A stretch of DNA of 64,000 nucleotides, taken from NCBI GenBank assembly GCA_963836055.1, contig CAWIID010000005.1, positions 17,042 to 81,041 on the forward strand, read 5' to 3'. Below the pieces are notes generated by a model. That model was not told the DNA's origin, did not search any database, and worked only from the letters and a program-made list of their open reading frames with translations. The position numbers and the translations under genes are program-made. How positions within the stretch are numbered: position 1 is the stretch's first letter; each line of letters opens with the position of its first letter. This document shows, piece by piece, positions 1 to 64,000 of this stretch. Origin of the DNA: an uncultured Alphaproteobacteria bacterium. Its GTDB lineage: Bacteria; Pseudomonadota; Alphaproteobacteria; Rhizobiales; Xanthobacteraceae.

Positions 1-515
1 TGTGAGCCCCAGGCAATGACGGTGTCCGAACCGGTCTCCCACCAAGCATCGCCCGGATTAAGATCACGGGCCAACTCGATATCCTGCTGAACGTTGAAAG
101 CCCCTTCCAGCAGACAACGGATTCCCGGTCCAGGGTGCTGGTGACGGTCGGCGATGCGGCCCGGCGCACTGATGATCTGATCGAGCCGGAAAAGCCACTG
201 TGTGCCTTCCGGCATGGCAAGGCTGGTAATCACGCGAGACATCCGCAGGCTGGACAAGACAGCGGCGCCTTCATGCAGCAGCGGCGGTGCGTTCGGCGAC
301 GCAAGCTCCCAGCGCCAGACTTGGCTCCAATCGCCGGCGGATTTCATGGCGACAAGACCGTCGCAATAGATCGCCTCATCCGCGATCATTGTCCGGCCGT
401 TAATCTCAACGCGCCCGAATCTCACGTAAAGAAGCCGATGCGCCGGCTCCAGTCCGGACGCCGCAGAACCGCTTGCGCCGATTTGATCGTGATAGAAATT
501 CAGTGCGAGTGGCAT
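1..515 (-). CDS. cupin domain protein, 3' end cut by window edge (not in the supplied ORF track)
   Basis: Manual minus-strand translation from ATG (515-513) gives MPLALNFYHDQIGASG...RIADRHQHPGPGIRCLLEGAFNVQQD...GDAWWETGSDTVIAW, open to position 1. It carries a cupin-like HxH...G...LxG motif. Confidence 0.55.
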   Translation of the reverse strand, partial: MPLALNFYHDQIGASGSAASGLEPAHRLLYVRFGRVEINGRTMIADEAIYCDGLVAMKSAGDWSQVWRWELASPNAPPLLHEGAAVLSSLRMSRVITSLAMPEGTQWLFRLDQIISAPGRIADRHQHPGPGIRCLLEGAFNVQQDIELARDLNPGDAWWETGSDTVIAWGS

Positions 516-599
516 CGAGAAAGTCTATTCCAATTTGAGCGACAGCGACAATGTCGACAGGTGCGAAGGCTTGCGTCGATTCAGGGAACAGGAAACACC

Positions 600-1350
600 A
601 TGGCTGAAGATCCTCGGGTGGCGGATATTGTGCAAGCCGGCAGACTTCGCGTCGCGGTGTTCTTGCCGCAGTACACTAAGGATTCGGCGACCGGTGTATT
701 GCGCGGCATTGGGATGGGATTTGTGGCCATCGAAATGGGTCGCGCGCTCGCGGCGCGTCTCGGGGTCGAACTGCTCCTGGTCGAGAACCCCACTCCGCTC
801 AAGGCCGCGGAAGGCCTCAAGACGGGCGCTGTGCGACATGGCATGTCTCGGAATCGACCCATCCCGGACCGCCGAACTGGATTTCTCGCCCCCGGTTGTC
901 CAATTTGACTACACCTTTCTGGTGCCGGCCGGCTCTGCAGTCCAAAAGGTGGCTGATGCCGACCGGCCAGGGGTGCGGGTCGCGGTTGTCTCCAATCATG
1001 CATCAACCTTTGCTCTGGGCCGCATCGTCAAGCATGCGGAACTGATCGGCTCCGATCTTCCAGACACCGCATTCGGCCTGCTCTGCACCGGAAAAGCCGA
1101 CATCTTCGCGGCACCCCGCGAGCAGCTTCTCGACTATTCGATCCAATTGCCCGGCTCGCAGGTGCTGGAGGGCAGTTATGGAATCAACAACGCCGGGATT
1201 GCAATCAGGAAGGGCCAGCCGGGCCGGCGAGACTACATCCGCGAATTTGTCGAGAACGCCAAGGCGACGGAACTCATTCAGGGCATCATCGACCGCGGCA
1301 AATTGCGCGGCTTCCGCGTGGCGCCTCGCGACAGCGCCGAAGTTCAATAG
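600..1350 (+). pseudogene. family-3 (amino-acid type) ABC transporter substrate-binding protein, frame-disrupted near 830
   Basis: The N-terminal half (MAEDPRVADIVQAGRLRVAVFLPQYTKD...LKTGA) lies in the frame of ORF 135..908. The C-terminal half (CDMACLGIDPSRTAELDFSPPVVQFDYTFLVPAGS...) lies in ORF 535..1350. The two halves join as one SBP_bac_3-like protein only if a 1-nt shift is allowed at about 830-832. Confidence 0.7.
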
Positions 1351-1448
1351 CGCGTTCCGGGTTCTCAGCGAGGGCTGTTTGTCACCTTGACGGCGGAGCA
1401 TCGGCCGTTATTTCGCAGACCGCGCGATGGCTGCCGCCGATCTGCCGT

Positions 1449-1562
1449 TCAATACCCGGTATCGATCTTTTCATCCGGCATGTGAGTCTCGTGCCAGACT
1501 GCATTGAGGATGCCGCAACCGCAGGCGAAACCGACGCCGAGAACCCAAGTAAAGTACCACAT
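1449..1562 (-). CDS. cydX: cytochrome bd oxidase small subunit CydX (37 aa; below the ORF-track size cutoff)
   Basis: Manual translation gives MWYFTWVLGVGFACGCGILNAVWHETHMPDEKIDTGY*. The MWYF(A/T)W start matches the CydX family. A GAGG lies 8 nt upstream, and the ORF starts 10 nt after the cydB stop. Confidence 0.8.
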   Translation of the reverse strand: MWYFTWVLGVGFACGCGILNAVWHETHMPDEKIDTGY

Positions 1563-1571
1563 CGCGCGACC

Positions 1572-2723
1572 TCAATAGAGACTGGAGGAATTTTTCTCGA
1601 TCAGGCTCGCCGTGACCGTCCCGCGCAACGCCCGGAACACGATGGCGGTGTAGATGAGGACGATTGGAAGAAACATCAGGGTCACCACCAGCATCACGAA
1701 TAAGGTAAGACGGCTCGACGACGCATCCCATACCGTCAAGCTCGCTCCGGGCTCGATATCCGACGGCATGAGAAACGGAAACATGCTGACGCCGGCAGTG
1801 GCGATGATGCCGAATATGCCGAGCGCACTGGCGATGAACGCCAATCCGCGCCAGCGGGCCATGGTCAAGAGGAGCGCAAGCAGCGGGCCGACAAAGCCAA
1901 GCACAGGCGCAACGATCGTCCAATGACACGCACCGTAATTGGCGAGCCATTGGCCGGGCTGGCGAACCACGGTTTTCAAAAGAGGGTTGGACGGGCCTTC
2001 GGGAGCAATGGCGCTGGTGATGGCGTATCCGTCAATCCCACGCCAAACCCAAAGGCCCGCCAAGGCAAACAACACAATCGTCGTCATGGCGCCAAGTTTC
2101 GCGACGTTCGCCGCGCGTACCTGAACGTTGCCGTCGGTCTTGAGCGCAAGATAAATGGCGCCATGGGTGACAAGCATCGCAGCGGAGATCACGCCGCACA
2201 ACAAGCCAAACGGATTGAGCAGTTCGAACAATCCACCACCCTCGTAGAGAATGCGCAGGTCGCTATCGATCCGGAAGGGAACCCCCTGCAGCAGATTGCC
2301 GAACGCCACCCCAAACACCACGCTCGGCACAAGTCCGCCTGCGAACAACGCATAGTCCCAGAACATGCGCCAACGTGGATCGATGAATTTGTTGCGGAAT
2401 TCGAAACCGACCGGCCGCAAAATGAGCGTTGCGAGCACGAGAAACATCGCAATGTAAAAGCCCGAAAACGACGCCGCGTAGACCGGCGGCCACGCCGCGA
2501 ACACCGCGCCGCCGCCGAGAATGAGCCACACCTGATTGCCGTCCCAAAACGGTCCGATGGCGTTGATCGTGACGCGGCGCTCGGAATCATTGCGCGCCAC
2601 AAAGGGCAACAGCATTGCGACGCCTAGATCGAACCCATCCATAATGGCAAAGCCGATCAGCAGCACGCCGAGAAACAGCCACCAGAGGAGACGCAGGATT
2701 TCGTAGTCGAGCGGAATCGTCAT
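1572..2723 (-). CDS. cydB: cytochrome bd ubiquinol oxidase subunit II
   Basis: 383-aa polytopic membrane protein located immediately downstream of cydA. The N-terminus LWWLFLGVLLIGFAIMDGFDLG is typical of CydB. Confidence 0.93.
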   Translation of the reverse strand: MTIPLDYEILRLLWWLFLGVLLIGFAIMDGFDLGVAMLLPFVARNDSERRVTINAIGPFWDGNQVWLILGGGAVFAAWPPVYAASFSGFYIAMFLVLATLILRPVGFEFRNKFIDPRWRMFWDYALFAGGLVPSVVFGVAFGNLLQGVPFRIDSDLRILYEGGGLFELLNPFGLLCGVISAAMLVTHGAIYLALKTDGNVQVRAANVAKLGAMTTIVLFALAGLWVWRGIDGYAITSAIAPEGPSNPLLKTVVRQPGQWLANYGACHWTIVAPVLGFVGPLLALLLTMARWRGLAFIASALGIFGIIATAGVSMFPFLMPSDIEPGASLTVWDASSSRLTLFVMLVVTLMFLPIVLIYTAIVFRALRGTVTASLIEKNSSSLY

Positions 2724-2732
2724 GATTGACCC

Positions 2733-4304
2733 CTACTCCGCCGGCATCGCCGAAGGTCGCAGTGCCGGCGCCGCAAGACCCAAGGCCTCTACCGGCCCCA
2801 TGAGGATGTATTTGCGCATCAGGACGATGTCGACGACGAGAAGCGACGAATAGAGCAGAACGAAGCCCGCCAAAGTGAACAGAACCTGTGCGGCGGACAC
2901 TGAGGAGGCGGCGAGAAATGTCGGCAGAACTCCATCGATTGACCAAGGCTGCCGTCCGTTTTCGGCAACGATCCAGCCGAGCTCGGCCGCGATCCATGGC
3001 AGCGGCAAGGACCAGAGCATCAGATGCAACAGCCAGCGCCGGCTAAATCTGCGATGCGACGTATCCCAAAATATCACCGCAAACAAAGCGATGAAGTAGA
3101 ACCCCAGTCCCACCATGATCCGGAAGCTCCAGAACAAGGTGCCGATGTTGGGAACGGTGTCTGAGGCGGCTTTAGCGATGGTCGCATCGTCGGCCTTGCG
3201 TGGGTCGGCGACGTAGCGCTTGAGCAGCAGCGCGTATCCCAGATCGGCGGCATGGTCACGAAGCTCCGCCGCCGCCTGGCTGTCGTTGCGATTGGTCTTG
3301 AAGCGCTCGAGCGCATCGTAGGCGATCAGACCATTGCGGATTCGCCCTTGCGCACGCGCCACGAGATCATCGATTCCCGGTATCTGTTCGTTAAACGAGC
3401 GCGTCGCAATGATTCCGAGGACCCACGGTATCTTAATGTTGTAGTCGATCGTGCGGCGTGCGGAATCGGGAATTCCGAAAAGATTGAACCCCGCCGGCGC
3501 CGGCTCGGTTTGCCACATGCCCTCGATGGCGGCGAGTTTCATTTTTTGGTTTTCGGAAACAGTGTAACCGCTCTCGTCGCCGAGCACGACCACACATAGC
3601 GCGGACGCCAGTCCGAACGCCGACGCCACGATGATCGATCTCTTGGCGAAAGCCTGGTGACGGCCCGAGAGCAAATAGTACGCCGAGATCGCAACGACGA
3701 ACATCGAGCCCGTAACGTAACCGGCACCTACGGTGTGGACGAACTTCGCCTGGGCGACCGGATTGAAGATCAGATCCCAGAACGACGTGAGCTCCATGCG
3801 CATGGTGTCCGGGTTGAAGACGGCACCCACCGGATGCTGCATCCACCCGTTTGCGATCAGAATCCACAACGCCGAGAGGTTCGAGCCGAGCGCCACCAGC
3901 CACGTCACCGCGAGATGGCCGAGTTTCGGTAATCGGTCCCAACCGAAAAAATACAGGCCGACGAAAGTCAATTCGAGGAAGAACGCCATCAGGCCTTCAA
4001 TGGCAAGCGGCGCGCCGAATATGTCTCCGACATAGTGCGAGTAGTAGGCCCAGTTGGTGCCGAACTGAAATTCCATGGTGATGCCGGTCGCCACCCCCAT
4101 GGCAAAATTGATTCCGAACAGCTTGCCCCAAAACCTTGCCGTATCGCGCCAGATTTCCCGGCCCGTCATCACGTAAGTGCTTTCCATGATGGCAAGCAGG
4201 AAGGAAAGCCCGAGTGTCAGAGGAACGAATAGAAAATGATAGAGCGCCGTCGTGGCAAATTGCAGTCGCGCAAGACTGACGGGATCGAGATGCAGCATCG
4301 TCAA
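2733..4304 (-). CDS. cydA: cytochrome bd ubiquinol oxidase subunit I
   Basis: 523 aa. It has the LSRLQFA.T..YHFLFVPLTLG N-terminal motif, a Q-loop region and a GWIVAENGRQPW motif. Confidence 0.95.
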   Translation of the reverse strand: MTMLHLDPVSLARLQFATTALYHFLFVPLTLGLSFLLAIMESTYVMTGREIWRDTARFWGKLFGINFAMGVATGITMEFQFGTNWAYYSHYVGDIFGAPLAIEGLMAFFLELTFVGLYFFGWDRLPKLGHLAVTWLVALGSNLSALWILIANGWMQHPVGAVFNPDTMRMELTSFWDLIFNPVAQAKFVHTVGAGYVTGSMFVVAISAYYLLSGRHQAFAKRSIIVASAFGLASALCVVVLGDESGYTVSENQKMKLAAIEGMWQTEPAPAGFNLFGIPDSARRTIDYNIKIPWVLGIIATRSFNEQIPGIDDLVARAQGRIRNGLIAYDALERFKTNRNDSQAAAELRDHAADLGYALLLKRYVADPRKADDATIAKAASDTVPNIGTLFWSFRIMVGLGFYFIALFAVIFWDTSHRRFSRRWLLHLMLWSLPLPWIAAELGWIVAENGRQPWSIDGVLPTFLAASSVSAAQVLFTLAGFVLLYSSLLVVDIVLMRKYILMGPVEALGLAAPALRPSAMPAE

Positions 4305-4316
4305 TGTCCTCGCTCG

Positions 4317-4553
4317 CTAGCGCGGCGTGGTCGATGGGCCGATAACACGCTCTATCGTCGTTGCGTCGACGGACGGCGTGGCGCTGTCGGGAAACAGAAG
4401 AACTTTAATGCCCGCGATTCCGATCAGCTTGATGACAAGGACCAACACGATCGCCTTCGCAAGCGGCGTCGGAGGCCTGACGCCGGCGGCAAAAAACGCG
4501 GACAGCGACGACAAAATCGCCTTTACCGGATGATCCTGGTCAGGGGGCCTCAT
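4317..4553 (-). CDS. DUF4492-like small membrane protein preceding cydA
   Basis: From the internal ATG: MRPPDQDHPVKAILSSLSAFFAAG...AIVLVLVIKLIGIAGIKVLLFPD. It has a single hydrophobic helix ending in FFP/LFPD, as in DUF4492 proteins found 5' of cydAB. Confidence 0.6.
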   Translation of the reverse strand: MRPPDQDHPVKAILSSLSAFFAAGVRPPTPLAKAIVLVLVIKLIGIAGIKVLLFPDSATPSVDATTIERVIGPSTTPR

Positions 4554-4695
4554 GCGAGAGTTCCGTTTAGCCGACCCCTGAAAATCGTGCACGTTTCGAG
4601 CCGCACCAACAATGGGACGCAAGGCCACAGCGGCTTGCGGCCTCGGAACCTCAACCCCGTTCCGAATCCCGCCGGCGCGCGCGAATGAGAAAGCG

Positions 4696-6045
4696 CTAAA
4701 GCTGCGTCGTCGCCGGGATAGCCGGACCGCCGAGACCGTCGCGGCTATAGATATCTTCGCGGAACTGTACGACGCCGTCGGTCGCCGACCACGCGGTCAC
4801 ATACACCCAGTGCAGCGGCACCGGTTTGACCAAGCGGGCATTCTTTTGTTCGCCCGACTTGATCACCCGATCGATTTCGTCGCGCGACCAACCTTTCGTT
4901 TCGTCGAGCAGCCACAAGACCAACTCGCGCACGTTCTGCACCCGCATGCAGCCGGAGGAGTGAAATCGGAAATCGTCGCCGAACAGATTTTTCAGCGGCG
5001 TATCGTGCATGTAGACGCCGTAGGCGCTCGGAAAATTGATGCGGATCGAGCCGAGCGAATTGAGACTGCCGGGATCCTGCTTGAATGTGTAATTGGTCGC
5101 CTCCTCGGAGTACCAGTTGATCTGCGAGGGCTGCAGTTCAACGTGCTTGGCATCGAGAATGCGGATGTGATTCTTGGTAAGGTAATCCGGCTCGTCCTGC
5201 ATTTTCGGGATCAGATCCTTGCGCACGATCGATGCAGGCACGGTCCAGTATGGATTGAAATTGATCTCGACGATCTTGCTGTTGATGTCGGGCGAGGCCC
5301 GGTCGGGCTTACCGGCGACCGCCGTGTGGCGCGATACCACGACATCGTTCTGGATCGCCTCCACGCGCGCCGCGGGGATGTTGGCAACCACGTAACGCGG
5401 CCCGAGATTGGTGCTTAGCGTTTTGAGCCGGGTGATATTGACCTTCAACTGGTCGCGGCGCGTCGCCGCCGGAACGTTCATGGCGAGCAGTGTCGCCTGG
5501 CGAACGACGCCGTCCACGGCAAGCCCGTGGCGCGCCTGAAACCGCCGCACCGCCTCTTCGACATAGGAATCGTAAATATCGTTGCCGACCGCGCTCGCAT
5601 CGATATCGCCCGAGACCGAAAGCCGCGACCGCAGATCGACCACGCTGGGGTGGCGCATGCCAAGCCGCAGCTCGTCCACTTGGGGCACGCGCGGCCAGCC
5701 GCCGCGCGCCACAATGCCGTCATACGTCACGATCGCGTGCTCGGTCGTCTCCGCGGTTGACGGAGAAAGCGTCGGCGCTGACGCCTTCGGCATATGGATG
5801 TTGCGGGAAGCCTGGTCGAAGTCCTGGCCAAAGCGGCCATGCTGGTTATCGCCGATCAACGCATCGACGGCGGCATCCTCCGCGTCGGCCCGGCGGGCAA
5901 AGACGCCGGTCATCGCGGCTGCGCCGGCGAAGTGCTTGAGAAGGGAGCGCCGATCGACGCCTGTTCGGATCATGCTTATCCGGCGGCCATCGGGTCCGCG
6001 CTTGCCGACTGTCATAACGTTGTCCCTGACGCTATCCCCTGCCAA
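4696..6045 (-). CDS. L,D-transpeptidase (YkuD domain with peptidoglycan-binding domain), Tat-type signal
   Basis: It has an RRSLLKHFAGAAAMTGVFA twin-arginine leader, a PG_binding_1-like segment (YDSYVEEAVRRFQARHGLAVDGVV) and the YkuD catalytic motif HDTP...FGDDFRFHSSGCMRV. The true start may be the ATG at 5973. Confidence 0.88.
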   Translation of the reverse strand: MAGDSVRDNVMTVGKRGPDGRRISMIRTGVDRRSLLKHFAGAAAMTGVFARRADAEDAAVDALIGDNQHGRFGQDFDQASRNIHMPKASAPTLSPSTAETTEHAIVTYDGIVARGGWPRVPQVDELRLGMRHPSVVDLRSRLSVSGDIDASAVGNDIYDSYVEEAVRRFQARHGLAVDGVVRQATLLAMNVPAATRRDQLKVNITRLKTLSTNLGPRYVVANIPAARVEAIQNDVVVSRHTAVAGKPDRASPDINSKIVEINFNPYWTVPASIVRKDLIPKMQDEPDYLTKNHIRILDAKHVELQPSQINWYSEEATNYTFKQDPGSLNSLGSIRINFPSAYGVYMHDTPLKNLFGDDFRFHSSGCMRVQNVRELVLWLLDETKGWSRDEIDRVIKSGEQKNARLVKPVPLHWVYVTAWSATDGVVQFREDIYSRDGLGGPAIPATTQL

Positions 6046-6203
6046 AGTCGAGGCACCAAGCCCCTCCCCGGTCGGCGCCGCCCCCCATGCCCCGATGCTT
6101 ATAGCTATAGCCTGCGGTCGGCAAATTTGTGGCCGCGAGCGCCGCTACATTAGCTGAGCCCAGCAACGACGGAAATACCTACGTGGAGCCAGCCAAGGGC
6201 AGC

Positions 6204-7085
6204 CTACGTCACGAAAAACGTCTCGACCGGCGCATTCTTTCGCAAGCGGCCGACGTCGACGAACATATCCATCTCACGTTGGGCCAGCGCCCGTTCCTGC
6301 TCCGTAAATGTAAACGTGTAGCGTGGGTATTGCGCCGAATTCATCAGCGCCTCACGGTCGCCGCCATAGGCGGCCATGAAGACGTCGGCGACCTCATCAA
6401 GATTGCGTTCGCTGTAAGCGAATGAGTCCCGCAGTGCCTGAAGAAGCGTTTCGCGGATCATCGGATTACTCCTGATCAGCGTTTCGCTTGCCGCGACCAT
6501 GTGTTTGATCATTTCGTCAAATCCGGTCAGCAGCTTCCACGCGTCGCCGTCCGTATAGAGGCACGACGTATCGTCGGCCTGTTCGCCGTGAAAGAAGAAC
6601 TGGTCGAGCAGCACGACGGCGTCGGCTTCGCCGCGGCGCAGCACTCCGAGCAGGGTCTCTTGCGGGCTTGCCCGCCATTCCAACCCGCCGGTGTCGACCT
6701 TGTAGGCATTCCTGAGCAGATATTGGTGAATGGCATGCCGACCTTGGTGCGTCGCGATCCGGCGACCCTCGAGTTGCTTCGGATGGTCGAAACCCGCGCC
6801 GCGCCGAACGAACAGTCCGTTGCCCTTGCGCGTCGATTTCCACTCCGTGCAGAGCCCAATGATCGGGGCGCCATCAAGCCGGCGCTCAAGGAAATTCGGC
6901 AGATAAATGTTGGCAAGGTCGACGTCGCCGCGGATCAGCGCGTCCTCGAGTTCCCGGCTCGGCGGATCAGGTACCTCCACCACCGTAAACGCGAGACCAT
7001 CGGCTTTCACAAGTCCCGCGCCCAGCGCGTAATAGGTCCGAAACATCGAAAAACGATTGCGGTAATGCGCAAGGCGCAGCTTCAT
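6204..7085 (-). CDS. periplasmic-binding-protein-fold protein (NMT1/SsuA-like), no obvious signal peptide
   Basis: About 293 aa starting at MKLRLAHY. The overall pattern (GDVDLANIYLPNFL..., EADAVVLLDQFF) resembles NMT1/THI5-like binding proteins. The family call is tentative. Confidence 0.5.
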   Translation of the reverse strand: MKLRLAHYRNRFSMFRTYYALGAGLVKADGLAFTVVEVPDPPSRELEDALIRGDVDLANIYLPNFLERRLDGAPIIGLCTEWKSTRKGNGLFVRRGAGFDHPKQLEGRRIATHQGRHAIHQYLLRNAYKVDTGGLEWRASPQETLLGVLRRGEADAVVLLDQFFFHGEQADDTSCLYTDGDAWKLLTGFDEMIKHMVAASETLIRSNPMIRETLLQALRDSFAYSERNLDEVADVFMAAYGGDREALMNSAQYPRYTFTFTEQERALAQREMDMFVDVGRLRKNAPVETFFVT

Positions 7086-7277
7086 GAAATCCCCGTGCTC
7101 CAGCGTCGGCGGCAAATCTATGGCACGACACTGCAACGAGACTACAGAAATCTCACAATCAGCTTTTGCGGCCCTCGAAAGGTCGCACGCAAAGCCGAAT
7201 CAAAAAGACCCCGGCATTCACGCCGGGGTTGCGAGTTGCGCCAGTACAGCGGAATCTCTGGCGTTCTATCCAGACTA

Positions 7278-7790
7278 TTACAGGCGATAGAGAATCTGAT
7301 CGGTCCAGAACCGTTCAAGCCGATGCAGCGCCTTGTTCAGGACGCTGAACTCCTCGGCGTTGATGCCGCCGACCTGCTCAACCGTTCGGACGTGCTTCTG
7401 GTAGAGCGTGTCGACGGTGTCCCGTACCTCGCGACCCTTCTCAGTGAGCTTGATGCGGACCGAGCGGCGATCGACGCGCGAGCGCTGGTGATCGAGGAAT
7501 CCCATCTCGACAAGCTTCTTGAGATTGTAGGAGACGTTTGAGCCGAGATAGTAGCCGCGCGTGCGCAGTTCGCCGGCGGTCAGTTCCTTATCGCCGATAT
7601 TATAGAGCAGAAGTGCCTGTACCGAATTGATGTCGGCGCGGCCGCGGCGGTCGAATTCGTCCTTGATGACGTCCAGCAAACGCCGGTGGAGACGCTCGAC
7701 CAAGGTCAGCGCCTCCAGGTAGTGCGGTCGGATATGGTCGAAACGCGCCTCACGATCGGCGGGCTCGACCGCCTTTACGACGGCTTTCAT
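7278..7790 (-). CDS. MarR-family transcriptional regulator (LdtR-like)
   Basis: Starts at MKAVVKAVEP. It has a winged-helix core (SVQALLLYNIGDKELTAGELRTRGYYLGSNVSYNLKKLVEMGFLDHQRSRVDRRSVRIKLTEKG). Confidence 0.85.
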   Translation of the reverse strand: MKAVVKAVEPADREARFDHIRPHYLEALTLVERLHRRLLDVIKDEFDRRGRADINSVQALLLYNIGDKELTAGELRTRGYYLGSNVSYNLKKLVEMGFLDHQRSRVDRRSVRIKLTEKGREVRDTVDTLYQKHVRTVEQVGGINAEEFSVLNKALHRLERFWTDQILYRL

Positions 7791-8093
7791 GTTGACGCCT
7801 TTCCCAAGTCTATTTTGTTTATCGTGGACGGGCCCTGTTTCCCGTCGCATTGGCGCCACACTATCGGCCAGGGTCTAAGATCAGTTTAAATAACACACTA
7901 AAAATAAGGTTTATTCGTCGCTCAGAGGGACCGATTGAGCGTAAACTTGTGACGGATTTTGGGGGTATTCGTTCACTATGCCGGGGCTGCTGTCACGGTG
8001 CCCTCACGCCGGCCCGCCACCGCGTTCGCTCGCTCAAACTCCTTCCTCCTTCGCCGGTCGTAACGCCGAGCAAGTAACTGGAGGGTGAGCGAC

Positions 8094-9245
8094 TTAGTTA
8101 ACGTTCCCAGCATCGGAGCCCCAATTGTTTTGAATAGCATATTCCAGTGTGCGTTCCAGAAAGCCGCGATCGACGGCAGGTGGCAATCGAAATTTCGTCC
8201 CAAAATCGCGGGACGCGCCCTCCATCTCGAAATCCGGATCGGTCAGGCAATATGGCGCGAACGCGTCATGAATAGCGTCGATACGGCGCTGAATACCCTT
8301 GACGAGCAGCGATTGCGTCCGGACAGCCCGCTCCTTTTGCCCCTGTGATTCACAAGCCGATACGCCGCTGACTTTCAAATAGGCAAGTGACCAGAATAAG
8401 CAGTCGTGCTTTCGCGGCGGATTGGGATGAACCAGATTGTACGTTTGGTTGCGTGACGACACATCGATCGCCGCGACGATCATGTCAGCGACCCAATCGA
8501 TTGGGATGTAATTGATGCGTTGATCGGCGAGGAGGACCGCGAGCGGCAAACGCACGAAGCCACCTTCACCGACGGTAACGTCAGGCGGGAGCGCATTACG
8601 GTTACGCCGCCGCAGGCTTTCGGCCGCTCGATGAATTGGCTCAAGATATCGATAGTAGCCGTCAAACGTGGAAGTTGTCCCATCTTCCGCTCCGATGAGA
8701 GAGCTTGGCCGCAATATCGTAAAATTCCAGTCTGGGCGGGTGGCCGCCCAGGCGCGAACCATTGTTTCTCCAATAAACTTCGATTCTTCGTACGCATTAC
8801 GCCATTGTTGACCGTTCGAAATGCCGCGTTCAGGAAGGAATGACCCGTCGCCCACAACATAGGCGGTTGAAACATGAAGCAAGTGTGATGTTGCGAGAAT
8901 ATCTGTTAGTTCCAAGACATGCCGCAGCCCGGCGATATTGGTAAGTTGCGTCGCCGCCTTGTCCTGGAAATTGATCGAGGCAGCGCAATGCAGAATATGC
9001 TTGACGCGTCCGACTAGGAACTCAGCGTCCACATCACTGATACCGCACCGCGGCTCGGTCACGTCGCCGACGATCGTCCTTACATTTGCGCGGTCGCCAA
9101 TGATCGCTTCAATGCGCGCGCTTGCCGTGTCCCGGTTTGTCGGCCTGACGAGGCAAATTACGTCATATCCTTCTTTGGAGAGTCGCTGAAGAAGAGCCGA
9201 GCCGAGGGCGCCCGTTGCCCCGGTCAATAGAATGGAACTTTTCAC
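8094..9245 (-). CDS. SDR-family NAD(P)-dependent reductase, thioester/fatty-acyl reductase-like (NAD_binding_4 type)
   Basis: It has the Rossmann motif ILLTGATGALGSALL and the HCAASINF and STAYVVG motifs typical of terminal thioester-reductase domains. Confidence 0.8.
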   Translation of the reverse strand: MKSSILLTGATGALGSALLQRLSKEGYDVICLVRPTNRDTASARIEAIIGDRANVRTIVGDVTEPRCGISDVDAEFLVGRVKHILHCAASINFQDKAATQLTNIAGLRHVLELTDILATSHLLHVSTAYVVGDGSFLPERGISNGQQWRNAYEESKFIGETMVRAWAATRPDWNFTILRPSSLIGAEDGTTSTFDGYYRYLEPIHRAAESLRRRNRNALPPDVTVGEGGFVRLPLAVLLADQRINYIPIDWVADMIVAAIDVSSRNQTYNLVHPNPPRKHDCLFWSLAYLKVSGVSACESQGQKERAVRTQSLLVKGIQRRIDAIHDAFAPYCLTDPDFEMEGASRDFGTKFRLPPAVDRGFLERTLEYAIQNNWGSDAGNVN

Positions 9246-9586
9246 TCTGCACCCGTGTACCTTCTGAGTTCAAAGCATAGTACCTTGCGATGTGCTTGAT
9301 GCGCCAGGACATGCCTAGGCTGTGGCAGACAAATTTTCCGTCTCTCCAGCGATCTCGCCAGTAGCCGGATTCATGTTGGCAGAGAGAGAACGCACGACAC
9401 CGATTCGTGCACGTGCTGGAGCCATCCGCGACCTCGTCGGTAGTGTAGTGTGGACGCGATTGCCGGTGCTCGGGCACCGGTGAGCGAAAGCAGGCATTGG
9501 GCGCGTTTCGCTTCCGTCCCCTGAAAGCGAAGAACAATAGGGAAGATTCTGGGGCGGCCTCTTTGCAGAGGAATCGAGTTGAGCGG

Positions 9587-9629
9587 CCCGAGAGATAGGT
9601 GACAGATCGTACCGGACACATGGGTAACA
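9587..9629 (-). repeat. intergenic repeat, two tandem units of TGTNACCNATNTNTCNGG (read on the minus strand)
   Basis: The minus strand reads TGTTACCCATGTGTCCGG-TACGATC-TGTCACCTATCTCTCGGG. A related copy lies in inverted orientation at 10420-10470. Confidence 0.6.
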
Positions 9630-9696
9630 CTTTTCGCCTTTGGGCGGGAGCTGTTGATGCCGTGGAAGGAATGTTCGGTCATGGACGAGCGACTGC

Positions 9697-9849
9697 GATT
9701 TGTCGCCCGGGGTCGAAAAACAAATCCTTGACGCCCTGAAAGCTCCAGGGCGCGCCGAGGGCGTACGGAAGATCGCCGCACGGTTTGGCGTTCGCGCAAG
9801 CACTGTTCAACGGATCAAGCGCCCTTTCGCCGAAAGCGTGGCCGCGTGA
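9697..9849 (+). other. resolvase/invertase-type helix-turn-helix remnant (no catalytic domain)
   Basis: A frame open from 9658 encodes ...SPGVEKQILDALKAPGRAEGVRKIAARFGVRASTVQRIKRPFAESVAA*, which matches the C-terminal HTH_7 pattern of serine recombinases. Only a TTG start is available. Confidence 0.35.
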
Positions 9850-10063
9850 ATCCATAGGTGCTTCGAACTCAAAACCATTTGCCCTGTATTTAACGTTAAA
9901 TCCTGATCGCAATTGATTTGCTCGCTTAGCCTTGAGAGGCTGAAATTGAGGCAGCACCTCGTCCCCGACGCACCACACGCGCTGTCTCCGAGTCCTGGGC
10001 TTCCTCACCCGGAACTCCATCGTTTGATTAGGCCATGTGGCGGAAACCAACGCGGAAGCAAAG

Positions 10064-10300
10064 ATGAAATCGGCTCTGCTGATGGTGGTCTGGTTCTATT
10101 ATGGCGAACCCCCGGCAACGTCGCACACCGAGTTCACATCGATGGCGACGTGTCAGGCTGCACGGCGCGAAATCCTGCTGAGCGCCACGAAGCTAAAGTA
10201 TGAGGCGGAAACCGAAGCCCAAGAGGCACAACAGCGGGGAATCACAAACATGTGGCACGCGCCCGCTCCGACCGTGTCGGCTGTTTGTGTGTCTCAATAA
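10064..10300 (+). CDS. small hypothetical protein with hydrophobic N-terminus and two Cys
   Basis: MKSALLMVVWFYYGEPPATSHTEFTSMATCQAARREILLS...VSAVCVSQ. It lies in the lower-GC segment between the inverted repeat copies. Confidence 0.35.
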   Translation: MKSALLMVVWFYYGEPPATSHTEFTSMATCQAARREILLSATKLKYEAETEAQEAQQRGITNMWHAPAPTVSAVCVSQ

Positions 10301-10419
10301 AATCTCGCCGTGGTATTCGGCCATGCGATCAGGTCCATGCTCGGCCCAACCATGGCGCTTTGACTCGGAATTGCCGCTGCTTCATTTGTCGCTTCGGCGG
10401 CCACCACACAGCCGAGGGT

Positions 10420-10470
10420 TGTCACCTAGGCCCCATGTCTTAGGTACGCTCTGTTACCCATGTCTCCAGG
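10420..10470 (+). repeat. intergenic repeat, inverted partner of 9587-9629
   Basis: TGTCACCTAGG...CCATGTCTTAGG-TACGCTC-TGTTACCCATGTCTCCAGG, ending 17 nt from the 3' end of tRNA-Tyr. Confidence 0.55.
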
Positions 10471-10486
10471 CTGGATAGAAACTGGA

Positions 10487-10573
10487 TGGTGGGGGAGGTA
10501 GGACTTCGAACCTACGAAGGCGTAAGCCAGCGGATTTACAGTCCGCCCCCTTTGCCGCTCGGGACACTCCCCC
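10487..10573 (-). tRNA. tRNA-Tyr (anticodon GTA), long variable arm, encoded CCA
   Basis: The minus strand reads GGGGGAGTGTCCCGAGCGGCAAAGGGGGCGGACTGTAAATCCGCTGGCTTACGCCTTCGTAGGTTCGAAGTCCTACCTCCCCCACCA. It has a 7-bp acceptor stem, a CTGTAAA anticodon loop and a GTTCGAA T-loop. Confidence 0.93.
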
Positions 10574-10680
10574 GCAACGAAGTACGGGCGCAACGGCCGG
10601 GGTCCGGCCGCCGGCGCTATATGGTTGGACCGCCAGAACTAGTCAATCGAAAATGGTCGAATTGCCAAGGTCCGGCCCCC

Positions 10681-11520
10681 ATGACAGAAGCGGGCATGCG
10701 CCGACGCGAATGGCAATCGAAGCCACGGTCACAGGGCCGGCACGGACCCCAGCGTCATCAAGTCCAGCGGGATAGGCGCCGGGATCAGCGCCCCGAGGCC
10801 GGGGACGCGCCCGTCATCCTGTATGGTTGGCATAGCGTTACGGCGGCGCTCGCCAATCCGTCACGGCATATCCGCCGGCTATTGGCGACTGAAAACGCCA
10901 TCCGCCGCCTTGCCGACGAAGGCGTCGCGTTGCCGAAGGCGGTTGAAACTGTGCGCCCCGACGTCATTGCTGCGCGCCTGACAGCCGATGCCGTGCATCA
11001 GGGCCTGCTCGCCGAAGCCGATCCCCTGCCCTCAGCCGACATCGAAAGCCTGGCCCAATCCGGCATCGTGCTGGTGCTCGACCAGATCACCGATCCGCAC
11101 AACGTGGGGGCCATTTTGCGCACGGCGGCGGCGTTCGCCATCACGGCGATCGTCACCACAGCACGTCACAGCCCGGAGGCGACCGGCGTGCTCGCCAAAT
11201 CAGCGTCTGGAGCACTTGAGCTGGTGCCGATCGTGACCGTGCAAAACCTCGCGCGGGGTCTCGCGGCGCTAAAGGAGCGCGGGTTTTTTCTCGTCGGCCT
11301 CGACAGCACCGGAACCGATGATCTTGCGGCGATCGAGCTCAAAATGCCCCTCGCCCTTGTGCTCGGTGCCGAAGGCAAAGGGCTCCGGCAATTGACGCGC
11401 GCGAGTTGCGACCGGGTTGCTCGCCTCGACCTTCCCGGCGCGATCAAGAGTTTGAACGTTTCGAACGCGGCCGCGCTGGCGCTCTACATCGCGAACCGCG
11501 CTCGCAATGACTGTGCGTAA
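10681..11520 (+). CDS. rlmB: 23S rRNA (guanosine-2'-O)-methyltransferase, SpoU/TrmH family
   Basis: It has the LYGWHSV N-terminal substrate-binding domain and the SpoU motifs LDQITDPHNVGAILRTAAAF, LVLGAEGKGLR and LNVSNAAALALY. The ORF-track start at 10486 overlaps the tRNA, so the ATG at 10681 is used. Confidence 0.85.
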   Translation: MTEAGMRRREWQSKPRSQGRHGPQRHQVQRDRRRDQRPEAGDAPVILYGWHSVTAALANPSRHIRRLLATENAIRRLADEGVALPKAVETVRPDVIAARLTADAVHQGLLAEADPLPSADIESLAQSGIVLVLDQITDPHNVGAILRTAAAFAITAIVTTARHSPEATGVLAKSASGALELVPIVTVQNLARGLAALKERGFFLVGLDSTGTDDLAAIELKMPLALVLGAEGKGLRQLTRASCDRVARLDLPGAIKSLNVSNAAALALYIANRARNDCA

Positions 11521-11527
11521 CAAACAA

Positions 11528-11554
11528 CGAAGGCCCGCGCGAGGCAGGCCTTCG
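11528..11554 (+). terminator. stem-loop after rlmB (CGAAGGCC-11 nt-GGCCTTCG)
   Basis: An 8-bp GC-rich stem begins 8 nt after the rlmB stop. There is no clear U-tract. Confidence 0.35.
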
Positions 11555-11617
11555 CACATCGTGCCGCTAGTGGAGCGATTGACTCCTACATAATGGAAAA
11601 TGTCAATTTTATTCTTT

Positions 11618-11670
11618 AATTCTAACATTCGCAAGACAGCCTGCCCAACCGGGATGCGAATGTTAGAATT
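11618..11670. repeat. perfect 16-bp inverted repeat AATTCTAACATTCGCA / TGCGAATGTTAGAATT with 21-nt spacer
   Basis: Read directly from the sequence. It lies in an AT-rich spacer between convergent genes. Confidence 0.8.
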
Positions 11671-11693
11671 GGACCACTAGGATATCGCTCGCG

Positions 11694-12212
11694 TCAGCGA
11701 ACGCCGAACGGGACACGCGGATAGCCGTACCCGCGCCAGCGCAGCGCCGGGCCATAATAGCGCGGACGCATGTAGGGATGCATGTACGGGTGCATGTAGG
11801 GACGCGCATAGGCCAAGCGCGGATAGTACCGGTGCGGCCCGTATCCCGGGACGTAGGGATAGGGCGGCGTGTAAGCGGGTGCCGGCGAATAGGTGTGATA
11901 CGGCACCGTGATGCCTGGGCCTGAAAATGCCGGGCCCTGGTTGACGACGTAGATCGGCGAAGGCGCGATCGGCGTCGGCTCGACCAACGGCGATGTGTAG
12001 ACGACAGACCGGCCGCAGCCACAGCCGCTATAGGCGAGCAGGGCCGGTGCGACCGGCTGTGCATAGACGACCGGTGCGGCCACGGCGCAGCACGGGCTGA
12101 CGACCGGCGCAACGTAGGCAACCGGGGCATAGGCTGCACCGCAGCCGCCGCAACCGGAGTTGTACGCGAAAGGCGCCGAGACGCCCCAACCGCAACAGCC
12201 GGCGAACGCCAT
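11694..12212 (-). CDS. secreted Cys/Gly/Pro/Tyr-rich low-complexity protein (signal peptide appears out of frame upstream)
   Basis: MAFAGCCGWGVSAPFAYNSGCGGCGAAYAPV...PYMHPYMHPYMRPRYYGPALRWRGYGYPRVPFGVR. An ATG at 12276 with an AAGGGAG SD encodes MSLHRATLVVLATLF in the +1 frame. Removing one A from the AAAA run at 12233-12236 would give a perfect signal peptide ending SSMAFA|G. Confidence 0.6.
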   Translation of the reverse strand: MAFAGCCGWGVSAPFAYNSGCGGCGAAYAPVAYVAPVVSPCCAVAAPVVYAQPVAPALLAYSGCGCGRSVVYTSPLVEPTPIAPSPIYVVNQGPAFSGPGITVPYHTYSPAPAYTPPYPYVPGYGPHRYYPRLAYARPYMHPYMHPYMRPRYYGPALRWRGYGYPRVPFGVR

Positions 12213-12348
12213 CGAAGACGTTGCGGCAGGTGAAAAGTGTGGCAAGAACCACGAGGGTAGCCCGGTGAAGAGACATGATACTCCCTTACAAAACTGCCCC
12301 CCTGGGGAGGCGGGTGAAGACAGACCAACCACCGGCCTGTCGATGACT

Positions 12349-12831
12349 TCAGTGTCGACTCGGCTTCGGACTTGGTGTCGGCGTAGAACTTGAACTCGAC
12401 GATGTGTCGCTCGGCCAATACGGCGCGACGACGCTTGGTCCGTAATACGGCGCATACGTAGTGACGGGGCCTGAATCGGATTGGCTCGACCAACTGCGAT
12501 AGTAGGTCGGCGCCGGCGGCGGCAGCGGCCGGTCCGGCGGCGGTATGATTTCAAGGCGTCCGTAACCCGGACGGCGGCCTGATTTCGGGTAATAGGCCGG
12601 AACCCTGTAGGGCGTCGCAACCACGAGCGGACGAAAGATGATGGTCGGCGTCACTTGACCGGGCCGGTTCAGGCCGAACTCGCCCTCGACGATAGCCCAT
12701 GAGGCGTCAACCCCATTGATGTACACGGGCACGCCCGGCTTGCCTGGAATGACAATGACAGGTCCCTTCTGAGCGAACGCCGGGGACGCACTGACGGCTA
12801 ACAGTAACGCGGCTCGAACAACAACACGCAT
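12349..12831 (-). CDS. secreted Pro/Tyr-rich hypothetical protein
   Basis: It has the signal peptide MRVVVRAALLLAVSASPAFA|QK, followed by VYINGVDASWAIVEGEF... and a PPPDRPLPPPAPTYY low-complexity tail. Confidence 0.6.
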   Translation of the reverse strand: MRVVVRAALLLAVSASPAFAQKGPVIVIPGKPGVPVYINGVDASWAIVEGEFGLNRPGQVTPTIIFRPLVVATPYRVPAYYPKSGRRPGYGRLEIIPPPDRPLPPPAPTYYRSWSSQSDSGPVTTYAPYYGPSVVAPYWPSDTSSSSSSTPTPSPKPSRH

Positions 12832-13152
12832 CGGCTACTCGTAGTGTTGGCACGATGGCTGTGAACTGTACGGAAAACGCGCGCCTAATTGGTTTAAAAC
12901 TGGCCAATTAACCCGCTGAATTATTTGGTAACATTAACTCGCCGCTACCGCTGCGCCGCCGCGCGCCGGCTGCACCATTTTCAGTTCGCTGGCAGCGACC
13001 ACCAACTTTCGGATTACGACCTCTGGCGGACAGACAGAGCGTAAACCGCGCATTAGCCTTGATGCTGGAGTCGCCCCCGGCTGTGCGATGCGGTCATCAT
13101 CGGTGCCGCGCGGCAATTCCTAAAGATCACGGATTTAAGGGGGAGATCGCCT

Positions 13153-14781
13153 ATGACGACAATGACATTGAATCCGCCCCGCTCGGGCGGCATGACGAGC
13201 GAAGAACGTCTCGTCATCTTCGCGTCCTCGCTGGGGACAGTCTTCGAATGGTATGATTTCTACATCTACGGCACGCTTGGCGTATTCCTCGCCAAATACT
13301 TCTTCTCCAACGTACCCGCCAATGTCGGCTTCATCTTCGCACTGCTCGCGTTCGCCGCCGGCTTCGCGGTTCGGCCGTTCGGCGCGCTGATCTTCGGCCG
13401 GTTCGGCGACATGATCGGCCGCAAATACACCTTTCTCATCACCATGAGCCTGATGGGCATCGGCACGTTCTTCATCGGCGTGCTCCCAGGCTATGCGACA
13501 TGGGGCATCTTTGCACCGATCGTGCTGATAGGCTTGCGCCTGGTCCAGGGCCTCGCTCTCGGCGGCGAATATGGCGGCGCGGCGATCTACGTCGCCGAGC
13601 ACGCGCCGGCCAACAAGCGCGGCTATTACACGTCATGGATTCAGACGACCGCGACGCTCGGCCTTTTCATGGCGTTGCTCCTGGTCCTCGGCATCCGCAC
13701 TTCGATGGGCGAAGACGCCTTCGGCAGTTGGGGCTGGCGCATACCGTTCCTGCTTTCCGGCATCCTGCTCATTGTCTCCATCTGGATCCGGCTCAAGCTC
13801 AATGAGTCGCCGGTATTTCAGCGCATGGTCGACGAGGGCAAGGCGTCCAAACGGCCACTATCCGAAGCTTTCGGCGAATGGAAAAACTTGAAGATCGCAA
13901 TCCTCGCCTTGCTCGGCGCGACGGCCGGCGAAGCTGTCATCTGGTACGGCGGACAGTTTTATGCGCTGTTCTTCTTGACCCAGACCTTGAAGGTTTCACC
14001 GGTCTCGGCAGCGATCATGATCGCCATCGCGCTCGCGATCGCGACGCCCGGCTTTATCCTGTTCGGCTCGTTGTCTGACAGGATCGGTCGCAAGCCGATC
14101 ATGCTGGCGGGTTTCGCGCTCGCGGTCGCGACCTACTTCTTCATCTTCCAGGGCCTCACCCACTTCGCCAACCCGAAGCTGGAGCAGGCGCTCGCCAACG
14201 CGCCGGTGACGGTGACTGCGGACCCGGGCGAATGCTCGTTCCAGTTCAAGGCGACGGGTACTGAGAAATACACGACTGGCTGCGATAACATCAAAGCCGC
14301 GCTGGTGAATCTATCGGTCAACTACGATAACGTCACCGCTCCGGCGGGCACCAAGGCAAGCGTCAAGATCGGCGATCAGACCATCGCCGCCGATACGCCC
14401 AACCTTGCCGCCGTGATCGCCTCGGCCGTGAAGAACCACGGCTACCCGGCATCGGCCGACCCAAAGGACATCAACTATCCGATGACGGTGCTGCTGCTCG
14501 CGATCCTGGTCGTGTTTGTGACCATGGTGTACGGACCGATCGCAGCTTGGCTGGTGGAGATGTTTCCGACCCGCATTCGGTATAGTGGCGTGTCGCTGCC
14601 ATACCATATCGGCAACGGGTGGTTCGGTGGCTTCTTGCCAGCGACGGTATTCGCCATCGTGGCGGCCACCGGCAACATCTACTCCGGGCTCTGGTATCCG
14701 ATCGTGGTGGCGGCGATGAGCTTCGTTGTCGCGCTGATCTTCCTGCCGGAGACCAAGGACGTCGATATTACGCGTGCGTGA
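13153..14781 (+). CDS. MFS transporter, metabolite:H+ symporter (MHS/ProP-like) family
   Basis: 542 aa. It has the GTVFEWYDFYIYG N-terminal motif, RPFGALIFGRFGDMIGRK (MFS motif A) and 12 or more hydrophobic segments with a long central soluble insert. Confidence 0.88.
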   Translation: MTTMTLNPPRSGGMTSEERLVIFASSLGTVFEWYDFYIYGTLGVFLAKYFFSNVPANVGFIFALLAFAAGFAVRPFGALIFGRFGDMIGRKYTFLITMSLMGIGTFFIGVLPGYATWGIFAPIVLIGLRLVQGLALGGEYGGAAIYVAEHAPANKRGYYTSWIQTTATLGLFMALLLVLGIRTSMGEDAFGSWGWRIPFLLSGILLIVSIWIRLKLNESPVFQRMVDEGKASKRPLSEAFGEWKNLKIAILALLGATAGEAVIWYGGQFYALFFLTQTLKVSPVSAAIMIAIALAIATPGFILFGSLSDRIGRKPIMLAGFALAVATYFFIFQGLTHFANPKLEQALANAPVTVTADPGECSFQFKATGTEKYTTGCDNIKAALVNLSVNYDNVTAPAGTKASVKIGDQTIAADTPNLAAVIASAVKNHGYPASADPKDINYPMTVLLLAILVVFVTMVYGPIAAWLVEMFPTRIRYSGVSLPYHIGNGWFGGFLPATVFAIVAATGNIYSGLWYPIVVAAMSFVVALIFLPETKDVDITRA

Positions 14782-14787
14782 CGACAT

Positions 14788-14813
14788 TGCGGGACGGCCT
14801 TTGCCGTCCCGCA
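14788..14813 (+). terminator. rho-independent-type hairpin TGCGGGACGG-cctttg-CCGTCCCGCA
   Basis: A 10-bp perfect stem starts 7 nt after the MFS stop and is followed by TATCTTCCTC. It lies between convergent genes. Confidence 0.55.
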
Positions 14814-14868
14814 TATCTTCCTCGACCCTGATCGCCCTCCCCTGCTCTGCGGCGGAGGGCGATCCATT

Positions 14869-15150
14869 TTACGGAATCTCAGGCCAGATCAGCCGCCGCG
14901 CGATGAAATTGCGCAGTGCTGACGCCACAGCGCACAACAGTGCGAACGCCATTGTTGCAGCCGCGATCTCAGGAAGGCTTGCCGTCAAACTATCCGCGAC
15001 GCTCGTGCTCGTGCCGACCGCCGCGCGCAAAGGTCCAAGCGTTTTGAATAGGCCCGCCAGCGCGCCGAGCGCGGCGCCGTAGCCGGCCGCGCGCGTGACG
15101 CTCCACGCGCGCACGCCGTCCCGCGAAGTGTAAAGCGAAGGAAGCGGCAT
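14869..15150 (-). CDS. small hypothetical membrane protein
   Basis: 93 aa with two hydrophobic stretches (AAGYGAALGALAGLF, IAAATMAFALLCAVASAL). No family was recognised. Confidence 0.4.
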   Translation of the reverse strand: MPLPSLYTSRDGVRAWSVTRAAGYGAALGALAGLFKTLGPLRAAVGTSTSVADSLTASLPEIAAATMAFALLCAVASALRNFIARRLIWPEIP

Positions 15151-15179
15151 ATCTTGCGTCGAACTCCCGGCTGTCGACG

Positions 15180-16052
15180 CTATTCCGCAGCCTCGACTTG
15201 CATCGAGGGCTGCGCAACGAGACTGCCAAGATCGGGCAGCACAAGCCGGAGAATTTCCGTTTCTTCCCGCGCCACGAACTCGGCCTGTTCGCCCTCCTCA
15301 AGGTGAAGCGAGGAATATTGCCGATAGGGCGCGTCGTGCACGATACCGGAGCCAGACAGCACGAGATAAACGCTGCGTTCGCCGGCAGCGTAAGCGGCAC
15401 CGCGCGCGAGCTTGAGCAGCGAAGCGGCGCATTGGCGTTCCGTGAAAGTGCCGAGCTGCTTCTGTGAAACACCCGGCGCGCCGGCGACCGGAAGCCATTC
15501 ATAATTGGCTGGATCGACCATGATCGGATCGCGATAGCGCGGTTTCGGGTACTCCATCCGCTGGCCGTGGGCATTTTCCCAGATCGCCTGATAGCCATCG
15601 ACATTGCGGCGGCCTTCGACATCATCGTTACGGCGGAAGATGCCGTCTTTGAATGTTCCGTATTTCCTCAGCTCCTCGGTCCCGGCAGCAACTTCCTCGC
15701 GCGACAGATATCCGCTGCCGCTGGCGCCGCCGAATTGCAGCACCGCCGTCGAAGAGCGGCCTTCGGAGCTCTGCGGCCCGTAGGCGGCGCCTTCCGGGAA
15801 ATAGCCGAATGTGCCGGCGGTCATCTTGCCGTTGCGGTCGAAGTTCATCGTGCCTTCGAGCTGGAAGCGAAACTGGTCGAAGTTGTGCCGGTGGCGCGGC
15901 GAGGCGAAATCGCCCTCAAGCTGACCAATGTTAAACTGGAAGTTGCCGAGCGTCCCGGGCGTGCCATTGAGCAAGTGCCGGTAGTGAAACGTGCCGCCCC
16001 GGTGCTGCAGGCCGCGCTTCCATTCCACTTCGTCGCTATGTACGATTTTCAT
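15180..16052 (-). CDS. cupin domain protein (bicupin-like)
   Basis: 290 aa with the cupin metal motif SPRHRHNFDQFRFQLEG and a second beta-barrel-like half. Confidence 0.7.
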   Translation of the reverse strand: MKIVHSDEVEWKRGLQHRGGTFHYRHLLNGTPGTLGNFQFNIGQLEGDFASPRHRHNFDQFRFQLEGTMNFDRNGKMTAGTFGYFPEGAAYGPQSSEGRSSTAVLQFGGASGSGYLSREEVAAGTEELRKYGTFKDGIFRRNDDVEGRRNVDGYQAIWENAHGQRMEYPKPRYRDPIMVDPANYEWLPVAGAPGVSQKQLGTFTERQCAASLLKLARGAAYAAGERSVYLVLSGSGIVHDAPYRQYSSLHLEEGEQAEFVAREETEILRLVLPDLGSLVAQPSMQVEAAE

Positions 16053-16453
16053 GTTCCTGATCCTTGGGATTGGCGTTGGTTCATCGGGCCCAGCGCTCTA
16101 AGGCGTATCATCCGGCGGGTTGTCTTATAGGATGATACTACTGCGTCTCATTTCGCCTGTCAGGAGCCCTCGAAAGGCGGCCCGAACGGGCTCACCTGCT
16201 CGAATAAATCCGACGGCAACGGCAATATGTCGCACGTTCCGGGCGCGCGCAGTTGTGCCTTCTACTCGCGCAAAAGTAACTGCACTTTCATCCGCTTAAG
16301 ACGATGCACGGCAACGCTGGCCGCCGCGCGAATTGTCCACTAACATCCGCCCGGTCAGCGTGGGGCGTCAGCGTCCGTGAGCGGGCGCGCTTGACGGACT
16401 GAATGAATTAAGCGCGGCGTCATTCGACGCCTCCCCGCCAGTGAGGAGCGTCT

Positions 16454-18517
16454 ATGGAAACGGACATGCTGCATTCCGCAGCTAGTGCCCTGCTCATTAT
16501 TCTTGACCCGATACGCATGCTCTATTTGTTCGGCGGCGTATGCATGGGTCTCTCACTCGGCATTCTTCCGGGCATTGGCGGCGTCGCCGGAACGGCGCTG
16601 CTCCTGCCGTTCACCTACAATCTCGACCCGCCGACCGCTTTCGCACTGTTGCTCGGCCTCGGCGCGACAACGACGACCGCTGATCCGATCGCCGCGATTC
16701 TGTTCGGCGCACCCGGCCACGCCGCCTCCGCAGCGACGACACTCGACGGCTACCCGATGACGCGTCGCGGCGAGGCCGGCCGTGCGCTCGGTGCGTCGTA
16801 CATGGCCGCCTTGATCGGCGGCTTGTTCGGCGCCGCACTGATGGCAGTCGCGTTGCCCATCCTGCGTCCGATCATTCTCTACATCGGATCGCCGGAACTG
16901 CTTGGCGTTGCCGTGTTCGGCATTTCCATGGTGGCGGTGCTGTCCGGCAACGCGCCGCTGCGAGGCCTGACGTCGGCGTGCTTCGGCATGATGCTGGCGA
17001 TGATCGGTACCGATCCGCAATCCGGCACGCTGCGCTGGACCATGGATACGCTCTATCTGTGGGACGGCTTGCCGCTCGTCCCGCTGACGCTCGGCATCTT
17101 CGCTCTGCCCGAGCTGTGCGATCTCGCAATCGGCCGCATGGCAGTCGTGCAGGAAGGCCAAACGATCGACACCAAAACCGGCATGCTGCTTGGCGTCCAG
17201 GATTGCATGCGGCACTGGTTTCTGATTCTCCGCTGCTCGTGGATCGGTTCGGCGATGGGCGCCATTCCCGGCATCGGCGCCTCGGTGATCGATTGGATTT
17301 CCTACGGCCATGCGCTGCGCACCGAAAAAGGCGCGGCACAGACATTTGGCACGGGCGACGTGCGCGGCGTGATCGCCGCCGAGAGCGCCACCAACGCGCG
17401 CGAAGGCGGCGCACTGGTTCCGACCGTCGCGTTCGGGGTGCCAAGCAGCGCCGGCATGGCGATCCTGCTCGGTGCGTTCCTCATTCACGGTCTGGTTCCC
17501 GGGCCGGAAATGCTGACCAAGCACCTCGACCTGACCTATTCGATGGTGTGGAGCATCGCCATCGCCAACATCTTGGGCTCCGGCCTTTGCTTTGCATTCA
17601 GCGGTCAGCTCGCGAAGGTTGCGACGCTGCGCTACACGCTGTTCATGCCGGGCGTGCTCAGCCTCGTCTATATCGGCGCGTTCGAGGCCTCGCGGAATTG
17701 GGGGGACGTGTTCTCGCTCATTTCCTTTGGCATCCTCGGCTGGGCGATGAAGCATTTCAAATGGCCGCGCCCGCCGCTCGTACTCGGCTTCATCCTCGGT
17801 GACGTGCTCGAACGCTACATGTTCATCTCGATCGAGCGTTACGGCGTCAGCTGGATGCTCCGCCCGGTCGTGGTTGTCATGTTCGCCATGGCGGGATTGA
17901 GTCTGCTACGCCCATTGCTGCAGGACATTCGTAATCACGGCGGATTGAGGAAAATGGTGTCCCAGTGGGGGCACCCGCAGCTTGCCGGCGGTAATCTGTT
18001 CCCCGCTGCATTGCTATGCCTTTTCATTGTGATGATATCGCAGTCGTTCGAATGGGCATTCGCCGCAAGGATCATCCCAACCATCGTCGGCACCGGCGCC
18101 ATCCTGTTCTGCTCGCTGAGCTTGATCAACGACATTTTTGGACTGCACGAGCGAAATGGTGGCGTTGTTGTTGCAGGCGCGGGTGAGGGCAAGACGCAAA
18201 AAATCCACATGGACATCGCGTCCAAAACTTCGCACCTCCCGACCAAGACCATTTTGACCCGAGGATTCTTGTTCTTCGGCTGGATGGGAAGCTTTGCGGC
18301 GTGCATGGCGCTGATCGGACTCATTCCGACAGTGCCGATTTTCATCACCTCCTTTATGCGCATTGAAGGGCGCGAGCCCTGGAAGATCGTCATCCCGATG
18401 GCGTTCTGCGTGGTGCTCTTGATCTACGTGGTGTTCGACCAGCTCCTCGCGATCCCATGGCCGCCGACGTTGTTGGGCCTGTTCTTCCCGGCGTTGAAGT
18501 TCATACCCAGCGTTTAG
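16454..18517 (+). CDS. tripartite tricarboxylate transporter permease, TctA with C-terminal TctB-like extension (fusion)
   Basis: The first ~500 aa are TctA-like (GILPGIGG..., IDWISYGHA, GVPSSAGMAILLGAF). The last ~170 aa form four extra TM helices resembling TctB. Confidence 0.8.
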   Translation: METDMLHSAASALLIILDPIRMLYLFGGVCMGLSLGILPGIGGVAGTALLLPFTYNLDPPTAFALLLGLGATTTTADPIAAILFGAPGHAASAATTLDGYPMTRRGEAGRALGASYMAALIGGLFGAALMAVALPILRPIILYIGSPELLGVAVFGISMVAVLSGNAPLRGLTSACFGMMLAMIGTDPQSGTLRWTMDTLYLWDGLPLVPLTLGIFALPELCDLAIGRMAVVQEGQTIDTKTGMLLGVQDCMRHWFLILRCSWIGSAMGAIPGIGASVIDWISYGHALRTEKGAAQTFGTGDVRGVIAAESATNAREGGALVPTVAFGVPSSAGMAILLGAFLIHGLVPGPEMLTKHLDLTYSMVWSIAIANILGSGLCFAFSGQLAKVATLRYTLFMPGVLSLVYIGAFEASRNWGDVFSLISFGILGWAMKHFKWPRPPLVLGFILGDVLERYMFISIERYGVSWMLRPVVVVMFAMAGLSLLRPLLQDIRNHGGLRKMVSQWGHPQLAGGNLFPAALLCLFIVMISQSFEWAFAARIIPTIVGTGAILFCSLSLINDIFGLHERNGGVVVAGAGEGKTQKIHMDIASKTSHLPTKTILTRGFLFFGWMGSFAACMALIGLIPTVPIFITSFMRIEGREPWKIVIPMAFCVVLLIYVVFDQLLAIPWPPTLLGLFFPALKFIPSV

Positions 18518-18618
18518 ACCATCGGGCGGCGACGGCGTGCGCGGCCACCGCCGCCGCCCGCATTCGCCTCAGAATGAGCTGCGATCCGGGCAATCCCGGC
18601 ATCGGCGCTTCCGCACCA

Positions 18619-19569
18619 CTATTTTTTGTCCAAGAATGCGCGGATCGCCGCAATCGTCGCCGCCGGTTGCTCCTCCATCAGCCAATGCCCAGAGTTGGGG
18701 ATGACGACGCCGGTCACATCAGCCGCGGCGAAGCGAAGTTCGTCCGCCATTCCGGTACCAAATGATTTGTCGGCGCCAATGGCCAAAACCGGCGTTGTCA
18801 ACTTTCCTTTTGCCACGAACGCCTTGTTGTCGACGGCATCCTGTGTGAATGCCGCGAATTGATTGAAGGCGGAATGCATTGCGCCAGGCCGCGCGTACAG
18901 GGCCGCGTAGTGCTGTCGCGTTGCCTCGTCGATCGATTTGGGATTGGCCGACAATTCATTCCAGAAGCGGTCGAGGTAGATGCGCTCGCGGCCCTTGACC
19001 AGCCGCTCGACGTCAGGCCCGCGAAAATTGAAATGCCACAAAGCCGGACTTCTGATGATCTCGTCCCAATTGCCGATGCCGGGGAGCGGCGCGTCCATCA
19101 CGACCCAGCGTGTCACACGGTCGCGATATTGTGCTGCAAATGCATAACCGACCATGTTGCCGATGTCGTGCGTGACGAAATCGGCCTTTTCGATTTTCAG
19201 CTTATCCAGGACGCGCGCAATGTCGGTCCCTTGGGTTTTCTTGTCATAGCCGCCTTCGGGGTGCGAGGAGAGGCCCATTCCCCGCAAGTCCGGAACAACG
19301 ATCGTATGGTGTTCGGCCATGACGGCCGCCAAAGGCGCCCACATGTCGCCCGTGTCGCCAAATCCATGCAGCATGACCACGGCCGGCCCCTGGCCGCCGA
19401 CTCGAACATGGATCGTCGCGCCGTCGGTCGCGATTTCCTCGGTGCGGAAATTCGCAGGGAATGGCAGCACTGCGGCAGACGCCGGCGCGGAAACAACGGG
19501 CACGGAAAGCGCCACAGAGAAACGGCGAAACGAGCGAGCCTGTGACGTCAGTTCGTGTTGAAATAGCAT
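18619..19569 (-). CDS. alpha/beta hydrolase (epoxide hydrolase / haloacetate dehalogenase-like, Asp nucleophile), secreted
   Basis: It has the HGFGD oxyanion motif, a THDIGN nucleophile elbow, a C-terminal GHWLMEEQP His motif and an N-terminal signal-like segment. Confidence 0.85.
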   Translation of the reverse strand: MLFQHELTSQARSFRRFSVALSVPVVSAPASAAVLPFPANFRTEEIATDGATIHVRVGGQGPAVVMLHGFGDTGDMWAPLAAVMAEHHTIVVPDLRGMGLSSHPEGGYDKKTQGTDIARVLDKLKIEKADFVTHDIGNMVGYAFAAQYRDRVTRWVVMDAPLPGIGNWDEIIRSPALWHFNFRGPDVERLVKGRERIYLDRFWNELSANPKSIDEATRQHYAALYARPGAMHSAFNQFAAFTQDAVDNKAFVAKGKLTTPVLAIGADKSFGTGMADELRFAAADVTGVVIPNSGHWLMEEQPAATIAAIRAFLDKK

Positions 19570-19815
19570 GACATGAACTCCCTGGCCGACACGTTACGAC
19601 AGCGCTCTGCTTGTGATCGTCGATTGGCTCTGCACTCGGTCCGGGGCCCGGGAAGCTGAAGCTGTTGGAGCTTCACTTTTCTTGGGGACCGCATGGATGT
19701 CCATAAGAATGCCCGTTAACACCACATGGTCGAGGCTGGCTGCCTGCCGACCGTCCCAGGATATGCTCGCTGAGCGACGCGACGGCAATAAGCCACTCGC
19801 GGCAGCATGCGGCGA

Positions 19816-20871
19816 TCACCTGCATATCGCCTCGACGTGAGTTTTCCCTCGGTTGGCGACGAGCTTGTGTTCGTAGTCGGCGACAATTTTCTGACCCTTC
19901 GTCGTCAGGTGTTGATCGTCGGCGAAGAGATAGATTTGATCGGCGGAAGGCGACACCAGATGCGACGGCGCCTGCGGATTGGCTGAGCACAGCAGCCCCC
20001 AAGCACTCGTAACACCGTCAGGCTGGGTGCAGGCGACCTTTGTCGTATCGGCAGATTGCAGACCATATGACGCAGGATTTGCCGCGATGGCGCGCCTCAC
20101 AGCGTCATAGTTCGCCGGAATGAATTCGACACGGGCAACCCGCAGTGCCGACCAGAGCGCCTGGCAGTACGATAGGCGCGCCCGCCGTAAAGCTGCTTTT
20201 TCGGCATCGCTGCCCATGGGAAACGAAAAGGCGACGCCGCGAACGACAATCGTACGAGCGCCCGCAGCCTGCAGGCCTGCGATCGCGCTTGCCAGACTGT
20301 TAGCGGCCGTCTTGATGTAGGCAATGGGATCGGATGGCGGGTCGACGCCACTCTTCCCGAGCGCGTACGAAACGTCATTTCCGCCTGAGCTGATCAGATA
20401 AAGCGCGTTGCCGTCGGCATTCCCGCCATTGGCCGCGAGATAGGCGGCAATCTGCGTGACGGTCGGCGTCGCCGCCTTAAAGCCACCCGTTGCCGCGTCG
20501 TTGAGGGTGGCGTTCTTCGCGCCCGAAGTCGCGTAGTTCGATCCGCCCTGATTCGCCGGAACGGCGGTTAATCGGAACGAGGCGGCGAGCGCCTCGGAAC
20601 TCATCAGGCCAGGGCTTGTGGTCGGCTTTCCAGCCCCGTTGGCGACGGCACGCGGCCACAGTGCATTGAAGGATGACCCGCCGCCCGGAGAGTCAAGCGT
20701 CCGGTAGGCGCCACTGTCGATCGTGCTGTCGCCAAAACCAACGAATTTGCTGAAGGTTTGGCTCGCAACGGGGCTCGCTGCGGCCACGAGAAAGGCAGCC
20801 GCCGCAGCCAATCGCGACCTCGCACCCTGGCCTGCCATGCTGCCACTCCGTTCCACGACCCGGAACTCCAA
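19816..20871 (-). CDS. SGNH/GDSL-family lipase/esterase, secreted
   Basis: It has block I FVGFGDSTIDSG, block III SGGND, and a signal peptide (LAAAAAFLVAAASPVASQ). Confidence 0.82.
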   Translation of the reverse strand: MEFRVVERSGSMAGQGARSRLAAAAAFLVAAASPVASQTFSKFVGFGDSTIDSGAYRTLDSPGGGSSFNALWPRAVANGAGKPTTSPGLMSSEALAASFRLTAVPANQGGSNYATSGAKNATLNDAATGGFKAATPTVTQIAAYLAANGGNADGNALYLISSGGNDVSYALGKSGVDPPSDPIAYIKTAANSLASAIAGLQAAGARTIVVRGVAFSFPMGSDAEKAALRRARLSYCQALWSALRVARVEFIPANYDAVRRAIAANPASYGLQSADTTKVACTQPDGVTSAWGLLCSANPQAPSHLVSPSADQIYLFADDQHLTTKGQKIVADYEHKLVANRGKTHVEAICR

Positions 20872-21026
20872 GCCGCGATGCTACATTGCGCCATATCCGA
20901 TGCAATCGGCCGCAGCTCCACGGCGACGACGACGCACGGTCCATAGTCGGGGCGCGGGCGTTCCGTGATAGCTACCTGTGGCAGTGATCGTGCATAGTGC
21001 GATGAAATTCCAATCGAGCAGACGCG

Positions 21027-22310
21027 ATGGATGATCAAACGCCCCTGCCCCAAACCGACCGTCTATCGGAGGATAGAAGATCGATCGGCCGCCTGCTCTG
21101 GTTCTTCGCACTGGTTTATCTCGTCGAGGGCCTCGGGCAAATCGGCGGCCTGATCTCGCAGCCGTTGAACTACTATCTGAAAGAGGTGCAAGGCTGGACG
21201 CCGCTGCAGGTGACGGCCTATGTGACGATTTTTAATCTGCCTTGGATCATCAAACCGGTTTACGGCTTGATTTCCGACTTTCTGCCACTGTTCGGCTACC
21301 GCCGCAAAAGCTACCTCCTCATCGCCAACGCCGCCGCCATCGGCGGATTTTTTTGGGCGACGCAGTTGAGCGTACCGAGTGAACTCGTCCTTGCGCTCAT
21401 GATCACCGCCTACGCGATGGCAATATCGAGTACGCTGTGCGGCGCGGTCCTGGTCGAGAACGGCCAACGGCTCCACGAGAGCGGGACATTCGTCAATCAG
21501 CAATGGCTATGGTTCAACATCGCCGCCACTGGGGCGGCAATCGTCGGCGGACAACTCGTGCAACACTTGTCGCCATCAGCGGCGCTTCACGTTGCGGCCG
21601 GGCTGGTCGGAATCGCGCCGCTCGCCGTGATAGCCGGGACGTTGTTCCTGATCCCCGAGCAAAGAGTCTCGATCAATGTCCAAGGCATGAAAGACACGCT
21701 GCATGGCCTAACCGCCTCGTTCAAGCGGCGCGAACTCTGGATCGTCGCCGGCTTTATTTTTCTCTACTATTTCAGTCCCGGATTGAGCACGCCGCTCTAC
21801 TACGCGATGACTGACAACCTGAAGTTCTCGCAAGCCTATATCGGTATTTTGGGATCCATCACGTCGGCGGGTTGGGTTGTCGGCGCGTTGCTGTATCATC
21901 GGCTCTTTGACGGTCTGACGCTCAAGCAACTTCTCAACGTCAGCATCGCCTTCGGCACGCTGGCGACCGCCGCGTTTCTTCTTCTATCGAATGAAGTTTC
22001 CGCAGCGATCATTTATTTCTGCGCCGGACTTGCAGCGATGCTGGCGACGGTCGCGACGCTCACCTTGGCCGCCGATTATTGCCCGCCACGCGCCGAAGGA
22101 TTCGCTTTCGCTGTGCTGATGTCCATCATCAATTTCGCCACTTCACTGGCCGACAACGTCGGGTCGTTTCTGTACACGCATGTATTCGAAAGCAACCTCA
22201 CGCCGCTCATCCTGGTCTCGGCAGCGTTCACCGCGGTCGCATTCGTGCTGGTGCCGCTCTTGCGCCTCGGCGACAAGCGGCAGGGCCAGCCACTCGAGGT
22301 CGCCGCCTGA
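21027..22310 (+). CDS. folate/biopterin transporter (BT1) family MFS protein
   Basis: It has the BT1-type motif NLPWIIKPVYGLISDFLPLFGYRRKSYL and 12 predicted TM segments. Confidence 0.8.
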   Translation: MDDQTPLPQTDRLSEDRRSIGRLLWFFALVYLVEGLGQIGGLISQPLNYYLKEVQGWTPLQVTAYVTIFNLPWIIKPVYGLISDFLPLFGYRRKSYLLIANAAAIGGFFWATQLSVPSELVLALMITAYAMAISSTLCGAVLVENGQRLHESGTFVNQQWLWFNIAATGAAIVGGQLVQHLSPSAALHVAAGLVGIAPLAVIAGTLFLIPEQRVSINVQGMKDTLHGLTASFKRRELWIVAGFIFLYYFSPGLSTPLYYAMTDNLKFSQAYIGILGSITSAGWVVGALLYHRLFDGLTLKQLLNVSIAFGTLATAAFLLLSNEVSAAIIYFCAGLAAMLATVATLTLAADYCPPRAEGFAFAVLMSIINFATSLADNVGSFLYTHVFESNLTPLILVSAAFTAVAFVLVPLLRLGDKRQGQPLEVAA

Positions 22311-22537
22311 ATATCCGCTCGATTGTCGGCGCTTGGAATCAAGGCGCCCGATTCTGCGCATTCCAATTCCGCTCAAGATTGGCGATCAGCGCCGGACTGA
22401 AATGGCAATAAGCTTGCTCACGCGCATAGACCGCCATGTAGCGCCGGAACGTATCGAGCGGCTCCTGGCTGACACGGATGGCACGCCGATTGCCGGCGGC
22501 GCTGACGACGCCGGAACTCGTGAAGCCGTCAACAACC

Positions 22538-23779
22538 TTATCGAGCGCCGCATCGAGCGCCAGCCGGCGGCACCACTTCGTCGCAGATCAGCCGGCCCTC
22601 CGGCGTGTCACAGTCGAGGCGCCGCCCATAAAGGATCGCCTGGCGCGCGATGCGGTCGCCGGTGAAGCGCCACAGCCGCAGATTGGCAGCACCCGGAATG
22701 ATGCCTTCCTTACGCGCCGGCAGCGTCATGTAGGCGTCGTTCGCCGCCAAGACGTAATCGACCGCCAGCAGCAGCTGGCAGCCGCCGCCGATCGCAAATC
22801 CGTCGACCGCCGCGATCCACGGCTTTTCGATCGTTCCACCGGCAAGTTCATCGGGGTCGGCGTCCGGTCGGGCGAGGCCGCGAAACAGCTTGTTCACGAA
22901 GCCCATGTCGCGCTTGATGTACCAGACGTACGAAATTCTGCCGTGATAGAGGTGCGTCAGGTTGATGCCGGCCGAGAACAGGCGCTTACCGCGATACTTG
23001 CTGTGCTCGACAGTGTCGCCACGCAAAATCGCGATGTCGGTTGCGGGATCGAGCACAGCGAGATCGGCCGCGATTTCGAGGCCATCAAGCGTGCCCTCGT
23101 CCTCAGCGTTGAGAAAGCGCGGATTGCGCATGGTGACGAGCGCGGCCTTGCCGCGCCGTTCGAGCGTCGCGCCTTCGAGCGCCAGTTTTCCATCCGCCTC
23201 GAAGCGGCGCTTCTCCTCGAGCGTGCGCGGATGCGGCAGCAACATGGCGTGGCAAAGATGCGCGCCACACCGCTCGTGGGCGAGGACCTGCGAGAGAAAG
23301 AGGCCCTGGTCGATCTCGGCGCCATCCTTGTGCTGTTGCCGCAAGGCATTCTCTTGCACAAGGCGGGCGTCGTCCGGCACCAAGCCCGGCAAGACCGCCG
23401 CAGCGTCGCGCACGAGATTTTCAACGCGTTTAAATCTTGCAAAATCATCGGTGAGACGGCGATAGACGGTCTCCACATGCCGTTGCAGAAACGTCGTGCG
23501 CGCCGCTCTGTCGCGCTTCAAAATCGCCGACGCTGCTCTGGCTTCGGCCTCCGAACGCGACGCCTTCGGCGGCAGCAGCGACAGCATCTCCGCGCCGATC
23601 CGCCAGCGTTGCGCAAAAGTCTCGGCGTCTCGGCGATAATCACCGCTGAGGGCGTCGCTGCCCGCAAGCCACGCGGAAAGAGCCTCGTGCGGCAAACCTG
23701 CATTCGCAAGCGTATCCCCGTCGATCTGGCCTTCGTCGGCGATGCCCACCGCGACATCCATGGTCGAACTCCCCGGCAT
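22538..23779 (-). CDS. crotonase-superfamily protein, DpgC-like (cofactor-independent acyl-CoA dioxygenase-like)
   Basis: 413 aa, longer than a simple enoyl-CoA hydratase. It has FSAGINL...ISYVWYIKRDMGFVNKL...WIAAVDGFAIGGGCQLLLAVDYVLAANDAYMTLPARKEGIIPG. Its start abuts the stop of the upstream ligase (TAA-ATG). Confidence 0.65.
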   Translation of the reverse strand: MPGSSTMDVAVGIADEGQIDGDTLANAGLPHEALSAWLAGSDALSGDYRRDAETFAQRWRIGAEMLSLLPPKASRSEAEARAASAILKRDRAARTTFLQRHVETVYRRLTDDFARFKRVENLVRDAAAVLPGLVPDDARLVQENALRQQHKDGAEIDQGLFLSQVLAHERCGAHLCHAMLLPHPRTLEEKRRFEADGKLALEGATLERRGKAALVTMRNPRFLNAEDEGTLDGLEIAADLAVLDPATDIAILRGDTVEHSKYRGKRLFSAGINLTHLYHGRISYVWYIKRDMGFVNKLFRGLARPDADPDELAGGTIEKPWIAAVDGFAIGGGCQLLLAVDYVLAANDAYMTLPARKEGIIPGAANLRLWRFTGDRIARQAILYGRRLDCDTPEGRLICDEVVPPAGARCGAR

Positions 23780-25000
23780 TTAAGCGCGCGGCCGTTTGTC
23801 GATGACGCGCTTGGCCTTGCCTTGCGAGCGCTCGATCGTGCCCGGCGCAACCGCTCGCACCGTGGTCGTCACGCCGACATGGGCCTTGATCAGATGCACC
23901 GCGCGGTTTGCCAGCGCCGCCGATGCGTCGGACCCAAGCATGGCGCGCGTCTCAACAATCACTTCAAGCTCGTCGAGCCGATCGGGCCGCGTAACTTCCA
24001 GAATATAGTGCGGTGCGAACAGTTCTTCCGTCGCGAGAGCGGCTTCGATCTGGCTCGGAAAAACATTCACGCCGCGAATAATCAGCATATCGTCGCTGCG
24101 GCCCTTGATGCGCTCGATGCGGCGCATGGCGCGTCCGGTACCGGGAAGAAGCCGGGTCAGATCGCGGGTGCGATAGCGAATGACCGGCATCGCTTCCTTC
24201 GTGAGCGACGTCAGCACCAGTTCGCCCTCCTCGCCGTCGGGCAGAACCTTTCCGGTTTCCGGATCGACGATCTCAGGGAAGAAATGATCCTCCCAGATGG
24301 TCAGCCCATCTTTGGTCTCGGCATATTCCTGGCCAACGCCGGGTCCGATCACCTCCGAGAGACCGTAAACATTGACGGCATCGAGACCCATGCGGCGCTC
24401 GATCTCGGCGCGCATCGCCTCCGTCCACGGTTCCGCGCCGCATAGCGCAATTCGCAACCCGCACTTGCGCGCGTCAATGCCTTGCCGGTCAAACTCGTCG
24501 GCGATCGCGAGCAGGTAAGACGGGGTCACCGCAATGATGTCGGGCTTAAAGTCACAGATGAGTTGGACTTGGCGCTCCGTAAAGCCGCCGCTCACAGGAA
24601 TGACCGTACAACCGAGGTACTCGGCGCCGTAGTGCAGGCCGAGGCCGCCGGTGAACAGGCCATAACCGTAGGCGACGTGCATTTTGTCGCCGGGCTTGCC
24701 GCCGGCGGCGCGGATCGAACGGGCCATCAACATGGCCCAGGTTTCGATGTCGCCGCGCGTATAACCGACGACAGTCGGCTTGCCGGTGGTCCCGCTTGAC
24801 GCGTGCACCCGCACAATCTCGTTCATCGGCACGGCGAACATGCCGAACGGATAGTTCTGGCGCAGATCCTCCTTGGTGGTGAAAGGAAATCGCGCGAGGT
24901 CGTCGAGCGTTTTGAGATCGCCGGGCTTGATTCCGGCGACGGCAAATTTTCTCTGGAAATGCGGAACCTGCCGATCCGCGCGTGAAACGGCGTCTTGCAA
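23780..25000 (-). CDS. phenylacetate-CoA ligase family protein (PaaK-like); N-terminus extends upstream of the listed start
   Basis: It has PaaK motifs (FPFTTKEDLRQNYPFGMFAVP, VHASSGTTGKPTVVGYT). Homology (APDPIETAGIDELRALQLTRL) continues upstream to about 25063 with no in-frame start. An SD-preceded ATG at 25106 is in another frame, implying a 1-nt indel within 25053-25102 or a non-canonical start. Confidence 0.85.
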   Translation of the reverse strand: MQDAVSRADRQVPHFQRKFAVAGIKPGDLKTLDDLARFPFTTKEDLRQNYPFGMFAVPMNEIVRVHASSGTTGKPTVVGYTRGDIETWAMLMARSIRAAGGKPGDKMHVAYGYGLFTGGLGLHYGAEYLGCTVIPVSGGFTERQVQLICDFKPDIIAVTPSYLLAIADEFDRQGIDARKCGLRIALCGAEPWTEAMRAEIERRMGLDAVNVYGLSEVIGPGVGQEYAETKDGLTIWEDHFFPEIVDPETGKVLPDGEEGELVLTSLTKEAMPVIRYRTRDLTRLLPGTGRAMRRIERIKGRSDDMLIIRGVNVFPSQIEAALATEELFAPHYILEVTRPDRLDELEVIVETRAMLGSDASAALANRAVHLIKAHVGVTTTVRAVAPGTIERSQGKAKRVIDKRPRA

Positions 25001-25254
25001 TCGCGTAAGCTGGAGGGCGCGAAGTTCGTCGATGCCGGCCGTCTCGATGGGATCAGGCGCGATCGCGCGGTGGCGGCGCGCGCACGTCTCGCCGATGCTC
25101 GTTCATCGCGTTGCCTCCCCTCGCCTGTCACGGGGTCATCTTGTTATTTTCGGATCGGCAGCATGCCTCGAACCGGAGGCGAAGGAAATCACTTTGGCGG
25201 AGCCGTTCATGACAGCGCCTGCCGTTCAAGAGAAACGTCTGCCGTCCGGCCAGC

Positions 25255-26583
25255 TCAGTTTTGGAAGAATCGGTTGGTCGGCCGCGGCAAGCCGAGGTTT
25301 TCGCGCAGCGTTTTTCCCTCGTATTCACGCCGGAACAGACCGCGCCGCTGCAACTCAGGAATGACGCGATCGACAAAGTCATCGAGTCCGCCAGGCAAGT
25401 ACGGAAACATCAACGTAAAGCCGTCGGAGCCCTCGGCGGTCAGCCATTCCTCCATCTCGTCGGCGATCGTCTTGGGTGTGCCGACCATGGCGAGGCCGGA
25501 ATAACCGCCGAGCCGTTGCGCCAGCTGCCGCACCGTCAAATTCTCACGCTTGGCGAGCGCAATCGCGCGTTCCCTGCCGCTCTTCGAGGCGTTGCTCTCT
25601 GGGATTTCCGGCAACGGCCCATCCGGATCGAATTTCGAGGCGTCATGGCCGAGCGCAATCGACAGCGACGCGATGGCGTTGGCGTAATTGACGAGACTGT
25701 CGAGTTTCTGCCGTTTCGCCTTCGCCTCCTCCACCGTATCGCCGACCACGACAAAGCAAGCGGGCAGGATTTTCATGTGGTCGCGCGAACGGCCGAGCTT
25801 CTCCATTCGGCCTTTGACGTCGGCGTAGAACTGCCGGCCGGCAGCGAGATCGCTCTGCGCTGTGAACACGGCCTCCGCCGTCTCAGCGGCCAACTGGCGG
25901 CCGGCTTCCGAAGCGCCGGCCTGCACGATCACCGGCCAACCCTGGATCGGCCGTGCGATGTTAAGCGGGCCTCGCACCGACAAATATTTGCCCTTGTGAT
26001 CCAGCGTATGCAATTTCGTTGGATCGAAGAAAACGCCGTTCTCGACGTCACGGATGAAGGCATCGTCCGCCCAGCTATCCCACAGCCCGGTTACCACATC
26101 ATAGAACTCGCGCGCGCGACGATAGCGTTCGCCGTGCTCCCAATGCTCTTCGAGCCCGAAGTTCAGCGCGGCGTCCGGATTGGAGGTGGTGACGATATTC
26201 CACCCGGCGCGGCCGCCGCTCAAATGATCGAGCGAAGCAAAACGCCGTGCGATGTGATACGGCGCGTCGAATGTGGTGGAGCCGGTCGCGACGAGCCCGA
26301 TATGGTCGGTCACCTGTGACAAGGCTGACAACAGCGTGAACGGCTCGAACGACGTCACCGTGTGACTGCGCTTGAGTGCGTCGATCGGCATATTGAGCAC
26401 GGCCATGTGGTCGGCCATGAAGAATGCGTCGAATTTCGCCCGTTCCAGGGTTTGGATGGCACGCTTGAGGTGCGCGAGGTTGAAATTCATATCCGGCCAG
26501 GCACCGGGATAACGCCACGCACCGGTATGGATACTCGCCGGCCGCATAAATGCGCCGAGGCGAAGTTGGCGTGCGGAACTCAT
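25255..26583 (-). CDS. LLM-class flavin-dependent monooxygenase (NtaA/SnaA/DszA family)
   Basis: It starts MSSARQLRLGAFM...HTGAWRYPGA and contains DHLSGGRAGWNIVTS, which is typical of the family. Confidence 0.88.
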   Translation of the reverse strand: MSSARQLRLGAFMRPASIHTGAWRYPGAWPDMNFNLAHLKRAIQTLERAKFDAFFMADHMAVLNMPIDALKRSHTVTSFEPFTLLSALSQVTDHIGLVATGSTTFDAPYHIARRFASLDHLSGGRAGWNIVTTSNPDAALNFGLEEHWEHGERYRRAREFYDVVTGLWDSWADDAFIRDVENGVFFDPTKLHTLDHKGKYLSVRGPLNIARPIQGWPVIVQAGASEAGRQLAAETAEAVFTAQSDLAAGRQFYADVKGRMEKLGRSRDHMKILPACFVVVGDTVEEAKAKRQKLDSLVNYANAIASLSIALGHDASKFDPDGPLPEIPESNASKSGRERAIALAKRENLTVRQLAQRLGGYSGLAMVGTPKTIADEMEEWLTAEGSDGFTLMFPYLPGGLDDFVDRVIPELQRRGLFRREYEGKTLRENLGLPRPTNRFFQN

Positions 26584-26662
26584 GTAATGATCCCCTCTTC
26601 GCGCCCGGTGTTCAGCGCTGGCGGCAATCCGCGGCATGCAGCCCCGCGGTCGCGCACCTCAG

Positions 26663-27022
26663 CTACTTGCGCTTCGATCGCAATTTGCGAGCGGCATAGC
26701 GGGTGTCCCTCGCGGCCTTCCGTTCGGCTTCCAACGCACGTTCACGCTCAGCGCGTTCGGCCTCGGCGCGCTCAGCCTGTATGGCGGCGTCGCGCTTCGC
26801 CTGCTCCGCCCGCTCGGCATCACGTGCTTTTTTCTCAGCCTTCTCGATCTCGCGGAGGTTTCTGAGGGCTTGACGCTCGGCGGCTTGTGCGGTTCGCGCT
26901 GCCAACCGTTCCGCGAGTTCCGGGTCCGCGGCCTGCGCGCGAAACTTTTCAAGAGCCTCCTTCTTAGCCTTGGCGGCGGCCTCTTGGCGTTCGGCGAAAT
27001 CCGGATTCTTAAAGCCAGGCAT
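26663..27022 (-). CDS. DUF6481-like highly charged protein
   Basis: MPGFKNPDFAERQEAAAKAKKEALEKFRA..., a Glu/Arg/Ala/Lys coiled region ending in a basic tail. Confidence 0.6.
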   Translation of the reverse strand: MPGFKNPDFAERQEAAAKAKKEALEKFRAQAADPELAERLAARTAQAAERQALRNLREIEKAEKKARDAERAEQAKRDAAIQAERAEAERAERERALEAERKAARDTRYAARKLRSKRK

Positions 27023-27135
27023 ATATTTCGGATCCTACGATATTTTGCTTTTGATGGTCCGCTGCGGATCGGCGAGCTAAGCGCCCACAAACTCCAATCA
27101 ACGAAATCCGCCAAAAGACTCCATGAACAATGTTT

Positions 27136-27336
27136 TCAACGCACACGCCAGCCGACGACCGTCGCTTCGATGGGGCTGCTTGTCTCCACGCTTTGCCAAA
27201 CGCCGCCACTCCATCGACAGAGAAAGGGAATGACGTACGTACCGACGTGATCCTCGCAAAGGAGCTCAAGTGGCTGGTCGCTCGGCGGCACACCATCGTG
27301 AGTGAATGCATCAATTCGCTGTTGACGTGTTGCCAT
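27136..27336 (-). CDS. small conserved hypothetical protein
   Basis: MATRQQRIDAFTHDGVPPSDQPLELLCEDHVGTYVIPFLCRWSGGVWQSVETSSPIEATVVGWRVR. It shows the LELLCEDH.GTY..PF.CRW pattern seen in small rhizobial proteins (from memory, not searched). Confidence 0.5.
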   Translation of the reverse strand: MATRQQRIDAFTHDGVPPSDQPLELLCEDHVGTYVIPFLCRWSGGVWQSVETSSPIEATVVGWRVR

Positions 27337-27437
27337 GCAATCGTGATCGTCCGGGTCGCTTTGATCGCAGCGCTGTGATGGCACTGTATTGTGCCTATAT
27401 AGCGCCAATAAGTCCGAAATCAACCAGCGAGGATCGC

Positions 27438-27614
27438 ATGGCATTCAAGCCGAATTACGGGAGAGATCGAGCCGAACGGGCGAGAGCGGCACGCGCGCAC
27501 AGCGAAGAGAAGCAGCGCAAGAAGGACGAAAAGACTGCGCTGCGCAAGGCCAGGCGCGCTGAATCCGAGCACCCACCGGAAACCGAGGCCTCGTCGGACG
27601 ACAAGCAAAGCTGA
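27438..27614 (+). CDS. small basic hypothetical protein
   Basis: MAFKPNYGRDRAERARAARAHSEEKQRKKDEKTALRKARRAESEHPPETEASSDDKQS. Confidence 0.4.
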   Translation: MAFKPNYGRDRAERARAARAHSEEKQRKKDEKTALRKARRAESEHPPETEASSDDKQS

Positions 27615-27776
27615 AGCAAACGAGGAAGGTTCTTTGGCGCGCCTTGCTTCGTTCGTCCCGCACTGGAATGATTCTAGTTGTCATGTGGTCGGCGCCTGAA
27701 ACGATCCACTTGCAAAGCGCGTCGCCAAGCGCAAGCGTGTCCGGCAAGACAGAAGAAAACATTGGAGCGCTTCTAA

Positions 27777-28589
27777 ATGTCCAGCCCTGCCCCCGTCACA
27801 ACCCGTGAGGCCGACGCGCCATCCGCGGACCCGCGCACGCCGCGCCGAGTGCGCCACGAGCCACGCCGCCGCACGCTGACGATCAAGCAAGTCGAAAAGA
27901 TCGCAGCGCACATGATCCGCGTGACGCTGACCGGCGATCTTAATGACTTCACCAGCCTCGGTTTTGATGATCACGTTAAACTGTTTTTTCCAGACGGCAC
28001 GATGGACGCCGACGGCGCGCCCAACGTGCTGAGTCGCGATTTCACGCCGCGCCGCTACGATCGCGCCGCCAGCACCCTCGAGATCGATTTCGCCATCCAC
28101 GATGCCGGGCCGGCGACGCGCTGGGCCGCCCAGGCTGAGCTCGGTCAGACGCTGACCCTCGGCGGACCGCGCGGCTCCTTTATCATCCCGAACACCTACG
28201 ACTGGCATCTTCTGATCGGCGATGAAACCGCGCTCCCCGCCATATCGCGCCGGCTCGCCGAACTGCCGCCCGGCACGCGCACGGTTGTGCTGGCCGAGGT
28301 CGACGGACCAGAAGACGAACTCGAATTCGAGACGAAAACGAACGCGACCGTCACATGGGCGTACCGTGACGGCGCCGCGGCCGGCGCCAACGATGTGCTG
28401 GCAAAGGCTCTGGCAACGCTGAAACTTCCGGCGGGCGATTACTATGCCTGGGTCGCGTGCGAGTCGCTCACCGCTAAGGCGCTTCGCAGTCAACTGATCG
28501 CTGCTCATGGCGCCAATCCCAAATGGATGCGCGCCGCGGGCTATTGGCGTCGCGGCGCGGTCGCTGTGCACGACGTGCACCAAGACTGA
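27777..28589 (+). CDS. siderophore-interacting protein (FAD_binding_9 / SIP ferric reductase family)
   Basis: It has an FAD-binding barrel (RRRTLTIKQVEKIAAHMIRVTLTGD...RDFTPRRYD) and a C-terminal SIP NAD-binding half (HLLIGDETALPAISRRL...YYAWVACES). Confidence 0.85.
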   Translation: MSSPAPVTTREADAPSADPRTPRRVRHEPRRRTLTIKQVEKIAAHMIRVTLTGDLNDFTSLGFDDHVKLFFPDGTMDADGAPNVLSRDFTPRRYDRAASTLEIDFAIHDAGPATRWAAQAELGQTLTLGGPRGSFIIPNTYDWHLLIGDETALPAISRRLAELPPGTRTVVLAEVDGPEDELEFETKTNATVTWAYRDGAAAGANDVLAKALATLKLPAGDYYAWVACESLTAKALRSQLIAAHGANPKWMRAAGYWRRGAVAVHDVHQD

Positions 28590-28630
28590 TCTGGGGGCGA
28601 TGGGTCGCATTCCTGCGGAAGAGGAACACC

Positions 28631-29059
28631 GTGGTACGGAACTTTGATCACGTCACCATCGTCGTGCGCGACGTCGCAGCGGCCAAACATTTCTTCGGCC
28701 TGCTCGGTTTCAAAGAAGTAAAGTCCGTCGTGATCTCCGGCAAGGTCATGGAGGACTATATGGGCGTCGCGGGCATCGAGGCAGATCATGTCACGTTGGC
28801 AATCGAGAACCCGCACAGCGAAGTACAACTTCTGCACTACCGCCATCCGGAGATGATCGTCGATACCAATATCGCCAAGCTCAATAAGCTCGGCTTCAAC
28901 CACGTCTGCTTTGCCGTCGACGACCTTCAAGCCGAAATCGCGAAGCTGACCGCTGCCGGCGTCAAGCTTCGTAACAAGATGATGGATTTTCACAATCGCA
29001 AGCTTGTCTTCGTCCACGGCCCCGAAGATATCACCATCGAACTTGCCGAGTGGCACTGA
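28631..29059 (+). CDS. VOC (glyoxalase/bleomycin-resistance/dioxygenase) family protein
   Basis: From a GTG start: VRNFDHVTIVVRDVAAAKHFFGLLGF...GFNHVCFAVDDL...ITIELAEW. Confidence 0.8.
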   Translation: MVRNFDHVTIVVRDVAAAKHFFGLLGFKEVKSVVISGKVMEDYMGVAGIEADHVTLAIENPHSEVQLLHYRHPEMIVDTNIAKLNKLGFNHVCFAVDDLQAEIAKLTAAGVKLRNKMMDFHNRKLVFVHGPEDITIELAEWH

Positions 29060-29084
29060 GTAGCCCACGCGACGCTATCGCGCT

Positions 29085-30689
29085 CTATCCGCCATGCTCG
29101 GCGCTCAGTGCGCGTCTCAATCTTCGAATAATGACACCGCGCGCGCGATCATCGGCTGCCGCCTCGATTTGATCGTTGATGTCGAGTATGAGTTTCGACA
29201 TGTCGTTGTGCCAATCCAGAGCAACGACCGCTTCCGGCGCCAAGCGACGCCGATGCGTCACGTCGATCGGCGTCGGCGCGGTTGTCGAAAGTTCATAAAT
29301 GTCGTCCAGAAGCGGAACGAATACCTGCGCGGCCGGGATCGTGCGTTCGGCGATGCGGGCGGACAAGCCGGACAGCGCCGGCTCTTCGCCATGGATAAGG
29401 AACACGCCTCTGCGGATGGGACGGCGTCCGGCGATCCAGCGCGCCAGTTCGGGCCCATCGGCGTGACCCGAATATTCATCGATGCTGCGAATGCGAGCGC
29501 CGACCTTGATCTCCTCACCCTGAATGCGCACTGACTTCACGCCATCGACAAGAAATCGGCCGAGCGTGCCTTGAGCTTGAAAACCGACGAGGAGAACCGT
29601 AGCGCCGCTATTCCACAGCCACCGCTTCAAATGATGCCGGATGCGGCCGGCATCGCACATACCGCTTGCTGCAATAATGATGTGAAAGCCTGAAAACCTG
29701 GCAATGGCCTTGCTTTCCTCGACGGTTTCGGTCGGATGCAGGTTCGGAGAGCTGAGCAGGTGTTCGACGTCGACGCTCCTGTCGAGGCTCGATGCGTGCG
29801 TTCGGAATACTTCTGTGGCGCGAATAGCCAGAGGCGAATCGAGGAAAATCGGCGCGGTTGGAATATGGCCATGTTCCATAAGATCGATCAGGTCCACGAT
29901 CAGTTCCTGAGTGCGTTCGACCGCGAACGCCGGAATAAGCAAGGCCCCTTTTGCCAGGAAGGCGTCGCGCACTTCGCCGGCGAGCAGTTCGCGACGTGCC
30001 GCGGCTGTGATCGACGGCCGATCCACGTCACCGTAAGTGGATTCCGAAAGCACGTAGTCGAAGCCCGTCGGCGCCTCCGGATCAGGCTGAAGTAGTTTCG
30101 CGTCCGGGCCAATGTCTCCCGAAAATAGGATGCGGAGCGGCTGGCCCGCTGAGCCTTCTCCGGCAAACTCCAGTTCTATCGATGCGGACCCCAAAAGATG
30201 ACCCGCGTTCCAGTAGCGGGCACGCACGCCCGGAATTGCGGCGAACCAGGATTCATATTCGACAGGCCTGAATGCGTGGAGCGAGGCGACCGCATCGGCC
30301 TGGGTGTAGATCGGCGAGACTGCGGCGCGCCGCCGCGCGGCGTTCCGCCGATTCAAGCCAGCGACTTCCGTTTCCTGAATGCTCCCGGCATCGGGGAGCA
30401 GGTAGGAACACAAGTCGATCGTCCCACGGGTCGCCATGATGCTCCCGCTAAAGCCCTGCCGTACGAGCTTCGGAATCAATCCGCTATGATCGACGTGTGC
30501 GTGTGTCAGCAAGACCTTGTCGATGTCGCTCGGGCGAAACGGAAAGTCGTCGTAGTTCAACGCTTTCAGCGTTTTCGGCCCTTGAAACAATCCACAGTCG
30601 ACCAGAAGGCGCCCGGTTGGGGCTTCGATATGGTAACAGGAGCCGGTCACAGTTCGCGCCGCCCCACAAAATCTGAGCTTGACGCTCAT
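29085..30689 (-). CDS. MBL-fold metallo-hydrolase with beta-CASP and RNA-specificity domains (RNase J/CPSF73-like)
   Basis: It has the HxHxDH motif (THAHVDHSG), a beta-CASP segment and a C-terminal GHAD motif. Its start overlaps the upstream stop by 4 nt. Confidence 0.85.
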   Translation of the reverse strand: MSVKLRFCGAARTVTGSCYHIEAPTGRLLVDCGLFQGPKTLKALNYDDFPFRPSDIDKVLLTHAHVDHSGLIPKLVRQGFSGSIMATRGTIDLCSYLLPDAGSIQETEVAGLNRRNAARRRAAVSPIYTQADAVASLHAFRPVEYESWFAAIPGVRARYWNAGHLLGSASIELEFAGEGSAGQPLRILFSGDIGPDAKLLQPDPEAPTGFDYVLSESTYGDVDRPSITAAARRELLAGEVRDAFLAKGALLIPAFAVERTQELIVDLIDLMEHGHIPTAPIFLDSPLAIRATEVFRTHASSLDRSVDVEHLLSSPNLHPTETVEESKAIARFSGFHIIIAASGMCDAGRIRHHLKRWLWNSGATVLLVGFQAQGTLGRFLVDGVKSVRIQGEEIKVGARIRSIDEYSGHADGPELARWIAGRRPIRRGVFLIHGEEPALSGLSARIAERTIPAAQVFVPLLDDIYELSTTAPTPIDVTHRRRLAPEAVVALDWHNDMSKLILDINDQIEAAADDRARGVIIRRLRRALSAEHGG

Positions 30690-31601
30690 GACGCGGGCTC
30701 CTCTGCGCTCATCGTTTCTCGCCGGAGCGCCGCCAGCAGTATGTCGTCGAGAAAAATGGCGTTGGTTGGATGCGGCACGCTGTTCGTTGACCGGACTGAG
30801 CGAATGCCTGCCTGCGCAAACTCGCTTATCAACTCCGGTGCAAAGAGCGCATGAGTTACGACGGCGTCCACGGTCGTTGCTCCCGCCGCAAGAAGCGCCT
30901 TCGCGCAGGCCAGCAACGTTCCTCCGGACGAAACAATATCGTCCGCCAAGACGACTGGCCGGCCGGCAAACAGGGTTTCGTCTGCAAGGTTGATTTCAAC
31001 CGAACGGTCGCCGCGGCGTGTTTTCCGCGCAACGGCGTGCGCAACGCCCAGCCGTTCAGCCAGATCGGTCACCCATGGACTCAACTCTGCATCCGGACCA
31101 ACAATCACGGTGTTCCGATCAAAGCCCCACCCGCGCAACGCATCTGCAATGGCAGACATGGCTGACAGATTGTCCGCCTCGATGCCCGGAAAGACGTCCC
31201 GAATCTTCGCGGTGCGATGCAAATGGGCGTCGACCGTGATGATGCGGTCGACCGCTGCCGCGAGCAATCGTCCGACGATCTTTTGGCTGATCGCCTCGCT
31301 CTTATGAAAGGCAGCGTCCTGGCGCATGTAACACAGATAAGGTGCGACAAGAACGAGTTCGGGTGGCGCCGGCTCGGCGCAGCGCATCGGCCGCGAACAG
31401 AATCGCAAGAAGCTTGTCGTTCGGATGGTCAAGTGCGGCGTAGATGATGGTGGTCGGCGACGCGTCGCCGACTGTTACCCGCATCTCTCCGTCCGGAAAC
31501 CAATGTATCGCAATCTCATGCAGCGGGGCGCCGAGTCGTCTTGCAAGACGCTCGGCGTCGTTGACCGCAAACGGCAGGGTTTGAATCGCCAGCGCGGTCA
31601 C
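30686..31601 (-). pseudogene. ribose-phosphate pyrophosphokinase (Prs)-family protein, frame-disrupted at GGG 31361-31363
   Basis: The N-terminal part is in ORF 31302..31601 (...LLAILFAADALRRAGA). It continues in ORF 30686..31432 (ELVLVAPYLCYMRQD...VVLADDIVSSGGTL). Deleting one base of the homopolymer restores ...RRAGATELVLVAPYLCYMRQD. Confidence 0.8.
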
Positions 31602-33175
31602 GGACCAAGGCCGATGCGTCGGGCGGATTGCTCGCCATCGATCACGTAACCTGCATTCGCCTTACTGCCGGCAACCGCCAAGTCGAATTGGGAATGATCG
31701 AAGGCGAAAATTCGATAGAGCGGTTCGCCGCTATCCACGCGGTCGCCGATTTTTTTGAACACCTTTATGCCGGCGCCCTTGTCTATCGGAGCTCCCGCCG
31801 TTCGCGCGAGACGGTTGAGCCGAAGACAATCAATGCCGGTGACGACGCCGTCCTTCGGCGCCGTCACATCGGCGGTTAGCGGGCCAATATCGGTCGCACA
31901 GATCGGCGGCCCCTGAGCCTCCATGATTTTATGCATTTGCTTCAATGCCGCACCGCTGTCGAGCAACTCGCGCGCACGCGCGTAGCCCGTTCCACCCCGC
32001 AGCAGTGGATCGTACTCCAGCAGATGAGCAGCCAAGCGAAGCGACTTTTCGCGTAGATCCCGTGGCGCGCCAGCCTCGTTCGCCAGCACCGCCATGACGT
32101 CCTGAGACTCAAGCACCGGACCGATGCCGTTGCCGATCGGCTCTCGGCCATCTGTCGTGATCACTTCCACGGATATGCCAAAGTGATCCCCAACGAACTC
32201 GAACAGCTTGCGAAGCCGCATCGCATCCATGGCGTTTCTCAATTTGGCCGTTGGCCCCACCGGGAGATCGACAACGAGGTGGGTCGATCCGGCTGCAAGC
32301 TTCTTCGACATGATCGACGCGACCATTTGCTCGCGCGTATCGAGGCTGAGTGGACGTTCCACTGAAATGAGGATGTCGTCGGCGGGCGATAAGTTCACAT
32401 GTCCGCCCCACACCAGGCAGCCACGGCATGCCGAAACGACGTCCTTGATCTCCTCGATGCCGACATCGACACGCGCCAGAACTTCCATCGTATCCGCTGT
32501 TCCCGCCGGAGACGTTATGGCCCTCGACGACGTTTTGGGAATTGTCAGCCCATGCGCTGCTACGATCGGAACCACGATCATCGACGTACGGTTACCTGGA
32601 ATGCCTCCGATGCAGTGCTTGTCGACCACGATCGGTACGTCCCATTTAAGCTGCGTGCCCGCCTCGGCCATCGCCTGAGTGAGAGCAATCATTTCGCCGC
32701 TCGTCATAAAACTGGCCGAACTAATGAGAAACGCAGCGATCTCCATGTCGGAGTAGCGGTAGTGGGTCACGTCTTGCACGATCGCAGTGATGTCTGTTCC
32801 ACTCAGTGTTCGGCCCTGGATTTTGGCGCGCACGGCATCAAGGCTGTCGGGCGAAGCGGCCGGCGCGACGCTCACCAAGCTCCCGGATGGCTCAGCGAAG
32901 CGTCGAAAAGCAGGCTCGGCAAGTCCGAGCTCATCGGGACCGACCAGACTGTCGTCGTCGGTTATGAGCAGAGTCGCCAGCAGTACCTTCGAATCTCGCC
33001 GGAGCTCGACGCGGCTGAAGCCGCGAAACACGTCGGGACGCAGCGCGCTGGAACGCCGCGAAATGACGGCGACGTTCTCGCGGCCCGTATCGAGATTGAC
33101 ACGACGGATCGCCAGTTGCGGACGCGCCGTGTTGGTGAGATCTGGATTGGCGAGATTAGTATGGGTGGGATTCAT
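31598..33175 (-). CDS. thymidine phosphorylase family protein, archaeal AMP-phosphorylase-like architecture (N-terminal extension)
   Basis: 525 aa. An ~90-aa N-terminal domain precedes the glycosyltransferase family-3 core ([36 protein letters not shown]). Confidence 0.82.
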
Positions 33176-33419
33176 GGGCAGCGGATGGTGAGTGGGTCAG
33201 CCCAAACGATAGGGCATTGCCGCTCGGCCAAATTGACGCAGATCATAATGCACATCTGCAGGGAAGAGTCGGACAGGGCCATGCGGCACGCAAAACGCGT
33301 TGTGCAGCCGTCCTAAGGAATGATTTGATAGTCCAATGCCACGGCAAGCCGGGTCAAACAAACTCGGCTCACTGGCCGCTCGCGGTTTCACGGCCGGCCT
33401 GCGACGCGGCCACGAAACG

Positions 33420-34457
33420 TCATGCCGCTTCCCGGTCGAGCACTTGCAAGAGCTTCCGCAAGGCCTCTACCAACTCGTCATGACTGCGCTCATGGCCGGT
33501 TGGAGCCGGCGCACGCTGGAAGAAATGCGCAGGAAACGCTGGCATCTTGCGGTCGCTGCTGACGCCATCGTTAGCCGCACGTCGCCGGATCTTTTTCATC
33601 CGCGGCCGGCCGACGGTCCTGGTCAACATCGACCGCATGTATAACCCGGCGACCATCAATCCGATGACGCCAATCACAACAAGCCCTGTTGACATTTCAC
33701 CGGAAGGGGCCGCCGCCGGGACCGGACCAATGACTGATAGATCCGACGCTTTGTCGTTCCCCGCGTCATTCCCGGCCTGCGCAGACGGCGCGGAAGGCTT
33801 CTGTGCGGTGTCCTCGGGAACCGTTTCCGCAGGAGCAGTAGCGGCTGACACCGGCGGCTCAGGCCAAGCCGTAGTGTCGGCACTGGACTGCGATGGAGGC
33901 TCAGGCGATGCCGCTTTGCTGATGCTGCCTGTCGACGGCGGCTCAGGCCAGACGGTCGCATCGGAACGAATCTGTGGTGGCTCGGGCGACGCCGTTTTGC
34001 TGGTGCCAGCCGGTGACGGGGGCTGCGGCCAAGCAACGGTTTCAGCATTGGCCGGCGCCGGCGGGTCCGGCCAAGCCGCCGTTTCGGCACCCGCAGGTGC
34101 TGGCGCATCCGCTCGGGTCGCCACGCCGGCACGCGGCTTGCCGCTTGCTCGAACGCTACTTCGCGCATGTTCTGGCGTGTGCACGGGGCTGGATGCAGCC
34201 GATACGGGCGTCGCCGCTTCGGGTTGTTCCTGTGCGGCCGTTTCCGGGACCGCTTGGTCTTTCGGCCGCACATGCCAGCATTTGCGCTGCGTCGCGCGGT
34301 CTTCGTGGTAATACCAGTGGCTCCCCGCCGGCGCCGCCCCATTCGGCGCGGTGAGGCAATCATCTTCCGCGCGCGCGAAACCTGCCTTCAGGCTGACCCC
34401 CGCCAGCACCGTGACCAGCGCGGCAGCCACTGGAACCAATCCGGCCTTGGCCCTCAT
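33420..34457 (-). CDS. Pro-rich repeat protein with N-terminal signal and C-terminal TM anchor
   Basis: It starts MRAKAGLVPVAAALVTVLAGVSLKAGFARA, then CLTAPNGAAPAGSHWYYHEDRATQRKCW. It has five W-P-(D/Q/E)-P-P repeats and a late helix GLVVIGVIGLMVAGLYM. Confidence 0.6.
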   Translation of the reverse strand: MRAKAGLVPVAAALVTVLAGVSLKAGFARAEDDCLTAPNGAAPAGSHWYYHEDRATQRKCWHVRPKDQAVPETAAQEQPEAATPVSAASSPVHTPEHARSSVRASGKPRAGVATRADAPAPAGAETAAWPDPPAPANAETVAWPQPPSPAGTSKTASPEPPQIRSDATVWPEPPSTGSISKAASPEPPSQSSADTTAWPEPPVSAATAPAETVPEDTAQKPSAPSAQAGNDAGNDKASDLSVIGPVPAAAPSGEMSTGLVVIGVIGLMVAGLYMRSMLTRTVGRPRMKKIRRRAANDGVSSDRKMPAFPAHFFQRAPAPTGHERSHDELVEALRKLLQVLDREAA

Positions 34458-34701
34458 GTCCCCTCCGATACCAATGGCTCGGAAAAATTCTCCCTCGAAT
34501 TCGACCTCAATGCGTCGCGAATCCGGCAATTCCGTGTTTCCGGGTGCCTAAGCGGTATCCGAATCCCGATTCGCGCCGCCCATTGGCGCGAGAGCCCGGG
34601 CTTAAGGCTGTGCGAAGTCCCAAATAAATGTTTGCAACCTTACCATCCAACTTCTATACGTAATAATACAAGTCTAAAACATCAGTTCTAATTGTAATTC
34701 C

Positions 34702-34956
34702 ATGATTACTGCGGGCCAGCTCAGGGCTTCTCGGGCACTCCTTGGCATCGATCAACGTAAGCTCGCGGAAGCCGCAGGGCTCTCGCTGCCAACAATTCAG
34801 CGGATGGAGGCGAGCGAAGGGGTTGTACGCGGCAACGTCAATTCGCTGATGAAGCTCGTCGCCGCGCTTGATGCGTTCGGTATCGAGCTCATTTCCGACA
34901 ACGCCTCGACCCAAGCCGGTGGACGAGGCGTGCGACTTAAGAGGGCGGGGTCGTGA
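34702..34956 (+). CDS. XRE-family helix-turn-helix transcriptional regulator, first gene of the hyf-like operon
   Basis: ITAGQLRASRALLGIDQRKLAEAAGLSLPTIQRMEAS. Its stop overlaps the GTG start of the next gene (GTGA). Confidence 0.75.
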   Translation: MITAGQLRASRALLGIDQRKLAEAAGLSLPTIQRMEASEGVVRGNVNSLMKLVAALDAFGIELISDNASTQAGGRGVRLKRAGS

Positions 34957-36962
34957 CGCTCACGATTGTCCTTGTTTGCGCCGCGATCCTGCTCGCCCTG
35001 GCCCCGCTCGCCGTGGCGCTCAGCAGCTCAAGCACGGCGACGCGGGTCATCTATGGCGCCAGCATGGTCGCGTCGACGGTTTCGCTCGCAGCCGCACTGG
35101 CATACCTTCTCGGCGCATCGAGCCCTGAAAGCACCACCCTTCCGGTTGGCGTGCCCTGGCTTGGTGCGCATTTGCGCATTGACGCGCTCTCGGCCTTCTT
35201 CCTCATCGTGGTTGATCTTGGCGCCTTGAGCGCAAGCTTGTTTGCGCTCGGCTACGGCCAACATGAAACGTCGCCGGAGCGCGTGCTGCCGTTCTTTCCT
35301 GCCTTCCTCGCCGGCATGACGCTGGTCGTGCTGGCCGATGACGCCTTCACATTTCTGCTCTCCTGGGAATTCATGTCGCTGACCTCGTGGGCGATGGTGA
35401 TGTCGCATCACCGCGTGCCGGAGAATGTGCATGCCGGTTTTGTTTATCTGGTCATGGCGAGCTTCGGGACGCTCACTTTGCTGCTCGCCTTCGGCCTGCT
35501 CGCGGGACCCGATGGCCTTTATACGTTCGCGCAGATGCGCGACGCCCATCCGTCAGCGGCACTCGGCGCGCTGGCATTGATCCTCGCACTCATCGGAGCG
35601 GGTTCGAAGTCGGGTCTCGTTCCCCTGCACGCGTGGCTGCCGTTAGCGCACCCGGCCGCTCCAAGCCATGTTTCCGCCCTGATGAGCGGCGTGATGACGA
35701 AGGTCGCTGTCTACGGCTTTGTGCGCATCGTCTTCGATCTCGCGGGCAGCCCGGCGTGGTGGTGGAGCATCGTCGTGCTCGCAGTTGCCGGAGTGACGAC
35801 CGTGATGGGTGTGCTCTATGCGCTGATGCAGCACGACCTCAAGCGGCTGCTTGCCTATCACACCGTGGAGAACATCGGCATTATCTTCATCGGGCTCGGG
35901 CTTGCGCTCGCCTTCAAGGCGCACGGCATGCTGTTCCCTGCAGCGCTCGCACTGACCGCAGCGCTCCTCCACGTGTTCAACCACTCCTTGTTCAAGAGCC
36001 TCTTGTTCTTCGGCGCCGGTGCGGTGCTCACCGCAACCGGCGAGCGTGACATGGAGCACCTTGGCGGCCTCATTCATCGCATGCCGCGAACCGCATTCGT
36101 TTTTCTCGTCGGTTGCGTCGCGATCTCCGCGCTGCCGCCGCTCAACGGCTTCGTCTCCGAATGGCTGACATTCCAAGCGATCCTGCTGAGCCCGCAACTG
36201 CCGTCGTGGGGGCTTAAGCTTATGGTGCCGGCCGTCGGCGCATTATTGGCGCTTTCCGCCGCGCTGGCCGCCGCCTGCTTCGTCAAGGCCTACGGCGTAA
36301 CCTTTCTCGGCCGTCCGCGCACGCGCGCCGCCGAAGATGCTTCGGAAACCGACCAGTATTCGCTAGCCGCGATGATGCTTCTTGCATCGTTGTGCCTCGC
36401 TGCCGGAATCCTGCCCGGCCTGTTCATCGACGCGCTGGCGCCAGTCAGTTCCGCTCTGATCGGCGAGCACATGCCGGTTCAAATCGGCGCGCAATGGCTC
36501 TCCATCGTTCCGATTGCCGCCAGCCGCAGTTCCTACGACGGGCTTCTGGTATTTATGTTCATGGTCATCTCGGGCACTCTCGCGGCGTCCGCGATTCACC
36601 GCTTCGCTTCGGATCGGCTGCGCCGGGCGCCCACCTGGGACTGCGGCTATCCGGATGCTAGTCCGGCGACCCAATACTCGGCCATGAGTTTTGCGCAGCC
36701 GATCCGGCGCGTGTTCGGCACCATCGTATTTCGCGCGCGCGAGCATGCCGAGATACCGCCGCCTGGCGACACGCGGCCGGCGCGACTGACGGTGGAACTG
36801 CACGATCTTATCTGGGAGGCGATCTACGCGCCCATCGCTGTCGGCATCGGCTTTGCCGCCGACCGCCTCAATCGCCTGCAGTTTTTGACCATCCGCCAAT
36901 TCTTGACGTTGGTGTTCTGCACTCTCGTCGCTCTGCTGTTGGTGCTCGCCGCATGGTCCTGA
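34953..36962 (+). CDS. HyfB/NuoL-like proton-translocating antiporter subunit (Ehr-type complex)
   Basis: 669 aa and polytopic. It has the Mrp/NuoL motifs WEFMSLTSW and GSKSGLVPLHAWLPLAHPAAPSHVSALMSG. Confidence 0.88.
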   Translation: MTLTIVLVCAAILLALAPLAVALSSSSTATRVIYGASMVASTVSLAAALAYLLGASSPESTTLPVGVPWLGAHLRIDALSAFFLIVVDLGALSASLFALGYGQHETSPERVLPFFPAFLAGMTLVVLADDAFTFLLSWEFMSLTSWAMVMSHHRVPENVHAGFVYLVMASFGTLTLLLAFGLLAGPDGLYTFAQMRDAHPSAALGALALILALIGAGSKSGLVPLHAWLPLAHPAAPSHVSALMSGVMTKVAVYGFVRIVFDLAGSPAWWWSIVVLAVAGVTTVMGVLYALMQHDLKRLLAYHTVENIGIIFIGLGLALAFKAHGMLFPAALALTAALLHVFNHSLFKSLLFFGAGAVLTATGERDMEHLGGLIHRMPRTAFVFLVGCVAISALPPLNGFVSEWLTFQAILLSPQLPSWGLKLMVPAVGALLALSAALAAACFVKAYGVTFLGRPRTRAAEDASETDQYSLAAMMLLASLCLAAGILPGLFIDALAPVSSALIGEHMPVQIGAQWLSIVPIAASRSSYDGLLVFMFMVISGTLAASAIHRFASDRLRRAPTWDCGYPDASPATQYSAMSFAQPIRRVFGTIVFRAREHAEIPPPGDTRPARLTVELHDLIWEAIYAPIAVGIGFAADRLNRLQFLTIRQFLTLVFCTLVALLLVLAAWS

Positions 36963-37909
36963 TCCGCGATCTGGCCACTCAGGGCGCCCAGATGCTGCTG
37001 GTGCTGATCTTGGCGCCGCTGTTCACGGGTTTCGTGCGCAAGGTAAAGGCGCGTTTGTTGCGGCGGCAGGGTCCACCGCTGATCCAGCCCTATCTCGATC
37101 TCATCCGGCTCACACGCAAGGAGGTGGTGCTGGCGGAGAGCGCCTCGTGGCTGTTCCGCGTCATCCCCTATCTGATCTTCGCCGCCACTTGGGTTGCGGC
37201 GTCTCTGGTGCCGACATTCCGCACCGGGCTGTTGTTCTCGTGGTCGGCTGATCTCATTGCCATCGCGGCACTTTTGGGCAGCGGACGCTTTTTCCTGGCG
37301 CTCGCCGGAATGGATGTCGGCACGAGCTTCGGCGGCATCGGTTCAAGCCGGGAAGTGATGATCGCCTCGCTCGCCGAGCCGGCGATGCTCATGATGGTGT
37401 TCACGCTGGCGCTGATCGCCGGCTCGACCCAGCTTTCCACCATGGCCGCCTTCATGGCGTCGTCCGCGGTCGGGCTGCGCGTCTCGCTTGGGCTGGCGCT
37501 CATCGCCCTCATCATGGTGGCGATCGCCGAGAACAGCCGTATTCCGATCGACAATCCGGCGACGCATCTTGAGCTGACCATGGTGCACGAAGCGATGGTG
37601 CTCGAGTATTCGGGCCGGCATCTTGCGCTGATCGAGCTTTCGTCTTCGCTCAAGCTTATTCTTTACACCTCGCTGATCGCCTGCCTGTTCGTACCCTGGG
37701 GAATCGAGTCAGCGAGCGCAACAATGTCGACCCTGGCCGTCGGCGTTGCCGCCTACATCGGAAAGCTGGCCGTGGGCGGTTTCCTGCTCGCGCTGTTCGA
37801 GACGTCGATCGCCAAGATGCGCGTGTTTCGCGTGCCGGAATTTTTGGGCGCCGCGCTGATGCTCGGTTTGCTCGCAACTCTCTTGCGCTTCGTATCCGGG
37901 AGTTTCTGA
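36953..37909 (+). CDS. HyfC/HycD/NuoH-like membrane subunit
   Basis: 318 aa. It has the RKVKARLLRRQGPPLIQPY N-terminal motif and DNPATHLELTMVHEAMVLEYSG. Confidence 0.88.
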   Translation: MVLIRDLATQGAQMLLVLILAPLFTGFVRKVKARLLRRQGPPLIQPYLDLIRLTRKEVVLAESASWLFRVIPYLIFAATWVAASLVPTFRTGLLFSWSADLIAIAALLGSGRFFLALAGMDVGTSFGGIGSSREVMIASLAEPAMLMMVFTLALIAGSTQLSTMAAFMASSAVGLRVSLGLALIALIMVAIAENSRIPIDNPATHLELTMVHEAMVLEYSGRHLALIELSSSLKLILYTSLIACLFVPWGIESASATMSTLAVGVAAYIGKLAVGGFLLALFETSIAKMRVFRVPEFLGAALMLGLLATLLRFVSGSF

Positions 37910-38571
37910 TGACGGGGATCGATTTCGACGTCGCCCATCTGCTCGCCGGCTCGCTGGTGCTGGTCAGTTTCATGGAACTCTATCAGGACCGGCTTTATGC
38001 CCTGCTCAACATTTATGCCTTGCATGCCTTGGTGCTCGCGGCGTCGGTTGCCTGGCAGGCGTTCATCCAGGACGCGCCGCATCTCTATGTCACCGCGGCG
38101 ATCGCGCTGATCTTCAAGGCGATTATCATTCCCGTGGCGCTGCACCGGATGATTGTCCGGTTGGGTATCCATCGCGAGATCGAAAACGTGGTCGGCGTGG
38201 GCCCCGCCATGCTGGCCGGCATCGGGCTCGTTGCGTTGTCCATGGTGGTGATGTTGCGCGTAACCCAGGAAGCCGATCCGCTGGCGCGCGAGGACCTCGC
38301 TTTCGCGCTCTCGGTGGTGCTGCTCGGCCTTTTGATGATGGTGACGCGGCGCAACGCCGTGAGCCAAGTCGTAGGCTTCATGTCTCTCGAAAACGGCCTG
38401 GTCCTGGCCGCAACCGGCGCCAAGGGCATGCCGCTCGTGGTCGAGATCAGCGTCGCATTCTCCATCCTCATCGCCTTCATCGTGATCGGAATTTTTCTGT
38501 TCCGCATTCGCGAGCGCTTCGACAGCGTCGATGTGCAGGCGCTCGATCGTTTTCGCGGAGAGCGGCGATGA
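37909..38571 (+). CDS. HyfE-like (NuoK-related) membrane subunit
   Basis: 220 aa with 6-7 TM segments and the VVGFMSLENGLVLAA motif. It has ATGA overlaps at both ends. Confidence 0.8.
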   Translation: MTGIDFDVAHLLAGSLVLVSFMELYQDRLYALLNIYALHALVLAASVAWQAFIQDAPHLYVTAAIALIFKAIIIPVALHRMIVRLGIHREIENVVGVGPAMLAGIGLVALSMVVMLRVTQEADPLAREDLAFALSVVLLGLLMMVTRRNAVSQVVGFMSLENGLVLAATGAKGMPLVVEISVAFSILIAFIVIGIFLFRIRERFDSVDVQALDRFRGERR

Positions 38572-40022
38572 CTTTTTATGGCGTGACGTTCAATCCCTTA
38601 GCCGGAGTCCTCGCCGTTCCCGCTTTCGCCGCGGCGTTGTTCGCGGTACTGCCCGCGTATCGGCTGACCGCGCGGCTCAACGTGCTGGCGACAACCCTGA
38701 CTTTGCTGTGCGCGCTTTCGCTGTTCGTCGGAAAGCCACAGCCTAATTCCTATCTTCTGGTCGATGATCTCAACAGCACGTTCATCGTGCTCTCGACATT
38801 CGTGGGTTTCACCACAAGCATATTCAGCGCCAGCTATATCGGCCACGAACTCGACATCGGCCGGTTGACGCCGCAGTCCGTGCGCTTCTATCACGCGATG
38901 TATCAGGTCCTGATGTTCGCGATGAATCTCGCGCTCGCCGCCAACAATATCGGCCTGATGTGGGTGGCGATCGAGCTTGCCACCCTCACGACGGTGCTGA
39001 TGGTCGGCATCTACCGCACGCACGAGGCGCTCGAGGCGGCGTGGAAATATTTCATCCTCGGCAGCGTCGGCATCGCACTCGCGTTGTTTGGTACGATCCT
39101 GGTCTATATGGCGGCGCGGCCGGTCGTGGGTGAAGGTCTCGACGCCATGGTCTGGTCCGTGCTCGTCAAGCGCGCCGGCGCCTTCGACCCGGCGCTGCTC
39201 AATGTCGCGTTTGTCTTTCTGCTACTCGGCTACGGCACGAAAGTCGGGCTCGCGCCATTACACGCCTGGCTGCCCGATGCGCACGCCGAGGGCCCGACAC
39301 CGATTTCGGCGGTGCTGTCGGGATTACTGCTCAATGTCGCGCTTTACGCCCTGTTGCGCTTCAAGATGCTGCTGGCGGCAAACACCGGTGCGCTCGCGCC
39401 CGGCCCGTTGATGGTGACGCTCGGATTACTTTCACTCGTCTTCGCCGCGTTCATGCTTTACCGCCGGCGCGACATCAAGCGCATGTTCGCCTATTCGTCG
39501 ATTGAGCATATGGGCATCATCACCTTCGCCTTCGGCATGGGTGGACCGCTCGCCAATTTTGCCGGCCTGCTGCACATGACCATGCATTCGCTCACCAAGT
39601 CGGCGATATTTTTTGCCGTCGGCCATGTCGCCCAGGTCAAGGGGACGCAACGGATCGCCGACATGGGTGGCCTGACCGAAACCCATCCGGTGCTTGGCTG
39701 GGGGTTGATCCTGGGCGTCCTGGCCATCGCCGGACTGCCGCCGCTCGGCATTTTCATGAGCGAATTTCTGGTCATCAGCTCGACCTTCGCCCGCGCGCCG
39801 TTGCTCGCGCTTGTTCTCGTTTTTGGCATTCTCGTCGGCTTTGCCGCTCTGTTCCTGCGGCTCAACAGCATCGCGTTCGGCGAGCCGCGCGGTCCTACGG
39901 CCAAGGCGCAGGCCTCCTACGTCCCGATGTTCGCCCATCTTGGCCTCGTCCTGCTCGCCGGCATTTATATGCCGCCGGCGCTGGTCGCCTGGTTCCAGAA
40001 CGTTGCCGGACTGCTGGGTTAA
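38568..40022 (+). CDS. HyfF/NuoN-like antiporter subunit
   Basis: 484 aa with GTKVGLAPLHAWLPDAHAEGPTPISAVLSG and YSSIEHMG motifs. Confidence 0.88.
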   Translation: MTFYGVTFNPLAGVLAVPAFAAALFAVLPAYRLTARLNVLATTLTLLCALSLFVGKPQPNSYLLVDDLNSTFIVLSTFVGFTTSIFSASYIGHELDIGRLTPQSVRFYHAMYQVLMFAMNLALAANNIGLMWVAIELATLTTVLMVGIYRTHEALEAAWKYFILGSVGIALALFGTILVYMAARPVVGEGLDAMVWSVLVKRAGAFDPALLNVAFVFLLLGYGTKVGLAPLHAWLPDAHAEGPTPISAVLSGLLLNVALYALLRFKMLLAANTGALAPGPLMVTLGLLSLVFAAFMLYRRRDIKRMFAYSSIEHMGIITFAFGMGGPLANFAGLLHMTMHSLTKSAIFFAVGHVAQVKGTQRIADMGGLTETHPVLGWGLILGVLAIAGLPPLGIFMSEFLVISSTFARAPLLALVLVFGILVGFAALFLRLNSIAFGEPRGPTAKAQASYVPMFAHLGLVLLAGIYMPPALVAWFQNVAGLLG

Positions 40023-40026
40023 AACG

Positions 40027-41541
40027 ATGCCCGCGCTGATCGACATCATTCGCGGCAAACGAGTTGACGATCATCGCCCCTGGCCGCGTTTGATGGTCAC
40101 GACCGATGTTTGGAGCGAGGTTGCGACCGAACTCGCCGCCGGCCGCGCAACGCTGCTTGGCCTCTGGGGCGATTCCAGCGCCTCGTACGCAGTGCACATG
40201 GCGATCGTGGACCAACAGGACGCAAGCGACATCGCCGTCGTGAGCCTCGAATGTCCGAACGAAACGTTTCCGTCGGTTGGCGCGCTACACCCACCTGCCA
40301 TACGGCTCGAACGCGCCATCTTCAGTCTCTACGGGCTCCAACCAGTCGGCGCTCCGGATTTGCGACCGTGGCTCGATCTCGGCTTTTGGGATGTGCAACG
40401 GCCGCTCGGCACGCGCATCTCCGCGCCGGATGTAAGGCCGCCCTACCCGTTTTTGCCGGTGGAGGGTGAGAGCCTGCATCAAATCCCGGTCGGGCCCGTA
40501 CACGCCGGCATCATCGAGCCGGGACATTTTCGTTTCACCGCCGGCGGTGAGACCGTGGTGCGGCTCGAAGAACGCCTCGGCTATGTGCACAAGGGCATCG
40601 AGTCGCTGATGGCAGGGGCGGAGATCGGGCGGGCCGCACGCCTTGCCGCGCGCACGTCCGGCGACAGCACTGTGGCCTACGGAATCGCATTTGCTCATGC
40701 TGTCGAGGCGGCTTTGAACGTCGAAGCGCCGCCACGAGCGCAATATTTGCGTGCGCTGATGGCCGAGCTTGAACGGCTGGCAAATCACTTCGGCGACATC
40801 GGCGCCATCTGCAACGACGCCTCGTTCGCGCTCATGCATGCGCATTGTGGAATCCTGCGCGAACTGGTGTTGCGCACCGCCGAACGCTGCTTTGGCCATC
40901 GTCTGATGATGGATCGCGTCATCCCTGGCGGCGTCGGCGCCGATCTCACCTCATCCGGCATTGCGGTCCTGAAAGAGGCTTTGCAACATTTCCGGCTGCG
41001 GTTTCCCAGCCTGATCGAACTTTACGACAACACGGCCTCGCTGCAGGACCGCACCGCCCGCACCGGTATCGTAAGTGTCGAATTGGCCCGGCAGTTCGGA
41101 GCGTCCGGCTATGTTGGGCGCGCCAGCGGCCGCAACTTCGACGCACGGAAAAGCCCGGGTTACGCGCCGTACAACGAACTCAACTTCGACGTTCCGGTGC
41201 TGACGGCCGGCGATGTCAATGCCCGGGTGTGGATCCGTATCCGCGAAGTGGAGCAAAGCCTGGCGCTGATAGAGCAACTGATCGAGCGCCTGCCGACCGG
41301 ATCGATCAACACCGCACTCGATGGCGGCAGCGGCGAAGGTTTGGGCTTTGCGGAAGGCTTCCGCGGGGATGTGCTGGTCTCGGTGCGGCTCGACGGCGCA
41401 CGCATCGTGCGTTGCCATCTGCGCGATCCGTCGTGGTTTCAGTGGCCGCTGCTGGAGGCCGCAATCGAAGGCAACATCGTTGCCGACTTTCCACTCTGCA
41501 ACAAGTCGTTCAACTGCTCGTATTCGGGGCACGACTTGTAG
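40027..41541 (+). CDS. HyfG/HycE-like NuoC-NuoD fusion large subunit lacking the [NiFe] cysteine ligands
   Basis: It has the IPVGPVHAGIIEPGHFRF and ERLGYVHKGIE motifs. The position of the RxCGxCxxxH motif reads RTSGDSTVAY (40651-40680). The C-terminus reads FPLCNKSFNCSYSGHDL where HycE has PLIIGSLDPCYSCTDR. The ORF-track start at 39811 overlaps hyfF, so the ATG at 40027 is used. Confidence 0.85.
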   Translation: MPALIDIIRGKRVDDHRPWPRLMVTTDVWSEVATELAAGRATLLGLWGDSSASYAVHMAIVDQQDASDIAVVSLECPNETFPSVGALHPPAIRLERAIFSLYGLQPVGAPDLRPWLDLGFWDVQRPLGTRISAPDVRPPYPFLPVEGESLHQIPVGPVHAGIIEPGHFRFTAGGETVVRLEERLGYVHKGIESLMAGAEIGRAARLAARTSGDSTVAYGIAFAHAVEAALNVEAPPRAQYLRALMAELERLANHFGDIGAICNDASFALMHAHCGILRELVLRTAERCFGHRLMMDRVIPGGVGADLTSSGIAVLKEALQHFRLRFPSLIELYDNTASLQDRTARTGIVSVELARQFGASGYVGRASGRNFDARKSPGYAPYNELNFDVPVLTAGDVNARVWIRIREVEQSLALIEQLIERLPTGSINTALDGGSGEGLGFAEGFRGDVLVSVRLDGARIVRCHLRDPSWFQWPLLEAAIEGNIVADFPLCNKSFNCSYSGHDL

Positions 41542-41656
41542 GGAGCAAAGGACGACACTATGCGCAGAAAGCTTTTCGAGGGCTTGACGCACCGTCCCCT
41601 CACCGAAGCGCCGCCGCTCATCGAGCGACGAGGCGCGTGACGAGCTTGCCAGGCAA

Positions 41657-42094
41657 TTGGATCGCGCGGCGCGGCGGCGCTTGGGACGAAGCCTGTCGAT
41701 CCGCGAGGTGGACGCCGGCTCATGCAACGGCTGCGAGCTCGAAATCAATGCGCTCAATAATGCGTTCTACGATCTCGAGCGCTTTGGCCTGCGCTTCGTC
41801 GCCTCGCCGCGCCACGCCGACGTGCTGCTGGTGACGGGACCGGTGACCAAGAACATGCGCGAGGCGCTGGAGCGGACCTACCGCGCAACGCCGGACCCCA
41901 AGTGGGTGGTGGCGGTGGGAGACTGTGCGCTGGACGGCGGGATTTTCGCGGGCAGCTACGCCGTCACCGGAGGCGTTTCGAATGTGGTCCCGGTCGATCT
42001 GCATATTCGCGGCTGCCCGCCGTCGCCCACCGAACTCCTGAAGGGATTGATCGCGCTGCTGGATCATGCAGGCAATAAAACCAGCGTGGCCTGA
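41657..42094 (+). CDS. HyfI/HycG/NuoB-like [4Fe-4S] small subunit (N-terminus possibly longer, see findings)
   Basis: The GSCNGCE, GDCA and GCPP cysteine motifs are all present. The listed start is a TTG. Confidence 0.85.
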   Translation: MDRAARRRLGRSLSIREVDAGSCNGCELEINALNNAFYDLERFGLRFVASPRHADVLLVTGPVTKNMREALERTYRATPDPKWVVAVGDCALDGGIFAGSYAVTGGVSNVVPVDLHIRGCPPSPTELLKGLIALLDHAGNKTSVA

Positions 42095-42137
42095 AAGACC
42101 ATGGTCCGTGATCGGCAAGGATCGCCATGAGGATCGC

Positions 42138-42678
42138 TCACTGCCCTCCTCGGCTTGGCAAAGGCACATCGAAGCAGCCGTTGACCATGGCCATCATCGA
42201 GTAATAGCCGCAGAGCGTGACGATCTCGATCAGTCCATGCAAGCCGAACCGGCCGACGGCCCGTATCCTGCAACGCCTGCGGGATCGAACGATAGGCAAA
42301 GGCGCAATCGGCGATCTGGCTCACCATGTCGAAGGGCGCGGCAAACTCTTTGCTGCCGGCCTCGATACCGTTGATGAGGCCGTCCTGCAGGCCGGCTGCG
42401 CGCGCCGCGGCGACGTGATCGGCCCACACGAAGGCGACGCCTGAGCGTTTAGCGAGCATCAGGACGACGAACTGATAGACCTCGCGCGGCAGTGCCGATT
42501 CAAACTTGTAATAATAGCCGAGCTGCTCGATGAGCCGTGCAAGTTGAGGATGATTGAGCAGCGGGATATAGGGGCCGAGATGGTCGACCCCTTTGGCCTT
42601 CCGCCTGGTCAGAATGTCTTCATAGATTGCGCGGCCTTCGCCTGCGAGCGTCGCAGTCGGATCGGGAAGACTTGCCAC
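42138..42678 (-). pseudogene. carboxymuconolactone decarboxylase (AhpD-like) family protein, frame-disrupted at CCC 42260-42262
   Basis: ORF 42064..42678 is CMD-like up to ...AFAYRSIPQALQDT. The natural continuation VGRFGLHGLIEIVTLCGYYSMMAMVNGCFDVPLPSRGGQ* is in the adjacent frame, with its stop at 42138-42140. Confidence 0.7.
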
Positions 42679-42687
42679 GCCGTTCTC

Positions 42688-44400
42688 CTATTCGTGATAG
42701 GACCACGCCCGCGCGCCGGCGTTGAAGTCGTAAACCGGCGTCGGGCAGTTTTTGTCGGCCTTGACGTCGATCACCACTGTGGCATCCGCAGCGAGGGCCT
42801 TAGCGAACGTCTCCCCGAGAGCCGCGGGGTCGGTCACTGTCATGCCCTGCGCGCCGAGTGAGCGCGCGAAGCCGGCCCAGTCGTGATCGGGGATTGTGGT
42901 CAATTCCGACGGCAACGGACCATACTGATGCGCGCGCAGCCAGACATTGCCGAGCGCGCCGTTGTTCAGCACCACGTAAATGATCGGCAGGCGATAGCGC
43001 GCGGCAGTCTGCACGTCCATGCCGTGCATCTGCATGCAGCCGTCGCCGGTCATGACGGCGACGCGGCGGTCGGGCCGCGCGCATTGCACTCCGATCGCCG
43101 CCGGAATAGCCCAGCCCATCGGGCCGAGATTGGTCGCTGAGATGTAAGTACGCGGCTCATAGGCGCTCCAATAGTGTCCGGCAAACGCCCGATGCGCGCC
43201 GGAATCGACCAGCACGACGCCGTCGCGCGGGAACGCTTCGCGTAACGCGGTCACAGCCGCGGCGGGGTGGATCGGGCGCGTCGCTCGGCTGCAATTCTCG
43301 GTGTCGTAAAGCCGCGGACCGGCTTTGATGGAAGCGACCCAAGACTGCCGCGCCGATTGGCTGCGCGCGAGCGCGGCCGCGGCTGCCCCGTCGTTGTGGC
43401 TCAACACGTCGAGGAAGGCGCGGCAACTTCCCGGCACCACATGGCCCGCGGTGCCGCCCGAAGTGATTTCATGCATGTCGGTGTTGACATGGATCATCAG
43501 CGCCTTCGATTTTTCCCGCAACGTCCAATGCATCGTATCGCGCTCGTTCAGCCCCGAGCCGAGGATCAGCAGAACGTCGAGATCGCCCGCGAGAAGCGCG
43601 GCGGTTGCGTGTCGCGTGCCGGCATAGCCAAAAACGCCAAGCGACAGATCATGGTCTTCGGGAAAGACGCCCTTGGCCCGAAGCGTGGTCGCGACCGGGA
43701 TCGACCAGCGCTCGGCCACCGCCTTCAACGCAGCAGCAGCGGTATCGTGCTCGATGCCAGCACCGGCCAGGATCGCGACACGCGGACCTTCGCCCAAAAA
43801 TTCGATGACCTTTTCCGCCGCCGGCAGATTGAGCGGCGTGACATCGTCGAAGAACTCGCGGACCGGCGCGTAGTCGGCGCTGCAGTCCGACATCAGCGCG
43901 TCGTGAGTCAGCGAGAAATGCACCGGGCCGCTCGGCTGGGCCAGCATCGAGGTCAAACCGTAACGAAACCAATGAGCAAGATTCTTGGCGCTCGCGACCG
44001 TCATCGACAGCCGCGTGACCGGCCGCATGATGGACGTGTCGTCGAGCGACGCCTGGCTGGCATCCTGGAATTCGCCGAGACCCTCCATGTCGATCGGAAT
44101 CTCGCCGCTGAGCACCAGGATCGGCGAGGAATCCGTTTTGGCCGCTGCCACCGCGGTCGTCATATTGCAGAGACCTGGACCGCCGATGCCGAGCGCGGCG
44201 CCGAACCGTCCGCTGGCGCGTGCATAGCCATCAGCCATATAGGCGGCGCCGCCTTCATGGGTGGCGACAATCGGCTTAAGGCCCGGATGACGGGAGAGAG
44301 CCGGCAGGAAAGGATCGACCAGACCGCCGGGAACCATGAACAGGTGGTCGATACCCTCGCGTATGAGAGCGTCGAGAACAAAATCTGCGCCGGCCGCCAT
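42688..44400 (-). CDS. thiamine-diphosphate-dependent enzyme (acetolactate synthase large-subunit-like)
   Basis: 570 aa. It has an N-terminal Pyr domain (HEGGAAYMADGYAR), a central domain and a C-terminal PP domain (GDGCMQMHGMDVQTAARYRLPIIYVVLNN). Confidence 0.85.
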   Translation of the reverse strand: MAAGADFVLDALIREGIDHLFMVPGGLVDPFLPALSRHPGLKPIVATHEGGAAYMADGYARASGRFGAALGIGGPGLCNMTTAVAAAKTDSSPILVLSGEIPIDMEGLGEFQDASQASLDDTSIMRPVTRLSMTVASAKNLAHWFRYGLTSMLAQPSGPVHFSLTHDALMSDCSADYAPVREFFDDVTPLNLPAAEKVIEFLGEGPRVAILAGAGIEHDTAAAALKAVAERWSIPVATTLRAKGVFPEDHDLSLGVFGYAGTRHATAALLAGDLDVLLILGSGLNERDTMHWTLREKSKALMIHVNTDMHEITSGGTAGHVVPGSCRAFLDVLSHNDGAAAAALARSQSARQSWVASIKAGPRLYDTENCSRATRPIHPAAAVTALREAFPRDGVVLVDSGAHRAFAGHYWSAYEPRTYISATNLGPMGWAIPAAIGVQCARPDRRVAVMTGDGCMQMHGMDVQTAARYRLPIIYVVLNNGALGNVWLRAHQYGPLPSELTTIPDHDWAGFARSLGAQGMTVTDPAALGETFAKALAADATVVIDVKADKNCPTPVYDFNAGARAWSYHE

Positions 44401-44607
44401 ACCCCGTCACCACCGTGAAGTCAGGCACGGCAATCATGCCCCGGCCTATCCCGCGGCGCAAACCTGGTGTCTTCCACCAAAAAGCCCCAAAGCCGCACTC
44501 ATAATGTATGATAACTCGCCTGCGGAAGCAGGGCGGCATTTGCCGATTCCGCAGGGCAAAGAGGCACGCGAAGTTCTCCCAGTTTCATCTCGGATGAAGG
44601 GGCAGTT

Positions 44608-45243
44608 ATGGCGCAGGCGAAACGTAGTTCCAAACTGAAGCGACGGAAGGCAGCCTTGGTCTTGGGGGCAGCCGGCGTTTCTTTGGCGATGGGCGGCCGG
44701 GCATCGGCAACCGCGCCGGCGACGAACGTACCGTCGGAGGACAACGCGAACCGAATTGTTCTCGGCGAAGAGGAAATATCTGACATCAGTTTGGCGACCT
44801 TCCACGTCTTCGACAAGGAAAACGAGCCTCTGCTTCGCCAAGGCCTGAGAGTTGCAGCGGGCTGTGGTCACGGCGGCGGTTGCGGCGGTTGTGGTCATGG
44901 CGGCGGCTGCGGCGGTTGTGCTCATGCCGGCGGCTGCGGTGGTTGTGCGCGTGGTGGCGGCTGCGCGGCGGCTCGTATCGGCTGCGCCGGCGGTTGCGCG
45001 GCGGCTCATGTCGGCTGCGCCCGCGGCTGTGCGGCGGTTCATGTCGGCTGCGCCCGCGGCTGCGTTGCTCATGTTGCCTGCGCCCGCGGTTGCAGGGGTC
45101 TCGGCTGCGGAGGCGGCTGCCGCGGGGGCTGCGCTTGCGCTGGTGTATGGATCGGAGGAGCCTGCTTTGGCTGTGGCATAGGCTTCGGAACCTGCTGGCA
45201 ATGGGACCCGGCCTTGGGCCAGTGGATCTACGTCTGCTTTTGA
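44608..45243 (+). CDS. secreted Cys/Gly-rich repeat protein (GCGGC / GCA(R/H) units)
   Basis: It has the signal-like N-terminus KLKRRKAALVLGAAGVSLAMGGRASA and a linker LGEEEISDISLATFHVFDKENEP. About 110 aa follow that are almost only C/G/A/H/R, ending in an aromatic tail TCWQWDPALGQWIYVCF. Confidence 0.65.
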   Translation: MAQAKRSSKLKRRKAALVLGAAGVSLAMGGRASATAPATNVPSEDNANRIVLGEEEISDISLATFHVFDKENEPLLRQGLRVAAGCGHGGGCGGCGHGGGCGGCAHAGGCGGCARGGGCAAARIGCAGGCAAAHVGCARGCAAVHVGCARGCVAHVACARGCRGLGCGGGCRGGCACAGVWIGGACFGCGIGFGTCWQWDPALGQWIYVCF

Positions 45244-45579
45244 CGAGGACGCTATCGCCGCCCGCACAGCCTGCGCTTAAAGCAGAAGCCGTTTTCGTCC
45301 TGCATTTCGTTCAGAGCGGCGGAAGGTGCGCTTCTGCCATTGCATCCTGCGCTCAGCGCCCATCCCCCTCCCGCGCCGCACCGCTGGCGCCGCCGGGTTC
45401 TTGATCTTGAGCCGGTGATCCGGGTGACCGGAGCGATACGATGAGTCGAGTCGTTGGCGCACCGGCGACGGCAAGCTATATAGGCACACTCGGCAGCGCG
45501 ATTGATGTTGACCCCTAGCGTTACCCTGGATTCACTGGCGTGCGAGCCGAACAGGAATATTGAGTAACATCGAGTAATT

Positions 45580-45654
45580 GCCGGGTTAGCTCAGCGGTAG
45601 AGCAGCGGTTTTGTAAACCGTTGGTCGGGAGTTCAATCCTCTCACCCGGCACCA
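45580..45654 (+). tRNA. tRNA-Thr (anticodon TGT), encoded CCA
   Basis: GCCGGGTTAGCTCAGCGGTAGAGCAGCGGTTTTGTAAACCGTTGGTCGGGAGTTCAATCCTCTCACCCGGCACCA folds as a cloverleaf by inspection. Confidence 0.93.
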
Positions 45655-45661
45655 CCGCTAG

Positions 45662-46932
45662 CAGTCTGCTGAAAAACCGCTCGCCACGACGGGAGTTTGC
45701 TGATTCAGTTTTGTAAGACAAATCGGCGGAGGCTTGCATGCGCGGCGCATTTGTGGATCAGGGCCGGTTGTTTTCGTACATTTCGCCGGAGGCGCGGGTT
45801 CCGAAGAGCCACCCGTTGCGGAAGATTCGAGAGCTTGTCCGTGATGTGTTGAGCGAACTGAGCCGCAGCTTGGAGAAGCTGTACGCGAGCGAAGGACGCC
45901 CCTCGGTTCCGCCGGAACAATTGCTCAGCGCGTTGCTGCTGCAGGTGTTCTACGGCATCCGTTCGGAGCGGCAGTTGATGGAACAACTGGATTACAATCT
46001 TTTGTACCGCTGGTTCGTGGGACTTTCGCCCGACGATCCGGTCTGGGATCCGACCAGCTTCACCAAGAACCGCGACCGGCTGCTGCACGACGGCGACGTA
46101 TTCGCCAAGTTCATGACCAAGCTTCTGAACCATCCGCAGGTCAAGCCGCTGTTGTCGGACGAGCATTTTTCTGTGGATGGCACGCTGATCGAGGCCTGGG
46201 CCTCGCAGAAGAGCTTTCGCCCTAAGGACGGCAGCGACGACGATGGCGCCAACTTCCACGGCCAGAAGCGCAAGAACGACACCCATGCCAGCACCAGTGA
46301 TTCCGACAGTCGCCTTTATCGCAAGGCCGCCGGGCGGGAGGCAAAGCTGTCCTACATGGGCCACGCCACTATGGAGAACCGGCATGGGCTGGCGGTCGCC
46401 GGCATGGTCACGCTCGCCAACGGCACCGCCGAGCGTCGCGCCGCCGAGAGGATGCTCAAAGCCAAGGCCAAGCAGGCCGGCCGCCGCATCACCGCCGGCG
46501 CGGACAAAGCCTATGACACGGCCGATCATGTCGCCAAGCTTCGCGCCCTCAACGTCACACCGCACGTGACGCAGAACGACGGCGTCACCAAGACCGGCAA
46601 GCGCCGCCGCAGCGCCATCGACCAACGGACGACGCGCCACCAAGGCTACGGCATGTCGCAATCGCGCCGCGCCATGATCGAATGCCTGTTCGGCTGGGGC
46701 AAGCAGCACGGCACCATGCGCAAGACCAAACATCGCGGCATCGCCAACGTCGCTGCCGACTTCCTGCTCAACCTGATCGCCTACAACCTAATTCGCATTC
46801 CTAAACTGATCGCAGCATAGCAAGCAGGCGTTCAGGGACCAAAGGCGCCGCTCGAATACATCGCCAGAACCGCCCACCCTCTTCAAACAACAAAGAGCAA
46901 CGGCCCCAAATTCCAGGTTTTTCCGCAGACTG
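45662..46932 (+). mobile_element. IS5-family insertion sequence (1271 bp) with ~20-bp terminal inverted repeats and CTAG target-site duplication
   Basis: The left end reads CAGTCTGCTGAAAAACC. The right end reads GGTTTTTCCGCAGACTG, which is its reverse complement with one mismatch. CTAG is present at 45658-45661 and 46933-46936. It contains a single DDE transposase ORF. Confidence 0.85.
45738..46820 (+). CDS. IS5-family DDE transposase (InsH N-terminal domain + DDE_Tnp_1)
   Basis: It has HPLRKIRELVRDVL...GRPSVPPEQLLSALLLQVFYGIRSERQLMEQLDYNLLYRWFVGL, SVDGTLIEAWAS, AGADKAYD and a C-terminal LIAYNLIR. Confidence 0.93.
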   Translation: MRGAFVDQGRLFSYISPEARVPKSHPLRKIRELVRDVLSELSRSLEKLYASEGRPSVPPEQLLSALLLQVFYGIRSERQLMEQLDYNLLYRWFVGLSPDDPVWDPTSFTKNRDRLLHDGDVFAKFMTKLLNHPQVKPLLSDEHFSVDGTLIEAWASQKSFRPKDGSDDDGANFHGQKRKNDTHASTSDSDSRLYRKAAGREAKLSYMGHATMENRHGLAVAGMVTLANGTAERRAAERMLKAKAKQAGRRITAGADKAYDTADHVAKLRALNVTPHVTQNDGVTKTGKRRRSAIDQRTTRHQGYGMSQSRRAMIECLFGWGKQHGTMRKTKHRGIANVAADFLLNLIAYNLIRIPKLIAA

Positions 46933-46955
46933 CTAGACGAAACGCGGTGAACGAC

Positions 46956-47288
46956 TTAACCCAATGTACTCAGCAAGTCCGGCAGCTTCGAAATGTTCGT
47001 CGCGATGCGCCGCGCCTCGTCTCCGGTGAGTTGGATCGTGACCGATCTGCGGTAACGATCATGGTCGAAATAGAAATAGCCCAGCACCTCCCCGGTAGTG
47101 TCCTTGACGATGAAGCTCTCTTTCAGGTCCTCTGACGGTCCAGGGCGACGAGAAGCGGCGGGCTCCGAAACAGAAAGACCGCCTCGCGGCGGCCTCTCCG
47201 AAATCCGACGAGGTATTTTTGGACTACGCGGCTGCAAGAGCAGCAGAGCTTTTCTTCGTCCCGCGAGAAGCAAAGAACCCGAGACCAA
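46956..47288 (-). CDS. small conserved hypothetical protein (start uncertain, probably well downstream of 47288)
   Basis: The C-terminal 60 aa (FIVKDTTGEVLGYFYFDHDRYRRSVTIQLTGDEARRIATNISKLPDLL) look genuine. The N-terminal part is Arg/Pro-rich and overlaps the neighbouring gene. Confidence 0.4.
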   Translation of the reverse strand: MVSGSLLLAGRRKALLLLQPRSPKIPRRISERPPRGGLSVSEPAASRRPGPSEDLKESFIVKDTTGEVLGYFYFDHDRYRRSVTIQLTGDEARRIATNISKLPDLLSTLG

Positions 47289-47807
47289 CGAAGCCAGCTA
47301 TCAGCATCGTCCACGTCGACGGCAGCGGAGTGCTTGGCGGTGGGTCTGACGCCGACAGCGTGCCGAGATCGCCCGGGTTCCAGAGGGTGCCCCCTGGGTT
47401 ATCAACCGAAAGGTAATAGCTCGTTCCGACCGAATATAGGTTCAGATAATTGCCATTGGCGTCAGTGAATAGTGGTCCATTGTTATCCACGTATGGTCCT
47501 CCAGACGGATAAAAAACATTATTATAGTACCATCCGAGTCCATTTGATGCATAGTAGGTCCCTTGACGGGCGGTGTGCCATTCGCCGTGACAAGCCCAGT
47601 GATGTCCTGTTTTCCAAACAAGGCTGAGATGTCGTAGCCAGTGATTGAAGTAATATCGTAGCCGCCGCCTGGTGCAGCTGCGCCCGTAGTGATCGTTGCG
47701 GAGACGTCGAAGACCGAGCCGGTAAAGTCCAAGGTATAGGTGTTAGCCCTCACGGACGAACTACCAAGGGCGAGCACCAATGTGCCTGCCGCTAACCAGT
47801 TTCTCAT
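47224..47807 (-). pseudogene. PEP-CTERM sorting-domain protein, frame-disrupted near 47570-47590
   Basis: The signal peptide and N-terminal domain are in ORF 47442..47807 (MRNWLAAGTLVLALGSSSVRA...). The continuation GTYYASNGLGWYYNNVFYPSGGPYVDNNGPLF...PLPSTWTMLIAGFVGLGFFASRGTKK (PEP-CTERM motif, TM, basic tail) is in the frame of ORF 47224..47490. Confidence 0.7.
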
Positions 47808-48377
47808 TGTGCACTCCGCGCTGACGCGATCAGCATCATTTTTATAGATTTCAATTAGCTAACGGGAGTTCAACCTCAAGGAATGGTTAACGCGGCGGGA
47901 CGCTTTGCCGCCCCGCCAGCCTCGCCGTGCGTGCCCGGCGCGGCGCCTCGTGGGTGACGTGTATGGTGGAAACTTAGACTAGGCCGCAGCGCGATCGCCA
48001 TGCCTTAAGATGTAGGCGCGTGCAACGACGTTAGTCTCTCGCTGCAACGCGCCAAAGGTCCGACTTGAGGTCGGCCGAATCGGGCCCGCAACAAAACACC
48101 ATCTCCATTCAACCGCCGTGTTGGTCTGCGTTGACTGGCCTGCGGCACCTCCGTGAGGCCGGTCGAAGACCTGCCCATTGGGGCGTGATATCTTCCCCAC
48201 ACGGCAGCGGGCATGGTGCCAGGGGGACGGATCACGCGGCGATCGGCATTGGATGGCGGGATGCACCTCGTACCCGCTCAGCCGAGATGTGATACCTTCT
48301 TTAGCTGGTCTTTCCCCATCGCTCCACAGCAGCGATCGACGGTGCGATGCGAAATCTGAGGATTGAACGGAGGTGCC

Positions 48378-48743
48378 ATGTCTGAAATTTTGGTTTGCAA
48401 GTCGGGCGAAATTCCCGATGGTGGGACGCGTCTGGTGCAGGCAGGTTCGGTAGAGATCGGCGTCATCTTTCACAAAGGTGAATATTATGCCTACCGCAAC
48501 GTCTGCCCTCACCAGGGTGGGCCTGCCTGTGAAGGACTGAAGCTGCCTCAGGTCATCGAAAAGATCGGCGATAAGGGCGTTCATCTCGGGCAGGATTTCG
48601 ACGAAAGCGACATGCATATCGTGTGCCCCTGGCACGGATGGGAGTTTCATCTGAAGGACGGGACTCACGTGATCGAAAAGAAGCATCGGCTGAAAAAATA
48701 CCAAGTCGTCGAACGCGGTGGTGGAATTTATGTCGCAATCTGA
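48378..48743 (+). CDS. Rieske [2Fe-2S] domain protein (small, ferredoxin-like)
   Basis: It has the CPHQGGP...CPWHGWEF ligand motifs and a GGAGG SD before the ATG at 48378. Confidence 0.85.
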   Translation: MSEILVCKSGEIPDGGTRLVQAGSVEIGVIFHKGEYYAYRNVCPHQGGPACEGLKLPQVIEKIGDKGVHLGQDFDESDMHIVCPWHGWEFHLKDGTHVIEKKHRLKKYQVVERGGGIYVAI

Positions 48744-49065
48744 ATCCGGCGAGGGCTTTGCCGGGCTTGCCAGCAACATTGCTGCGGCCTGTGCCGAGGC
48801 AATCGAGGCCGATCGACTTGGTGATATTCCCGATGACTCACTTGGGCAGGTCATCGGCGCAGTGCTCCGGGTGTACGCCGCGAAGGCGCAGATGGGCCAA
48901 GCCGCAAGACCATTTGGACGCAACAGTGGAGTCACCGTTACCGACGTTGCGATCAGTTGCACGGCGCTGCTCGAAGGCGTCGGTCTCGAGGTGTTCGAGT
49001 TGGGAGCTTGGCAGTCGATGTCGGGGATTGGGCGTCTGACGCCTCATTCGGGCGATAGAAAATAG
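48730..49065 (+). CDS. hypothetical protein
   Basis: MSQSESGEGFAGLASNIAAACAEAIEADRLG.... It overlaps the Rieske stop by 14 nt and ends 10 nt before the amidohydrolase gene. No family was recognised. Confidence 0.45.
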   Translation: MSQSESGEGFAGLASNIAAACAEAIEADRLGDIPDDSLGQVIGAVLRVYAAKAQMGQAARPFGRNSGVTVTDVAISCTALLEGVGLEVFELGAWQSMSGIGRLTPHSGDRK

Positions 49066-49074
49066 ACGAGGCTT

Positions 49075-50349
49075 ATGATGCAAAACGAAACGCAGAACTT
49101 CCGCGATCTCGCAAATCAGGAATTCGACACTCGCACGCTATTGCGAAATGCAGTCGATCAGGCGATTGCACGCAAGTACGAGGATTTCCTTATTGTCGAT
49201 ACCGACTCGCACCACTACGAGACCGAGGCTTTCAAGGAGATAGCCGAATACATCGAAGACCCGGTGATGCGCTACGAGGCCAAGTTCCAGGGTCATTCGC
49301 GCGGTGGGATCACTTCGGAAACCGGATCCTACCAGGAGCTCGCAGGCCGCATCACGCGCTATCCGATGCGCAAGACCGAAAAGGTGCCGCCAACTCCGCA
49401 CCGCGACATCACGCTGATGGAGCGCTGGATGGACGCCATCGGTGTAGACATGGCGGTGATGTTTCCCACCCCGATGCTCAACCTGTCAAACTGTCCGCGC
49501 CTTCAAGTCGAAGTCGCCATGGCGCGGGCCTACAACCGCTGGCTCTGCGACAACATCCTGGAGAAGGATCCCCGCATCAAATCGATGCTGTATCTGCCAT
49601 TTCACGATCCGGAGGCGAGTTATGAGATCGTCACGGAATTCGCCGACCGCAAGGGCGTGATCGGCTTCATGGTGACCTCGACGCATTATCGGGCAAATTA
49701 CGACAACGCATACATGAAAACATATGCGGCGCTCGAGGAGCGTAATCTGCCGCTCGGCTTCCACGCTGCATTTACCTGGACGGACCAGAGCCTGCAGTTG
49801 TGCAACCGCTTCATCGGCGTGCACGCTCTTGGATTCAGCTGGTGCAACATGCTGCACATGACCAACTGGATCACGAACGGCATGCCGGAGCGCTTCCCCA
49901 AGCTGAAGACGATCTGGATCGAAAGCGGTCTCGCCTGGATACCCTTCCTGATGCAGCGGCTCGACAATGAATTCATGATGCGCACTTCGGATTGCGGATT
50001 GCTCAAGCGCAGGCCGAGCGAATACATGCGCGAAATGTTCTATACGTCGCAGCCGATGGAAATGGTCGACAATCGCGAGGCGCTGGAACTCACCTTCAAG
50101 ATGATCAAGGCGGACACCCAGTTGCTTTATTCGTCCGATTATCCCCACTGGGATATGGATCTGCCCAGCACCATCTACGATCTGCCGTTCTTGAGTGAAC
50201 AGGGCAAACGCAACATTCTGGGTGAGAATGCACGGCGCCTGTTTAATCTTGAGCCCGTGTATTCACCCGTAAAGCTGGCGCGGCGTGCGGCGGCAAGGAC
50301 AAGTGGCACACCGGACGCCGACCGGAAGCTCGACACTGTCGGTGTCTGA
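49075..50349 (+). CDS. amidohydrolase-2 family protein (ACMSD/LigW-type metal-dependent hydrolase or decarboxylase)
   Basis: 424 aa. It has DTDSHHYE at the N-terminus and LLYSSDYPHWDMD at the C-terminus. Confidence 0.85.
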   Translation: MMQNETQNFRDLANQEFDTRTLLRNAVDQAIARKYEDFLIVDTDSHHYETEAFKEIAEYIEDPVMRYEAKFQGHSRGGITSETGSYQELAGRITRYPMRKTEKVPPTPHRDITLMERWMDAIGVDMAVMFPTPMLNLSNCPRLQVEVAMARAYNRWLCDNILEKDPRIKSMLYLPFHDPEASYEIVTEFADRKGVIGFMVTSTHYRANYDNAYMKTYAALEERNLPLGFHAAFTWTDQSLQLCNRFIGVHALGFSWCNMLHMTNWITNGMPERFPKLKTIWIESGLAWIPFLMQRLDNEFMMRTSDCGLLKRRPSEYMREMFYTSQPMEMVDNREALELTFKMIKADTQLLYSSDYPHWDMDLPSTIYDLPFLSEQGKRNILGENARRLFNLEPVYSPVKLARRAAARTSGTPDADRKLDTVGV

Positions 50350-50381
50350 GCCCGACCGGATCGCGTCTCGCGGTCATTGCG

Positions 50382-51291
50382 CTATTCGTTGCCTCGGCGC
50401 CAATTGGGCCCGGGTGGCAATCCCCACATGTCACGCTGCTTGTTGGGATCCCATACCTTCGGCTTCTGCGGCCGGTCCTTGTGCCAGAGGCGAGGTTCGA
50501 AATAGCCGCCCTCCTCATCCAGCATTTTGTCGAGGTCGGTGAAGAACTCCACCATCTGGTCGTCCGGATTGCGGTGATAGACCGCCACGTTGTGACCCGG
50601 CCCGTGACGAACTGGTCCCCAGACGATCTCCAGATTTTTACGGCCGAGGAGATCGCATGCGCTGGCGAGGTGAACTCGTATCCTTCACTTCGAAAGCGAT
50701 ATGGTGCATCCGGGCGTTTGGTCCTCTGATGAAATTGACGGTGTGATGGTCGACACCACAGCGGAGAAAGACGAAATAATCTCCGATCCAGTCAGACAGG
50801 CGGAACCCCAGCACCTTTGCATAGAATTCGAAACTCGCCTGAGGGTCCGGCGTCACGTAGGCGAGATGCCCTAGCTTGTTGGGCATCACGCTCCCCACGG
50901 CGGGGGCCTCGCCGTTGAGGAATTCCCAGTCCGAGAACAGTTCGATTGTGGTGCCCTTGGCGTCAATAAACGTGAGCGTTTTCGGTATGCCGGGAACGAC
51001 GTCGGTACGCTCCTCGGCTTTGAGTCCCTCCGCCTCGAGCCGCTTCGACATCTCGGCCATGCTCAGCGCCGGCGACACCTCAAAAGCGATACTGGTGCAG
51101 GCGGCGGGCGAACCCCTCTCCAGAACGACCGCGAGTTGGCCGGTTGGCGTTGCCAGGAATGCCCGGTTTGCTTCGCGTGCAGCGAGCCCGAGACCCACCA
51201 CCTGCTGGTAGTACTCAATCTGTCTGGCAAGGTCGGGGGTCACGAACCTGGCATGCCCGATCCGCTTGGCTTGGATCATTGTTTGCCTCAC
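50382..51291 (-). pseudogene. type I extradiol ring-cleavage dioxygenase (VOC superfamily), frame-disrupted near 50665-50700
   Basis: ORF 50638..51291 has two VOC modules ending in HHIAFEVKD. The expected C-terminus ...ACDLLGRKNLEIVWGPVRHGPGHNVAVYHRNPDDQMVEFF... continues in the frame of ORF 50382..50588. Confidence 0.75.
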
Positions 51292-51534
51292 TGGAAAACG
51301 CGTTAGAATATCTATTCAGACCGATCCTCGTATTATGACATAGTTGTGGCTTGATATCCTTCCTCCTTAATTGCAACGGACTGACCCCAGTGGGCAAAGG
51401 TCAAATGGCAAGCGAAATTGGCCGGCGGCAATTCACAGGGGCGGTTCGCGATGCGCAGCCGCACGGTCGCTCGGGATGCGAGCGGAGTTGCCGATGCTGC
51501 CGGTGATCACCGGCCTCAGCAGCAGGACACCACG

Positions 51535-52827
51535 ATGAGGGAATCGGTTATGGCCGGATGGCGGAGGCCTCATTACGCCTGGATCGTCGCCGCAGTGACA
51601 TTCACGACGCTGCTGGTGGGTGGCGGGATTCGTTCGAGCCCCGGCATTTTGGTGGTGCCGCTCGAGAACGAGTTTCATTGGTCGTTGGGAACGATCTCCT
51701 TCGCGATCAGCGTTAATTTGTTGCTCTACGGTCTGATTGGCCCATTCGCGGCCGCCATGATGAACAGCTTTGGGATTCGCCGGACCATGTTGGCGGCGCT
51801 CGCCTCCATGTGTATCGGCGTCGCTGCCACGCCTTTGATGCGGCAGTCGTGGCAGTTCGTCTTGTTGTGGGGTTTCCTTGTCGGCACCGGCGCTGGCTTC
51901 ACGGCCAACGTGCTGGCAGCCACAGTCGCCACGCGGTGGTTCAAGGCGAGGCGTGGCATGGTTGTCGGTCTGCTTGCGTCAGCGACAGCGATGGGCCAAC
52001 TGCTATTCCTTCCGCTGCTGGCCAATATCGTGGCGAGTTTCGGCTGGCGATTGATGGCGCTGACCGTTGCCGTTGCCGCAGCGTGTCTCATTCCGTTCGT
52101 GGCGCTGCTGATGCGCGACCGTCCGGAGGATGTCGGGCTCACGGCCTATGGTGAACTGCCCGGCGAAGGAACTGCGGCGCCGAGCAAGCGCAATCCAGTG
52201 CTCGCGGCACTGTCAGGGCTCGGCGTCGGCTTGCGTTCACGCGATTTCTGGTTGCTGGCGGGGAGCTTTTTCGTGTGCGGGGCCTCGACCAACGGACTGA
52301 TCGGCACCCATCTCATACCGGCCTGCATCGACCACGACATTCCGGCGACCACTGGTGCAGGTCTGCTCGCCTCCATGGCGATTTTCAATCTTATCGGCAC
52401 CACGTGTTCCGGTTGGCTGAGCGATCGCATCGACAACCGGATTCTTCTTGCCATCTATTATGGCCTGCGCGGTGTCTCGCTCGTCTATCTGCCCTTCAGC
52501 TTTGTGTCCTTCTATGGACTGTCATTGTTTGCAATCTTCTATGGCTTGGATTGGCTGGCGACTGTACCGCCGACCGTCCGCCTTGCCGCACAGACCTTTG
52601 GCAAGGAAAATACCGGCATCATGTACGGCTGGCTCGGCGCAGCCCATCAGCTCGGCGGCGCCTCAGCGGCCTTTGTGGCCGGCATTCTTCGGATGGATCT
52701 CGGCACCTATCTGCAGGCATTCATGCTCTCGGGACTGATGTGCCTGGTCGCCGCCGTGATGGTCTTGTTTATCGGCTTCAATCGAAAAGAACCTCAGCAG
52801 GATTCCGCCATCCCCGTTAGTGCATAG
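51535..52827 (+). CDS. MFS transporter
   Basis: Starts at MRESVMAGWRR. It has 12 TM-like segments and the GPFAAAMMNSFGIRRTM motif-A-like loop. Confidence 0.82.
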   Translation: MRESVMAGWRRPHYAWIVAAVTFTTLLVGGGIRSSPGILVVPLENEFHWSLGTISFAISVNLLLYGLIGPFAAAMMNSFGIRRTMLAALASMCIGVAATPLMRQSWQFVLLWGFLVGTGAGFTANVLAATVATRWFKARRGMVVGLLASATAMGQLLFLPLLANIVASFGWRLMALTVAVAAACLIPFVALLMRDRPEDVGLTAYGELPGEGTAAPSKRNPVLAALSGLGVGLRSRDFWLLAGSFFVCGASTNGLIGTHLIPACIDHDIPATTGAGLLASMAIFNLIGTTCSGWLSDRIDNRILLAIYYGLRGVSLVYLPFSFVSFYGLSLFAIFYGLDWLATVPPTVRLAAQTFGKENTGIMYGWLGAAHQLGGASAAFVAGILRMDLGTYLQAFMLSGLMCLVAAVMVLFIGFNRKEPQQDSAIPVSA

Positions 52828-52887
52828 GGCGAAACGCTCAACACCGAGGTCAAGCGCAGCGCTGCGCGGAGCGAACCGCCGCGCCGT

Positions 52888-53349
52888 TTAGGCTTTGACC
52901 GCGACGATGCCTTCGATCTCGACGGAGATTTGGTTTGGCAGCATGACGTTGCCGACAGCCGAGCGAGCATGGCGGCCGGCGTCGCCGAACACTTCGACGA
53001 ACAGATCAGAGCAGCCGTTGATGACTTTCGGCGAGTCGTTGAAGTTCGGCACCGCGTTGACCATGCCAAGCAACTTGACGATAAAGTCGACGCGGTCGAG
53101 CGAACCGAGCGCATCGCGCATGGCGGCAAGAAGCCCGAGGCCAACGAGCCGTGCGCGCCGGTAGCCTTCCTCGATGTTGATTTCAGCGCCGAGCTTGCCG
53201 GTCAAACTAAGCCCCTTTTCGTCGCGCGGGCCCTGGCCAGCGAGAAACAGGAGGTTCCCGGCGAGCCGATAGGGCAGATAATTGGCAACCGGTGCCGGAA
53301 GCACCGGCAGCACCAAGCCGAGTTCCTTCAATCGCGCTTCCGCACTCAT
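52888..53349 (-). CDS. RidA/YjgF-family protein
   Basis: LPYRLAGNLLFLAGQGP...ARSAVGNVMLPNQISVEIEGIVAVK. Confidence 0.85.
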   Translation of the reverse strand: MSAEARLKELGLVLPVLPAPVANYLPYRLAGNLLFLAGQGPRDEKGLSLTGKLGAEINIEEGYRRARLVGLGLLAAMRDALGSLDRVDFIVKLLGMVNAVPNFNDSPKVINGCSDLFVEVFGDAGRHARSAVGNVMLPNQISVEIEGIVAVKA

Positions 53350-53523
53350 GGCTTTCCCGTCCCGACGACCGCGTCAGGAGTTTAGTATAATGAATTGTGC
53401 TGACTTTTGGAATGAACTGTCCGCGCCTTACGGTTGTCGACCGGCTCTCTGCCGCGGCCTCTCCCCGCTCTTTCGGATTTGGTAACGCCCCGGCGGTACT
53501 CTCAACAATCGGGTTCGTTTTGA

Positions 53524-53853
53524 GTGCCGGCGGAGGAGTCTGTCATTCCCGAGGACAGGCCCGGGGGATTGCCGTTGTTGAGTTGGCGTACGAAAAAGCC
53601 TGCCGCTTTGCCGCCGGCGCCGGATTGCCCGTGCTGCAGTCAGCGGATGGCCTTCAAACGGACAGTGCCCCAAATCCGCGGCCTGCCTGAAATGCGGATA
53701 TACAATTGCGACAAGTGCAGTCTCGGCCTTACTGAGGAAATCGAGCCCGAAAACATAGCAGACGCCATCCTGCAAAAGGCCGTCCAGCTTCGGACCGCAA
53801 TGGAGCGGATCGAGCACAGCGCTCGCTCCGAGGATGAGCCCTTCCATCGCTGA
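53524..53853 (+). CDS. hypothetical Cys4 zinc-ribbon-like protein
   Basis: CPCCSQRM...(20 aa)...YNCDKCS. The start codon is uncertain (GTG at 53524). Confidence 0.4.
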   Translation: MPAEESVIPEDRPGGLPLLSWRTKKPAALPPAPDCPCCSQRMAFKRTVPQIRGLPEMRIYNCDKCSLGLTEEIEPENIADAILQKAVQLRTAMERIEHSARSEDEPFHR

Positions 53854-54111
53854 GCTGACTGCGAGCGCCGAATTTCGCCACCGTGACCCGAATGGCAGCG
53901 CCGCGCCGCCGGCCGCGGAGGATCTAACTCCGACCCGGCCGCCGTTGTGCAACCCGATCCTTCCAAGAATTATCGCCTTGTTCCAATAGATGTGACACTT
54001 AAAGGCAAAGTTTACCCATCTCCCGTATAGTGGGTCTGGGGCATCAAATCAGGCCATTGTGCAGCGTTCGAGTTTCGGCGCGCCGCCGGTGAACGGACGG
54101 ACCAGAATTGA

Positions 54112-55221
54112 TTGACATCGCAAATGAACTTCAATCATGAATTCATCGGCGAGGTCGAGACCGCTATTGCCAGTGGCTCGGCCGAGCGACGTGCCGACAT
54201 CCTGCGTGGCGTGACGGATCTCTTCATTACCGGCGCACCCACCTTCTCAGATCGAGAGATTGCCCTTTTCGATGAGGTCATAACGCGCCTTGCGGTTCAA
54301 ATTGAGGTCTCCGCCCGCGCACTCCTCGCAGTTCGTCTCGCACCAATTCCCAACGCCCCGCCGCAGACCATCCGAACCTTGGCATTCGATGATGCTGTCG
54401 ATGTCGCCTCCCCGGTGCTGAGCCATTCAGAACGGCTAAATGACGCCGACCTTATCGAAAATGTCCGTCACAAAAGCCAAGGTCATATGCTTGCAATTTC
54501 GCGACGTCCTCATCTGAGTGAAGCTGTCACGGACGCCTTGGTCGAGCGCGGCGATCGCCAGGTTCTCATCAGTACGGTCGGAAATCGTGGCGCTAAGTTT
54601 TCCAACGCCGGCTTTTCGATCCTCGTCCAGCGCGCGGATGATGACGCTGAGCTTACGATCTGCGTTGGAGGGCGATCCGAGATACCGCCATACTTGTTCC
54701 GCCACCTGCTGGCGAGAGCGTCTCACGCCGTTCGCGTGAAACTCGAGGCCATGCATCCGGAAGCGTTGCTCGAGGTCCGCCAGGCGGTAGCCGAAGTCTC
54801 GGCGCGCATCGAATCGGAAACTCTGGCGCCGACCGCGGGGGCTGATGCAACGAAGGCGTCACCCGTCGTCGCAAGCGGCTCGGCGCCGCTTGGTGACGTC
54901 GACTTGCAAAAGCTTGCCAACACCGGGAACCTCCGCGAGATATCGTCCGCTCTTGCCCAGATGTGCGAGCTTCCGATGGCATTCGTCGAACAAGCCGTGA
55001 TGCAGAAGGGGTCGGAAACGCTCTTGGTTCTGGCACGGGCGGCAGCGCTGTCTTGGCCGACGGTCAAAGCGATCTTGATGATGCGGGGAGACAAGCGCTC
55101 GTTGGCGGATAACGAGGTCGCCCAATCTCTGGCAAGTTATGAACGCTTGAAAGCTCAAACGGCTCAAGAAATCTTGCGCTTTTACCGCACGCGTGAAAAG
55201 GGGGCGTTGCAAAGCGCCTGA
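54112..55221 (+). CDS. DUF2336 domain protein
   Basis: It shows the family pattern ...ERRADILRGVTDLFITGAPTFSDREIALFDEVITRLAVQIEVSARALLAVRLAPIPNAPP... The likely start is the ATG at 54124. Confidence 0.75.
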   Translation: MTSQMNFNHEFIGEVETAIASGSAERRADILRGVTDLFITGAPTFSDREIALFDEVITRLAVQIEVSARALLAVRLAPIPNAPPQTIRTLAFDDAVDVASPVLSHSERLNDADLIENVRHKSQGHMLAISRRPHLSEAVTDALVERGDRQVLISTVGNRGAKFSNAGFSILVQRADDDAELTICVGGRSEIPPYLFRHLLARASHAVRVKLEAMHPEALLEVRQAVAEVSARIESETLAPTAGADATKASPVVASGSAPLGDVDLQKLANTGNLREISSALAQMCELPMAFVEQAVMQKGSETLLVLARAAALSWPTVKAILMMRGDKRSLADNEVAQSLASYERLKAQTAQEILRFYRTREKGALQSA

Positions 55222-55455
55222 GATGGCCGTTCGCGCGGGTGCGCGACGTATGCGCTGCCGCCGCCGCGTTTGACCGTTGAGCGCATCTGTGCTCCGGCGC
55301 TCTGCCCTCCCCGCGACGTCCTGTGTGAGCCTCGCGCCGGAGATCAAACGAAACCTTGCTCGCGCCGACTGCCTCACGCGATCTTTGAACCGGCCCGACG
55401 TTTTCGCCGACGTGATGCGTCGTGCCGCCCGCAGTGGAAAAAGGGCGACAAATCC

Positions 55456-55587
55456 TTATTCGGGATCGGCGATCGTAGGATCGTCGGCATCAAAGTCATT
55501 TCTGCGTCGTCCCGGCATGCACGGTAGGAACGTGCTCAGCAACAGGATTACCGAAATGAGAACGAAAAGCGATTGATAGCCTGACAT
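55456..55587 (-). CDS. small single-pass membrane protein (43 aa)
   Basis: MSGYQSLFVLISVILLLSTFLPCMPGRRRNDFDADDPTIADPE, with a GAGGAGAG SD 5 nt upstream. Confidence 0.45.
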   Translation of the reverse strand: MSGYQSLFVLISVILLLSTFLPCMPGRRRNDFDADDPTIADPE

Positions 55588-55889
55588 CGTGCTCTCCTCA
55601 GCCCTTCCCTCGCCACGTAGCTTCGCACCGAAGATTTGAAGCACGGGTTAGGTAGACCGCGCTGTTTCACGCTTAAGTTTCGCCTAAATTGAAAGCGTTT
55701 TTCTGTGAATCGGGACGCAAAAAGGCCCCTTGTTTTCCACATCGGCTTGCTGATGGTCGTGGAGACGATTGCAAAGATTTGTCGGCTGCGGCTGAGTGCC
55801 ACCTTAGCGTGGACCGCTTTTCTCGGATGGGAGATTTTCCGAGCTGTCGCGTTACTTTTTTAGAGCATGATGCGGAAAAGTCGCATCGT

Positions 55890-56306
55890 TCAGTGCGGAT
55901 ACACCTCGACCTCAGGCGGGCAAGCCTCAACGCCGTGATCCGCGAGCTGCGCAGTCTCATTATCGAATAGGATATGCCGACAATGTATTCCGTCACGCAT
56001 CACATAGACAATATCCGCTATATTCACTCCCGCGCCTTCAGCCGCTAACTCCAGCCTGTCCATGGCAATTCGGCCCATCAACCATGCCACGGTCATGACG
56101 CCGAAGAATAACGACCAAACGATAATGACATGGGTCGACTTTTCCCAAGTGTTTGCGGCGTCCCAAGTCTTTGCCACCGTCGGGCGCAAGGGCATGTTCC
56201 CGCGCAACGTCGCACCAACGTGCTCCGCGGCAGCGAAGGCTGCGGCCGGCACGCTTGCTCTCTCCGGGATATCCATGTGGCTAGAAAGCCATGAAAGCGT
56301 TAACAA
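55890..56306 (-). CDS. hypothetical membrane-anchored protein
   Basis: It has one TM segment (HVIIVWSLFFGVMTVAWLMG). No family was recognised. It lies in the lower-GC segment. Confidence 0.35.
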   Translation of the reverse strand: MLTLSWLSSHMDIPERASVPAAAFAAAEHVGATLRGNMPLRPTVAKTWDAANTWEKSTHVIIVWSLFFGVMTVAWLMGRIAMDRLELAAEGAGVNIADIVYVMRDGIHCRHILFDNETAQLADHGVEACPPEVEVYPH

Positions 56307-56770
56307 CCGATAAGAATTCGTCGGCCATGATCGTCGGACAAGCGACGTTTGTTCGGTTATTCGGTCCGCTTTCGCGGCAAGGTTCTCTCTTCGCTTCCCC
56401 TGATCGCCGGCTCGATCCGCAAATCACGCGCCGCCGCGAGCGCTAGGCCCGCAGCACCTCCGGCACCAAGAAAACATAAAAAAGCAACGCTTTATCAATC
56501 ACTTATGTAAAAGAGCGGATTTGTGCTGCCGGTCACATTGGTCGCGACATGCCGGTAGTAAAAACAACGTTGCTGGCGATTGAGACATTGGCGCTGAGGC
56601 GACTGGGCCGTTTTGAATGGCGCAATTCAAGTGGTTGCTGGAGCTGCACGAAGCAATGAAGCAATGAAGGCGATCGGCTCACGGCAGGGGCCGCATTGAT
56701 ACAGTCGCGAGTGGAGAATGGCAGCAAATACAAGCCATCGCGCTTTCGACTCAATAACTCGGAGGCTGAG

Positions 56771-56881
56771 ATGTTTCTATTTCGTACGAGTGCGGGCCGA
56801 ATTTTTGGTCTGGATGGTGGTGACTGGACGACAATTCTTCTGGGCCTCGCAATCGCGGGTCTGCTTCTCATGCTCGTTTGA
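56771..56881 (+). CDS. small membrane protein (36 aa)
   Basis: MFLFRTSAGRIFGLDGGDWTTILLGLAIAGLLLMLV, with a GGAGG SD 5 nt upstream. Confidence 0.45.
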   Translation: MFLFRTSAGRIFGLDGGDWTTILLGLAIAGLLLMLV

Positions 56882-57350
56882 TTCACAACGCATGCGCTTT
56901 TTGACCGACTGCACGCTGCAGCTGTTACAACGAGGCGAAGCCATGGGCGCCCGCTGCAAACTGTACGATACCGACAACCGAGGGGCGCCGCGCTCCGAGC
57001 ACGCAATTCGATCGCCGACAGCGAGAGCTTCGGGCCTCGCTCAGCAGGGTGTCCGACTTCAATCGGAATGGGTGGCCGAGTTCCGTCGGAATCGGCCGCC
57101 GGATTGTGTCGGAATCACTGGCCGCTTGCGTCGGATTACCCGGCCGTGCCAGGAATCCGACGCGCTGTTGATCCAAGGATCGGCATCCTTGGCGGCGTTG
57201 GGGGAATTTTCCGGGACGTCCGGGGTTTTCAGAAGTCTAGGGCCGACTGGGGCGTAGGGGCGTCCGATGCGACAATTATGACATGTAGCTGAAACTTGTG
57301 ACACAGCTCACGTATTTTGCCGGCTGCGGCCGTATAGTGGGGTAAGCGTC

Positions 57351-57932
57351 ATGGCGTTGCGAAACGACGGGGAGATCAACGCTGAAGAATTCGCACCGGG
57401 ATTTAAGCTGAAGCCGTATATCAAGCGTATATTCGACGTCAGCGCCGCGACCGTTGGCCTCGTCTTATTTGCACCGGTCCTTTTCGTTGTATCCGTGGCG
57501 ATCGCCGTCGAGTCGAGCGGTCCAATCTTAATCCGCGAGACCCGGTACGGATACAAGGGGCCGATCCGAGTCTTCAAATTTAGGCTCGACGGACCCGGAC
57601 GCAATCGAAGCGACGATCGTACGACTTGGATTGGTCAACTCGTGCGCTCCTCCGGCATTGACGAACTACCGCAACTCTTGAACGTCTTGTGCGGAGACAT
57701 GTCGATTGTCGGTCCGCGCGCATACCATAGCGCCCGGGATCTTTCTCTTTCCATCCTTAGTAAGGTCAAGCCAGGGATGATAGGTTGGGCGCAGATTAGC
57801 GGACGTCGTGAGGAGTTTGAATTGACACATCAGCGCTTCAGAGAGGACCTGCGCTATGTCGAGAACTGGACGCTCTTCCTCGACGTCAAGATCATCCTAG
57901 CAGCCCTGTTCTCTAGAAAAGTGAATCTCTAG
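57351..57932 (+). CDS. bacterial sugar transferase (ExoY/WbaP C-terminal type, polyprenyl-phosphate hexose-1-phosphate transferase)
   Basis: It has KRIFDVSAATVGLVLFAPVLFVVSVAI (TM), PILIRETRYGYKG..FKFR, and IDELPQLLNVLCGDMSIVGPRA. Confidence 0.8.
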   Translation: MALRNDGEINAEEFAPGFKLKPYIKRIFDVSAATVGLVLFAPVLFVVSVAIAVESSGPILIRETRYGYKGPIRVFKFRLDGPGRNRSDDRTTWIGQLVRSSGIDELPQLLNVLCGDMSIVGPRAYHSARDLSLSILSKVKPGMIGWAQISGRREEFELTHQRFREDLRYVENWTLFLDVKIILAALFSRKVNL

Positions 57933-57997
57933 AGCGTGAGCGACAAACGACTTTAGCGCTTCGCACCGCTGGCAGACCCATAAACGGTCCCAGGCGC

Positions 57998-58297
57998 TTA
58001 CCGTGTCCTCTCTCGAAACGGCAAATCAATTGCGGGGTGGATGCCCTTCTCAGTGTCCGATGTGCTGCGGAAAGCGACACTCGCTTCGAGAAAGCAGCCG
58101 ACCAAGTATCCCAACTGAACTGATGTCCAGATTCCGACGATGGCAAAGGTCACAGCACCCGCACCGTAATGGCCCGCCATTCCAGCGATAGCGATCAGAA
58201 GCGCCGCACCTAACAGCAATGGAAAGAGAACAAATACCTTAAAACGCAGCCCGCATAAGATCCCAACCAACGCCCCCGACAGGATGAGGATAACCAT
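57998..58297 (-). CDS. small hypothetical membrane protein (3 TM)
   Basis: MVILILSGALVGILCGLRFKVFVLFPLLLGAALLIAIAGMAGHYGAGAVTFAIVGIW... Confidence 0.4.
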   Translation of the reverse strand: MVILILSGALVGILCGLRFKVFVLFPLLLGAALLIAIAGMAGHYGAGAVTFAIVGIWTSVQLGYLVGCFLEASVAFRSTSDTEKGIHPAIDLPFRERTR

Positions 58298-58637
58298 GAC
58301 CGCCCCCTTTTCGAAAGGCTGGGCTGAGAAACAAAGCAACAGCCCTATTCGCCTCTCTTGCCCCTAAAAACCCCAGGCTGAGGATTAACTATAAATTTGC
58401 GCAAAAAGTGGCGCTGCAATGCAGCATTTTCCACTTTTCCCACCGCTTTGCAGCAATGTCGCTTTTGTGGTTGCGAGCGCAGGGGCGAGCTCAACCGGCT
58501 GCGGCGTCTAATTTGCTTGAGCCAGGCCAGCACACACGGCGGAGGTCTCAGGGCGACGGTTGTTGTGGCAGGCAACGGTCCTCCCAGGCGCATGGTTCGT
58601 TCGAACAAATAACACGCGTGGGCGGCTTCGCCTGAAA

Positions 58638-59642
58638 TCAATTCGGTGCAATGGTGCAATCGAGATCGAGCTGACGGACGGAAATTAAAGCTTGCTCATA
58701 GGCCGCGTTAAGCTTTTTGGTTTCGGTTTCGGCAAGCTGTCTGAATGCCAAGGACATGCCTTGCACGCGGTCCGGATGATTCTGTTTGATCAGTGTTTTG
58801 TACGCCTCTTTGACGTCTTCAATCGTCGCTGCCTTTGAAAGACCAAGGACTGCGAACCAGCTTTCGTCCTCGCTAATCTCGCCCGAATCTTCTGGCTGCG
58901 ACGGGTCGACATCATCGGCGTGCGGTTGATCAATCAGCTGATCAAAATCGGCATCTGCAAACTCCTTGAACTTGCAAAAGTCCAGCTCGTATTGCCGTCG
59001 GAGAGCAGCGCTGCGCACAAGATAGAGGGCCGGCATCGCCATGGCGGCAAATAAGGCGGCGCCGGTGTTGGCGTAAAACAGCTGCACCTCGAGGGGGTAC
59101 CAGACCAGCAGGTCCCTCACTTGGGCCGTCAGTTCGTCGCCCCACGCTGGCTGCCCGGAACCATAGAACGCAACGATCAGAAGCGTGAAACTCATGACAT
59201 GGGTCGCGATCGCGCCGCCCAAGGTAAACCGTGAGCTTATGAGATGGACCCACGATTTTAGGCGCCGGAGAGGCCGGCGCTTAAGCCGAATAATTGTCAT
59301 CCGTAAGTGATGCGCGTGCGCTTCGAGATCTTCAATCTCGTCGATTCGTTGCTGACGAAAGCCAGCTCGTCCGCCAAAGAGAGCCGGCCAGAATTTATCC
59401 AATCCGTCACCGTGATTGCGTATTTCAGTGAGGCGGCAGCAGACCTTGTTGTAGACCTGCGTCGCTCGATCCAACTCAAATGCTTCAGTTTTGCGGAGGC
59501 AAAATTCCGGTGGACCGCGCCGTGCAGCGAGCAATTGTTTAGCGTAGCACAGGAGCAATGCGGGAAGGACGGCCCACAACCCAAGCCATAGCGCGTTAAA
59601 GAGCGCAATCGAAAGCTCTTTGCCGGATGCTAGCTCGAGCAT
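58638..59642 (-). CDS. membrane protein with C-terminal J-domain (DnaJ-like, HPD motif)
   Basis: It has N-terminal TM helices, an acidic linker, then WFAVLGLSKAATIEDVKEAYKTLIKQNHPDRVQG...KKLNAAYEQAL. Confidence 0.75.
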   Translation of the reverse strand: MLELASGKELSIALFNALWLGLWAVLPALLLCYAKQLLAARRGPPEFCLRKTEAFELDRATQVYNKVCCRLTEIRNHGDGLDKFWPALFGGRAGFRQQRIDEIEDLEAHAHHLRMTIIRLKRRPLRRLKSWVHLISSRFTLGGAIATHVMSFTLLIVAFYGSGQPAWGDELTAQVRDLLVWYPLEVQLFYANTGAALFAAMAMPALYLVRSAALRRQYELDFCKFKEFADADFDQLIDQPHADDVDPSQPEDSGEISEDESWFAVLGLSKAATIEDVKEAYKTLIKQNHPDRVQGMSLAFRQLAETETKKLNAAYEQALISVRQLDLDCTIAPN

Positions 59643-59915
59643 AATACACGACGCTTACTGAACTAAGCAGGGCTTCAATGCAGTGCGAACACACCAGAGA
59701 ACCGTCCGCTGTAATTTAAGAGCATTTCCTGTGTCAGAATGCTGGCAGCAGAGCGTCAAAAGCTGGGCGAAGCCGTTCCGCTGCCCAACTGCTGCCTTTA
59801 TTTCAAAGATCGCGCAGACCGACAAGGAAGTTTTGGCGCGTCGCCACAAATTGCGACCTCTTTCGCAACAGGCCGCTAACCATTGACGTCTACCCTGTTA
59901 CCATCAACAATTTTG

Positions 59916-60281
59916 ATGGTGTTCCTCGTGGAATACAGGGGCTTTTTCGTCGAGGCACTCGAGCAAAAACCCGGCAGATGGCGAGCAAAGGTCTCGCGCA
60001 CCGATGGCAAGCCAGTGAAGGTCGTTGGCCGCAGAAAACTTGAGCAGTTTGTCACTGGTTTCGATGCAAAAACGGCGAGCGCAGCCATTTTAATGGCTAT
60101 TGCCGTTATCGATGGTGGCATTTTCACCCGCAATCGAGCGGGTACAGAGAAATTCTGGCGTCGCCGCGCACAATCCTCGATCGACTTAGCAACGGGCGAT
60201 CGCTCTGGCCTTTCTGTACGACACGCTTCTCATGCACGAGCGAGTCGGACGCAGTGCTCGCGAAGATCTCGTTCAAAGTGA
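59916..60281 (+). CDS. hypothetical protein
   Basis: MVFLVEYRGFFVEALEQKPGRWRAKVSRTDGKPVKVVG.... The Arg/Ser-rich C-terminal third may not be real. Confidence 0.4.
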   Translation: MVFLVEYRGFFVEALEQKPGRWRAKVSRTDGKPVKVVGRRKLEQFVTGFDAKTASAAILMAIAVIDGGIFTRNRAGTEKFWRRRAQSSIDLATGDRSGLSVRHASHARASRTQCSRRSRSK

Positions 60282-60412
60282 CTGGCATCCGGTGCTTGGT
60301 CTGCGGAGAATTTTCGGTCCGTACGGTCGTCGACACTAAGATTGCGCTCGGTCAGCAAGATGCGGGCCGCATCAAAGGCGCGTCTGGCGGCGTGACACCG
60401 CCTGACGGCACA

Positions 60413-62302
60413 CTAAGGCTCGCCTGCCACCACTTGTCGGCTCAGCAAAGCATCAAGAACATCGTCCGCCAACTGCTCCGGCGACCGGCCGATCGTGAGC
60501 AGATGCACTTCGGGATTTTCGGGTGGCTCGTAGGGCGCGTCGACGCCCGTGAAATTCTTCAACGCCCCCGCCCGCGCCTTGGCGTAGAGCCCTTTCGGAT
60601 CGCGCGCCATACAATCCTCGATCGGCGTGTCGACGAAGACCTCAATGAATTCGCCGGGCTCGACCAAGCTGCGGACCATATCGCGCTCGGCCCGGTAGGG
60701 CGAAATGAACGAACACAGTACGATCAGGCCGCTCTCGACCATCAGTTTGGCAACCTCGCCGACGCGGCGGATATTCTCGACCCGATCCGCCTCGGTGAAG
60801 CCTAGATCGCGATTGAGGCCGTGGCGGACATTGTCGCCGTCAAGCAGCGTCGTGTGGTGGCCGCGCGCGTGCAGCCGCTGCTCAACGATATTGGCGACCG
60901 TCGACTTGCCGGCGCCGGACAGGCCGGTGAACCAGACGATCGCCGGCCTTTGCTTGTTCAGAGCGGCACGTTCGGCCTTGCCGATCAAGAGCGGCTGCCA
61001 ATGGATGTTGGTACCGCGCCGCAGGCCGAAAGCGATCATTCCGGCGCCGACGGTATGGTTGGTAAATCGATCGATGATGATGAACGCGCCGGTCTTCCGA
61101 TTGTCCTCGTACGGATCGAAAGCAACGGGAAACGCGGTCGATAGGTTGCAAAACGCGATGTCGTTGAGTTCGAGCTTTGCCGCCGCGAGATGCTGGCGGG
61201 TATTGACGTCGATCCGGTACTTAATCGCGGTGATGGTGATCGGCGTTGTTTTGGTGCCGATCCGGCTCAAGTACGACCGGCCAGGCAAAAGCGGCTCGTC
61301 GCTCATCCAAATGATGTGGGCGGCGAATTGATCCGAGACTTCCGGCCGTACCTTCGGACCGACCAGAACATCGCCCCGCCCGATGTCGAGTTCATCCGTG
61401 AGCGTGATCGTCACGGCGTCGCCGGCGACCGCGGACGCCGATGGTCCATCGTAGGTGACGATCTGCGCAACCTTGGAAATTCGCCCTGAGGCGGCCTCGA
61501 CGATGGGGTCGCCCACACTGAGCTGCCCTGATGCAACAGTCCCTGCGTAACCGCGGAAGTCCTGGTTCGGTCGATTGACCCATTGCACCGGAAATCGAAA
61601 CGGTTTCGCGAGATTCTCGCTGTCGACGTCGACCGTCTCCAGGTAGTGCAACAGCGCAGGCCCCCGATACCACGGTGTATTGCCCGACACCGTGGTCACG
61701 TTGTCGCCAAAGCGCGCCGAGATCGGAATCGGGACAATGGAGGTGAAGCCCAAATCGCTGGCAAACGCCGTGTAATCGCCGACGATGCGATCGAAAGTCT
61801 CCTCCTGGTAGTGAACCAAGTCGATTTTATTGACCGCCACGACCACCTGACGGATGCCGAGCAGCGAGCAGATCAGGGAGTGCCGTCGGGTCTGCACCAG
61901 GACGCCCTTGCGCGCATCGACGAGGATGATGGCGAGTTCGGCCCCGGACGCGCCGGTGGCCATATTTCGGGTGAATTGCTCATGGCCGGGCGTATCGGCG
62001 ACGATGAACGATCGCCTGGTGGTGGAAAAAAACCGATAGGCGACATCGATCGTAATGCCCTGCTCGCGCTCGGCTTCGAGGCCGTCCACGAGTAATGCAA
62101 AATCAAGGTCCTCGCCCGTGGTGCCGTGGCGGACCGAGTCTTTCGCCAGGGCCTCCAATTGATCCTCGAAGATGAGCTTCGAATCGTGCAGCAGCCGGCC
62201 GATCAATGTCGACTTGCCGTCGTCGACCGAACCGCAGGTGATAAAGCGCAGGAGATCCTTCGTCGCCGCCTGCTCGCGAGGGCGCGTGACCAGAACGTTC
62301 AT
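60413..62302 (-). CDS. cysNC: bifunctional sulfate adenylyltransferase subunit 1 / adenylylsulfate kinase (CysN-CysC fusion, NodQ-type)
   Basis: It has GTPase motifs ([21 protein letters not shown]) and a C-terminal APS kinase domain ([12 protein letters not shown]). Confidence 0.95.
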
Positions 62303-63241
62303 TCAGAAATATCCCTCCCGCTTTTTCTTTTCCATGGACGCCGCCTCATCGGTGTCGATCAGCCGCCCCTGCCGTTCGGACACTCGGGCGGTCTGCATCT
62401 CGGCGACGATGTCCGCGAGCGTCGCGGCGGTCGATTCGATGGCGCCGGTGAGCGGATAGCAGCCGAGCGTGCGGAACCGGATCAGACGCATTTGCGGCGT
62501 CTCGCCGGGTTCGAGCGGCATTCGGTCGTCGTCCACCATGATCCAGGTGCCGCTCCGGGACACAACCGGCCGTTCCTTGGCGAAATAGAGCGGCACGACC
62601 GGGATATCCTCAAGCATGATGTAGGTCCACACATCCAATTCGGTCCAGTTCGACAATGGGAAGACGCGGATCGATTCGCCCGGCCGGATTCGCGTGTTGA
62701 ACAGGTTCCACAGTTCCGGCCGCTGGTTGCGTGGATCCCATACGTGATCTTTCGAGCGAAACGAGAAGATCCTTTCTTTCGACCGGCTCTTCTCCTCGTC
62801 GCGCCTCGCCCCGCCAAAGGCCGCATCAAATCCAAACTTGTCCAATGCCTGCTTGAGAGCTTCGGTCTTCATCACGTGCGTATGCACGGACGACCCCGAG
62901 GCAAACGGATTGACGCCGCGATTAAGTCCGTCCTGGTTGATGTGAACGAGCAGATCGAGGTTGAGCCGGCGCGCCGTCTCGTCCCGGAATGCGATCATCT
63001 CCCGGAACTTCCAGGTGGTGTCGACGTGCAAGACCGGGAACGGCAACGGCGCCGGATAGAAAGCTTTGATGGCGAGATGGAGCATGACGCTCGAATCTTT
63101 GCCGATCGAATAGAGCATGACCGGCTTTTTGAACTCGGCAACCACCTCTCGCATGATCTCAACGGACTCGGATTCGAGCCGTTTGAGATGTTTGGGCAGG
63201 GCAGCCGTTGCGGCTCTGCGAACACTCGATTGGTCATTCAT
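62303..63241 (-). CDS. cysD: sulfate adenylyltransferase subunit 2
   Basis: It has the PAPS-reductase-fold motifs [15 protein letters not shown] and [20 protein letters not shown]. Its stop abuts the cysNC start. Confidence 0.95.
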
Positions 63242-63498
63242 GAATGATACGACGCTGAGATCTATCGTCCGCCTGAACCAAGCCCCGATGTTCTACACAC
63301 ATCGGCGCACCGCAGACCTCACAAAATATGCCGCAAACCGGTCTTGGCGACCAAGATCACCTTCATTAACGAATCGCCGATCTCTGCGAAAAAGCGAGGG
63401 CCGAAATGCCACCGGCTGCACGGCCGTTTACAGTGTCTCAGCGTTGCGCTGGACACCCTTTGCGGGTTCATGCCATAGACATCCCTACTATCAGCCGC

Positions 63499-63711
63499 AT
63501 GAGCAAATCAAACGAAACCCAATTTGAGGTTCTGCCGACCACGACCGGCGACAGCTGGCGCGTGCGCATTATCGAACAAAAGCGTACTCAGTATATCAAC
63601 GGCTTCGAGTCGCGAGCGCAGGCGGAACATTGGGTTGTGAACGAGGCCGAGGTTTGGCTCAGCGAGCTCAGACGCCTTGCGATTACGCCCCTGACCGGGT
63701 CTCAAGTGTGA
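63499..63711 (+). CDS. small hypothetical protein
   Basis: MSKSNETQFEVLPTTTGDSWRVRIIEQKRTQYINGFESRAQAEHWVVNEAEVWLSELRRLA... Confidence 0.4.
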   Translation: MSKSNETQFEVLPTTTGDSWRVRIIEQKRTQYINGFESRAQAEHWVVNEAEVWLSELRRLAITPLTGSQV

Positions 63712-64000
63712 GGCCGGGCGAATTTCAACTCGCCCCATTCTTTCTCTTCTTCTTTCTCGATCAAACACCTTGCCCGATCGCACGCGGCATGTAGGTGAGA
63801 CGAACTACCGCTTAAAGCCGTCCCACTTGGATCGTCTAAGTCTTGTGGGCTCAAGGCGGGCGCGAGCGTACCCGCACGCCACACATGAATCAGCTTTCTG
63901 ATGACCGTGTATCCTTCGCCGGGGCGAGCGATGGACAATAGAACAACCGCCAAGACGCTGGAGGGGATAAAACCAAAAATTCGCCGTAGGGACGTCTTCA

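Follow-up and report, generated by a model that had tools for sequence, protein, structure and literature searches.

We identified a three-gene operon, conserved across bacterial phyla, that encodes a phosphorylase resembling the archaeal NMP phosphorylases, an accessory paralogue of PRPP synthetase (Prs) and a beta-CASP metallo-beta-lactamase ribonuclease. It lies in a 64,000-nucleotide stretch of alphaproteobacterial DNA, referred to here as the window. In our preferred reading, which we hold with about even confidence, this would be a low-oxygen accessory operon for recycling RNA and nucleotides, in which RNA or NMPs are converted to ribose-1,5-bisphosphate (R15P) and then to PRPP.

All three genes are on the minus strand. 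The phosphorylase-like gene (31598..33175; 525 aa) is followed by the Prs-like gene (30686..31601) and the nuclease gene (29085..30689; 534 aa). ORF coordinates place a GTGA stop/start overlap at the first junction (31598..31601) and an ATGA overlap at the second (30686..30689), in agreement with the earlier note, which had described 4-nt overlaps at both. Its claim that the genes form one operon is borne out by these overlaps and by co-conservation in other genomes. The Prs-like gene is split here between two frames (31302..31601 and 30686..31432), as that note had also reported. Alignments with loci L001 and L002 placed a +1 insertion in a CCC run of the coding strand (31359..31363, minus strand). 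Relative to two intact orthologues of 304 and 306 aa, one extra base is present in GCCACCCGAAC on the minus strand, which on the plus strand corresponds to the GGG run at 31361-31363 or to 31359. Because a second gene in the ~15 kb that was compared with L001 is also frameshifted, the disruption is possibly an assembly error. Either the module in the window is partly inactive through this frameshift, or the base call is wrong.

In profile searches the phosphorylase matched Glycos_trans_3N, Glycos_transf_3 and PYNP_C, and it exceeded the curated cut-offs of TIGR02645 (694.8 bits against 434.6) and NF003338 (692.2 against 434), both of which are models for a “thymidine phosphorylase family protein.” Its best solved relative was the AMP phosphorylase of Thermococcus kodakarensis (Tk AMPpase, 4GA5), with 341 bits to 4GA5/4GA6, compared with at most 136 bits for any TP or PyNP structure. 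Thus the enzyme is AMP/NMP-phosphorylase-like and not DeoA-like, as had been proposed from the sequence. Identity to the T. kodakarensis protein was 42.7% overall and 61% over catalytic core residues 182-300. An N-terminal extension of ~90 aa, of the archaeal AMP phosphorylase type, had been noted as well, and the alignment starts confirm it: matches to AMP_phos and TIGR02645 start at residue 21, the Pfam TP core follows about 90 residues later at residue 113, and the alignment with 4GA5 begins at residue 60. Homology to TK0352, the T. kodakarensis enzyme of the archaeal NMP shunt or pentose bisphosphate pathway, runs over the full length and includes the N-terminal multimerisation domain. However, unlike that enzyme, the window phosphorylase belongs to the sister family TIGR02645, and at 486.7 bits it does not reach the TIGR03327 AMP_phos equivalog cut-off of 535; a Criblamydia homologue scored 506.5 bits against the same model. 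The Thermococcus enzyme turns AMP, CMP and UMP into R15P by phosphorolysis (PMC9700705). The literature that we searched held no characterised bacterial member of the phosphorylase family or of the Prs family NF005537.

The Prs-like gene matched Pribosyltran_N and Pribosyltran. Intact orthologues (304-306 aa) scored 373.7, 393.7 and 400.8 bits against NF005537 (PRK07199; cut-off 322), and the N- and C-terminal parts of the split window gene scored 74.5 and 287.8 bits. Assignment to the canonical housekeeping PRPP synthase (NF002320, PRK01259) was rejected at 144 bits against a cut-off of 297, with the Gly-Gly of the PPi loop replaced by x-Glu-Ser. This remodelled loop was found in 63-70 of the 70 family members. 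The Glu-Ser is invariant in NF005537, whereas the solved Prs structures aligned (human, M. jannaschii and S. solfataricus) keep at least the first Gly. The catalytic and substrate residues of Prs (flag-region F/D/E, RQD, His130, Lys194/Arg196 and Asp220/221) were invariant in 69-70 of 70 sequences; in human PRPS1 numbering the family keeps F35, D37, E39, R96, Q97, D98, H130, K194, R196, D220 and D221. Among solved structures, the clade-B Prs-like proteins are closest to the class III (archaeal) PRPP synthases 1U9Y (M. jannaschii) and 4TWB (S. solfataricus), at 130-140 bits, and the two groups have in common the catalytic Lys/Arg loop, His130, the RQD motif and the DD...SxGT R5P loop. The NF005537 proteins nevertheless fall under the archaeal Prs equivalog cut-off (172-215 against 296). 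Membership of NF005537, occurrence on 103 plasmids (48 of them conjugative) and disruption in the window support the earlier assignment of this gene as an accessory Prs paralogue.

The third protein had been called an RNase J/CPSF73-like metallo-beta-lactamase, and its domains and motifs agree. It matched Lactamase_B, Beta-Casp (127.7 bits) and RMMBL (54.9 bits), and it has the full set of MBL (1-4) and beta-CASP (A-C) motifs (D31, H63xH65xD67H68, H164, D192, E216, H409 and H433). The catalytic motifs are kept in 52-54 of 54 homologues. Its best solved relative is the Thermus thermophilus RNase TTHA0252 (240 bits), and it shares the three-domain set and seven catalytic motifs with this enzyme and with RNase J/CPSF73. 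It differs from them in having no KH or other RNA-binding additions, in carrying a C-terminal tail of ~75 aa specific to its clade, and in being devoted to an operon whose other products are nucleotide enzymes. Two narrower assignments were rejected: the Cas14 (type VII CRISPR) equivalog, at 321 bits against a cut-off of 800, and the aCPSF1 equivalog, at 222 bits against 580.

Upstream of the operon we found a predicted FixK2/FNR-type box, ATGATCTGCGTCAA (33233..33246, minus strand), with its first base 71 nt ahead of the ATG of the phosphorylase gene. It differs at one spacer base from the published box of Bradyrhizobium diazoefficiens bll3117, ATGATCTGGGTCAA, which lies at -74 (PMC9104804). 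In an alignment of eight upstream regions the box was the sole invariant island. With at most one mismatch, it was found upstream of the phosphorylase gene in 35 of 79 loci, against an expectation of 0.136 per 380 nt. Genes for CRP/FNR regulators, Usp, a cation P-type ATPase and Zn-ADH recur near the module. Against the low-oxygen reading, the FNR-type boxes are concentrated in Bradyrhizobium-like loci, and upstream of the gammaproteobacterial genes they are mostly absent.

The earlier note held that such a module had not been characterised in bacteria, which needs correction. The B. diazoefficiens genes bll3117-bll3116-bll3115 (Bdiaspc4_16110/16105/16100) match the window trio in families and in order, and published tables already include them as a predicted operon that is induced by microoxia and depends on FixK2 (PMC6515984, PMC9104804). 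The window operon is the orthologue of this operon. At the B. japonicum locus L026, where the box is identical to the published one, the phosphorylase and nuclease are 75% and 66% identical to those of the window, and the Prs-like protein is 75% identical to the intact Prs-like protein of L001. The evidence on expression comes from the literature. At 0.5% O2 transcripts of bll3115, bll3116 and bll3117 rose 15.4-, 7.7- and 5.1-fold, and the corresponding proteins rose by log2 fold changes of 2.9, 4.4 and 2.1 (PMC6515984). Deletion of fixK2 lowered bll3117 6.6-fold and bll3115 30.6-fold, with bll3116 not in that table (PMC9104804). Counting against the recycling reading, the trio was not induced in soybean bacteroids, and in the 2019 table it carries no FixK2-target flag (PMC6515984). 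The B. diazoefficiens operon is known from omics tables only, and the window differs from it by its frameshifted Prs-like copy. The best reading of these data is that the window operon would be under a low-oxygen CRP/FNR-type (FixK2) regulator.

A neighbourhood survey had been suggested as a check on co-conservation, and we counted gene content in 80 species loci anchored on the phosphorylase, 60 of which had enough flanking sequence. Among these 60, the full trio was present in 36, phosphorylase and Prs in 17, phosphorylase and nuclease in 5, and neither partner in 2. The order phosphorylase-Prs-nuclease was kept in 40 of the 43 trio loci found among all 80, an arrangement far beyond chance. 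The nuclease is not found everywhere: it is present in 41 of the 60 loci and missing from about a third, which counts against the recycling reading. The phosphorylase and Prs pair, present in 53 of 60, is the tight core of the module.

That core, together with the low-oxygen induction of the orthologous operon, would also fit a module that instead exerted adenylate (energy-charge) control. The phosphorylase would mainly clear AMP that accumulates under limited respiration, acting like Amn but by phosphorolysis, Prs would give PRPP to remake AMP from adenine on recovery, and the RNase, dispensable in the 17 loci with the pair only, would be a loosely associated factor in mRNA or rRNA decay. ATP-cone proteins, which are adenylate-sensing domains, are encoded upstream of the module in Criblamydia and Pontibacter, and it was in AMP metabolism that the archaeal enzyme was originally described. 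However, the Thermococcus enzyme accepts all NMPs and prefers CMP, and the nuclease is translationally coupled in the window and retained in most of the well-covered loci. We regard adenylate control as unlikely, while noting that it overlaps heavily with the recycling reading and that sequence does not cleanly separate the two.

Gene fusions gave an indication of the chemistry. PhnN (ribose-1,5-bisphosphokinase) is fused to the phosphorylase family in two independent lineages, with the PhnN part above its equivalog cut-off, and these two natural fusions tie the family to R15P/PRPP chemistry. In the loci examined, those with PhnN fusions lacked the Prs-like gene and those with the Prs-like gene lacked PhnN. 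Because the two are mutually exclusive, this suggests that the Prs paralogue and PhnN may fill an equivalent PRPP-forming role. Escherichia coli PhnN converts R15P and ATP to PRPP and has a guanylate-kinase-like fold, whereas the partner in the window has the Prs fold.

In the recycling reading the order proposed earlier, from nuclease to NMP, phosphorolysis and phosphoribosyl activation, is plausible and draws support from the PhnN fusions. We infer each of the enzymatic steps. First, by homology, the beta-CASP RNase would degrade RNA to 5'-NMPs. Second, the archaeal-type phosphorylase would convert NMP and Pi to free base and R15P, a step suggested by homology to the Thermococcus enzyme and by the PhnN fusions. 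Third, the dedicated Prs paralogue would form PRPP from pentose phosphate through the canonical reaction of R5P with ATP or, more speculatively, would act on R15P itself in the manner of PhnN. The link between the second and third steps is the weakest part, because canonical Prs uses R5P and not R15P and the operon has no obvious step from R15P to R5P. As a net outcome, an oxygen-limited, non-growing cell would clear AMP and other NMPs and rebuild the nucleotides and cofactors that it needs.

A bolder form of this idea, which we consider doubtful, is a RuBisCO-independent bacterial pentose-bisphosphate route that oxygen limitation turns on. The NF005537 Prs, with its invariant Glu-Ser in the PPi loop, would have become newly active on R15P, either like PhnN (R15P + ATP to PRPP + ADP) or by an energy-conserving 1-phosphate transfer, and rRNA would act as a reserve of activated ribose or ATP for hypoxic persistence. 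If the recycling reading is true, R15P would gain a mainstream role in bacterial metabolism, and functions would be found both for a conserved low-oxygen member of the FixK2/FNR regulon and for a PRPP-synthetase subfamily that is so far uncharacterised. B. diazoefficiens, with its regulator, mutants and growth conditions already in place, offers a direct test of the idea.

A phosphorylase-fold enzyme that consumes PRPP would fit the PhnN fusion equally well. The protein would then be a PRPP-dependent, TrpD-like phosphoribosyltransferase for an unspecified acceptor, fed by the Prs paralogue or by the fused PhnN. Its fold family is the same as that of anthranilate PRTase, with weak trpD matches; both alternative partners form PRPP; and NadC, a second PRTase, adjoins the PhnN fusions. 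Yet at 38 bits TrpD is a far more distant relative than NMP phosphorylase, and the conserved neighbours include no candidate gene for producing an acceptor, so that we think this function quite unlikely.

More than 100 plasmids carry the module, and they come from Pseudomonadota, Chlamydiota and Bacteroidota. On 28 of the 29 plasmids common to the phosphorylase and Prs-like match lists the two genes lie within 5 kb of each other, and a different gene order, MBL-TP-Prs, occurs on plasmids of Legionella, Ralstonia, Criblamydia (Chlamydiota) and Pontibacter (Bacteroidota).

This spread bears on whether the operon could be a bacterial version of the archaeal NMP shunt, in which Prs, a housekeeping Apt and the phosphorylase would yield R15P, and an unlinked R15P isomerase with the RuBisCO of the host would carry it on to 3-phosphoglycerate. 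The homology of the phosphorylase to the archaeal enzyme would fit this, as would the several autotrophs among the host lineages (Bradyrhizobium, Rhodopseudomonas, a Nitrobacter plasmid, Chromatiaceae and Thiogranum). In the archaeal shunt, however, the partners are R15P isomerase and form III RuBisCO, whereas here a Prs paralogue and a beta-CASP RNase take that place. Neither R15P isomerase nor RuBisCO was found in the annotated or Pfam-labelled loci examined, or in those recurrent neighbour families that we inspected or checked against Pfam, and the earlier remark that these canonical partners are absent holds for the loci whose gene content was examined. The module is also present in Legionella, Criblamydia, sphingomonads and Pontibacter, which are not known to have RuBisCO. 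The strict tracking of phosphorylase with RuBisCO seen in halophilic archaea (PMC9700705) was not seen here, and we judge such a shunt very unlikely.

A role in phage defence or as a toxin, in which the module would deplete nucleotides or break down nucleic acid once a phage infects, would fit the island-like distribution on plasmids, 48-49 of which are conjugative, and the similarity of the nuclease to Cas14 with its weak Anti-Pycsar-family match, but it is hardly credible, given that the phosphorylase and nuclease matched no PADLOC model, that the Prs-like protein gave only an 18-bit PRTase-motif match to PsyrT, that expression of the orthologue tracks oxygen and FixK2, and that the neighbouring genes are for stress, metal efflux and fermentation and not for defence.

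The three genes lie on the minus strand and encode a 525-aa phosphorylase (31598..33175), a PRPP-synthetase homologue (Prs-like) read in two frames (31302..31601 and 30686..31432), and a 534-aa beta-CASP nuclease (29085..30689). Their open reading frames overlap by 4 nt, with a GTGA stop/start between the phosphorylase and Prs-like genes (31598-31601) and an ATGA between the Prs-like and nuclease genes (30686-30689); the operon structure described in the earlier note can thus be seen directly. Pfam and NCBIfam upheld the family assignments of all three genes. The phosphorylase is a thymidine-phosphorylase-fold protein that passes TIGR02645 (695 bits, cut-off 435) and NF003338, while its 487 bits against the archaeal AMP_phos equivalog fall short of the cut-off of 535. 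The AMP_phos alignment begins at residue 21, about 90 residues ahead of the Pfam core, which bears out the proposed ~90-aa N-terminal extension. The protein thus belongs to TIGR02645, an uncharacterised sister family outside the AMP_phos equivalog. The best model for the Prs-like gene was NF005537 (PRK07199), a PRPP-synthetase homologue, and the nuclease carries Lactamase_B, Beta-Casp and RMMBL domains. Rfam gave no credible riboswitch or leader RNA match in window positions 28500-35000, and scans for sigma-70 promoters and intrinsic terminators were at background level.

Comparison with two intact orthologues confirmed the frame disruption in the Prs-like gene, which carries one surplus base in the coding-strand run GCCACCCGAAC (plus-strand GGG, 31361-31363). 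One orthologue lies on L001, a metagenomic contig 97% identical to the window and syntenic with it across 15 kb, where the Prs-like protein is intact at 304 aa; both window halves remain 85–88% identical to it and contain no internal stops. An enoyl-CoA hydratase-family gene, whose L001 counterpart encodes 475 aa, also shifts frame, at window ~22563-22565 (tblastn frames -1 to -2). It is the second single-base frameshift in a comparison of 10 genes with L001, and makes an assembly origin of both more probable. Split tblastn matches in Prs-like or beta-CASP genes were found in four further loci (L008, L010, L013 and L016, from ‘MFD’ and other MAGs, several of them long-read), as frameshift errors in these assemblies would produce. 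Because of the second frameshift in the same 15 kb and the split matches in MAG loci, a genuine pseudogene is judged no more likely than an assembly error. No near-identical DNA was found on known plasmids.

One genome per species was scanned with the phosphorylase as anchor, yielding 80 loci at 52–82% identity from Alpha-, Beta-, Gamma- and Zetaproteobacteria and one MAG labelled Thermodesulfatator. Gene content was counted in the 60 loci with sufficient flanking sequence: all three genes were present in 36, the phosphorylase and Prs-like genes in 17, the phosphorylase and nuclease in 5, and the phosphorylase with neither partner in 2. The phosphorylase-Prs pair therefore occurs in 53/60 loci and the nuclease in 41/60; the phosphorylase-Prs-nuclease order is kept in 40 of 43 trio loci, and every other ORF family recurs in at most 17 of the 80. 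Co-conservation, as anticipated in the earlier note, was thus observed directly, with phosphorylase and Prs as a tight core and the nuclease as a frequent third member. Neighbours of loci lacking the Prs-like gene included no substitute PRPP or R15P (ribose-1,5-bisphosphate) enzyme; the genes there encode CRP-family regulators, cyclases and unrelated proteins. In PLSDB, 127 plasmids carry the phosphorylase and 103 the Prs-like gene, with the same taxonomic make-up; 48–49 plasmids with module genes are conjugative and, among the matches listed for both genes, the two lie less than 5 kb apart in 28 of 29 plasmids. A divergent clade (41–47% identity) with the order MBL (nuclease)-phosphorylase-Prs is found in Legionella, Ralstonia, Criblamydia (Chlamydiota) and Pontibacter (Bacteroidota). 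A flavodoxin gene is inserted in the Sphingobium module, and in Pseudorhizobium a phosphoketolase-like gene sets Prs apart from the other two genes. The persistence of the trio through gene rearrangement and cross-phylum transfer argues strongly that its members share a function.

The nearest solved relative of the phosphorylase is the T. kodakarensis AMP/NMP phosphorylase (341 bits; 42.7% identity overall and 61% in the catalytic core, residues 182–300), with thymidine and pyrimidine-nucleoside phosphorylase structures all at or below 136 bits. The T. kodakarensis enzyme converts AMP, CMP or UMP and phosphate to base and R15P, and its multimerisation is driven by the N-terminal 84 residues (PMC9700705, PMC8376864). 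An AlphaFold model of the window protein from a shallow alignment had a mean pLDDT of 49.7. The literature searched contained no characterised bacterial member of either the phosphorylase or the Prs-like family. In Variovorax sp. SRS16 and Pacificitalea manganoxidans, an N-terminal domain of PhnN, the R15P-kinase that forms PRPP, is fused to the phosphorylase. This domain scores 180–184 bits (equivalog cut-off 156), and the phosphorylase part passes NF003338. These fusion loci have no Prs-like gene, and PhnN occurs in none of the Prs-containing loci examined. The phosphorylase family is thus coupled, by lineage, to one of two PRPP-forming enzymes, the Prs paralogue or PhnN, which ties it to R15P/PRPP metabolism; its pairing with either enzyme suggests that the Prs paralogue takes a PhnN-equivalent role. 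Both fusions follow a nadC paralogue and adjoin a TTT or TRAP transporter, on Variovorax sp. SRS16 plasmid 4 (L004:6613-10588; fusion 717 aa) and on P. manganoxidans pDY25-A (L005:6387-9353; 708 aa). A closed cycle could operate there: quinolinate + PRPP → NaMN → nicotinate + R15P → PRPP. The arrangement nadC-phnN-bug27 in Variovorax was reported in a 2024 paper, whose text does not contain the word phosphorylase.

Intact Prs-like orthologues from both clades score 374–401 bits on NF005537 (cut-off 322) and fall below the cut-offs of all canonical and archaeal Prs equivalogs. When 70 family members are aligned with human PRPS1, the residues of the ATP flag, RQD, His130, Lys194, Arg196 and Asp220/221 are invariant. 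The Asp-x-Gly-Gly of the human PPi loop is replaced by Asp-x-Glu-Ser (Glu in 70/70, Ser in 63/70), whereas archaeal class III Prs retains the first Gly; Asp224 is changed to Ser and Gln133 to Arg. From this pattern the protein looks catalytically competent, but the change falls exactly at the site holding the transferred diphosphate. Because the gene is on conjugative plasmids, is missing from some loci and is disrupted in the window, it cannot be the housekeeping PRPP synthetase, in line with the earlier note. No other Prs homologue lies within the 64-kb window, a span too small to bear on the whole genome. There was no clear Prs-like fusion among the best 150 representatives, nearly all of which are ~300 aa. 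The nearest solved relative of the nuclease is the T. thermophilus RNase TTHA0252 (240 bits). Its MBL and beta-CASP catalytic motifs are all kept in 52–54 of 54 homologues, and nucleases of the window’s clade have an extra C-terminal tail of ~75 aa.

The module had been thought uncharacterised in bacteria. The literature searched assigned the trio no function, but the operon is already catalogued: it is the orthologue of bll3117-bll3116-bll3115 of Bradyrhizobium diazoefficiens, a predicted operon of the FixK2 regulon that lacks a functional assignment (PMC9104804). Low-oxygen and FixK2 dependence are taken from the literature on that orthologue. At low oxygen, protein log2 FC and transcript FC were 2.9 and 15.4 for bll3115, 4.4 and 7.7 for bll3116, and 2.1 and 5.1 for bll3117; the three genes were not induced in bacteroids and had no FixK2-target flag in the same table (PMC6515984). 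In a fixK2 deletion mutant, bll3117 was down 6.6-fold and bll3115 30.6-fold, and a putative FixK2 box, ATGATCTGGGTCAA, begins at -74 from the bll3117 start codon (PMC9104804). By sequence match, a putative FixK2/FNR-type box, ATGATCTGCGTCAA, lies at window 33233-33246, beginning at -71, and is the sole invariant island when eight upstream regions of related genomes are aligned. A TTGA-N6-TCAA box (≤1 mismatch) was found upstream in 35 of 79 loci with upstream sequence, against a background of 0.136 per 380 nt in the rest of the same loci, with the enrichment concentrated in the Bradyrhizobium-like group. The Burkholderia lxa low-oxygen locus was considered as a trio carrier and dropped, the lxa paper containing no phosphorylase, pyrophosphokinase or metallo-hydrolase.

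We propose that, under oxygen limitation, a FixK2/FNR-type activator would switch the operon on; the RNase would free 5'-NMPs from RNA, the phosphorylase would convert NMPs and Pi to bases and R15P, and the Prs paralogue would remake PRPP. Pentose phosphate and bases would then be reusable for nucleotides or cofactors of the non-growing cell, or excess AMP would be removed. We infer all of the enzymatic steps, and the path from R15P to the substrate of the Prs paralogue is the model’s weakest link. Adenylate control is one rival explanation. Another is a PRPP-dependent transferase: the PhnN fusion is compatible with the phosphorylase either making R15P for PhnN or using PRPP from PhnN, and we favour R15P production because of the close homology to a characterised NMP phosphorylase. 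A third is a RuBisCO-linked shunt. The fourth, a defence system, was rejected, as PADLOC gave no meaningful match. Compared as a system with the archaeal NMP shunt, the module is alike in the first enzyme alone, the phosphorylase; an RNase and a dedicated Prs paralogue stand in place of the isomerase and RuBisCO, and control is by oxygen. The observation in the earlier note is confirmed and its interpretation supported in part; the module merits experimental follow-up, though it is not a surprising find.

Recurrent neighbours of the module are CRP/FNR-family regulators, universal stress proteins, a cation P-type ATPase and a Zn-dependent alcohol dehydrogenase, which are typical of hypoxia/dormancy islands; those in Sphingobium are PEP synthase, PfkB, a PRTase and a CBS protein. 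Next to the operon in the window, and divergent from it, lies a group-4 NiFe-hydrogenase-like cluster (Proton_antipo_M, NADHdh, Complex1_49kDa/NiFeSe_Hases; 34702-41541, plus strand), a second anaerobic-type function. A small HTH_3 regulator gene (34702-34956, plus) overlaps the start of this cluster; synteny with L001 covers the first two genes, this regulator and the beginning of the antiporter-like subunit, at which point L001 ends. A 369-aa Pro/Ala-rich ORF (33420-34529, minus) just upstream of the operon has no Pfam match and is 85% identical to a called L001 gene.

Phosphoketolase/acetate kinase was rejected as a conserved downstream sink, adjoining the module in only 3–4 of ~92 loci (L010, L021 and L090; weakly in L006); the link is suggestive at most. 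A phosphoketolase-acetate kinase operon is listed in the same FixK2 table as bll3117-3115 (PMC9104804). Among L053-L087, mostly gammaproteobacterial loci, those without the nuclease often have an ABC exporter (ABC_membrane + ABC_tran; cluster in 9 loci) directly before the phosphorylase-Prs pair, and in 7 loci a DUF1614 membrane protein directly follows it. A ~280-aa ATP-cone protein lies directly upstream of MBL-phosphorylase-Prs on plasmids of two distant phyla, from Criblamydia (L090:4801-5643) and Pontibacter (L091:1972-2817), and the Criblamydia block is flanked by phosphoketolase, glycogen phosphorylase and acetate kinase. On Methylophaga, Ralstonia insidiosa and Legionella plasmids (L088, L089 and L007), the module sits inside heavy-metal efflux/copper-resistance islands with Czc/Cus RND systems, P-type ATPases, MerR and HMA proteins.

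Follow-up and report, generated by a model that had tools for sequence, protein, structure and literature searches.

A hyqRBCEFGI-type operon in an alphaproteobacterial contig and the hydrogenase-4-like complex without Ni-Fe ligands that it would encode

The segment at positions 34702–42094 of a 64,000-nucleotide stretch of alphaproteobacterial DNA (hereafter the window) is almost certainly an orthologue of the hyqRBCEFGI "endo-hydrogenase" operon published for Azorhizobium caulinodans (Ng 2009, PMC2650096; Ciccolella 2010, PMC2930871; Sprecher 2012, PMC3357923), with which it was matched via the published descriptions. The novelty implied in the original prediction is therefore not borne out; the same three papers describe the lost CxxC motifs, the hup/hyp independence and the regulator in first place, and the chemistry of hyq-type complexes is still unsettled. 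The host of the window copy is an uncultured soil alphaproteobacterium, probably of the Xanthobacteraceae. The best overall explanation, held with slightly better than even confidence, is that this hyq orthologue encodes a minimal relative of complex I and hydrogenase-4 which has lost the Ni-Fe site and possesses its own regulator.

The open reading frame listing and the profile matches give a seven-gene hyqRBCEFGI layout spanning 7,393 bp on the forward strand, and the families predicted for the seven genes stood, with Pfam and NCBIfam scores far beyond chance. The first cistron, hyqR (34702–34956), encodes an XRE-family HTH regulator of 84 aa (HTH_3, 1.5e-05; HTH_31, 1.2e-05). It is followed by hyqB (34953–36962, GTG start; antiporter-like HyfB/HycC/NuoL-like subunit of 669 aa; 884 bits against the NCBIfam "hydrogenase 4 subunit B" model NF005086, cut-off 667), hyqC (36953–37909; NuoH/HycD-like membrane subunit of 318 aa; Pfam NADHdh, 6.8e-38), and hyqE (37909–38571; HyfE-like, NuoJ/K-related membrane subunit of 220 aa; Oxidored_q2, 1.7e-4, and NF008556 "hydrogenase 4 membrane subunit", 4.4e-25, under the cut-off of that model). 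Then come hyqF (38568–40022; second antiporter-like subunit of HyfF/NuoM/N type, 484 aa; 873 bits against NF005043 "hydrogenase 4 subunit F", cut-off 533), hyqG (40027–41541; large subunit, 504 aa) and hyqI (41560–42094; small subunit). Most of the predicted junctions were found, namely GTGA at 34953–34956, where the hyqR stop overlaps the hyqB start, the 10-nt overlap of hyqB and hyqC, the ATGA overlap of hyqE and hyqF, and the 4-nt gap between hyqF and hyqG; hyqC and hyqE, however, meet in TGATG with a 1-nt overlap (stop 37907–37909, ATG 37909–37911) and not in ATGA. The hyqG stop is separated from the hyqI ATG at 41560 by 18 nt.

The large subunit HyqG is a NuoC::NuoD-like fusion with Complex1_49kDa (2.1e-43) and Complex1_30kDa matches in one protein. 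The predicted loss of the Ni-Fe ligands was confirmed by comparison with E. coli HycE, where RVCGIC is replaced by RTSGDS and DPCYSC by NCSYSG, so that the four ligand positions are S211, S214, S498 and G501 and all four cysteines are absent. Intact L1/L2 motifs, named in the original prediction as evidence against its own reading, were not found, both CxxC motifs being missing from the window and from 83 of 83 orthologues, in which three of the ligand positions are invariant and S211 occurs in 81. Pfam scans of the 60 other ORFs of the 64-kb window likewise agreed with the predicted lack of accessory and partner genes, since no hyp, hycI, fdhF, focA or HycB/HycF-type genes were detected. The Ser/Ser/Ser/Gly ligand positions and the absence of hyp and hycI from the window speak against a [NiFe] identity, as do the reported presence of hyq without hup/hyp in Rhodocista and the activity that A. 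caulinodans is reported to keep when its 20-gene hup/hyp cluster is deleted.

It is consequently very improbable that the operon encodes a bona fide group 4 [NiFe] hydrogenase of Hyf or formate hydrogenlyase type, with partners and maturation genes elsewhere in the genome. Two membrane subunits do exceed the NCBIfam "hydrogenase 4" equivalog cut-offs, the best solved matches of HyqG and HyqB are HycE (7z0s_E, 180 bits) and HycC (7z0s_C, 228 bits) of E. coli formate hydrogenlyase, and there is a weak NiFeSe_Hases match (24.2 bits, cut-off 25.8). This candidate is contradicted by the ligand test; moreover, HyqG is devoid of the C-terminal extension for HycI-type protease cleavage, HycB/HycF-type ferredoxin subunits are absent from the operon and from the flanks of 84 loci, and the maturation and formate genes listed above are absent from the 64 kb. 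For comparison, HyqG scores about 120 bits with complex I 49-kDa subunits and 90 bits with MbsL.

The altered site is strictly kept. G-D-S at 212–214, 20 of the last 22 residues, and Cys262, Cys463, Cys491 and Cys497 are each retained in at least 98% of the 83 orthologues, which suggests that the HyqG pocket is under functional constraint. The Ni-Fe ligands are also lacking in 79 of the 85 nearest cluster representatives (50% identity) for which all four ligand positions could be scored. In a rough tree, the six representatives with CxxC make up a single clade that is nested among the ligand-less relatives. The wider ligand-less family mostly has Ile/Val in place of Cys491 and Leu in place of Cys497, and the remaining motif is kept. 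The positions of the complex I quinone ligands His38 and Tyr87 (T. thermophilus numbering) are occupied in HyqG by I163 and G212, and the beta1-beta2 loop EPGHFRF agrees with HycE, not with NuoD; therefore a complex I-type quinone site is unsupported by the sequence.

The published model, which we regard as rather doubtful, treats Hyq as a true cytoplasm-facing "endo-hydrogenase": a non-canonical site in HyqG, independent of hyp, would oxidise or evolve H2, and electrons would be exchanged with the quinone pool by way of the HyqI cluster, driving or driven by the proton-motive force. Its evidence comes from deletion mutants of A. caulinodans, in which loss of hyq slows diazotrophic growth, H2 recycling survives in the single mutants and disappears in the hup/hyq double mutant, a strain without the 20-gene hup/hyp cluster still recycles H2, and high microaerobic H2 output drops by about 80% when hyq is lost but is still seen in a nifK mutant; recycling by Rhodocista, with hyq and without hup/hyp, is reported as the authors' statement, data not presented. 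The very strong purifying selection on the pocket, with Cys262, Cys463, Cys491 and Cys497 invariant in the alphaproteobacterial clade, and the retained HycE-like loop are consistent with this model as well. Against it stand Ser/Ser/Ser/Gly at all four ligand positions and the Ile/Val and Leu found for Cys491 and Cys497 in most of the wider family, and we know of no hydrogenase that can dispense with a Cys-ligated NiFe, FeFe or Fe-GP cofactor. Furthermore, the former Ni-Fe site corresponds to the complex I quinone site, and therefore an H2:quinone enzyme would need two sites around a single cluster. The support is whole-cell work of one laboratory, the H2 phenotypes could be indirect because the deletions also removed hyqR, and its authors describe a Ni-Fe site as "uncertain, if not unlikely" and the catalytic site as "speculative". 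The view of the original prediction that neither the electron donor nor the acceptor has ever been established by experiment holds for biochemistry, but passes over the in vivo deletion-mutant evidence on H2 uptake and evolution.

In the minimal complex I/hydrogenase-4 relative that we favour, an assembly of the Ehr class in the wider literature, the peripheral part would comprise HyqG and the NuoB-like HyqI with one [4Fe-4S] cluster, and the predicted membrane arm comprises HyqC, HyqE and the antiporter-like HyqB and HyqF. By eye, in alignment with HycC, HyqB retains TM5 Glu, TM7 Lys, TM8 Lys, TM11 Lys and TM12 Glu; as we read these motifs, all five canonical charged residues would give it the capacity for pumping. 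HyqF, read in the same way in alignments with MbsH and MbhH, retains TM5 Glu, TM7 Lys, TM11 Lys and TM12 Glu; its TM8 Lys position is Asn, which counts against the ion-pumping part of the explanation.

The mechanism proposed for this relative, to which we give about an even chance, is that of a non-[NiFe] redox complex with a new pocket substrate and reversible ion coupling. Hyq would no longer be a [NiFe] hydrogenase; a cytoplasmic low-potential partner would dock directly onto the complex, because no electron-input module is encoded in the operon, and the single HyqI cluster would shuttle electrons between this partner and a substrate placed in the remodelled and strictly conserved pocket of HyqG, HyqI and HyqC, the reaction being reversibly coupled to ion movement via HyqB and HyqF. 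Precedents for loss of the Ni-Fe site and gain of a new substrate are complex I, with quinone, and P. furiosus MBS, with polysulfide. The experiments on the family, all of them on A. caulinodans deletion mutants, point to H2 and count against this mechanism. Gene context named no donor or acceptor, which, like the unsupported quinone site, also counts against it. In its favour are the missing input module and the absence of a conserved partner gene beside the operon in 84 loci.

The seventh gene was rightly predicted to be NuoB-like (Oxidored_q6, 7.1e-36 for the ORF as sequenced and 1.3e-35 after repair), but its broken frame had been missed. From ATG 41560 the frame stops after 26 codons and the remainder runs in another frame to 42094, owing to one surplus base within 41618–41631 that is missing from 9 of 9 aligned relatives. 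Deletion of one base there yields a 177-aa HyqI with Cys55, Cys58, Cys122 and Cys152 ([4Fe-4S]), invariant in 52 orthologues. Such a frameshift would impair the complex, unless the extra base is an assembly error. That it is real, and that the host genome carries a decaying remnant which no longer makes a functional complex, we consider unlikely. The window is the only one of 83 loci in which the HyqI alignment begins as late as residue 23 (79 reach the N-terminus, at query residue 12 or before, and three begin at residues 13–15), the lost N-terminal segment holds a conserved P-L-T-E..P motif, the extra base lies outside a homopolymer run and is flanked by two substitutions, and the operator copy described below is degenerate. 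On the other side, the remaining six genes are intact and share 97–100% identity with their counterparts in the closest relative, single-base insertions are typical assembly errors, several genes are obviously split in the assemblies that contain the nearest public relatives, and the unrepaired gene leaves a 145-aa ORF from TTG 41657 with all four cluster cysteines.

A translationally coupled regulator in first place had been predicted to be unusual; a regulator as first cistron proved to be the norm in this family, hyqR lying immediately 5' of the operon in about 55 loci (18 of them, the window not counted, with the same 4-nt hyqR/hyqB overlap) and also in A. caulinodans. Examination of homologous loci showed the XRE gene adjoining nearly all of them, with products 65–98% identical. 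The nearest relative of HyqR with a solved structure is 4yba_A (E 1.6e-4), a controller "C" protein of a restriction-modification system. Of 50 regions upstream of hyqR, 27 contain, with at most two mismatches, a palindrome TGATGT-N5-ACATCA that is probably the HyqR operator; the corresponding counts were 6 in 1900 random segments of 300 nt and 19 in 2000 shuffles. The positions of the palindrome cluster at -34, in the clade of the window, or about -97; hyqR paralogues have a related motif at -91. The candidate copy of the window, ACAAGTCTAAAACATCA (34668–34684, forward strand), has three mismatches, yet occupies the same -34 position. Next to it, the candidate hyq promoter TTACCA-16 nt-AATAAT (34640–34667, forward strand) is the only sigma-70-like match in 34300–42700, a number of matches at chance level; its location, 35 nt ahead of the hyqR ATG, is no more than suggestive. 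Upstream of hyqR in the window and in 49 related loci, strict patterns gave no match to a NifA box, a sigma-54 promoter or a FixK box. HyqR may bind the promoter-adjoining palindrome and autoregulate the operon, and the GTGA overlap would couple its translation to that of hyqB. The adjacency and coupling of hyqR and the enrichment of the palindrome support this regulatory model; the three mismatches of the window copy count against it.

Orthologues of hyq were found in at least 595 species genomes, and the order of the structural genes is identical in 70 of 70 loci having all six. The family is much more widespread than was claimed in 2010, when it was limited to diazotrophs.

Among known systems, complex I and P. 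furiosus MBS (6U8Y) share the core module with the window and have a hydrogenase-like ancestry with lost Ni-Fe ligands, their proximal [4Fe-4S] cluster reducing a different substrate; the window has no NuoEFG, NuoI or NuoA. E. coli formate hydrogenlyase (7Z0S) offers the closest solved structures for HyqG and HyqB, with the EPGHFR loop in HycE and a similar set of charged transmembrane residues in HycC; HycE, however, carries both cysteine motifs, and the enzyme needs HycB, HycF, FdhF, HycI and Hyp, none of which is in the window. In M. tuberculosis the Ehr-like hyc genes Rv0081-Rv0087 are headed by the transcription factor Rv0081, and Ni-Fe maturation genes are reportedly lacking (PMC6728331). 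By description, this too is an Ehr-like operon with the regulator first. Rv0081 is, however, presumably of ArsR type, not XRE, and we take the gene order and subunit set to be unlike those of the window.

Judged from its genes, the six-subunit hydrogenase-4-like assembly, with ligands lost and no accessories nearby, fits the definition of Ehr complexes (PMC6349859), as originally predicted, and shares with them Mrp/antiporter-like subunits. Redox-coupled ion translocation is presumed for Ehr complexes and they are placed near group 4f hydrogenases (PMC6349859), in line with the nested CxxC clade. Ehr is nevertheless a wide class in which the subunit sets vary and a candidate FdhA/NuoEF partner at times lies nearby, whereas the window locus belongs to a tight alphaproteobacterial clade with seven fixed genes, clade-specific Cys491 and Cys497 and no conserved partner.

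The locus in the window differs from the A. caulinodans operon in its frameshifted hyqI, in the lack of upstream NifA, sigma-54 and FixK elements, in the number of a conserved internal cysteine (Cys262, published Cys-258) and in its host, an uncultured bacterium that is probably one of the Xanthobacteraceae; the fourth invariant cysteine of the window clade, Cys463, goes beyond the published description. Both have the order R-B-C-E-F-G-I with the regulator first (published as 7.4 kb) and no linked HyfA/HyfD equivalents, hyp/fdh or other hydrogenase genes; both encode a 504-aa NuoC::NuoD fusion without CxxC and with Cys491 and Cys497 at the same numbers, and a HyqI with Cys55, Cys58 and Cys152 at the published ones; and both HyqR proteins begin with M-I-T, inferred for A. 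caulinodans from the published primer Hyq-B. The Hyq authors also name R. leguminosarum bv. viciae as a carrier, and plasmid pRL11 of Rhizobium johnstonii 3841 has the same layout as the window, including the 4-nt and 10-nt overlaps, with 65–84% identity per protein.

Seven co-directional frames occupy 34702-42094 (7,393 bp) of the window in the order R-B-C-E-F-G-I, as obtained from the ORF list and from reading of the junctions, and they are designated here after the hyqRBCEFGI operon of Azorhizobium caulinodans, which was described in three PLoS One papers of the Ludwig laboratory (Ng 2009, PMC2650096; Ciccolella 2010, PMC2930871; Sprecher 2012, PMC3357923; hereafter the hyq papers) and mentioned in passing in PMC4758237. 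According to family searches hyqR encodes an XRE-type helix-turn-helix protein (84 aa), hyqB a HyfB/HycC/NuoL-like protein (669 aa; NCBIfam NF005086, 884 bits at a cut-off of 667), hyqC a NuoH-like protein (318 aa), hyqE a HyfE-like protein (220 aa), hyqF a HyfF-like protein (484 aa; NF005043, 873 bits at a cut-off of 533), hyqG a NuoC::NuoD fusion (504 aa; matches to Complex1_30kDa and Complex1_49kDa), and hyqI a NuoB-like protein whose conserved part ends at 42094. The Proton_antipo_M domain was recognized in both HyqB (3.6e-51) and HyqF (8.9e-56). The original prediction had named the same seven genes and families, and the ORF list and the unambiguous family matches bear it out. It also described correctly the GTGA overlap of hyqR and hyqB (34953-34956), the 10-nt overlap of hyqB and hyqC, the ATGA overlap of hyqE and hyqF, and the 4-nt gap ahead of hyqG, while the hyqC/hyqE junction, given there as ATGA, is TGATG with a 1-nt overlap. 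Apart from this junction and the integrity of hyqI the observation was largely correct.

The hyqI gene, counted by the original prediction as the seventh member, is interrupted by a one-base insertion, owing to which not all seven frames of the operon are intact. Translation from the ATG at 41560 stops after 26 codons, and the conserved part resumes in another frame. The single surplus base lies inside 41618-41631, has no counterpart in nine of nine aligned relatives, and the deletion of any one base within this interval restores a 177-aa HyqI. Among 83 loci the HyqI alignment starts at residue 12 or earlier in 79 and at residues 13-15 in three, the window being the only one where it begins as late as residue 23. 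The sequence is compatible both with an error of assembly and with a genuine mutation as the source of the extra base. The closest public relatives bear on this interpretation: in loci L001 (8541-9996) and L002 (4926-9996) the hyq genes are in pieces, with hyqF split as 59 + 439 aa and with hyqB, hyqC, and hyqF broken in L002, a picture typical of assemblies rich in insertion/deletion errors. An inactivated hyq copy in the genome of the window, which the broken frame taken alone would suggest, is considered improbable beside such split genes. The repaired HyqI contains four cluster cysteines (Cys55, Cys58, Cys122, and Cys152), which are invariant in 52 orthologues.

In alignment of HyqG with E. 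coli HycE (PDB 7Z0S) the RVCGIC and DPCYSC sequences correspond to RTSGDS and NCSYSG of the window protein, and the residues found at the four ligand sites in 83 orthologues are Ser (81/83), Ser, Ser, and Gly, which confirms the loss of Ni-Fe ligands referred to in the original prediction. The original prediction had stated that a bona fide group 4 [NiFe] hydrogenase with intact L1 (RxCGxC) and L2 (DPCxxC) motifs would count against it; both motifs are absent from HyqG, and a canonical [NiFe] enzyme is hardly conceivable here. The β1-β2 loop (EPGHFRF) agrees with HycE. HyqG ends nine residues past the start of the second ligand motif, so that nothing is left for a HycI-type protease to cleave. 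At the same time Cys262, Cys463, Cys491, Cys497, and 20 of the final 22 residues are at least 98% conserved among the 83 orthologues. In complex I the quinone head group is bound by His38 and Tyr87 (T. thermophilus numbering); these positions are Ile163 and Gly212 in HyqG, whose score of 216 bits is below the NuoD equivalog cut-off (360). An AlphaFold model of HyqG, for which a shallow alignment limited to sequences of at least 75% identity was used, was of too low quality for use, with a mean pLDDT of 42.6.

The predicted absence of hydrogenase accessory and partner genes from the operon and the window was likewise upheld by Pfam scans of 60 further ORFs of the whole 64-kb window, where no hyp, hycI, fdhF, focA, or HycB/HycF-type genes were found. 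Neither the operon and the window nor the flanks of 84 loci (10 kb of flank per locus) yielded genes for ferredoxin-type subunits (HycB/HyfA, HycF/HyfH), for a partner formate dehydrogenase, for HycI, or for Hyp proteins. The operon itself encodes no electron-input module, and genes for NuoEFG and NuoI are absent from it. What recurs in the flanks of the 84 loci is a second hyqR paralogue, in 18 of them, and a protein of about 250 aa, in 15, with no other broadly conserved flanking gene and no conserved redox partner gene among them. Rfam detected only a tRNA in the window and no known RNA elements in or near the operon.

The other ORFs of the window were assigned by Pfam to a cytochrome bd oxidase, transporters, a TPP enzyme, a transposase, sulfate-activation genes, and others. 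Both cytochrome bd oxidase subunits (cydAB) are encoded at 1572-4304 on the minus strand, and because of their presence the host is equipped for low-oxygen respiration, like the microaerophilic hyq carriers of the literature. In a single 687-aa ORF at 16454-18517 a complete TctA domain is fused to a TctB domain at the C-terminus, although in the tripartite tricarboxylate transporter the two are usually distinct subunits. The 87-nt tRNA-Tyr called by ARAGORN at 10487-10573 (minus strand) extends into the beginning of a SpoU methylase ORF, is below the threshold of the Rfam tRNA model, and is probably a false positive. At 45580-45654 a tRNA-Thr is directly followed by a DDE transposase (45738-46820; DUF772 and DDE_Tnp_1), past which the G+C content falls from about 0.63 to 0.57-0.59, and an integrated element may have its boundary at this site, which lies 3.5 kb past the operon on the downstream side. 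The cysD-like gene (PAPS_reduct) and the fused cysN/cysC gene (GTP_EFTU and APS kinase) at 60413-63241 (minus strand) serve sulfate activation and are unrelated to the hyq operon.

Together the ligand positions and the antiporter-like membrane subunits sustain the Ehr-type reading of the complex (Ehr, energy-converting hydrogenase-related). As read from alignment motifs, none of the five canonical charged transmembrane residues is lost from the HycC-like HyqB, and in HyqF four of the five remain, the TM8 lysine being replaced by Asn. On sequence grounds HyqI has one [4Fe-4S] site, and the HyqG pocket is strictly conserved while devoid of Ni-Fe ligands, which suggests that a reversible redox reaction at the HyqI cluster and the HyqG pocket might be coupled to ion movement; to Hyq as such a non-hydrogenase redox pump we would give an even chance.

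Alternatively, H2 may be turned over by Hyq at a nickel-free site that does without hyp maturation and would consist of invariant pocket residues, namely S211-G-D-S214, Cys262, Cys463, and the C-terminal C491-NKSFN-C497-SYSG-x-DL. According to the hyq papers H2 recycling in A. caulinodans was lost in the hup/hyq double mutant but kept in the single mutants and was unaffected by a 20-gene hup/hyp deletion, while about 80% of microaerobic H2 output was hyq-dependent and did not need nifK. However, the endo-hydrogenase claim rests on whole-cell work, hyqR was also removed in every hyq deletion, and the authors themselves termed the catalytic site speculative; in addition, the ligands are absent from HyqG, and Cys491 and Cys497 are not retained in the wider ligand-less family. 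For these reasons H2 turnover is regarded as rather unlikely, though less so than an inactivated copy. It was also considered that Hyq might work in reverse and supply reduced ferredoxin to nitrogenase as the H2 source, but the H2 output of the nifK mutant is against this as the sole explanation. The redox pump remains our preferred reading.

The distribution of the family was found to be much wider than the nitrogen-fixing microaerophiles to which hyq was restricted in a statement of 2010. Relatives are encoded in at least 595 species-representative genomes, including Bradyrhizobium, Mesorhizobium, Rhizobium, Neorhizobium, Rhodopseudomonas, Methyloceanibacter, Devosia, and Hyphomicrobiaceae as well as a Sphingomonadales MAG, a Casimicrobiaceae MAG, and one Acidobacteriota MAG, and thousands of soil metagenome proteins are at least 75% identical. 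The order B-C-E-F-G-I is kept in 70 of the 70 related loci holding all six structural genes, and the ligands are absent in 79 of the 85 nearest 50%-identity cluster representatives scorable at all four positions. The remaining six large-subunit proteins (P0191, P0214, P0220, P0227, P0228, and P0249; 36-41% identity) have CxxC in both motifs (e.g., RICGVC ... ELCYSC), and a rough neighbour-joining tree places them together in a single clade inside the ligand-less relatives. These six are probably true hydrogenases of the group 4f type and would make a useful outgroup, and their nesting agrees with the reported proximity of Ehr complexes to group 4f hydrogenases.

The leading regulator, which the original prediction considered unusual, is a regular component of the operon: in about 55 loci hyqR, 65-98% identical, immediately precedes the structural genes in the same orientation, and it is the first gene of published hyq, where it is described as a transcription factor. 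The RTGA overlap of hyqR and hyqB occurs in 18 of these loci besides the window, and in most others the two genes are up to about 20 nt apart. In 18 loci, mostly of Bradyrhizobium or close to it, hyqR is on the opposite strand, mostly as a convergent downstream copy, often a second one, and as a divergent upstream gene in L064 and L079. Many Bradyrhizobium-type loci (L029, L033, L043, L047, L048, L051, L052, L061, L067, L068, L070, and L076) contain a second, convergent hyqR paralogue, about 70% identical to hyqR of the window, just 3' of hyqI (~12150-12980, minus strand).

A NifA-/sigma-54-dependent promoter upstream of hyqR has been reported for A. caulinodans only. In the window the 300 nt preceding hyqR contain neither a TGGYRY-N5-TTGCW sigma-54 site nor a NifA UAS, and just two of 49 related loci have NifA-UAS-like strings. 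Strict sigma-54, NifA UAS, and FixK scans upstream of hyqR in the window and the 49 relatives were negative or at chance level, so that the NifA dependence seen in A. caulinodans is not a general one. Instead, a 17-bp palindrome, TGATGT-N5-ACATCA (e.g., 4656-4672 in the related locus L003), is strongly enriched ahead of hyqR: it is present with at most two mismatches in 27 of 50 upstream regions, the background counts being 6 in 1900 random segments and 19 in 2000 shuffles. Its positions cluster at -34 in the clade of the window and at about -97 elsewhere, and a related palindrome is found at -91 of several hyqR paralogues. The window copy (34668-34684) is degenerate and lies directly after a promoter-like TTACCA-16-AATAAT; as no second copy with at most two mismatches exists in the window, no further regulon member was found there. 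No mention of the palindrome was found in the hyq papers. The closest solved relative of HyqR is a restriction-modification controller protein. Controller proteins are small dimers that bind palindromes ahead of their own operon. The palindrome is probably the HyqR operator, from which HyqR may autoregulate the hyq operon.

If the reading of Hyq as a nickel-free endo-hydrogenase were true, its active site would be the fourth type known for hydrogenases and would be common among aerobic Alphaproteobacteria of soil, far outside the nitrogen fixers, which would be of major importance for hydrogenase chemistry and soil H2 cycling; if not, Hyq complexes would pump ions with another redox couple. 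The question of Hyq/Ehr activity is a real one, to which the window locus itself adds little, making it no more testable than the cultured carriers do, while the family is common. Its wide spread, the likely HyqR operator palindrome, and the fact that most members have no NifA/sigma-54 signals may help in the design of experiments.

In comparison with known systems, the window locus is identified as a hyq operon by gene order, size, HyqG length, cysteine numbering, and the layout of a named carrier. An exact-sequence look-up of the window HyqG gave no match. Compared through the published description, A. caulinodans hyq has the same gene order, the same size of about 7.4 kb, and a HyqG of 504 residues (NuoC domain 1-156, NuoD domain 157-504), in which Cys491 and Cys497 have identical numbers, while the internal cysteine is 258 as published and 262 in the window; A. 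caulinodans HyqI keeps Cys-55, Cys-58, and Cys-152, its third cluster cysteine being published as 112 against 122 in the window. On plasmid pRL11 of Rhizobium johnstonii 3841 (a strain previously assigned to R. leguminosarum bv. viciae, which the authors of the hyq papers name as a hyq carrier) the layout is identical at 65-84% identity per protein, including the 4-nt regulator/hyfB and 10-nt B/C overlaps, and in Bradyrhizobium and Rhodopseudomonas loci HyqG is 64-67% identical to that of the window. The hyq papers of 2009-2012 had already reported the architecture, the ligand loss, the absent accessory genes, and the leading regulator, down to the features that the original prediction found unusual. 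The operon also fits the broader Ehr definition (PMC6349859), sharing Mrp/antiporter-like membrane subunits (HyqB, HyqF) with that class, and differs from respiratory complex I, whose NuoEFG, NuoI, and quinone-ligating His/Tyr of NuoD it lacks.

Follow-up and report, generated by a model that had tools for sequence, protein, structure and literature searches.

Introduction

The large subunits of group 4 [NiFe] hydrogenases turn over H2 at a cofactor made of Ni and Fe(CO)(CN)2, which is put in by the Hyp proteins, and in the NuoD subunit of complex I a tyrosine (R-L-D-Y-V-S) and a histidine of the beta1-beta2 loop (A-H-G-V) are the ligands of the quinone. The complexes called Hyq and Ehr are, in evolutionary terms, intermediate between complex I and the hydrogenases of group 4; they are very common, with more than 600 GTDB species among the matches listed here and thousands of homologues in soil metagenomes. 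The name Ehr is credited to Coppi (2005), Vignais and Billoud (2007) and Marreiros et al. (2013) in the passages of PMC4758237, PMC6349859, PMC10284858 and PMC7894505 that deal with these complexes; the same passages describe large subunits without Ni-Fe ligands, and give no function for them.

The closest described system is the Hyq complex of Azorhizobium caulinodans, present in other alpha-proteobacteria as well (Ng et al., 2009, PMC2650096; Sprecher et al., 2012, PMC3357923); it is encoded by seven genes, in A. caulinodans under the control of NifA and sigma-54. Its HyqG is a 504-aa NuoC::NuoD fusion with cysteines at about 258-262, 491 and 497, and its HyqI has Cys55, 58 and 152. Both Cys-X-X-Cys motifs are missing from HyqG proteins, and a Ni-Fe site in them was called "uncertain, if not unlikely" by the authors (PMC3357923). 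The functional data on Hyq and Ehr consist solely of the in vivo H2 phenotypes of A. caulinodans, which are at odds with the missing Ni-Fe ligands. The Cys-less large subunit, whose novelty was implied in a first-pass annotation of the DNA analysed here, is already in the literature, for HyqG orthologues since 2012 and for Ehr complexes generally.

Results

Gene Content and Order of the Operon

The window, that is, the whole 64,000-nucleotide stretch of DNA that was analysed, carries at 34702-42094 (+) a complete seven-gene hyqRBCEFGI operon (Table 1), all of whose genes could be placed in their families by Pfam and NCBIfam profiles. The gene at 40027-41541 is very probably hyqG, the peripheral NuoC::NuoD/HycE-like subunit of a six-subunit complex-I-like membrane complex. 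Number and order of the genes are those of A. caulinodans, and the order R-B-C-E-F-G-I is common to the window, to 80 GTDB species loci and to Rhizobium johnstonii 3841, a species listed in the published Hyq work, whose pRL11 locus is fully syntenic with the operon and whose WP_011655038 is 65% identical to HyqG. HyqB and HyqF score above the cutoffs of the NCBIfam profiles for hydrogenase 4 subunit B (NF005086, 884 bits, cutoff 667) and subunit F (NF005043, 873 bits, cutoff 533), and HyqE (4.4e-25, 88.8 bits) below that of the hydrogenase 4 membrane subunit (NF008556, cutoff 136). The stop of hyqR overlaps the start of hyqB; of the 80 related loci, most have hyqR in the equivalent place, and its counterpart in R. 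johnstonii 3841 is annotated as a helix-turn-helix regulator.

Table 1. Features of the hyq locus, in positions of the window.
Feature	Coordinates	Strand	Description	Basis
hyqR	34702..34956	+	84-aa regulator of the XRE helix-turn-helix type; opens the operon	Pfam HTH_3/HTH_31
hyqB	34953..36962	+	669-aa NuoL/HyfB-like antiporter-type membrane subunit	Pfam Proton_antipo_M; NCBIfam NF005086
hyqC	36953..37909	+	318-aa NuoH/HycD-like membrane subunit	Pfam NADHdh 6.8e-38
hyqE	37909..38571	+	220-aa HyfE-like small membrane subunit	NCBIfam NF008556; weak Pfam Oxidored_q2
hyqF	38568..40022	+	484-aa NuoM/N/HyfF-like antiporter-type membrane subunit	Pfam Proton_antipo_M; NCBIfam NF005043
hyqG	40027..41541	+	504-aa NuoC::NuoD fusion, HycE-like large subunit; all four Ni-Fe cysteines replaced	Pfam, phmmer, model
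Former L1 ligand motif	40651..40680	+	R209-T-S211-G-D213-S214-T-V-A-Y against HycE R-V-C-G-I-C-G-F-A-H	phmmer
Former L2 ligand motif	41512..41538	+	N496-C497-S498-Y-S-G501-H-D-L against HycE D-P-C-Y-S-C-T-D-R	phmmer
hyqI	41560..42094	+	NuoB/HycG-like small subunit, frameshifted	Pfam Oxidored_q6 7.1e-36

Around the operon, no relay subunit of the NuoI/HycF type was found, the motif CxxCxxCxxxC[PAG] occurring in no frame of the window, and CxxCxxCxxxCP lies within 10 kb of hyq in only 3 of the 80 related loci. Clustering of the flanking ORFs of these loci gave no conserved neighbour gene beyond hyq, its top clusters being artefacts produced by overlapping reading frames within hyq, and the contigs of three distant representatives (P0148, P0204 and P0191) were too short to hold partner genes. 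There are no nif genes in the window and no hyp or hup genes among its scanned ORFs. Upstream of hyqR, neither a NifA box (TGT-N10-ACA) nor a sigma-54 core (TGG-N9-TGC), as expected of a control region like that of A. caulinodans, is present in 34300-34710; a single sigma-70-like site lies at 34640-34667.

The small subunit retains the codons of all four [4Fe-4S] cysteines (41723-25, 41732-34, 41924-26 and 42014-16), as the first-pass annotation had stated, although its gene is frameshifted: a DNA alignment with two related loci (L002 and L001) places a 1-bp insertion near 41624 that cuts off the first ~21 codons. The frame opened by the ATG at 41560 ends at a TGA (41638-41640), and the Fe-S core lies in the +1 frame, whose first start is a TTG at 41657. 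In an intact 177-aa orthologue, 97% identical, the four residues are Cys55/58/122/152, in agreement with the A. caulinodans numbering, and CxxC...C...GCPP is found in 72 of 72 HyqI orthologues. The frameshift counts against Hyq activity in this particular strain.

Loss of the Four Metal Ligands in HyqG

The reading frame of hyqG begins with the ATG at 40027, five bases past the hyqF stop, and the length of its product agrees with the 503-508 aa of its homologues; it is a NuoC::NuoD fusion with C262, C491 and C497 and without either of the two CxxC motifs. HyqG matches Pfam Complex1_49kDa (2.1e-43) and Complex1_30kDa, its score for NiFeSe_Hases (24.2 bits) staying under the gathering score of 25.8. 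In phmmer comparisons it is nearest to E. coli HycE (7z0s_E, from the solved FHL complex; E = 8.7e-52 over residues 74-501), followed by MbhL (8.8e-38) and NuoD (about 1e-34).

The first-pass annotation had aligned the protein with HycE by eye and had noted that all four cysteine ligand positions appear substituted; phmmer reproduces that alignment exactly, pairing "artsgdstvay" with "drvcgicgfah" and "plcnksfncsysg" with "pliigsldpcysc", and the coordinates, codons and residues given there, together with the flanking motifs, all agree with the sequence. The N-terminal cysteine pair is occupied by S211 (TCC, 40657-40659) and S214 (AGC, 40666-40668), and the C-terminal pair by S498 and G501. 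Neither signature of the group 4 large subunits, R-x-C-G-x-C-x-x-x-H or D-P-C-x-x-C-x-x-R/H, is present, and fold and homology are those of the group. The protein ends with the L2 motif, followed by the stop codon at 41539-41541, and so has no C-terminal extension for protease processing. Since S211, D213, S214, S498 and G501 stand in the place of the four metal-binding cysteines, HyqG is unable to bind a canonical Ni-Fe centre. The large-subunit fold of [NiFe] hydrogenases is nevertheless kept in the predicted structure, an AlphaFold model (pLDDT 89.8, pTM 0.93) whose best PDB match is HycE 7z0s_E (TM 0.93/0.88); the earlier view that the fold was retained while the metal site was lost is thus borne out.

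Conservation of the Replacement Residues

Orthologues bear the same pattern throughout. Among 120 close homologues, S-G-D-S is found in all 110 that could be parsed and the C-terminal S..G in 119, which answers the call for an orthologue check of the Ser/Ser/Ser/Gly pattern, and all 75 motifs recovered from the 80 GTDB species loci read S-G-D-[STN] / S-Y-S-G. Among divergent representatives clustered at 50% identity, 69 of 75 are Cys-less and only 6 carry the four cysteines; of the 69, Ser is found at position 211 in 53 and at 498 in 56, Asp at 213 in 61 and Gly at 501 in 64, and the hydrogenase-type E164 is kept in 61. G212 is invariant in the family, and by column entropy positions 211, 213, 498 and 501 fall within the most conserved 6-20% of the NuoD-like domain. 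The pattern lies far beyond chance and recurs in orthologues, hundreds in number, with as little as 35% identity; the replacement of the cysteines is very probably an old, selected remodelling common to several phyla, and not decay. Strain-specific decay of HyqG was rejected, the pattern being universal in the orthologues.

Within the alpha-proteobacterial clade, conservation extends to C262, C491 and C497 of HyqG. The first of them is no replacement ligand, because in the phmmer alignment HycE has a cysteine there too, and the other two cannot be general substitutes, because outside the proteobacterial Hyq clade position 491 is mostly I or V and position 497 mostly L. The displaced cysteines of CNKSFNC were considered as substitute ligands; this pair was rejected, being unconserved outside the Hyq clade, and there is no N-terminal cysteine pair anywhere near the L1 site.

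The Quinone Ligands of NuoD

A phmmer alignment with NDUFS2 places G212 of HyqG at the quinone-ligand tyrosine (RLD-Y-VS) and I163 at the histidine (PAA-H-GV). The beta1-beta2 loop of HyqG (HAGIIEPGHFRF) is identical to that of true four-Cys relatives, unlike that of NuoD, and the scores against the NCBIfam NuoD equivalogs NF004739 (216, cutoff 360) and TIGR01962 (169, cutoff 459) are under threshold. A NuoD-type quinone site in HyqG was rejected, both its Tyr and its His being missing.

Discussion

The reading that we consider the most likely is that Hyq, a minimal module of the complex I type, has no [NiFe] centre and combines redox chemistry with ion translocation. Its sole redox cofactor would be the N2-type [4Fe-4S] cluster of HyqI. 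Because no relay subunit of the NuoI/HycF type is encoded, electrons would pass without an intermediary between this cluster and a soluble carrier of low potential, similar to ferredoxin or flavodoxin, on the cytoplasmic side. The other partner of the cluster would be an acceptor bound in a chamber formed by HyqG, HyqI and HyqC, most plausibly a quinone in view of the aerobic, ubiquinone-containing hosts; its mode of binding would have to differ from that in NuoD, because the Tyr and the His are missing. The remodelled pocket of HyqG, having kept the hydrogenase-type Glu164 and gained Asp213, may act as a source or a relay of protons, and HyqB, HyqF, HyqC and HyqE would translocate ions in a step coupled, possibly reversibly, to the redox reaction. 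Taken as one explanation, the identity of hyqG and this mechanism are likely to hold; the particular route from carrier to HyqI cluster to chamber acceptor, coupled to ion translocation, is a tentative proposal to which we give somewhat less than an even chance. Against it stand the literature, in which Hyq and Ehr complexes have neither a named electron donor nor a named acceptor, the replacement of the NuoD quinone ligands by G212 and I163, the report that some Ehr-bearing lineages are without quinone biosynthesis (PMC6349859), and the roughly ten-fold shift of in vivo H2 evolution in hyq deletions of A. caulinodans (PMC3357923), a change that a pure carrier:quinone model explains only indirectly.

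It is precisely from these deletions that another view draws its strength, namely that Hyq is a genuine H2:quinone "endo-hydrogenase" (Ludwig laboratory), with a non-canonical H2 site in HyqG, Cys-free or built in some other way. In N2-fixing cultures of A. caulinodans at 20 uM O2 the loss of hyq raises H2 evolution about 15-fold, below 1 uM O2 it lowers it, the diazotrophic doubling time becomes about 21% longer (8.8 vs 7.2 h), and the operon is NifA-dependent (PMC2650096, PMC3357923); furthermore, HyqG agrees with the true four-Cys relatives in the proton-relay E164, in the invariant Gly212 and throughout the beta1-beta2 loop. However, no orthologue has any of the four Ni-Fe ligands, and the published evidence is one of in vivo genetics alone, with no purified enzyme, from authors who themselves doubted the metal site, and in which a hup hyq double mutant goes on evolving H2 (PMC3357923). 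In addition, the operon is carried by many lineages that are not known to fix N2 (such as Terriglobia, Gaiellales, Methyloceanibacter and Brevundimonas), nif, hup and hyp genes are absent from its neighbourhood, and in the window it lacks an upstream NifA box or sigma-54 core. We therefore regard a hydrogenase of this kind as unlikely.

If redox chemistry is given up altogether, Hyq could be a cation/proton antiporter of the Mrp type, in which HyqG and HyqI would be structural or regulatory, for example as a redox sensor. The two antiporter-like subunits, accompanied by NuoH- and HyfE-like ones, would fit such a role, as would the lack of a catalytic metal site and of a NuoI-type relay or donor module in or near the operon; nevertheless, the Fe-S cysteines of HyqI are kept in every orthologue and the ex-ligand pocket is among the most conserved parts of HyqG, both of which point to a functional site close to the cluster, and make the antiporter improbable.

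Two further readings concern the pocket itself, and each has slender prospects, slighter than those of the antiporter. The first, put forward in the first-pass annotation, is that the pocket binds quinone exactly as NuoD of complex I does, and it can appeal to the homology with NuoD and NuoB, to the presence of a NuoH-like subunit, to the H2:ubiquinone oxidoreductase inferred by Sprecher et al. (PMC3357923), and to the Ser at the second ligand position, as in the NuoD R-L-D-Y-V-S; it is opposed by the invariant glycine at the Tyr position, by an isoleucine at the His position within a hydrogenase-like loop, and by the NuoD equivalog score under its cutoff (216 against 360). The second is that S-G-D-S / S-Y-S-G, together with Glu164, makes up a new Cys-free catalytic or ion/substrate-binding centre in the [NiFe]-hydrogenase fold. 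Such an active site would be of a new type, and not a chamber for the relay of electrons or protons; it would explain the Hyq-dependent uptake and evolution of H2 reported in A. caulinodans, or would catalyse some other small-molecule redox reaction beside the HyqI cluster.

Finally, that HyqG is a hydrogenase decayed in this strain, or that misalignment masks its real ligands (C491/C497 and another pair, for instance), is scarcely credible, for even if hyqI is frameshifted and C262, C491 and C497 are conserved in the alpha-proteobacterial clade, hyqG is intact and full-length, hundreds of orthologues have the same Cys-less pattern, the latter two cysteines give way to I/V and L across the wider family, and no N-terminal pair lies near the site, C262 being shared with HycE.

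In summary, models of how Hyq and Ehr complexes function are constrained from two sides: by the strong cross-phylum conservation of Ser, Asp, Ser/Thr/Asn, Ser and Gly at the former metal site, and by the missing NuoD quinone ligands together with the missing NuoI-type relay subunit. The window contributes one further orthologue to this picture, and offers no new handle on function.

Comparison with Known Systems

The MBS/Mbx sulfane-sulfur reductase of Pyrococcus furiosus (PDB 6U8Y) is likewise derived from group 4 and has a hydrogenase-like subunit without a Ni-Fe centre, which still works beside the proximal cluster. It is much farther from HyqG (2e-24 against 6u8y_L) than HycE is; it also includes a NuoI-like subunit, and its subunits of the Mrp type are far more numerous.

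Complex I shares with Hyq the homologous core modules NuoC, NuoD, NuoB, NuoH, NuoL and NuoM, the ligands of the N2-type cluster being kept in Hyq, and NuoD, like HyqG, has no Ni-Fe cysteines and a Ser at the second ligand position; in contrast, Hyq is without NuoI, NuoEFG, NuoA, NuoJ and NuoN, and has exchanged the quinone Tyr and His. In sequence and structure HyqG is best matched by the E. coli group of formate hydrogenlyase (HycE/HycG; PDB 7Z0S) and hydrogenase-4 (Hyf), and the flanking motifs of HycE are nearly identical to those of HyqG. Unlike in these enzymes, all four Ni-Fe cysteines of HyqG are replaced and the C-terminal extension is missing, and the operon of the window has no HycF/HyfH (NuoI-like) subunit, no HyfA ferredoxin subunit, no HyfD and no formate dehydrogenase partner.

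With the Hyq of A. caulinodans, the locus agrees in its genes and their order, in the length, fusion and cysteines of HyqG, and in the numbering of HyqI; it differs in its host, an uncultured Xanthobacteraceae-like bacterium, in the frameshift of hyqI and in the control region, which in A. caulinodans answers to NifA and sigma-54. Large and small subunits of the group 4 type, membrane subunits similar to NuoH and to antiporters, and the missing Ni-Fe ligands also make it an Ehr complex, although Ehr is a broad and heterogeneous label, within which the locus belongs to the proteobacterial Hyq subgroup, distinguished by the extra C491/C497 pair and by a dedicated HTH regulator.

The large subunit HyqG

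The gene hyqG is the sixth of seven co-oriented, tightly packed genes (see the table) and starts with ATG; a longer alternative ORF, initiated by TTG from 39811, runs into the preceding gene, and all HyqG homologues are 503–508 residues long. The protein matches the Pfam families Complex1_49kDa (2.1e-43) and Complex1_30kDa, with NiFeSe_Hases just under its gathering score, and it is therefore a fused NuoC::NuoD or HycE-type “large subunit.” Its top PDB match by phmmer is HycE of the E. coli formate hydrogenlyase (7z0s_E, 8.7e-52, residues 74–501), followed by MbhL (8.8e-38) and then by many NDUFS2/NuoD chains (~1e-34), and HycE is again the structure closest (TM 0.93/0.88, rmsd 2.7 Å) to a confident AlphaFold model (pLDDT 89.8, pTM 0.93; input alignment of 35 sequences).

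In the phmmer alignment, R-V-C-G-I-C-G-F-A-H of HycE lies against R-T-S-G-D-S-T-V-A-Y, and P-L-I-I-G-S-L-D-P-C-Y-S-C against P-L-C-N-K-S-F-N-C-S-Y-S-G, so that the ligand positions are S211, S214, S498, and G501. The first-pass annotation had proposed, from the sequence alone, that all four Ni-Fe cysteine ligands were substituted (Ser/Ser/Ser/Gly) and that the fold was kept while the metal site was lost; the substitution is confirmed, every codon cited is correct, and the model agrees as to the fold. Thus, the predicted structure is that of a hydrogenase large subunit deprived of its canonical metal ligands. As the protein ends three residues past G501, it also has no C-terminal processing extension.

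The pair C491/C497 (CNKSFNC), which had been considered as possible substitute ligands, is conserved in the proteobacterial clade but not outside it, position 491 being mostly Ile/Val and position 497 mostly Leu in the wider family, and the candidate is rejected. Since, moreover, there is no Cys pair near the N-terminal motif of HyqG, and C262 aligns by phmmer with a Cys also present in HycE, a hidden canonical site is excluded.

Conservation of the replacement residues

The motifs S-G-D-S-T-V-A-Y and N-C-S-Y-[SA]-G-x-D-x are found in all 120 closest database homologues (75–97% identity, mostly Xanthobacteraceae metagenome bins). A GTDB scan with one genome per species gave at least 600 matches, and in the best 80 loci, which were those analysed, gene order and motifs are identical throughout; these belong to Bradyrhizobium, Rhodopseudomonas, Mesorhizobium, Rhizobium, Azospirillum, Methyloceanibacter, Hyphomicrobiaceae, beta- and gamma-proteobacteria, Terriglobia, and others. 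When representatives of 50%-identity clusters were searched exhaustively with HMMER, 7,932 relatives were recovered at E ≤ 0.001, and among the 75 top full-length representatives aligning through both motifs (34–60% identity) all four Cys occur in only 6, being absent from 69. The Cys-less proteins carry Ser at 211 (53/69), Asp at 213 (61/69), Ser/Thr/Asn at 214 (53/69), Ser at 498 (56/69), and Gly at 501 (64/69), and columns 211, 213, 498, and 501 are within the most conserved 6–20% of the NuoD-like domain. The divergence between the two groups is almost confined to the ligand-site residues: ER-x-C-G-[VAS]-C..H and NKSF[EN]LCY[SA]C.D[RKL] in the four-Cys relatives, against ER-x-S-G-D-S..H and NKSFNLSY[SA]G.DL in the Cys-less ones. 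The pattern is common to the orthologues rather than a strain-specific decay, and the loss of the cysteines is due neither to decay nor to chance: the site was remodelled long ago, under selection.

The small subunit HyqI

The cluster cysteines of HyqI, which the earlier annotation rightly described as complete, lie in GSCNGCE, GDCA, and GCPP (41723, 41732, 41924, and 42014), correspond to Cys55/58/122/152 of an intact orthologue, and are kept in 72 of 72 orthologues. The gene carries a 1-bp insertion near 41624 with respect to two ENA metagenome contigs, L002 (97% identical) and L001 (79% identical): the frame from ATG 41560 ends at TGA 41638–41640 while the +1 frame holds the Fe-S core, whose ORF restarts at TTG 41657, so that the first ~21 codons are detached. 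The insertion may be genuine, in which case it would inactivate or truncate the gene, or it may be an indel introduced in assembly. The latter is plausible because the comparison contigs themselves have split genes, several in L001 and, in L002, hyqF (59 + 439 aa, 8541–9996) and a TPP enzyme (269 + 310 aa, 12737–14450), which indicates frequent indel errors in such assemblies.

Beside a four-Cys HyqG relative, a true hydrogenase, locus L006 encodes a small subunit of 274 aa (2434–3258) with a faint Fer4_7 match on top of Oxidored_q6, which suggests an additional Fe-S domain, absent from the small subunit of Hyq.

The operon and its surroundings

Coordinates of the hyq operon and of other features in the window
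Feature	Position	Strand	Description
cydAB	1572-4304	-	Cytochrome bd oxidase subunits I and II, high-affinity terminal oxidase
369-aa ORF	33420-34529	-	Pro/Ala-rich, one hydrophobic segment; divergent upstream of hyqR; no Pfam match
hyqR	34702-34956	+	HTH regulator, 84 aa
hyqB	34953-36962	+	NuoL/HyfB-like subunit
hyqC	36953-37909	+	NuoH-like subunit
hyqE	37909-38571	+	HyfE-like subunit
hyqF	38568-40022	+	NuoM/HyfF-like subunit
hyqG	40027-41541	+	Large subunit, ATG start, 504 aa
hyqI	end 42094	+	NuoB/HycG-like small subunit
211-aa ORF	44608-45243	+	Basic N-terminus, then Gly/Cys-rich repeats (GCGHGGGCGGC...); no Pfam match
Tandem repeats	44863-45093		Within the 211-aa ORF; DNA periods 27 and 33
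Transposase	45738-46820	+	IS-type DDE (DUF772 + DDE_Tnp_1), ~3.6 kb downstream of the operon

The membrane part comprises two antiporter-like subunits, one NuoH-like and one HyfE-like. Neither the window nor the surroundings of orthologous operons yielded a NuoI/HycF-type ferredoxin subunit, and no other conserved neighbour gene was found; the window ORFs scanned included no nif, hup, or hyp genes, and upstream of the operon neither a NifA box nor a sigma-54 promoter core was found.

In three related loci (L015, L022, and L033, about 2500–4900) an additional hyqR-like and hyqB-like pair directly precedes a normal operon, which amounts to a third antiporter-like subunit, and in seven others, mostly Bradyrhizobium (L012, L018, L024, L025, L026, L034, and L040), a second hyqR-like HTH gene lies on the minus strand immediately 3′ of hyqI. 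In L002 the position of the 369-aa ORF is occupied by a 345-aa gene, and the 211-aa repeat ORF is also called (14658–15293); in the window, the strand opposite the repeat ORF holds a 273-aa ORF. The presence of cydAB is consistent with a microaerobic respiratory lifestyle.

Possible function and relation to known systems

The pocket that replaces the Ni-Fe ligands is polar and conserved, and the N2-type cluster site is retained. The reading preferred here, though tentatively and at somewhat less than even chances, is that Hyq is a minimal complex-I-like redox-coupled ion pump, in which electrons from a soluble low-potential carrier would enter directly at the HyqI cluster and pass on to an acceptor in the HyqG/HyqI/HyqC chamber, with protons being handled by the remodelled pocket. 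The acceptor would most plausibly be a quinone, bound otherwise than in NuoD: the NuoD-style site suggested in the first-pass annotation is not supported, as its Tyr and His ligands are absent from HyqG (invariant G212 and I163, respectively), which, like hydrogenases, retains the hydrogenase-type Glu164 and the beta1-beta2 loop.

The main rival, which we consider unlikely, is the published claim that Hyq is a real bidirectional H2:quinone endo-hydrogenase; it draws on in vivo H2-evolution and growth phenotypes of hyq deletion mutants, and a double mutant still evolved residual H2. More improbable still is a non-redox antiporter role, which fits poorly with the strictly conserved Fe-S cysteines and pocket.

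The window makes the question of Hyq function no more tractable. The hyqRBCEFGI operon was described in Azorhizobium caulinodans (PMC2650096), and such complexes, more broadly called Ehr, have repeatedly been described as group-4-related, devoid of Ni-Fe ligands, and with no function assigned; the Cys-less large subunit is thus already known for the Hyq/Ehr family. HyqG is a 504-residue NuoC::NuoD fusion according to Sprecher et al. (2012; PMC3357923), and the protein of the window, which carries C262, C491, and C497, has the same length; Cys55, 58, and 152 of the intact HyqI orthologue likewise fit the numbering given for A. caulinodans. The pRL11 locus of R. johnstonii 3841, a species named in PMC3357923, is syntenic with the window, and its HyqG (“NADH-quinone oxidoreductase subunit C” in RefSeq) is 65% identical, the C-terminal 28 residues being the same. 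Given this match to the published features, the loss of the cysteines in the window is a correct rediscovery of a known property of these complexes.
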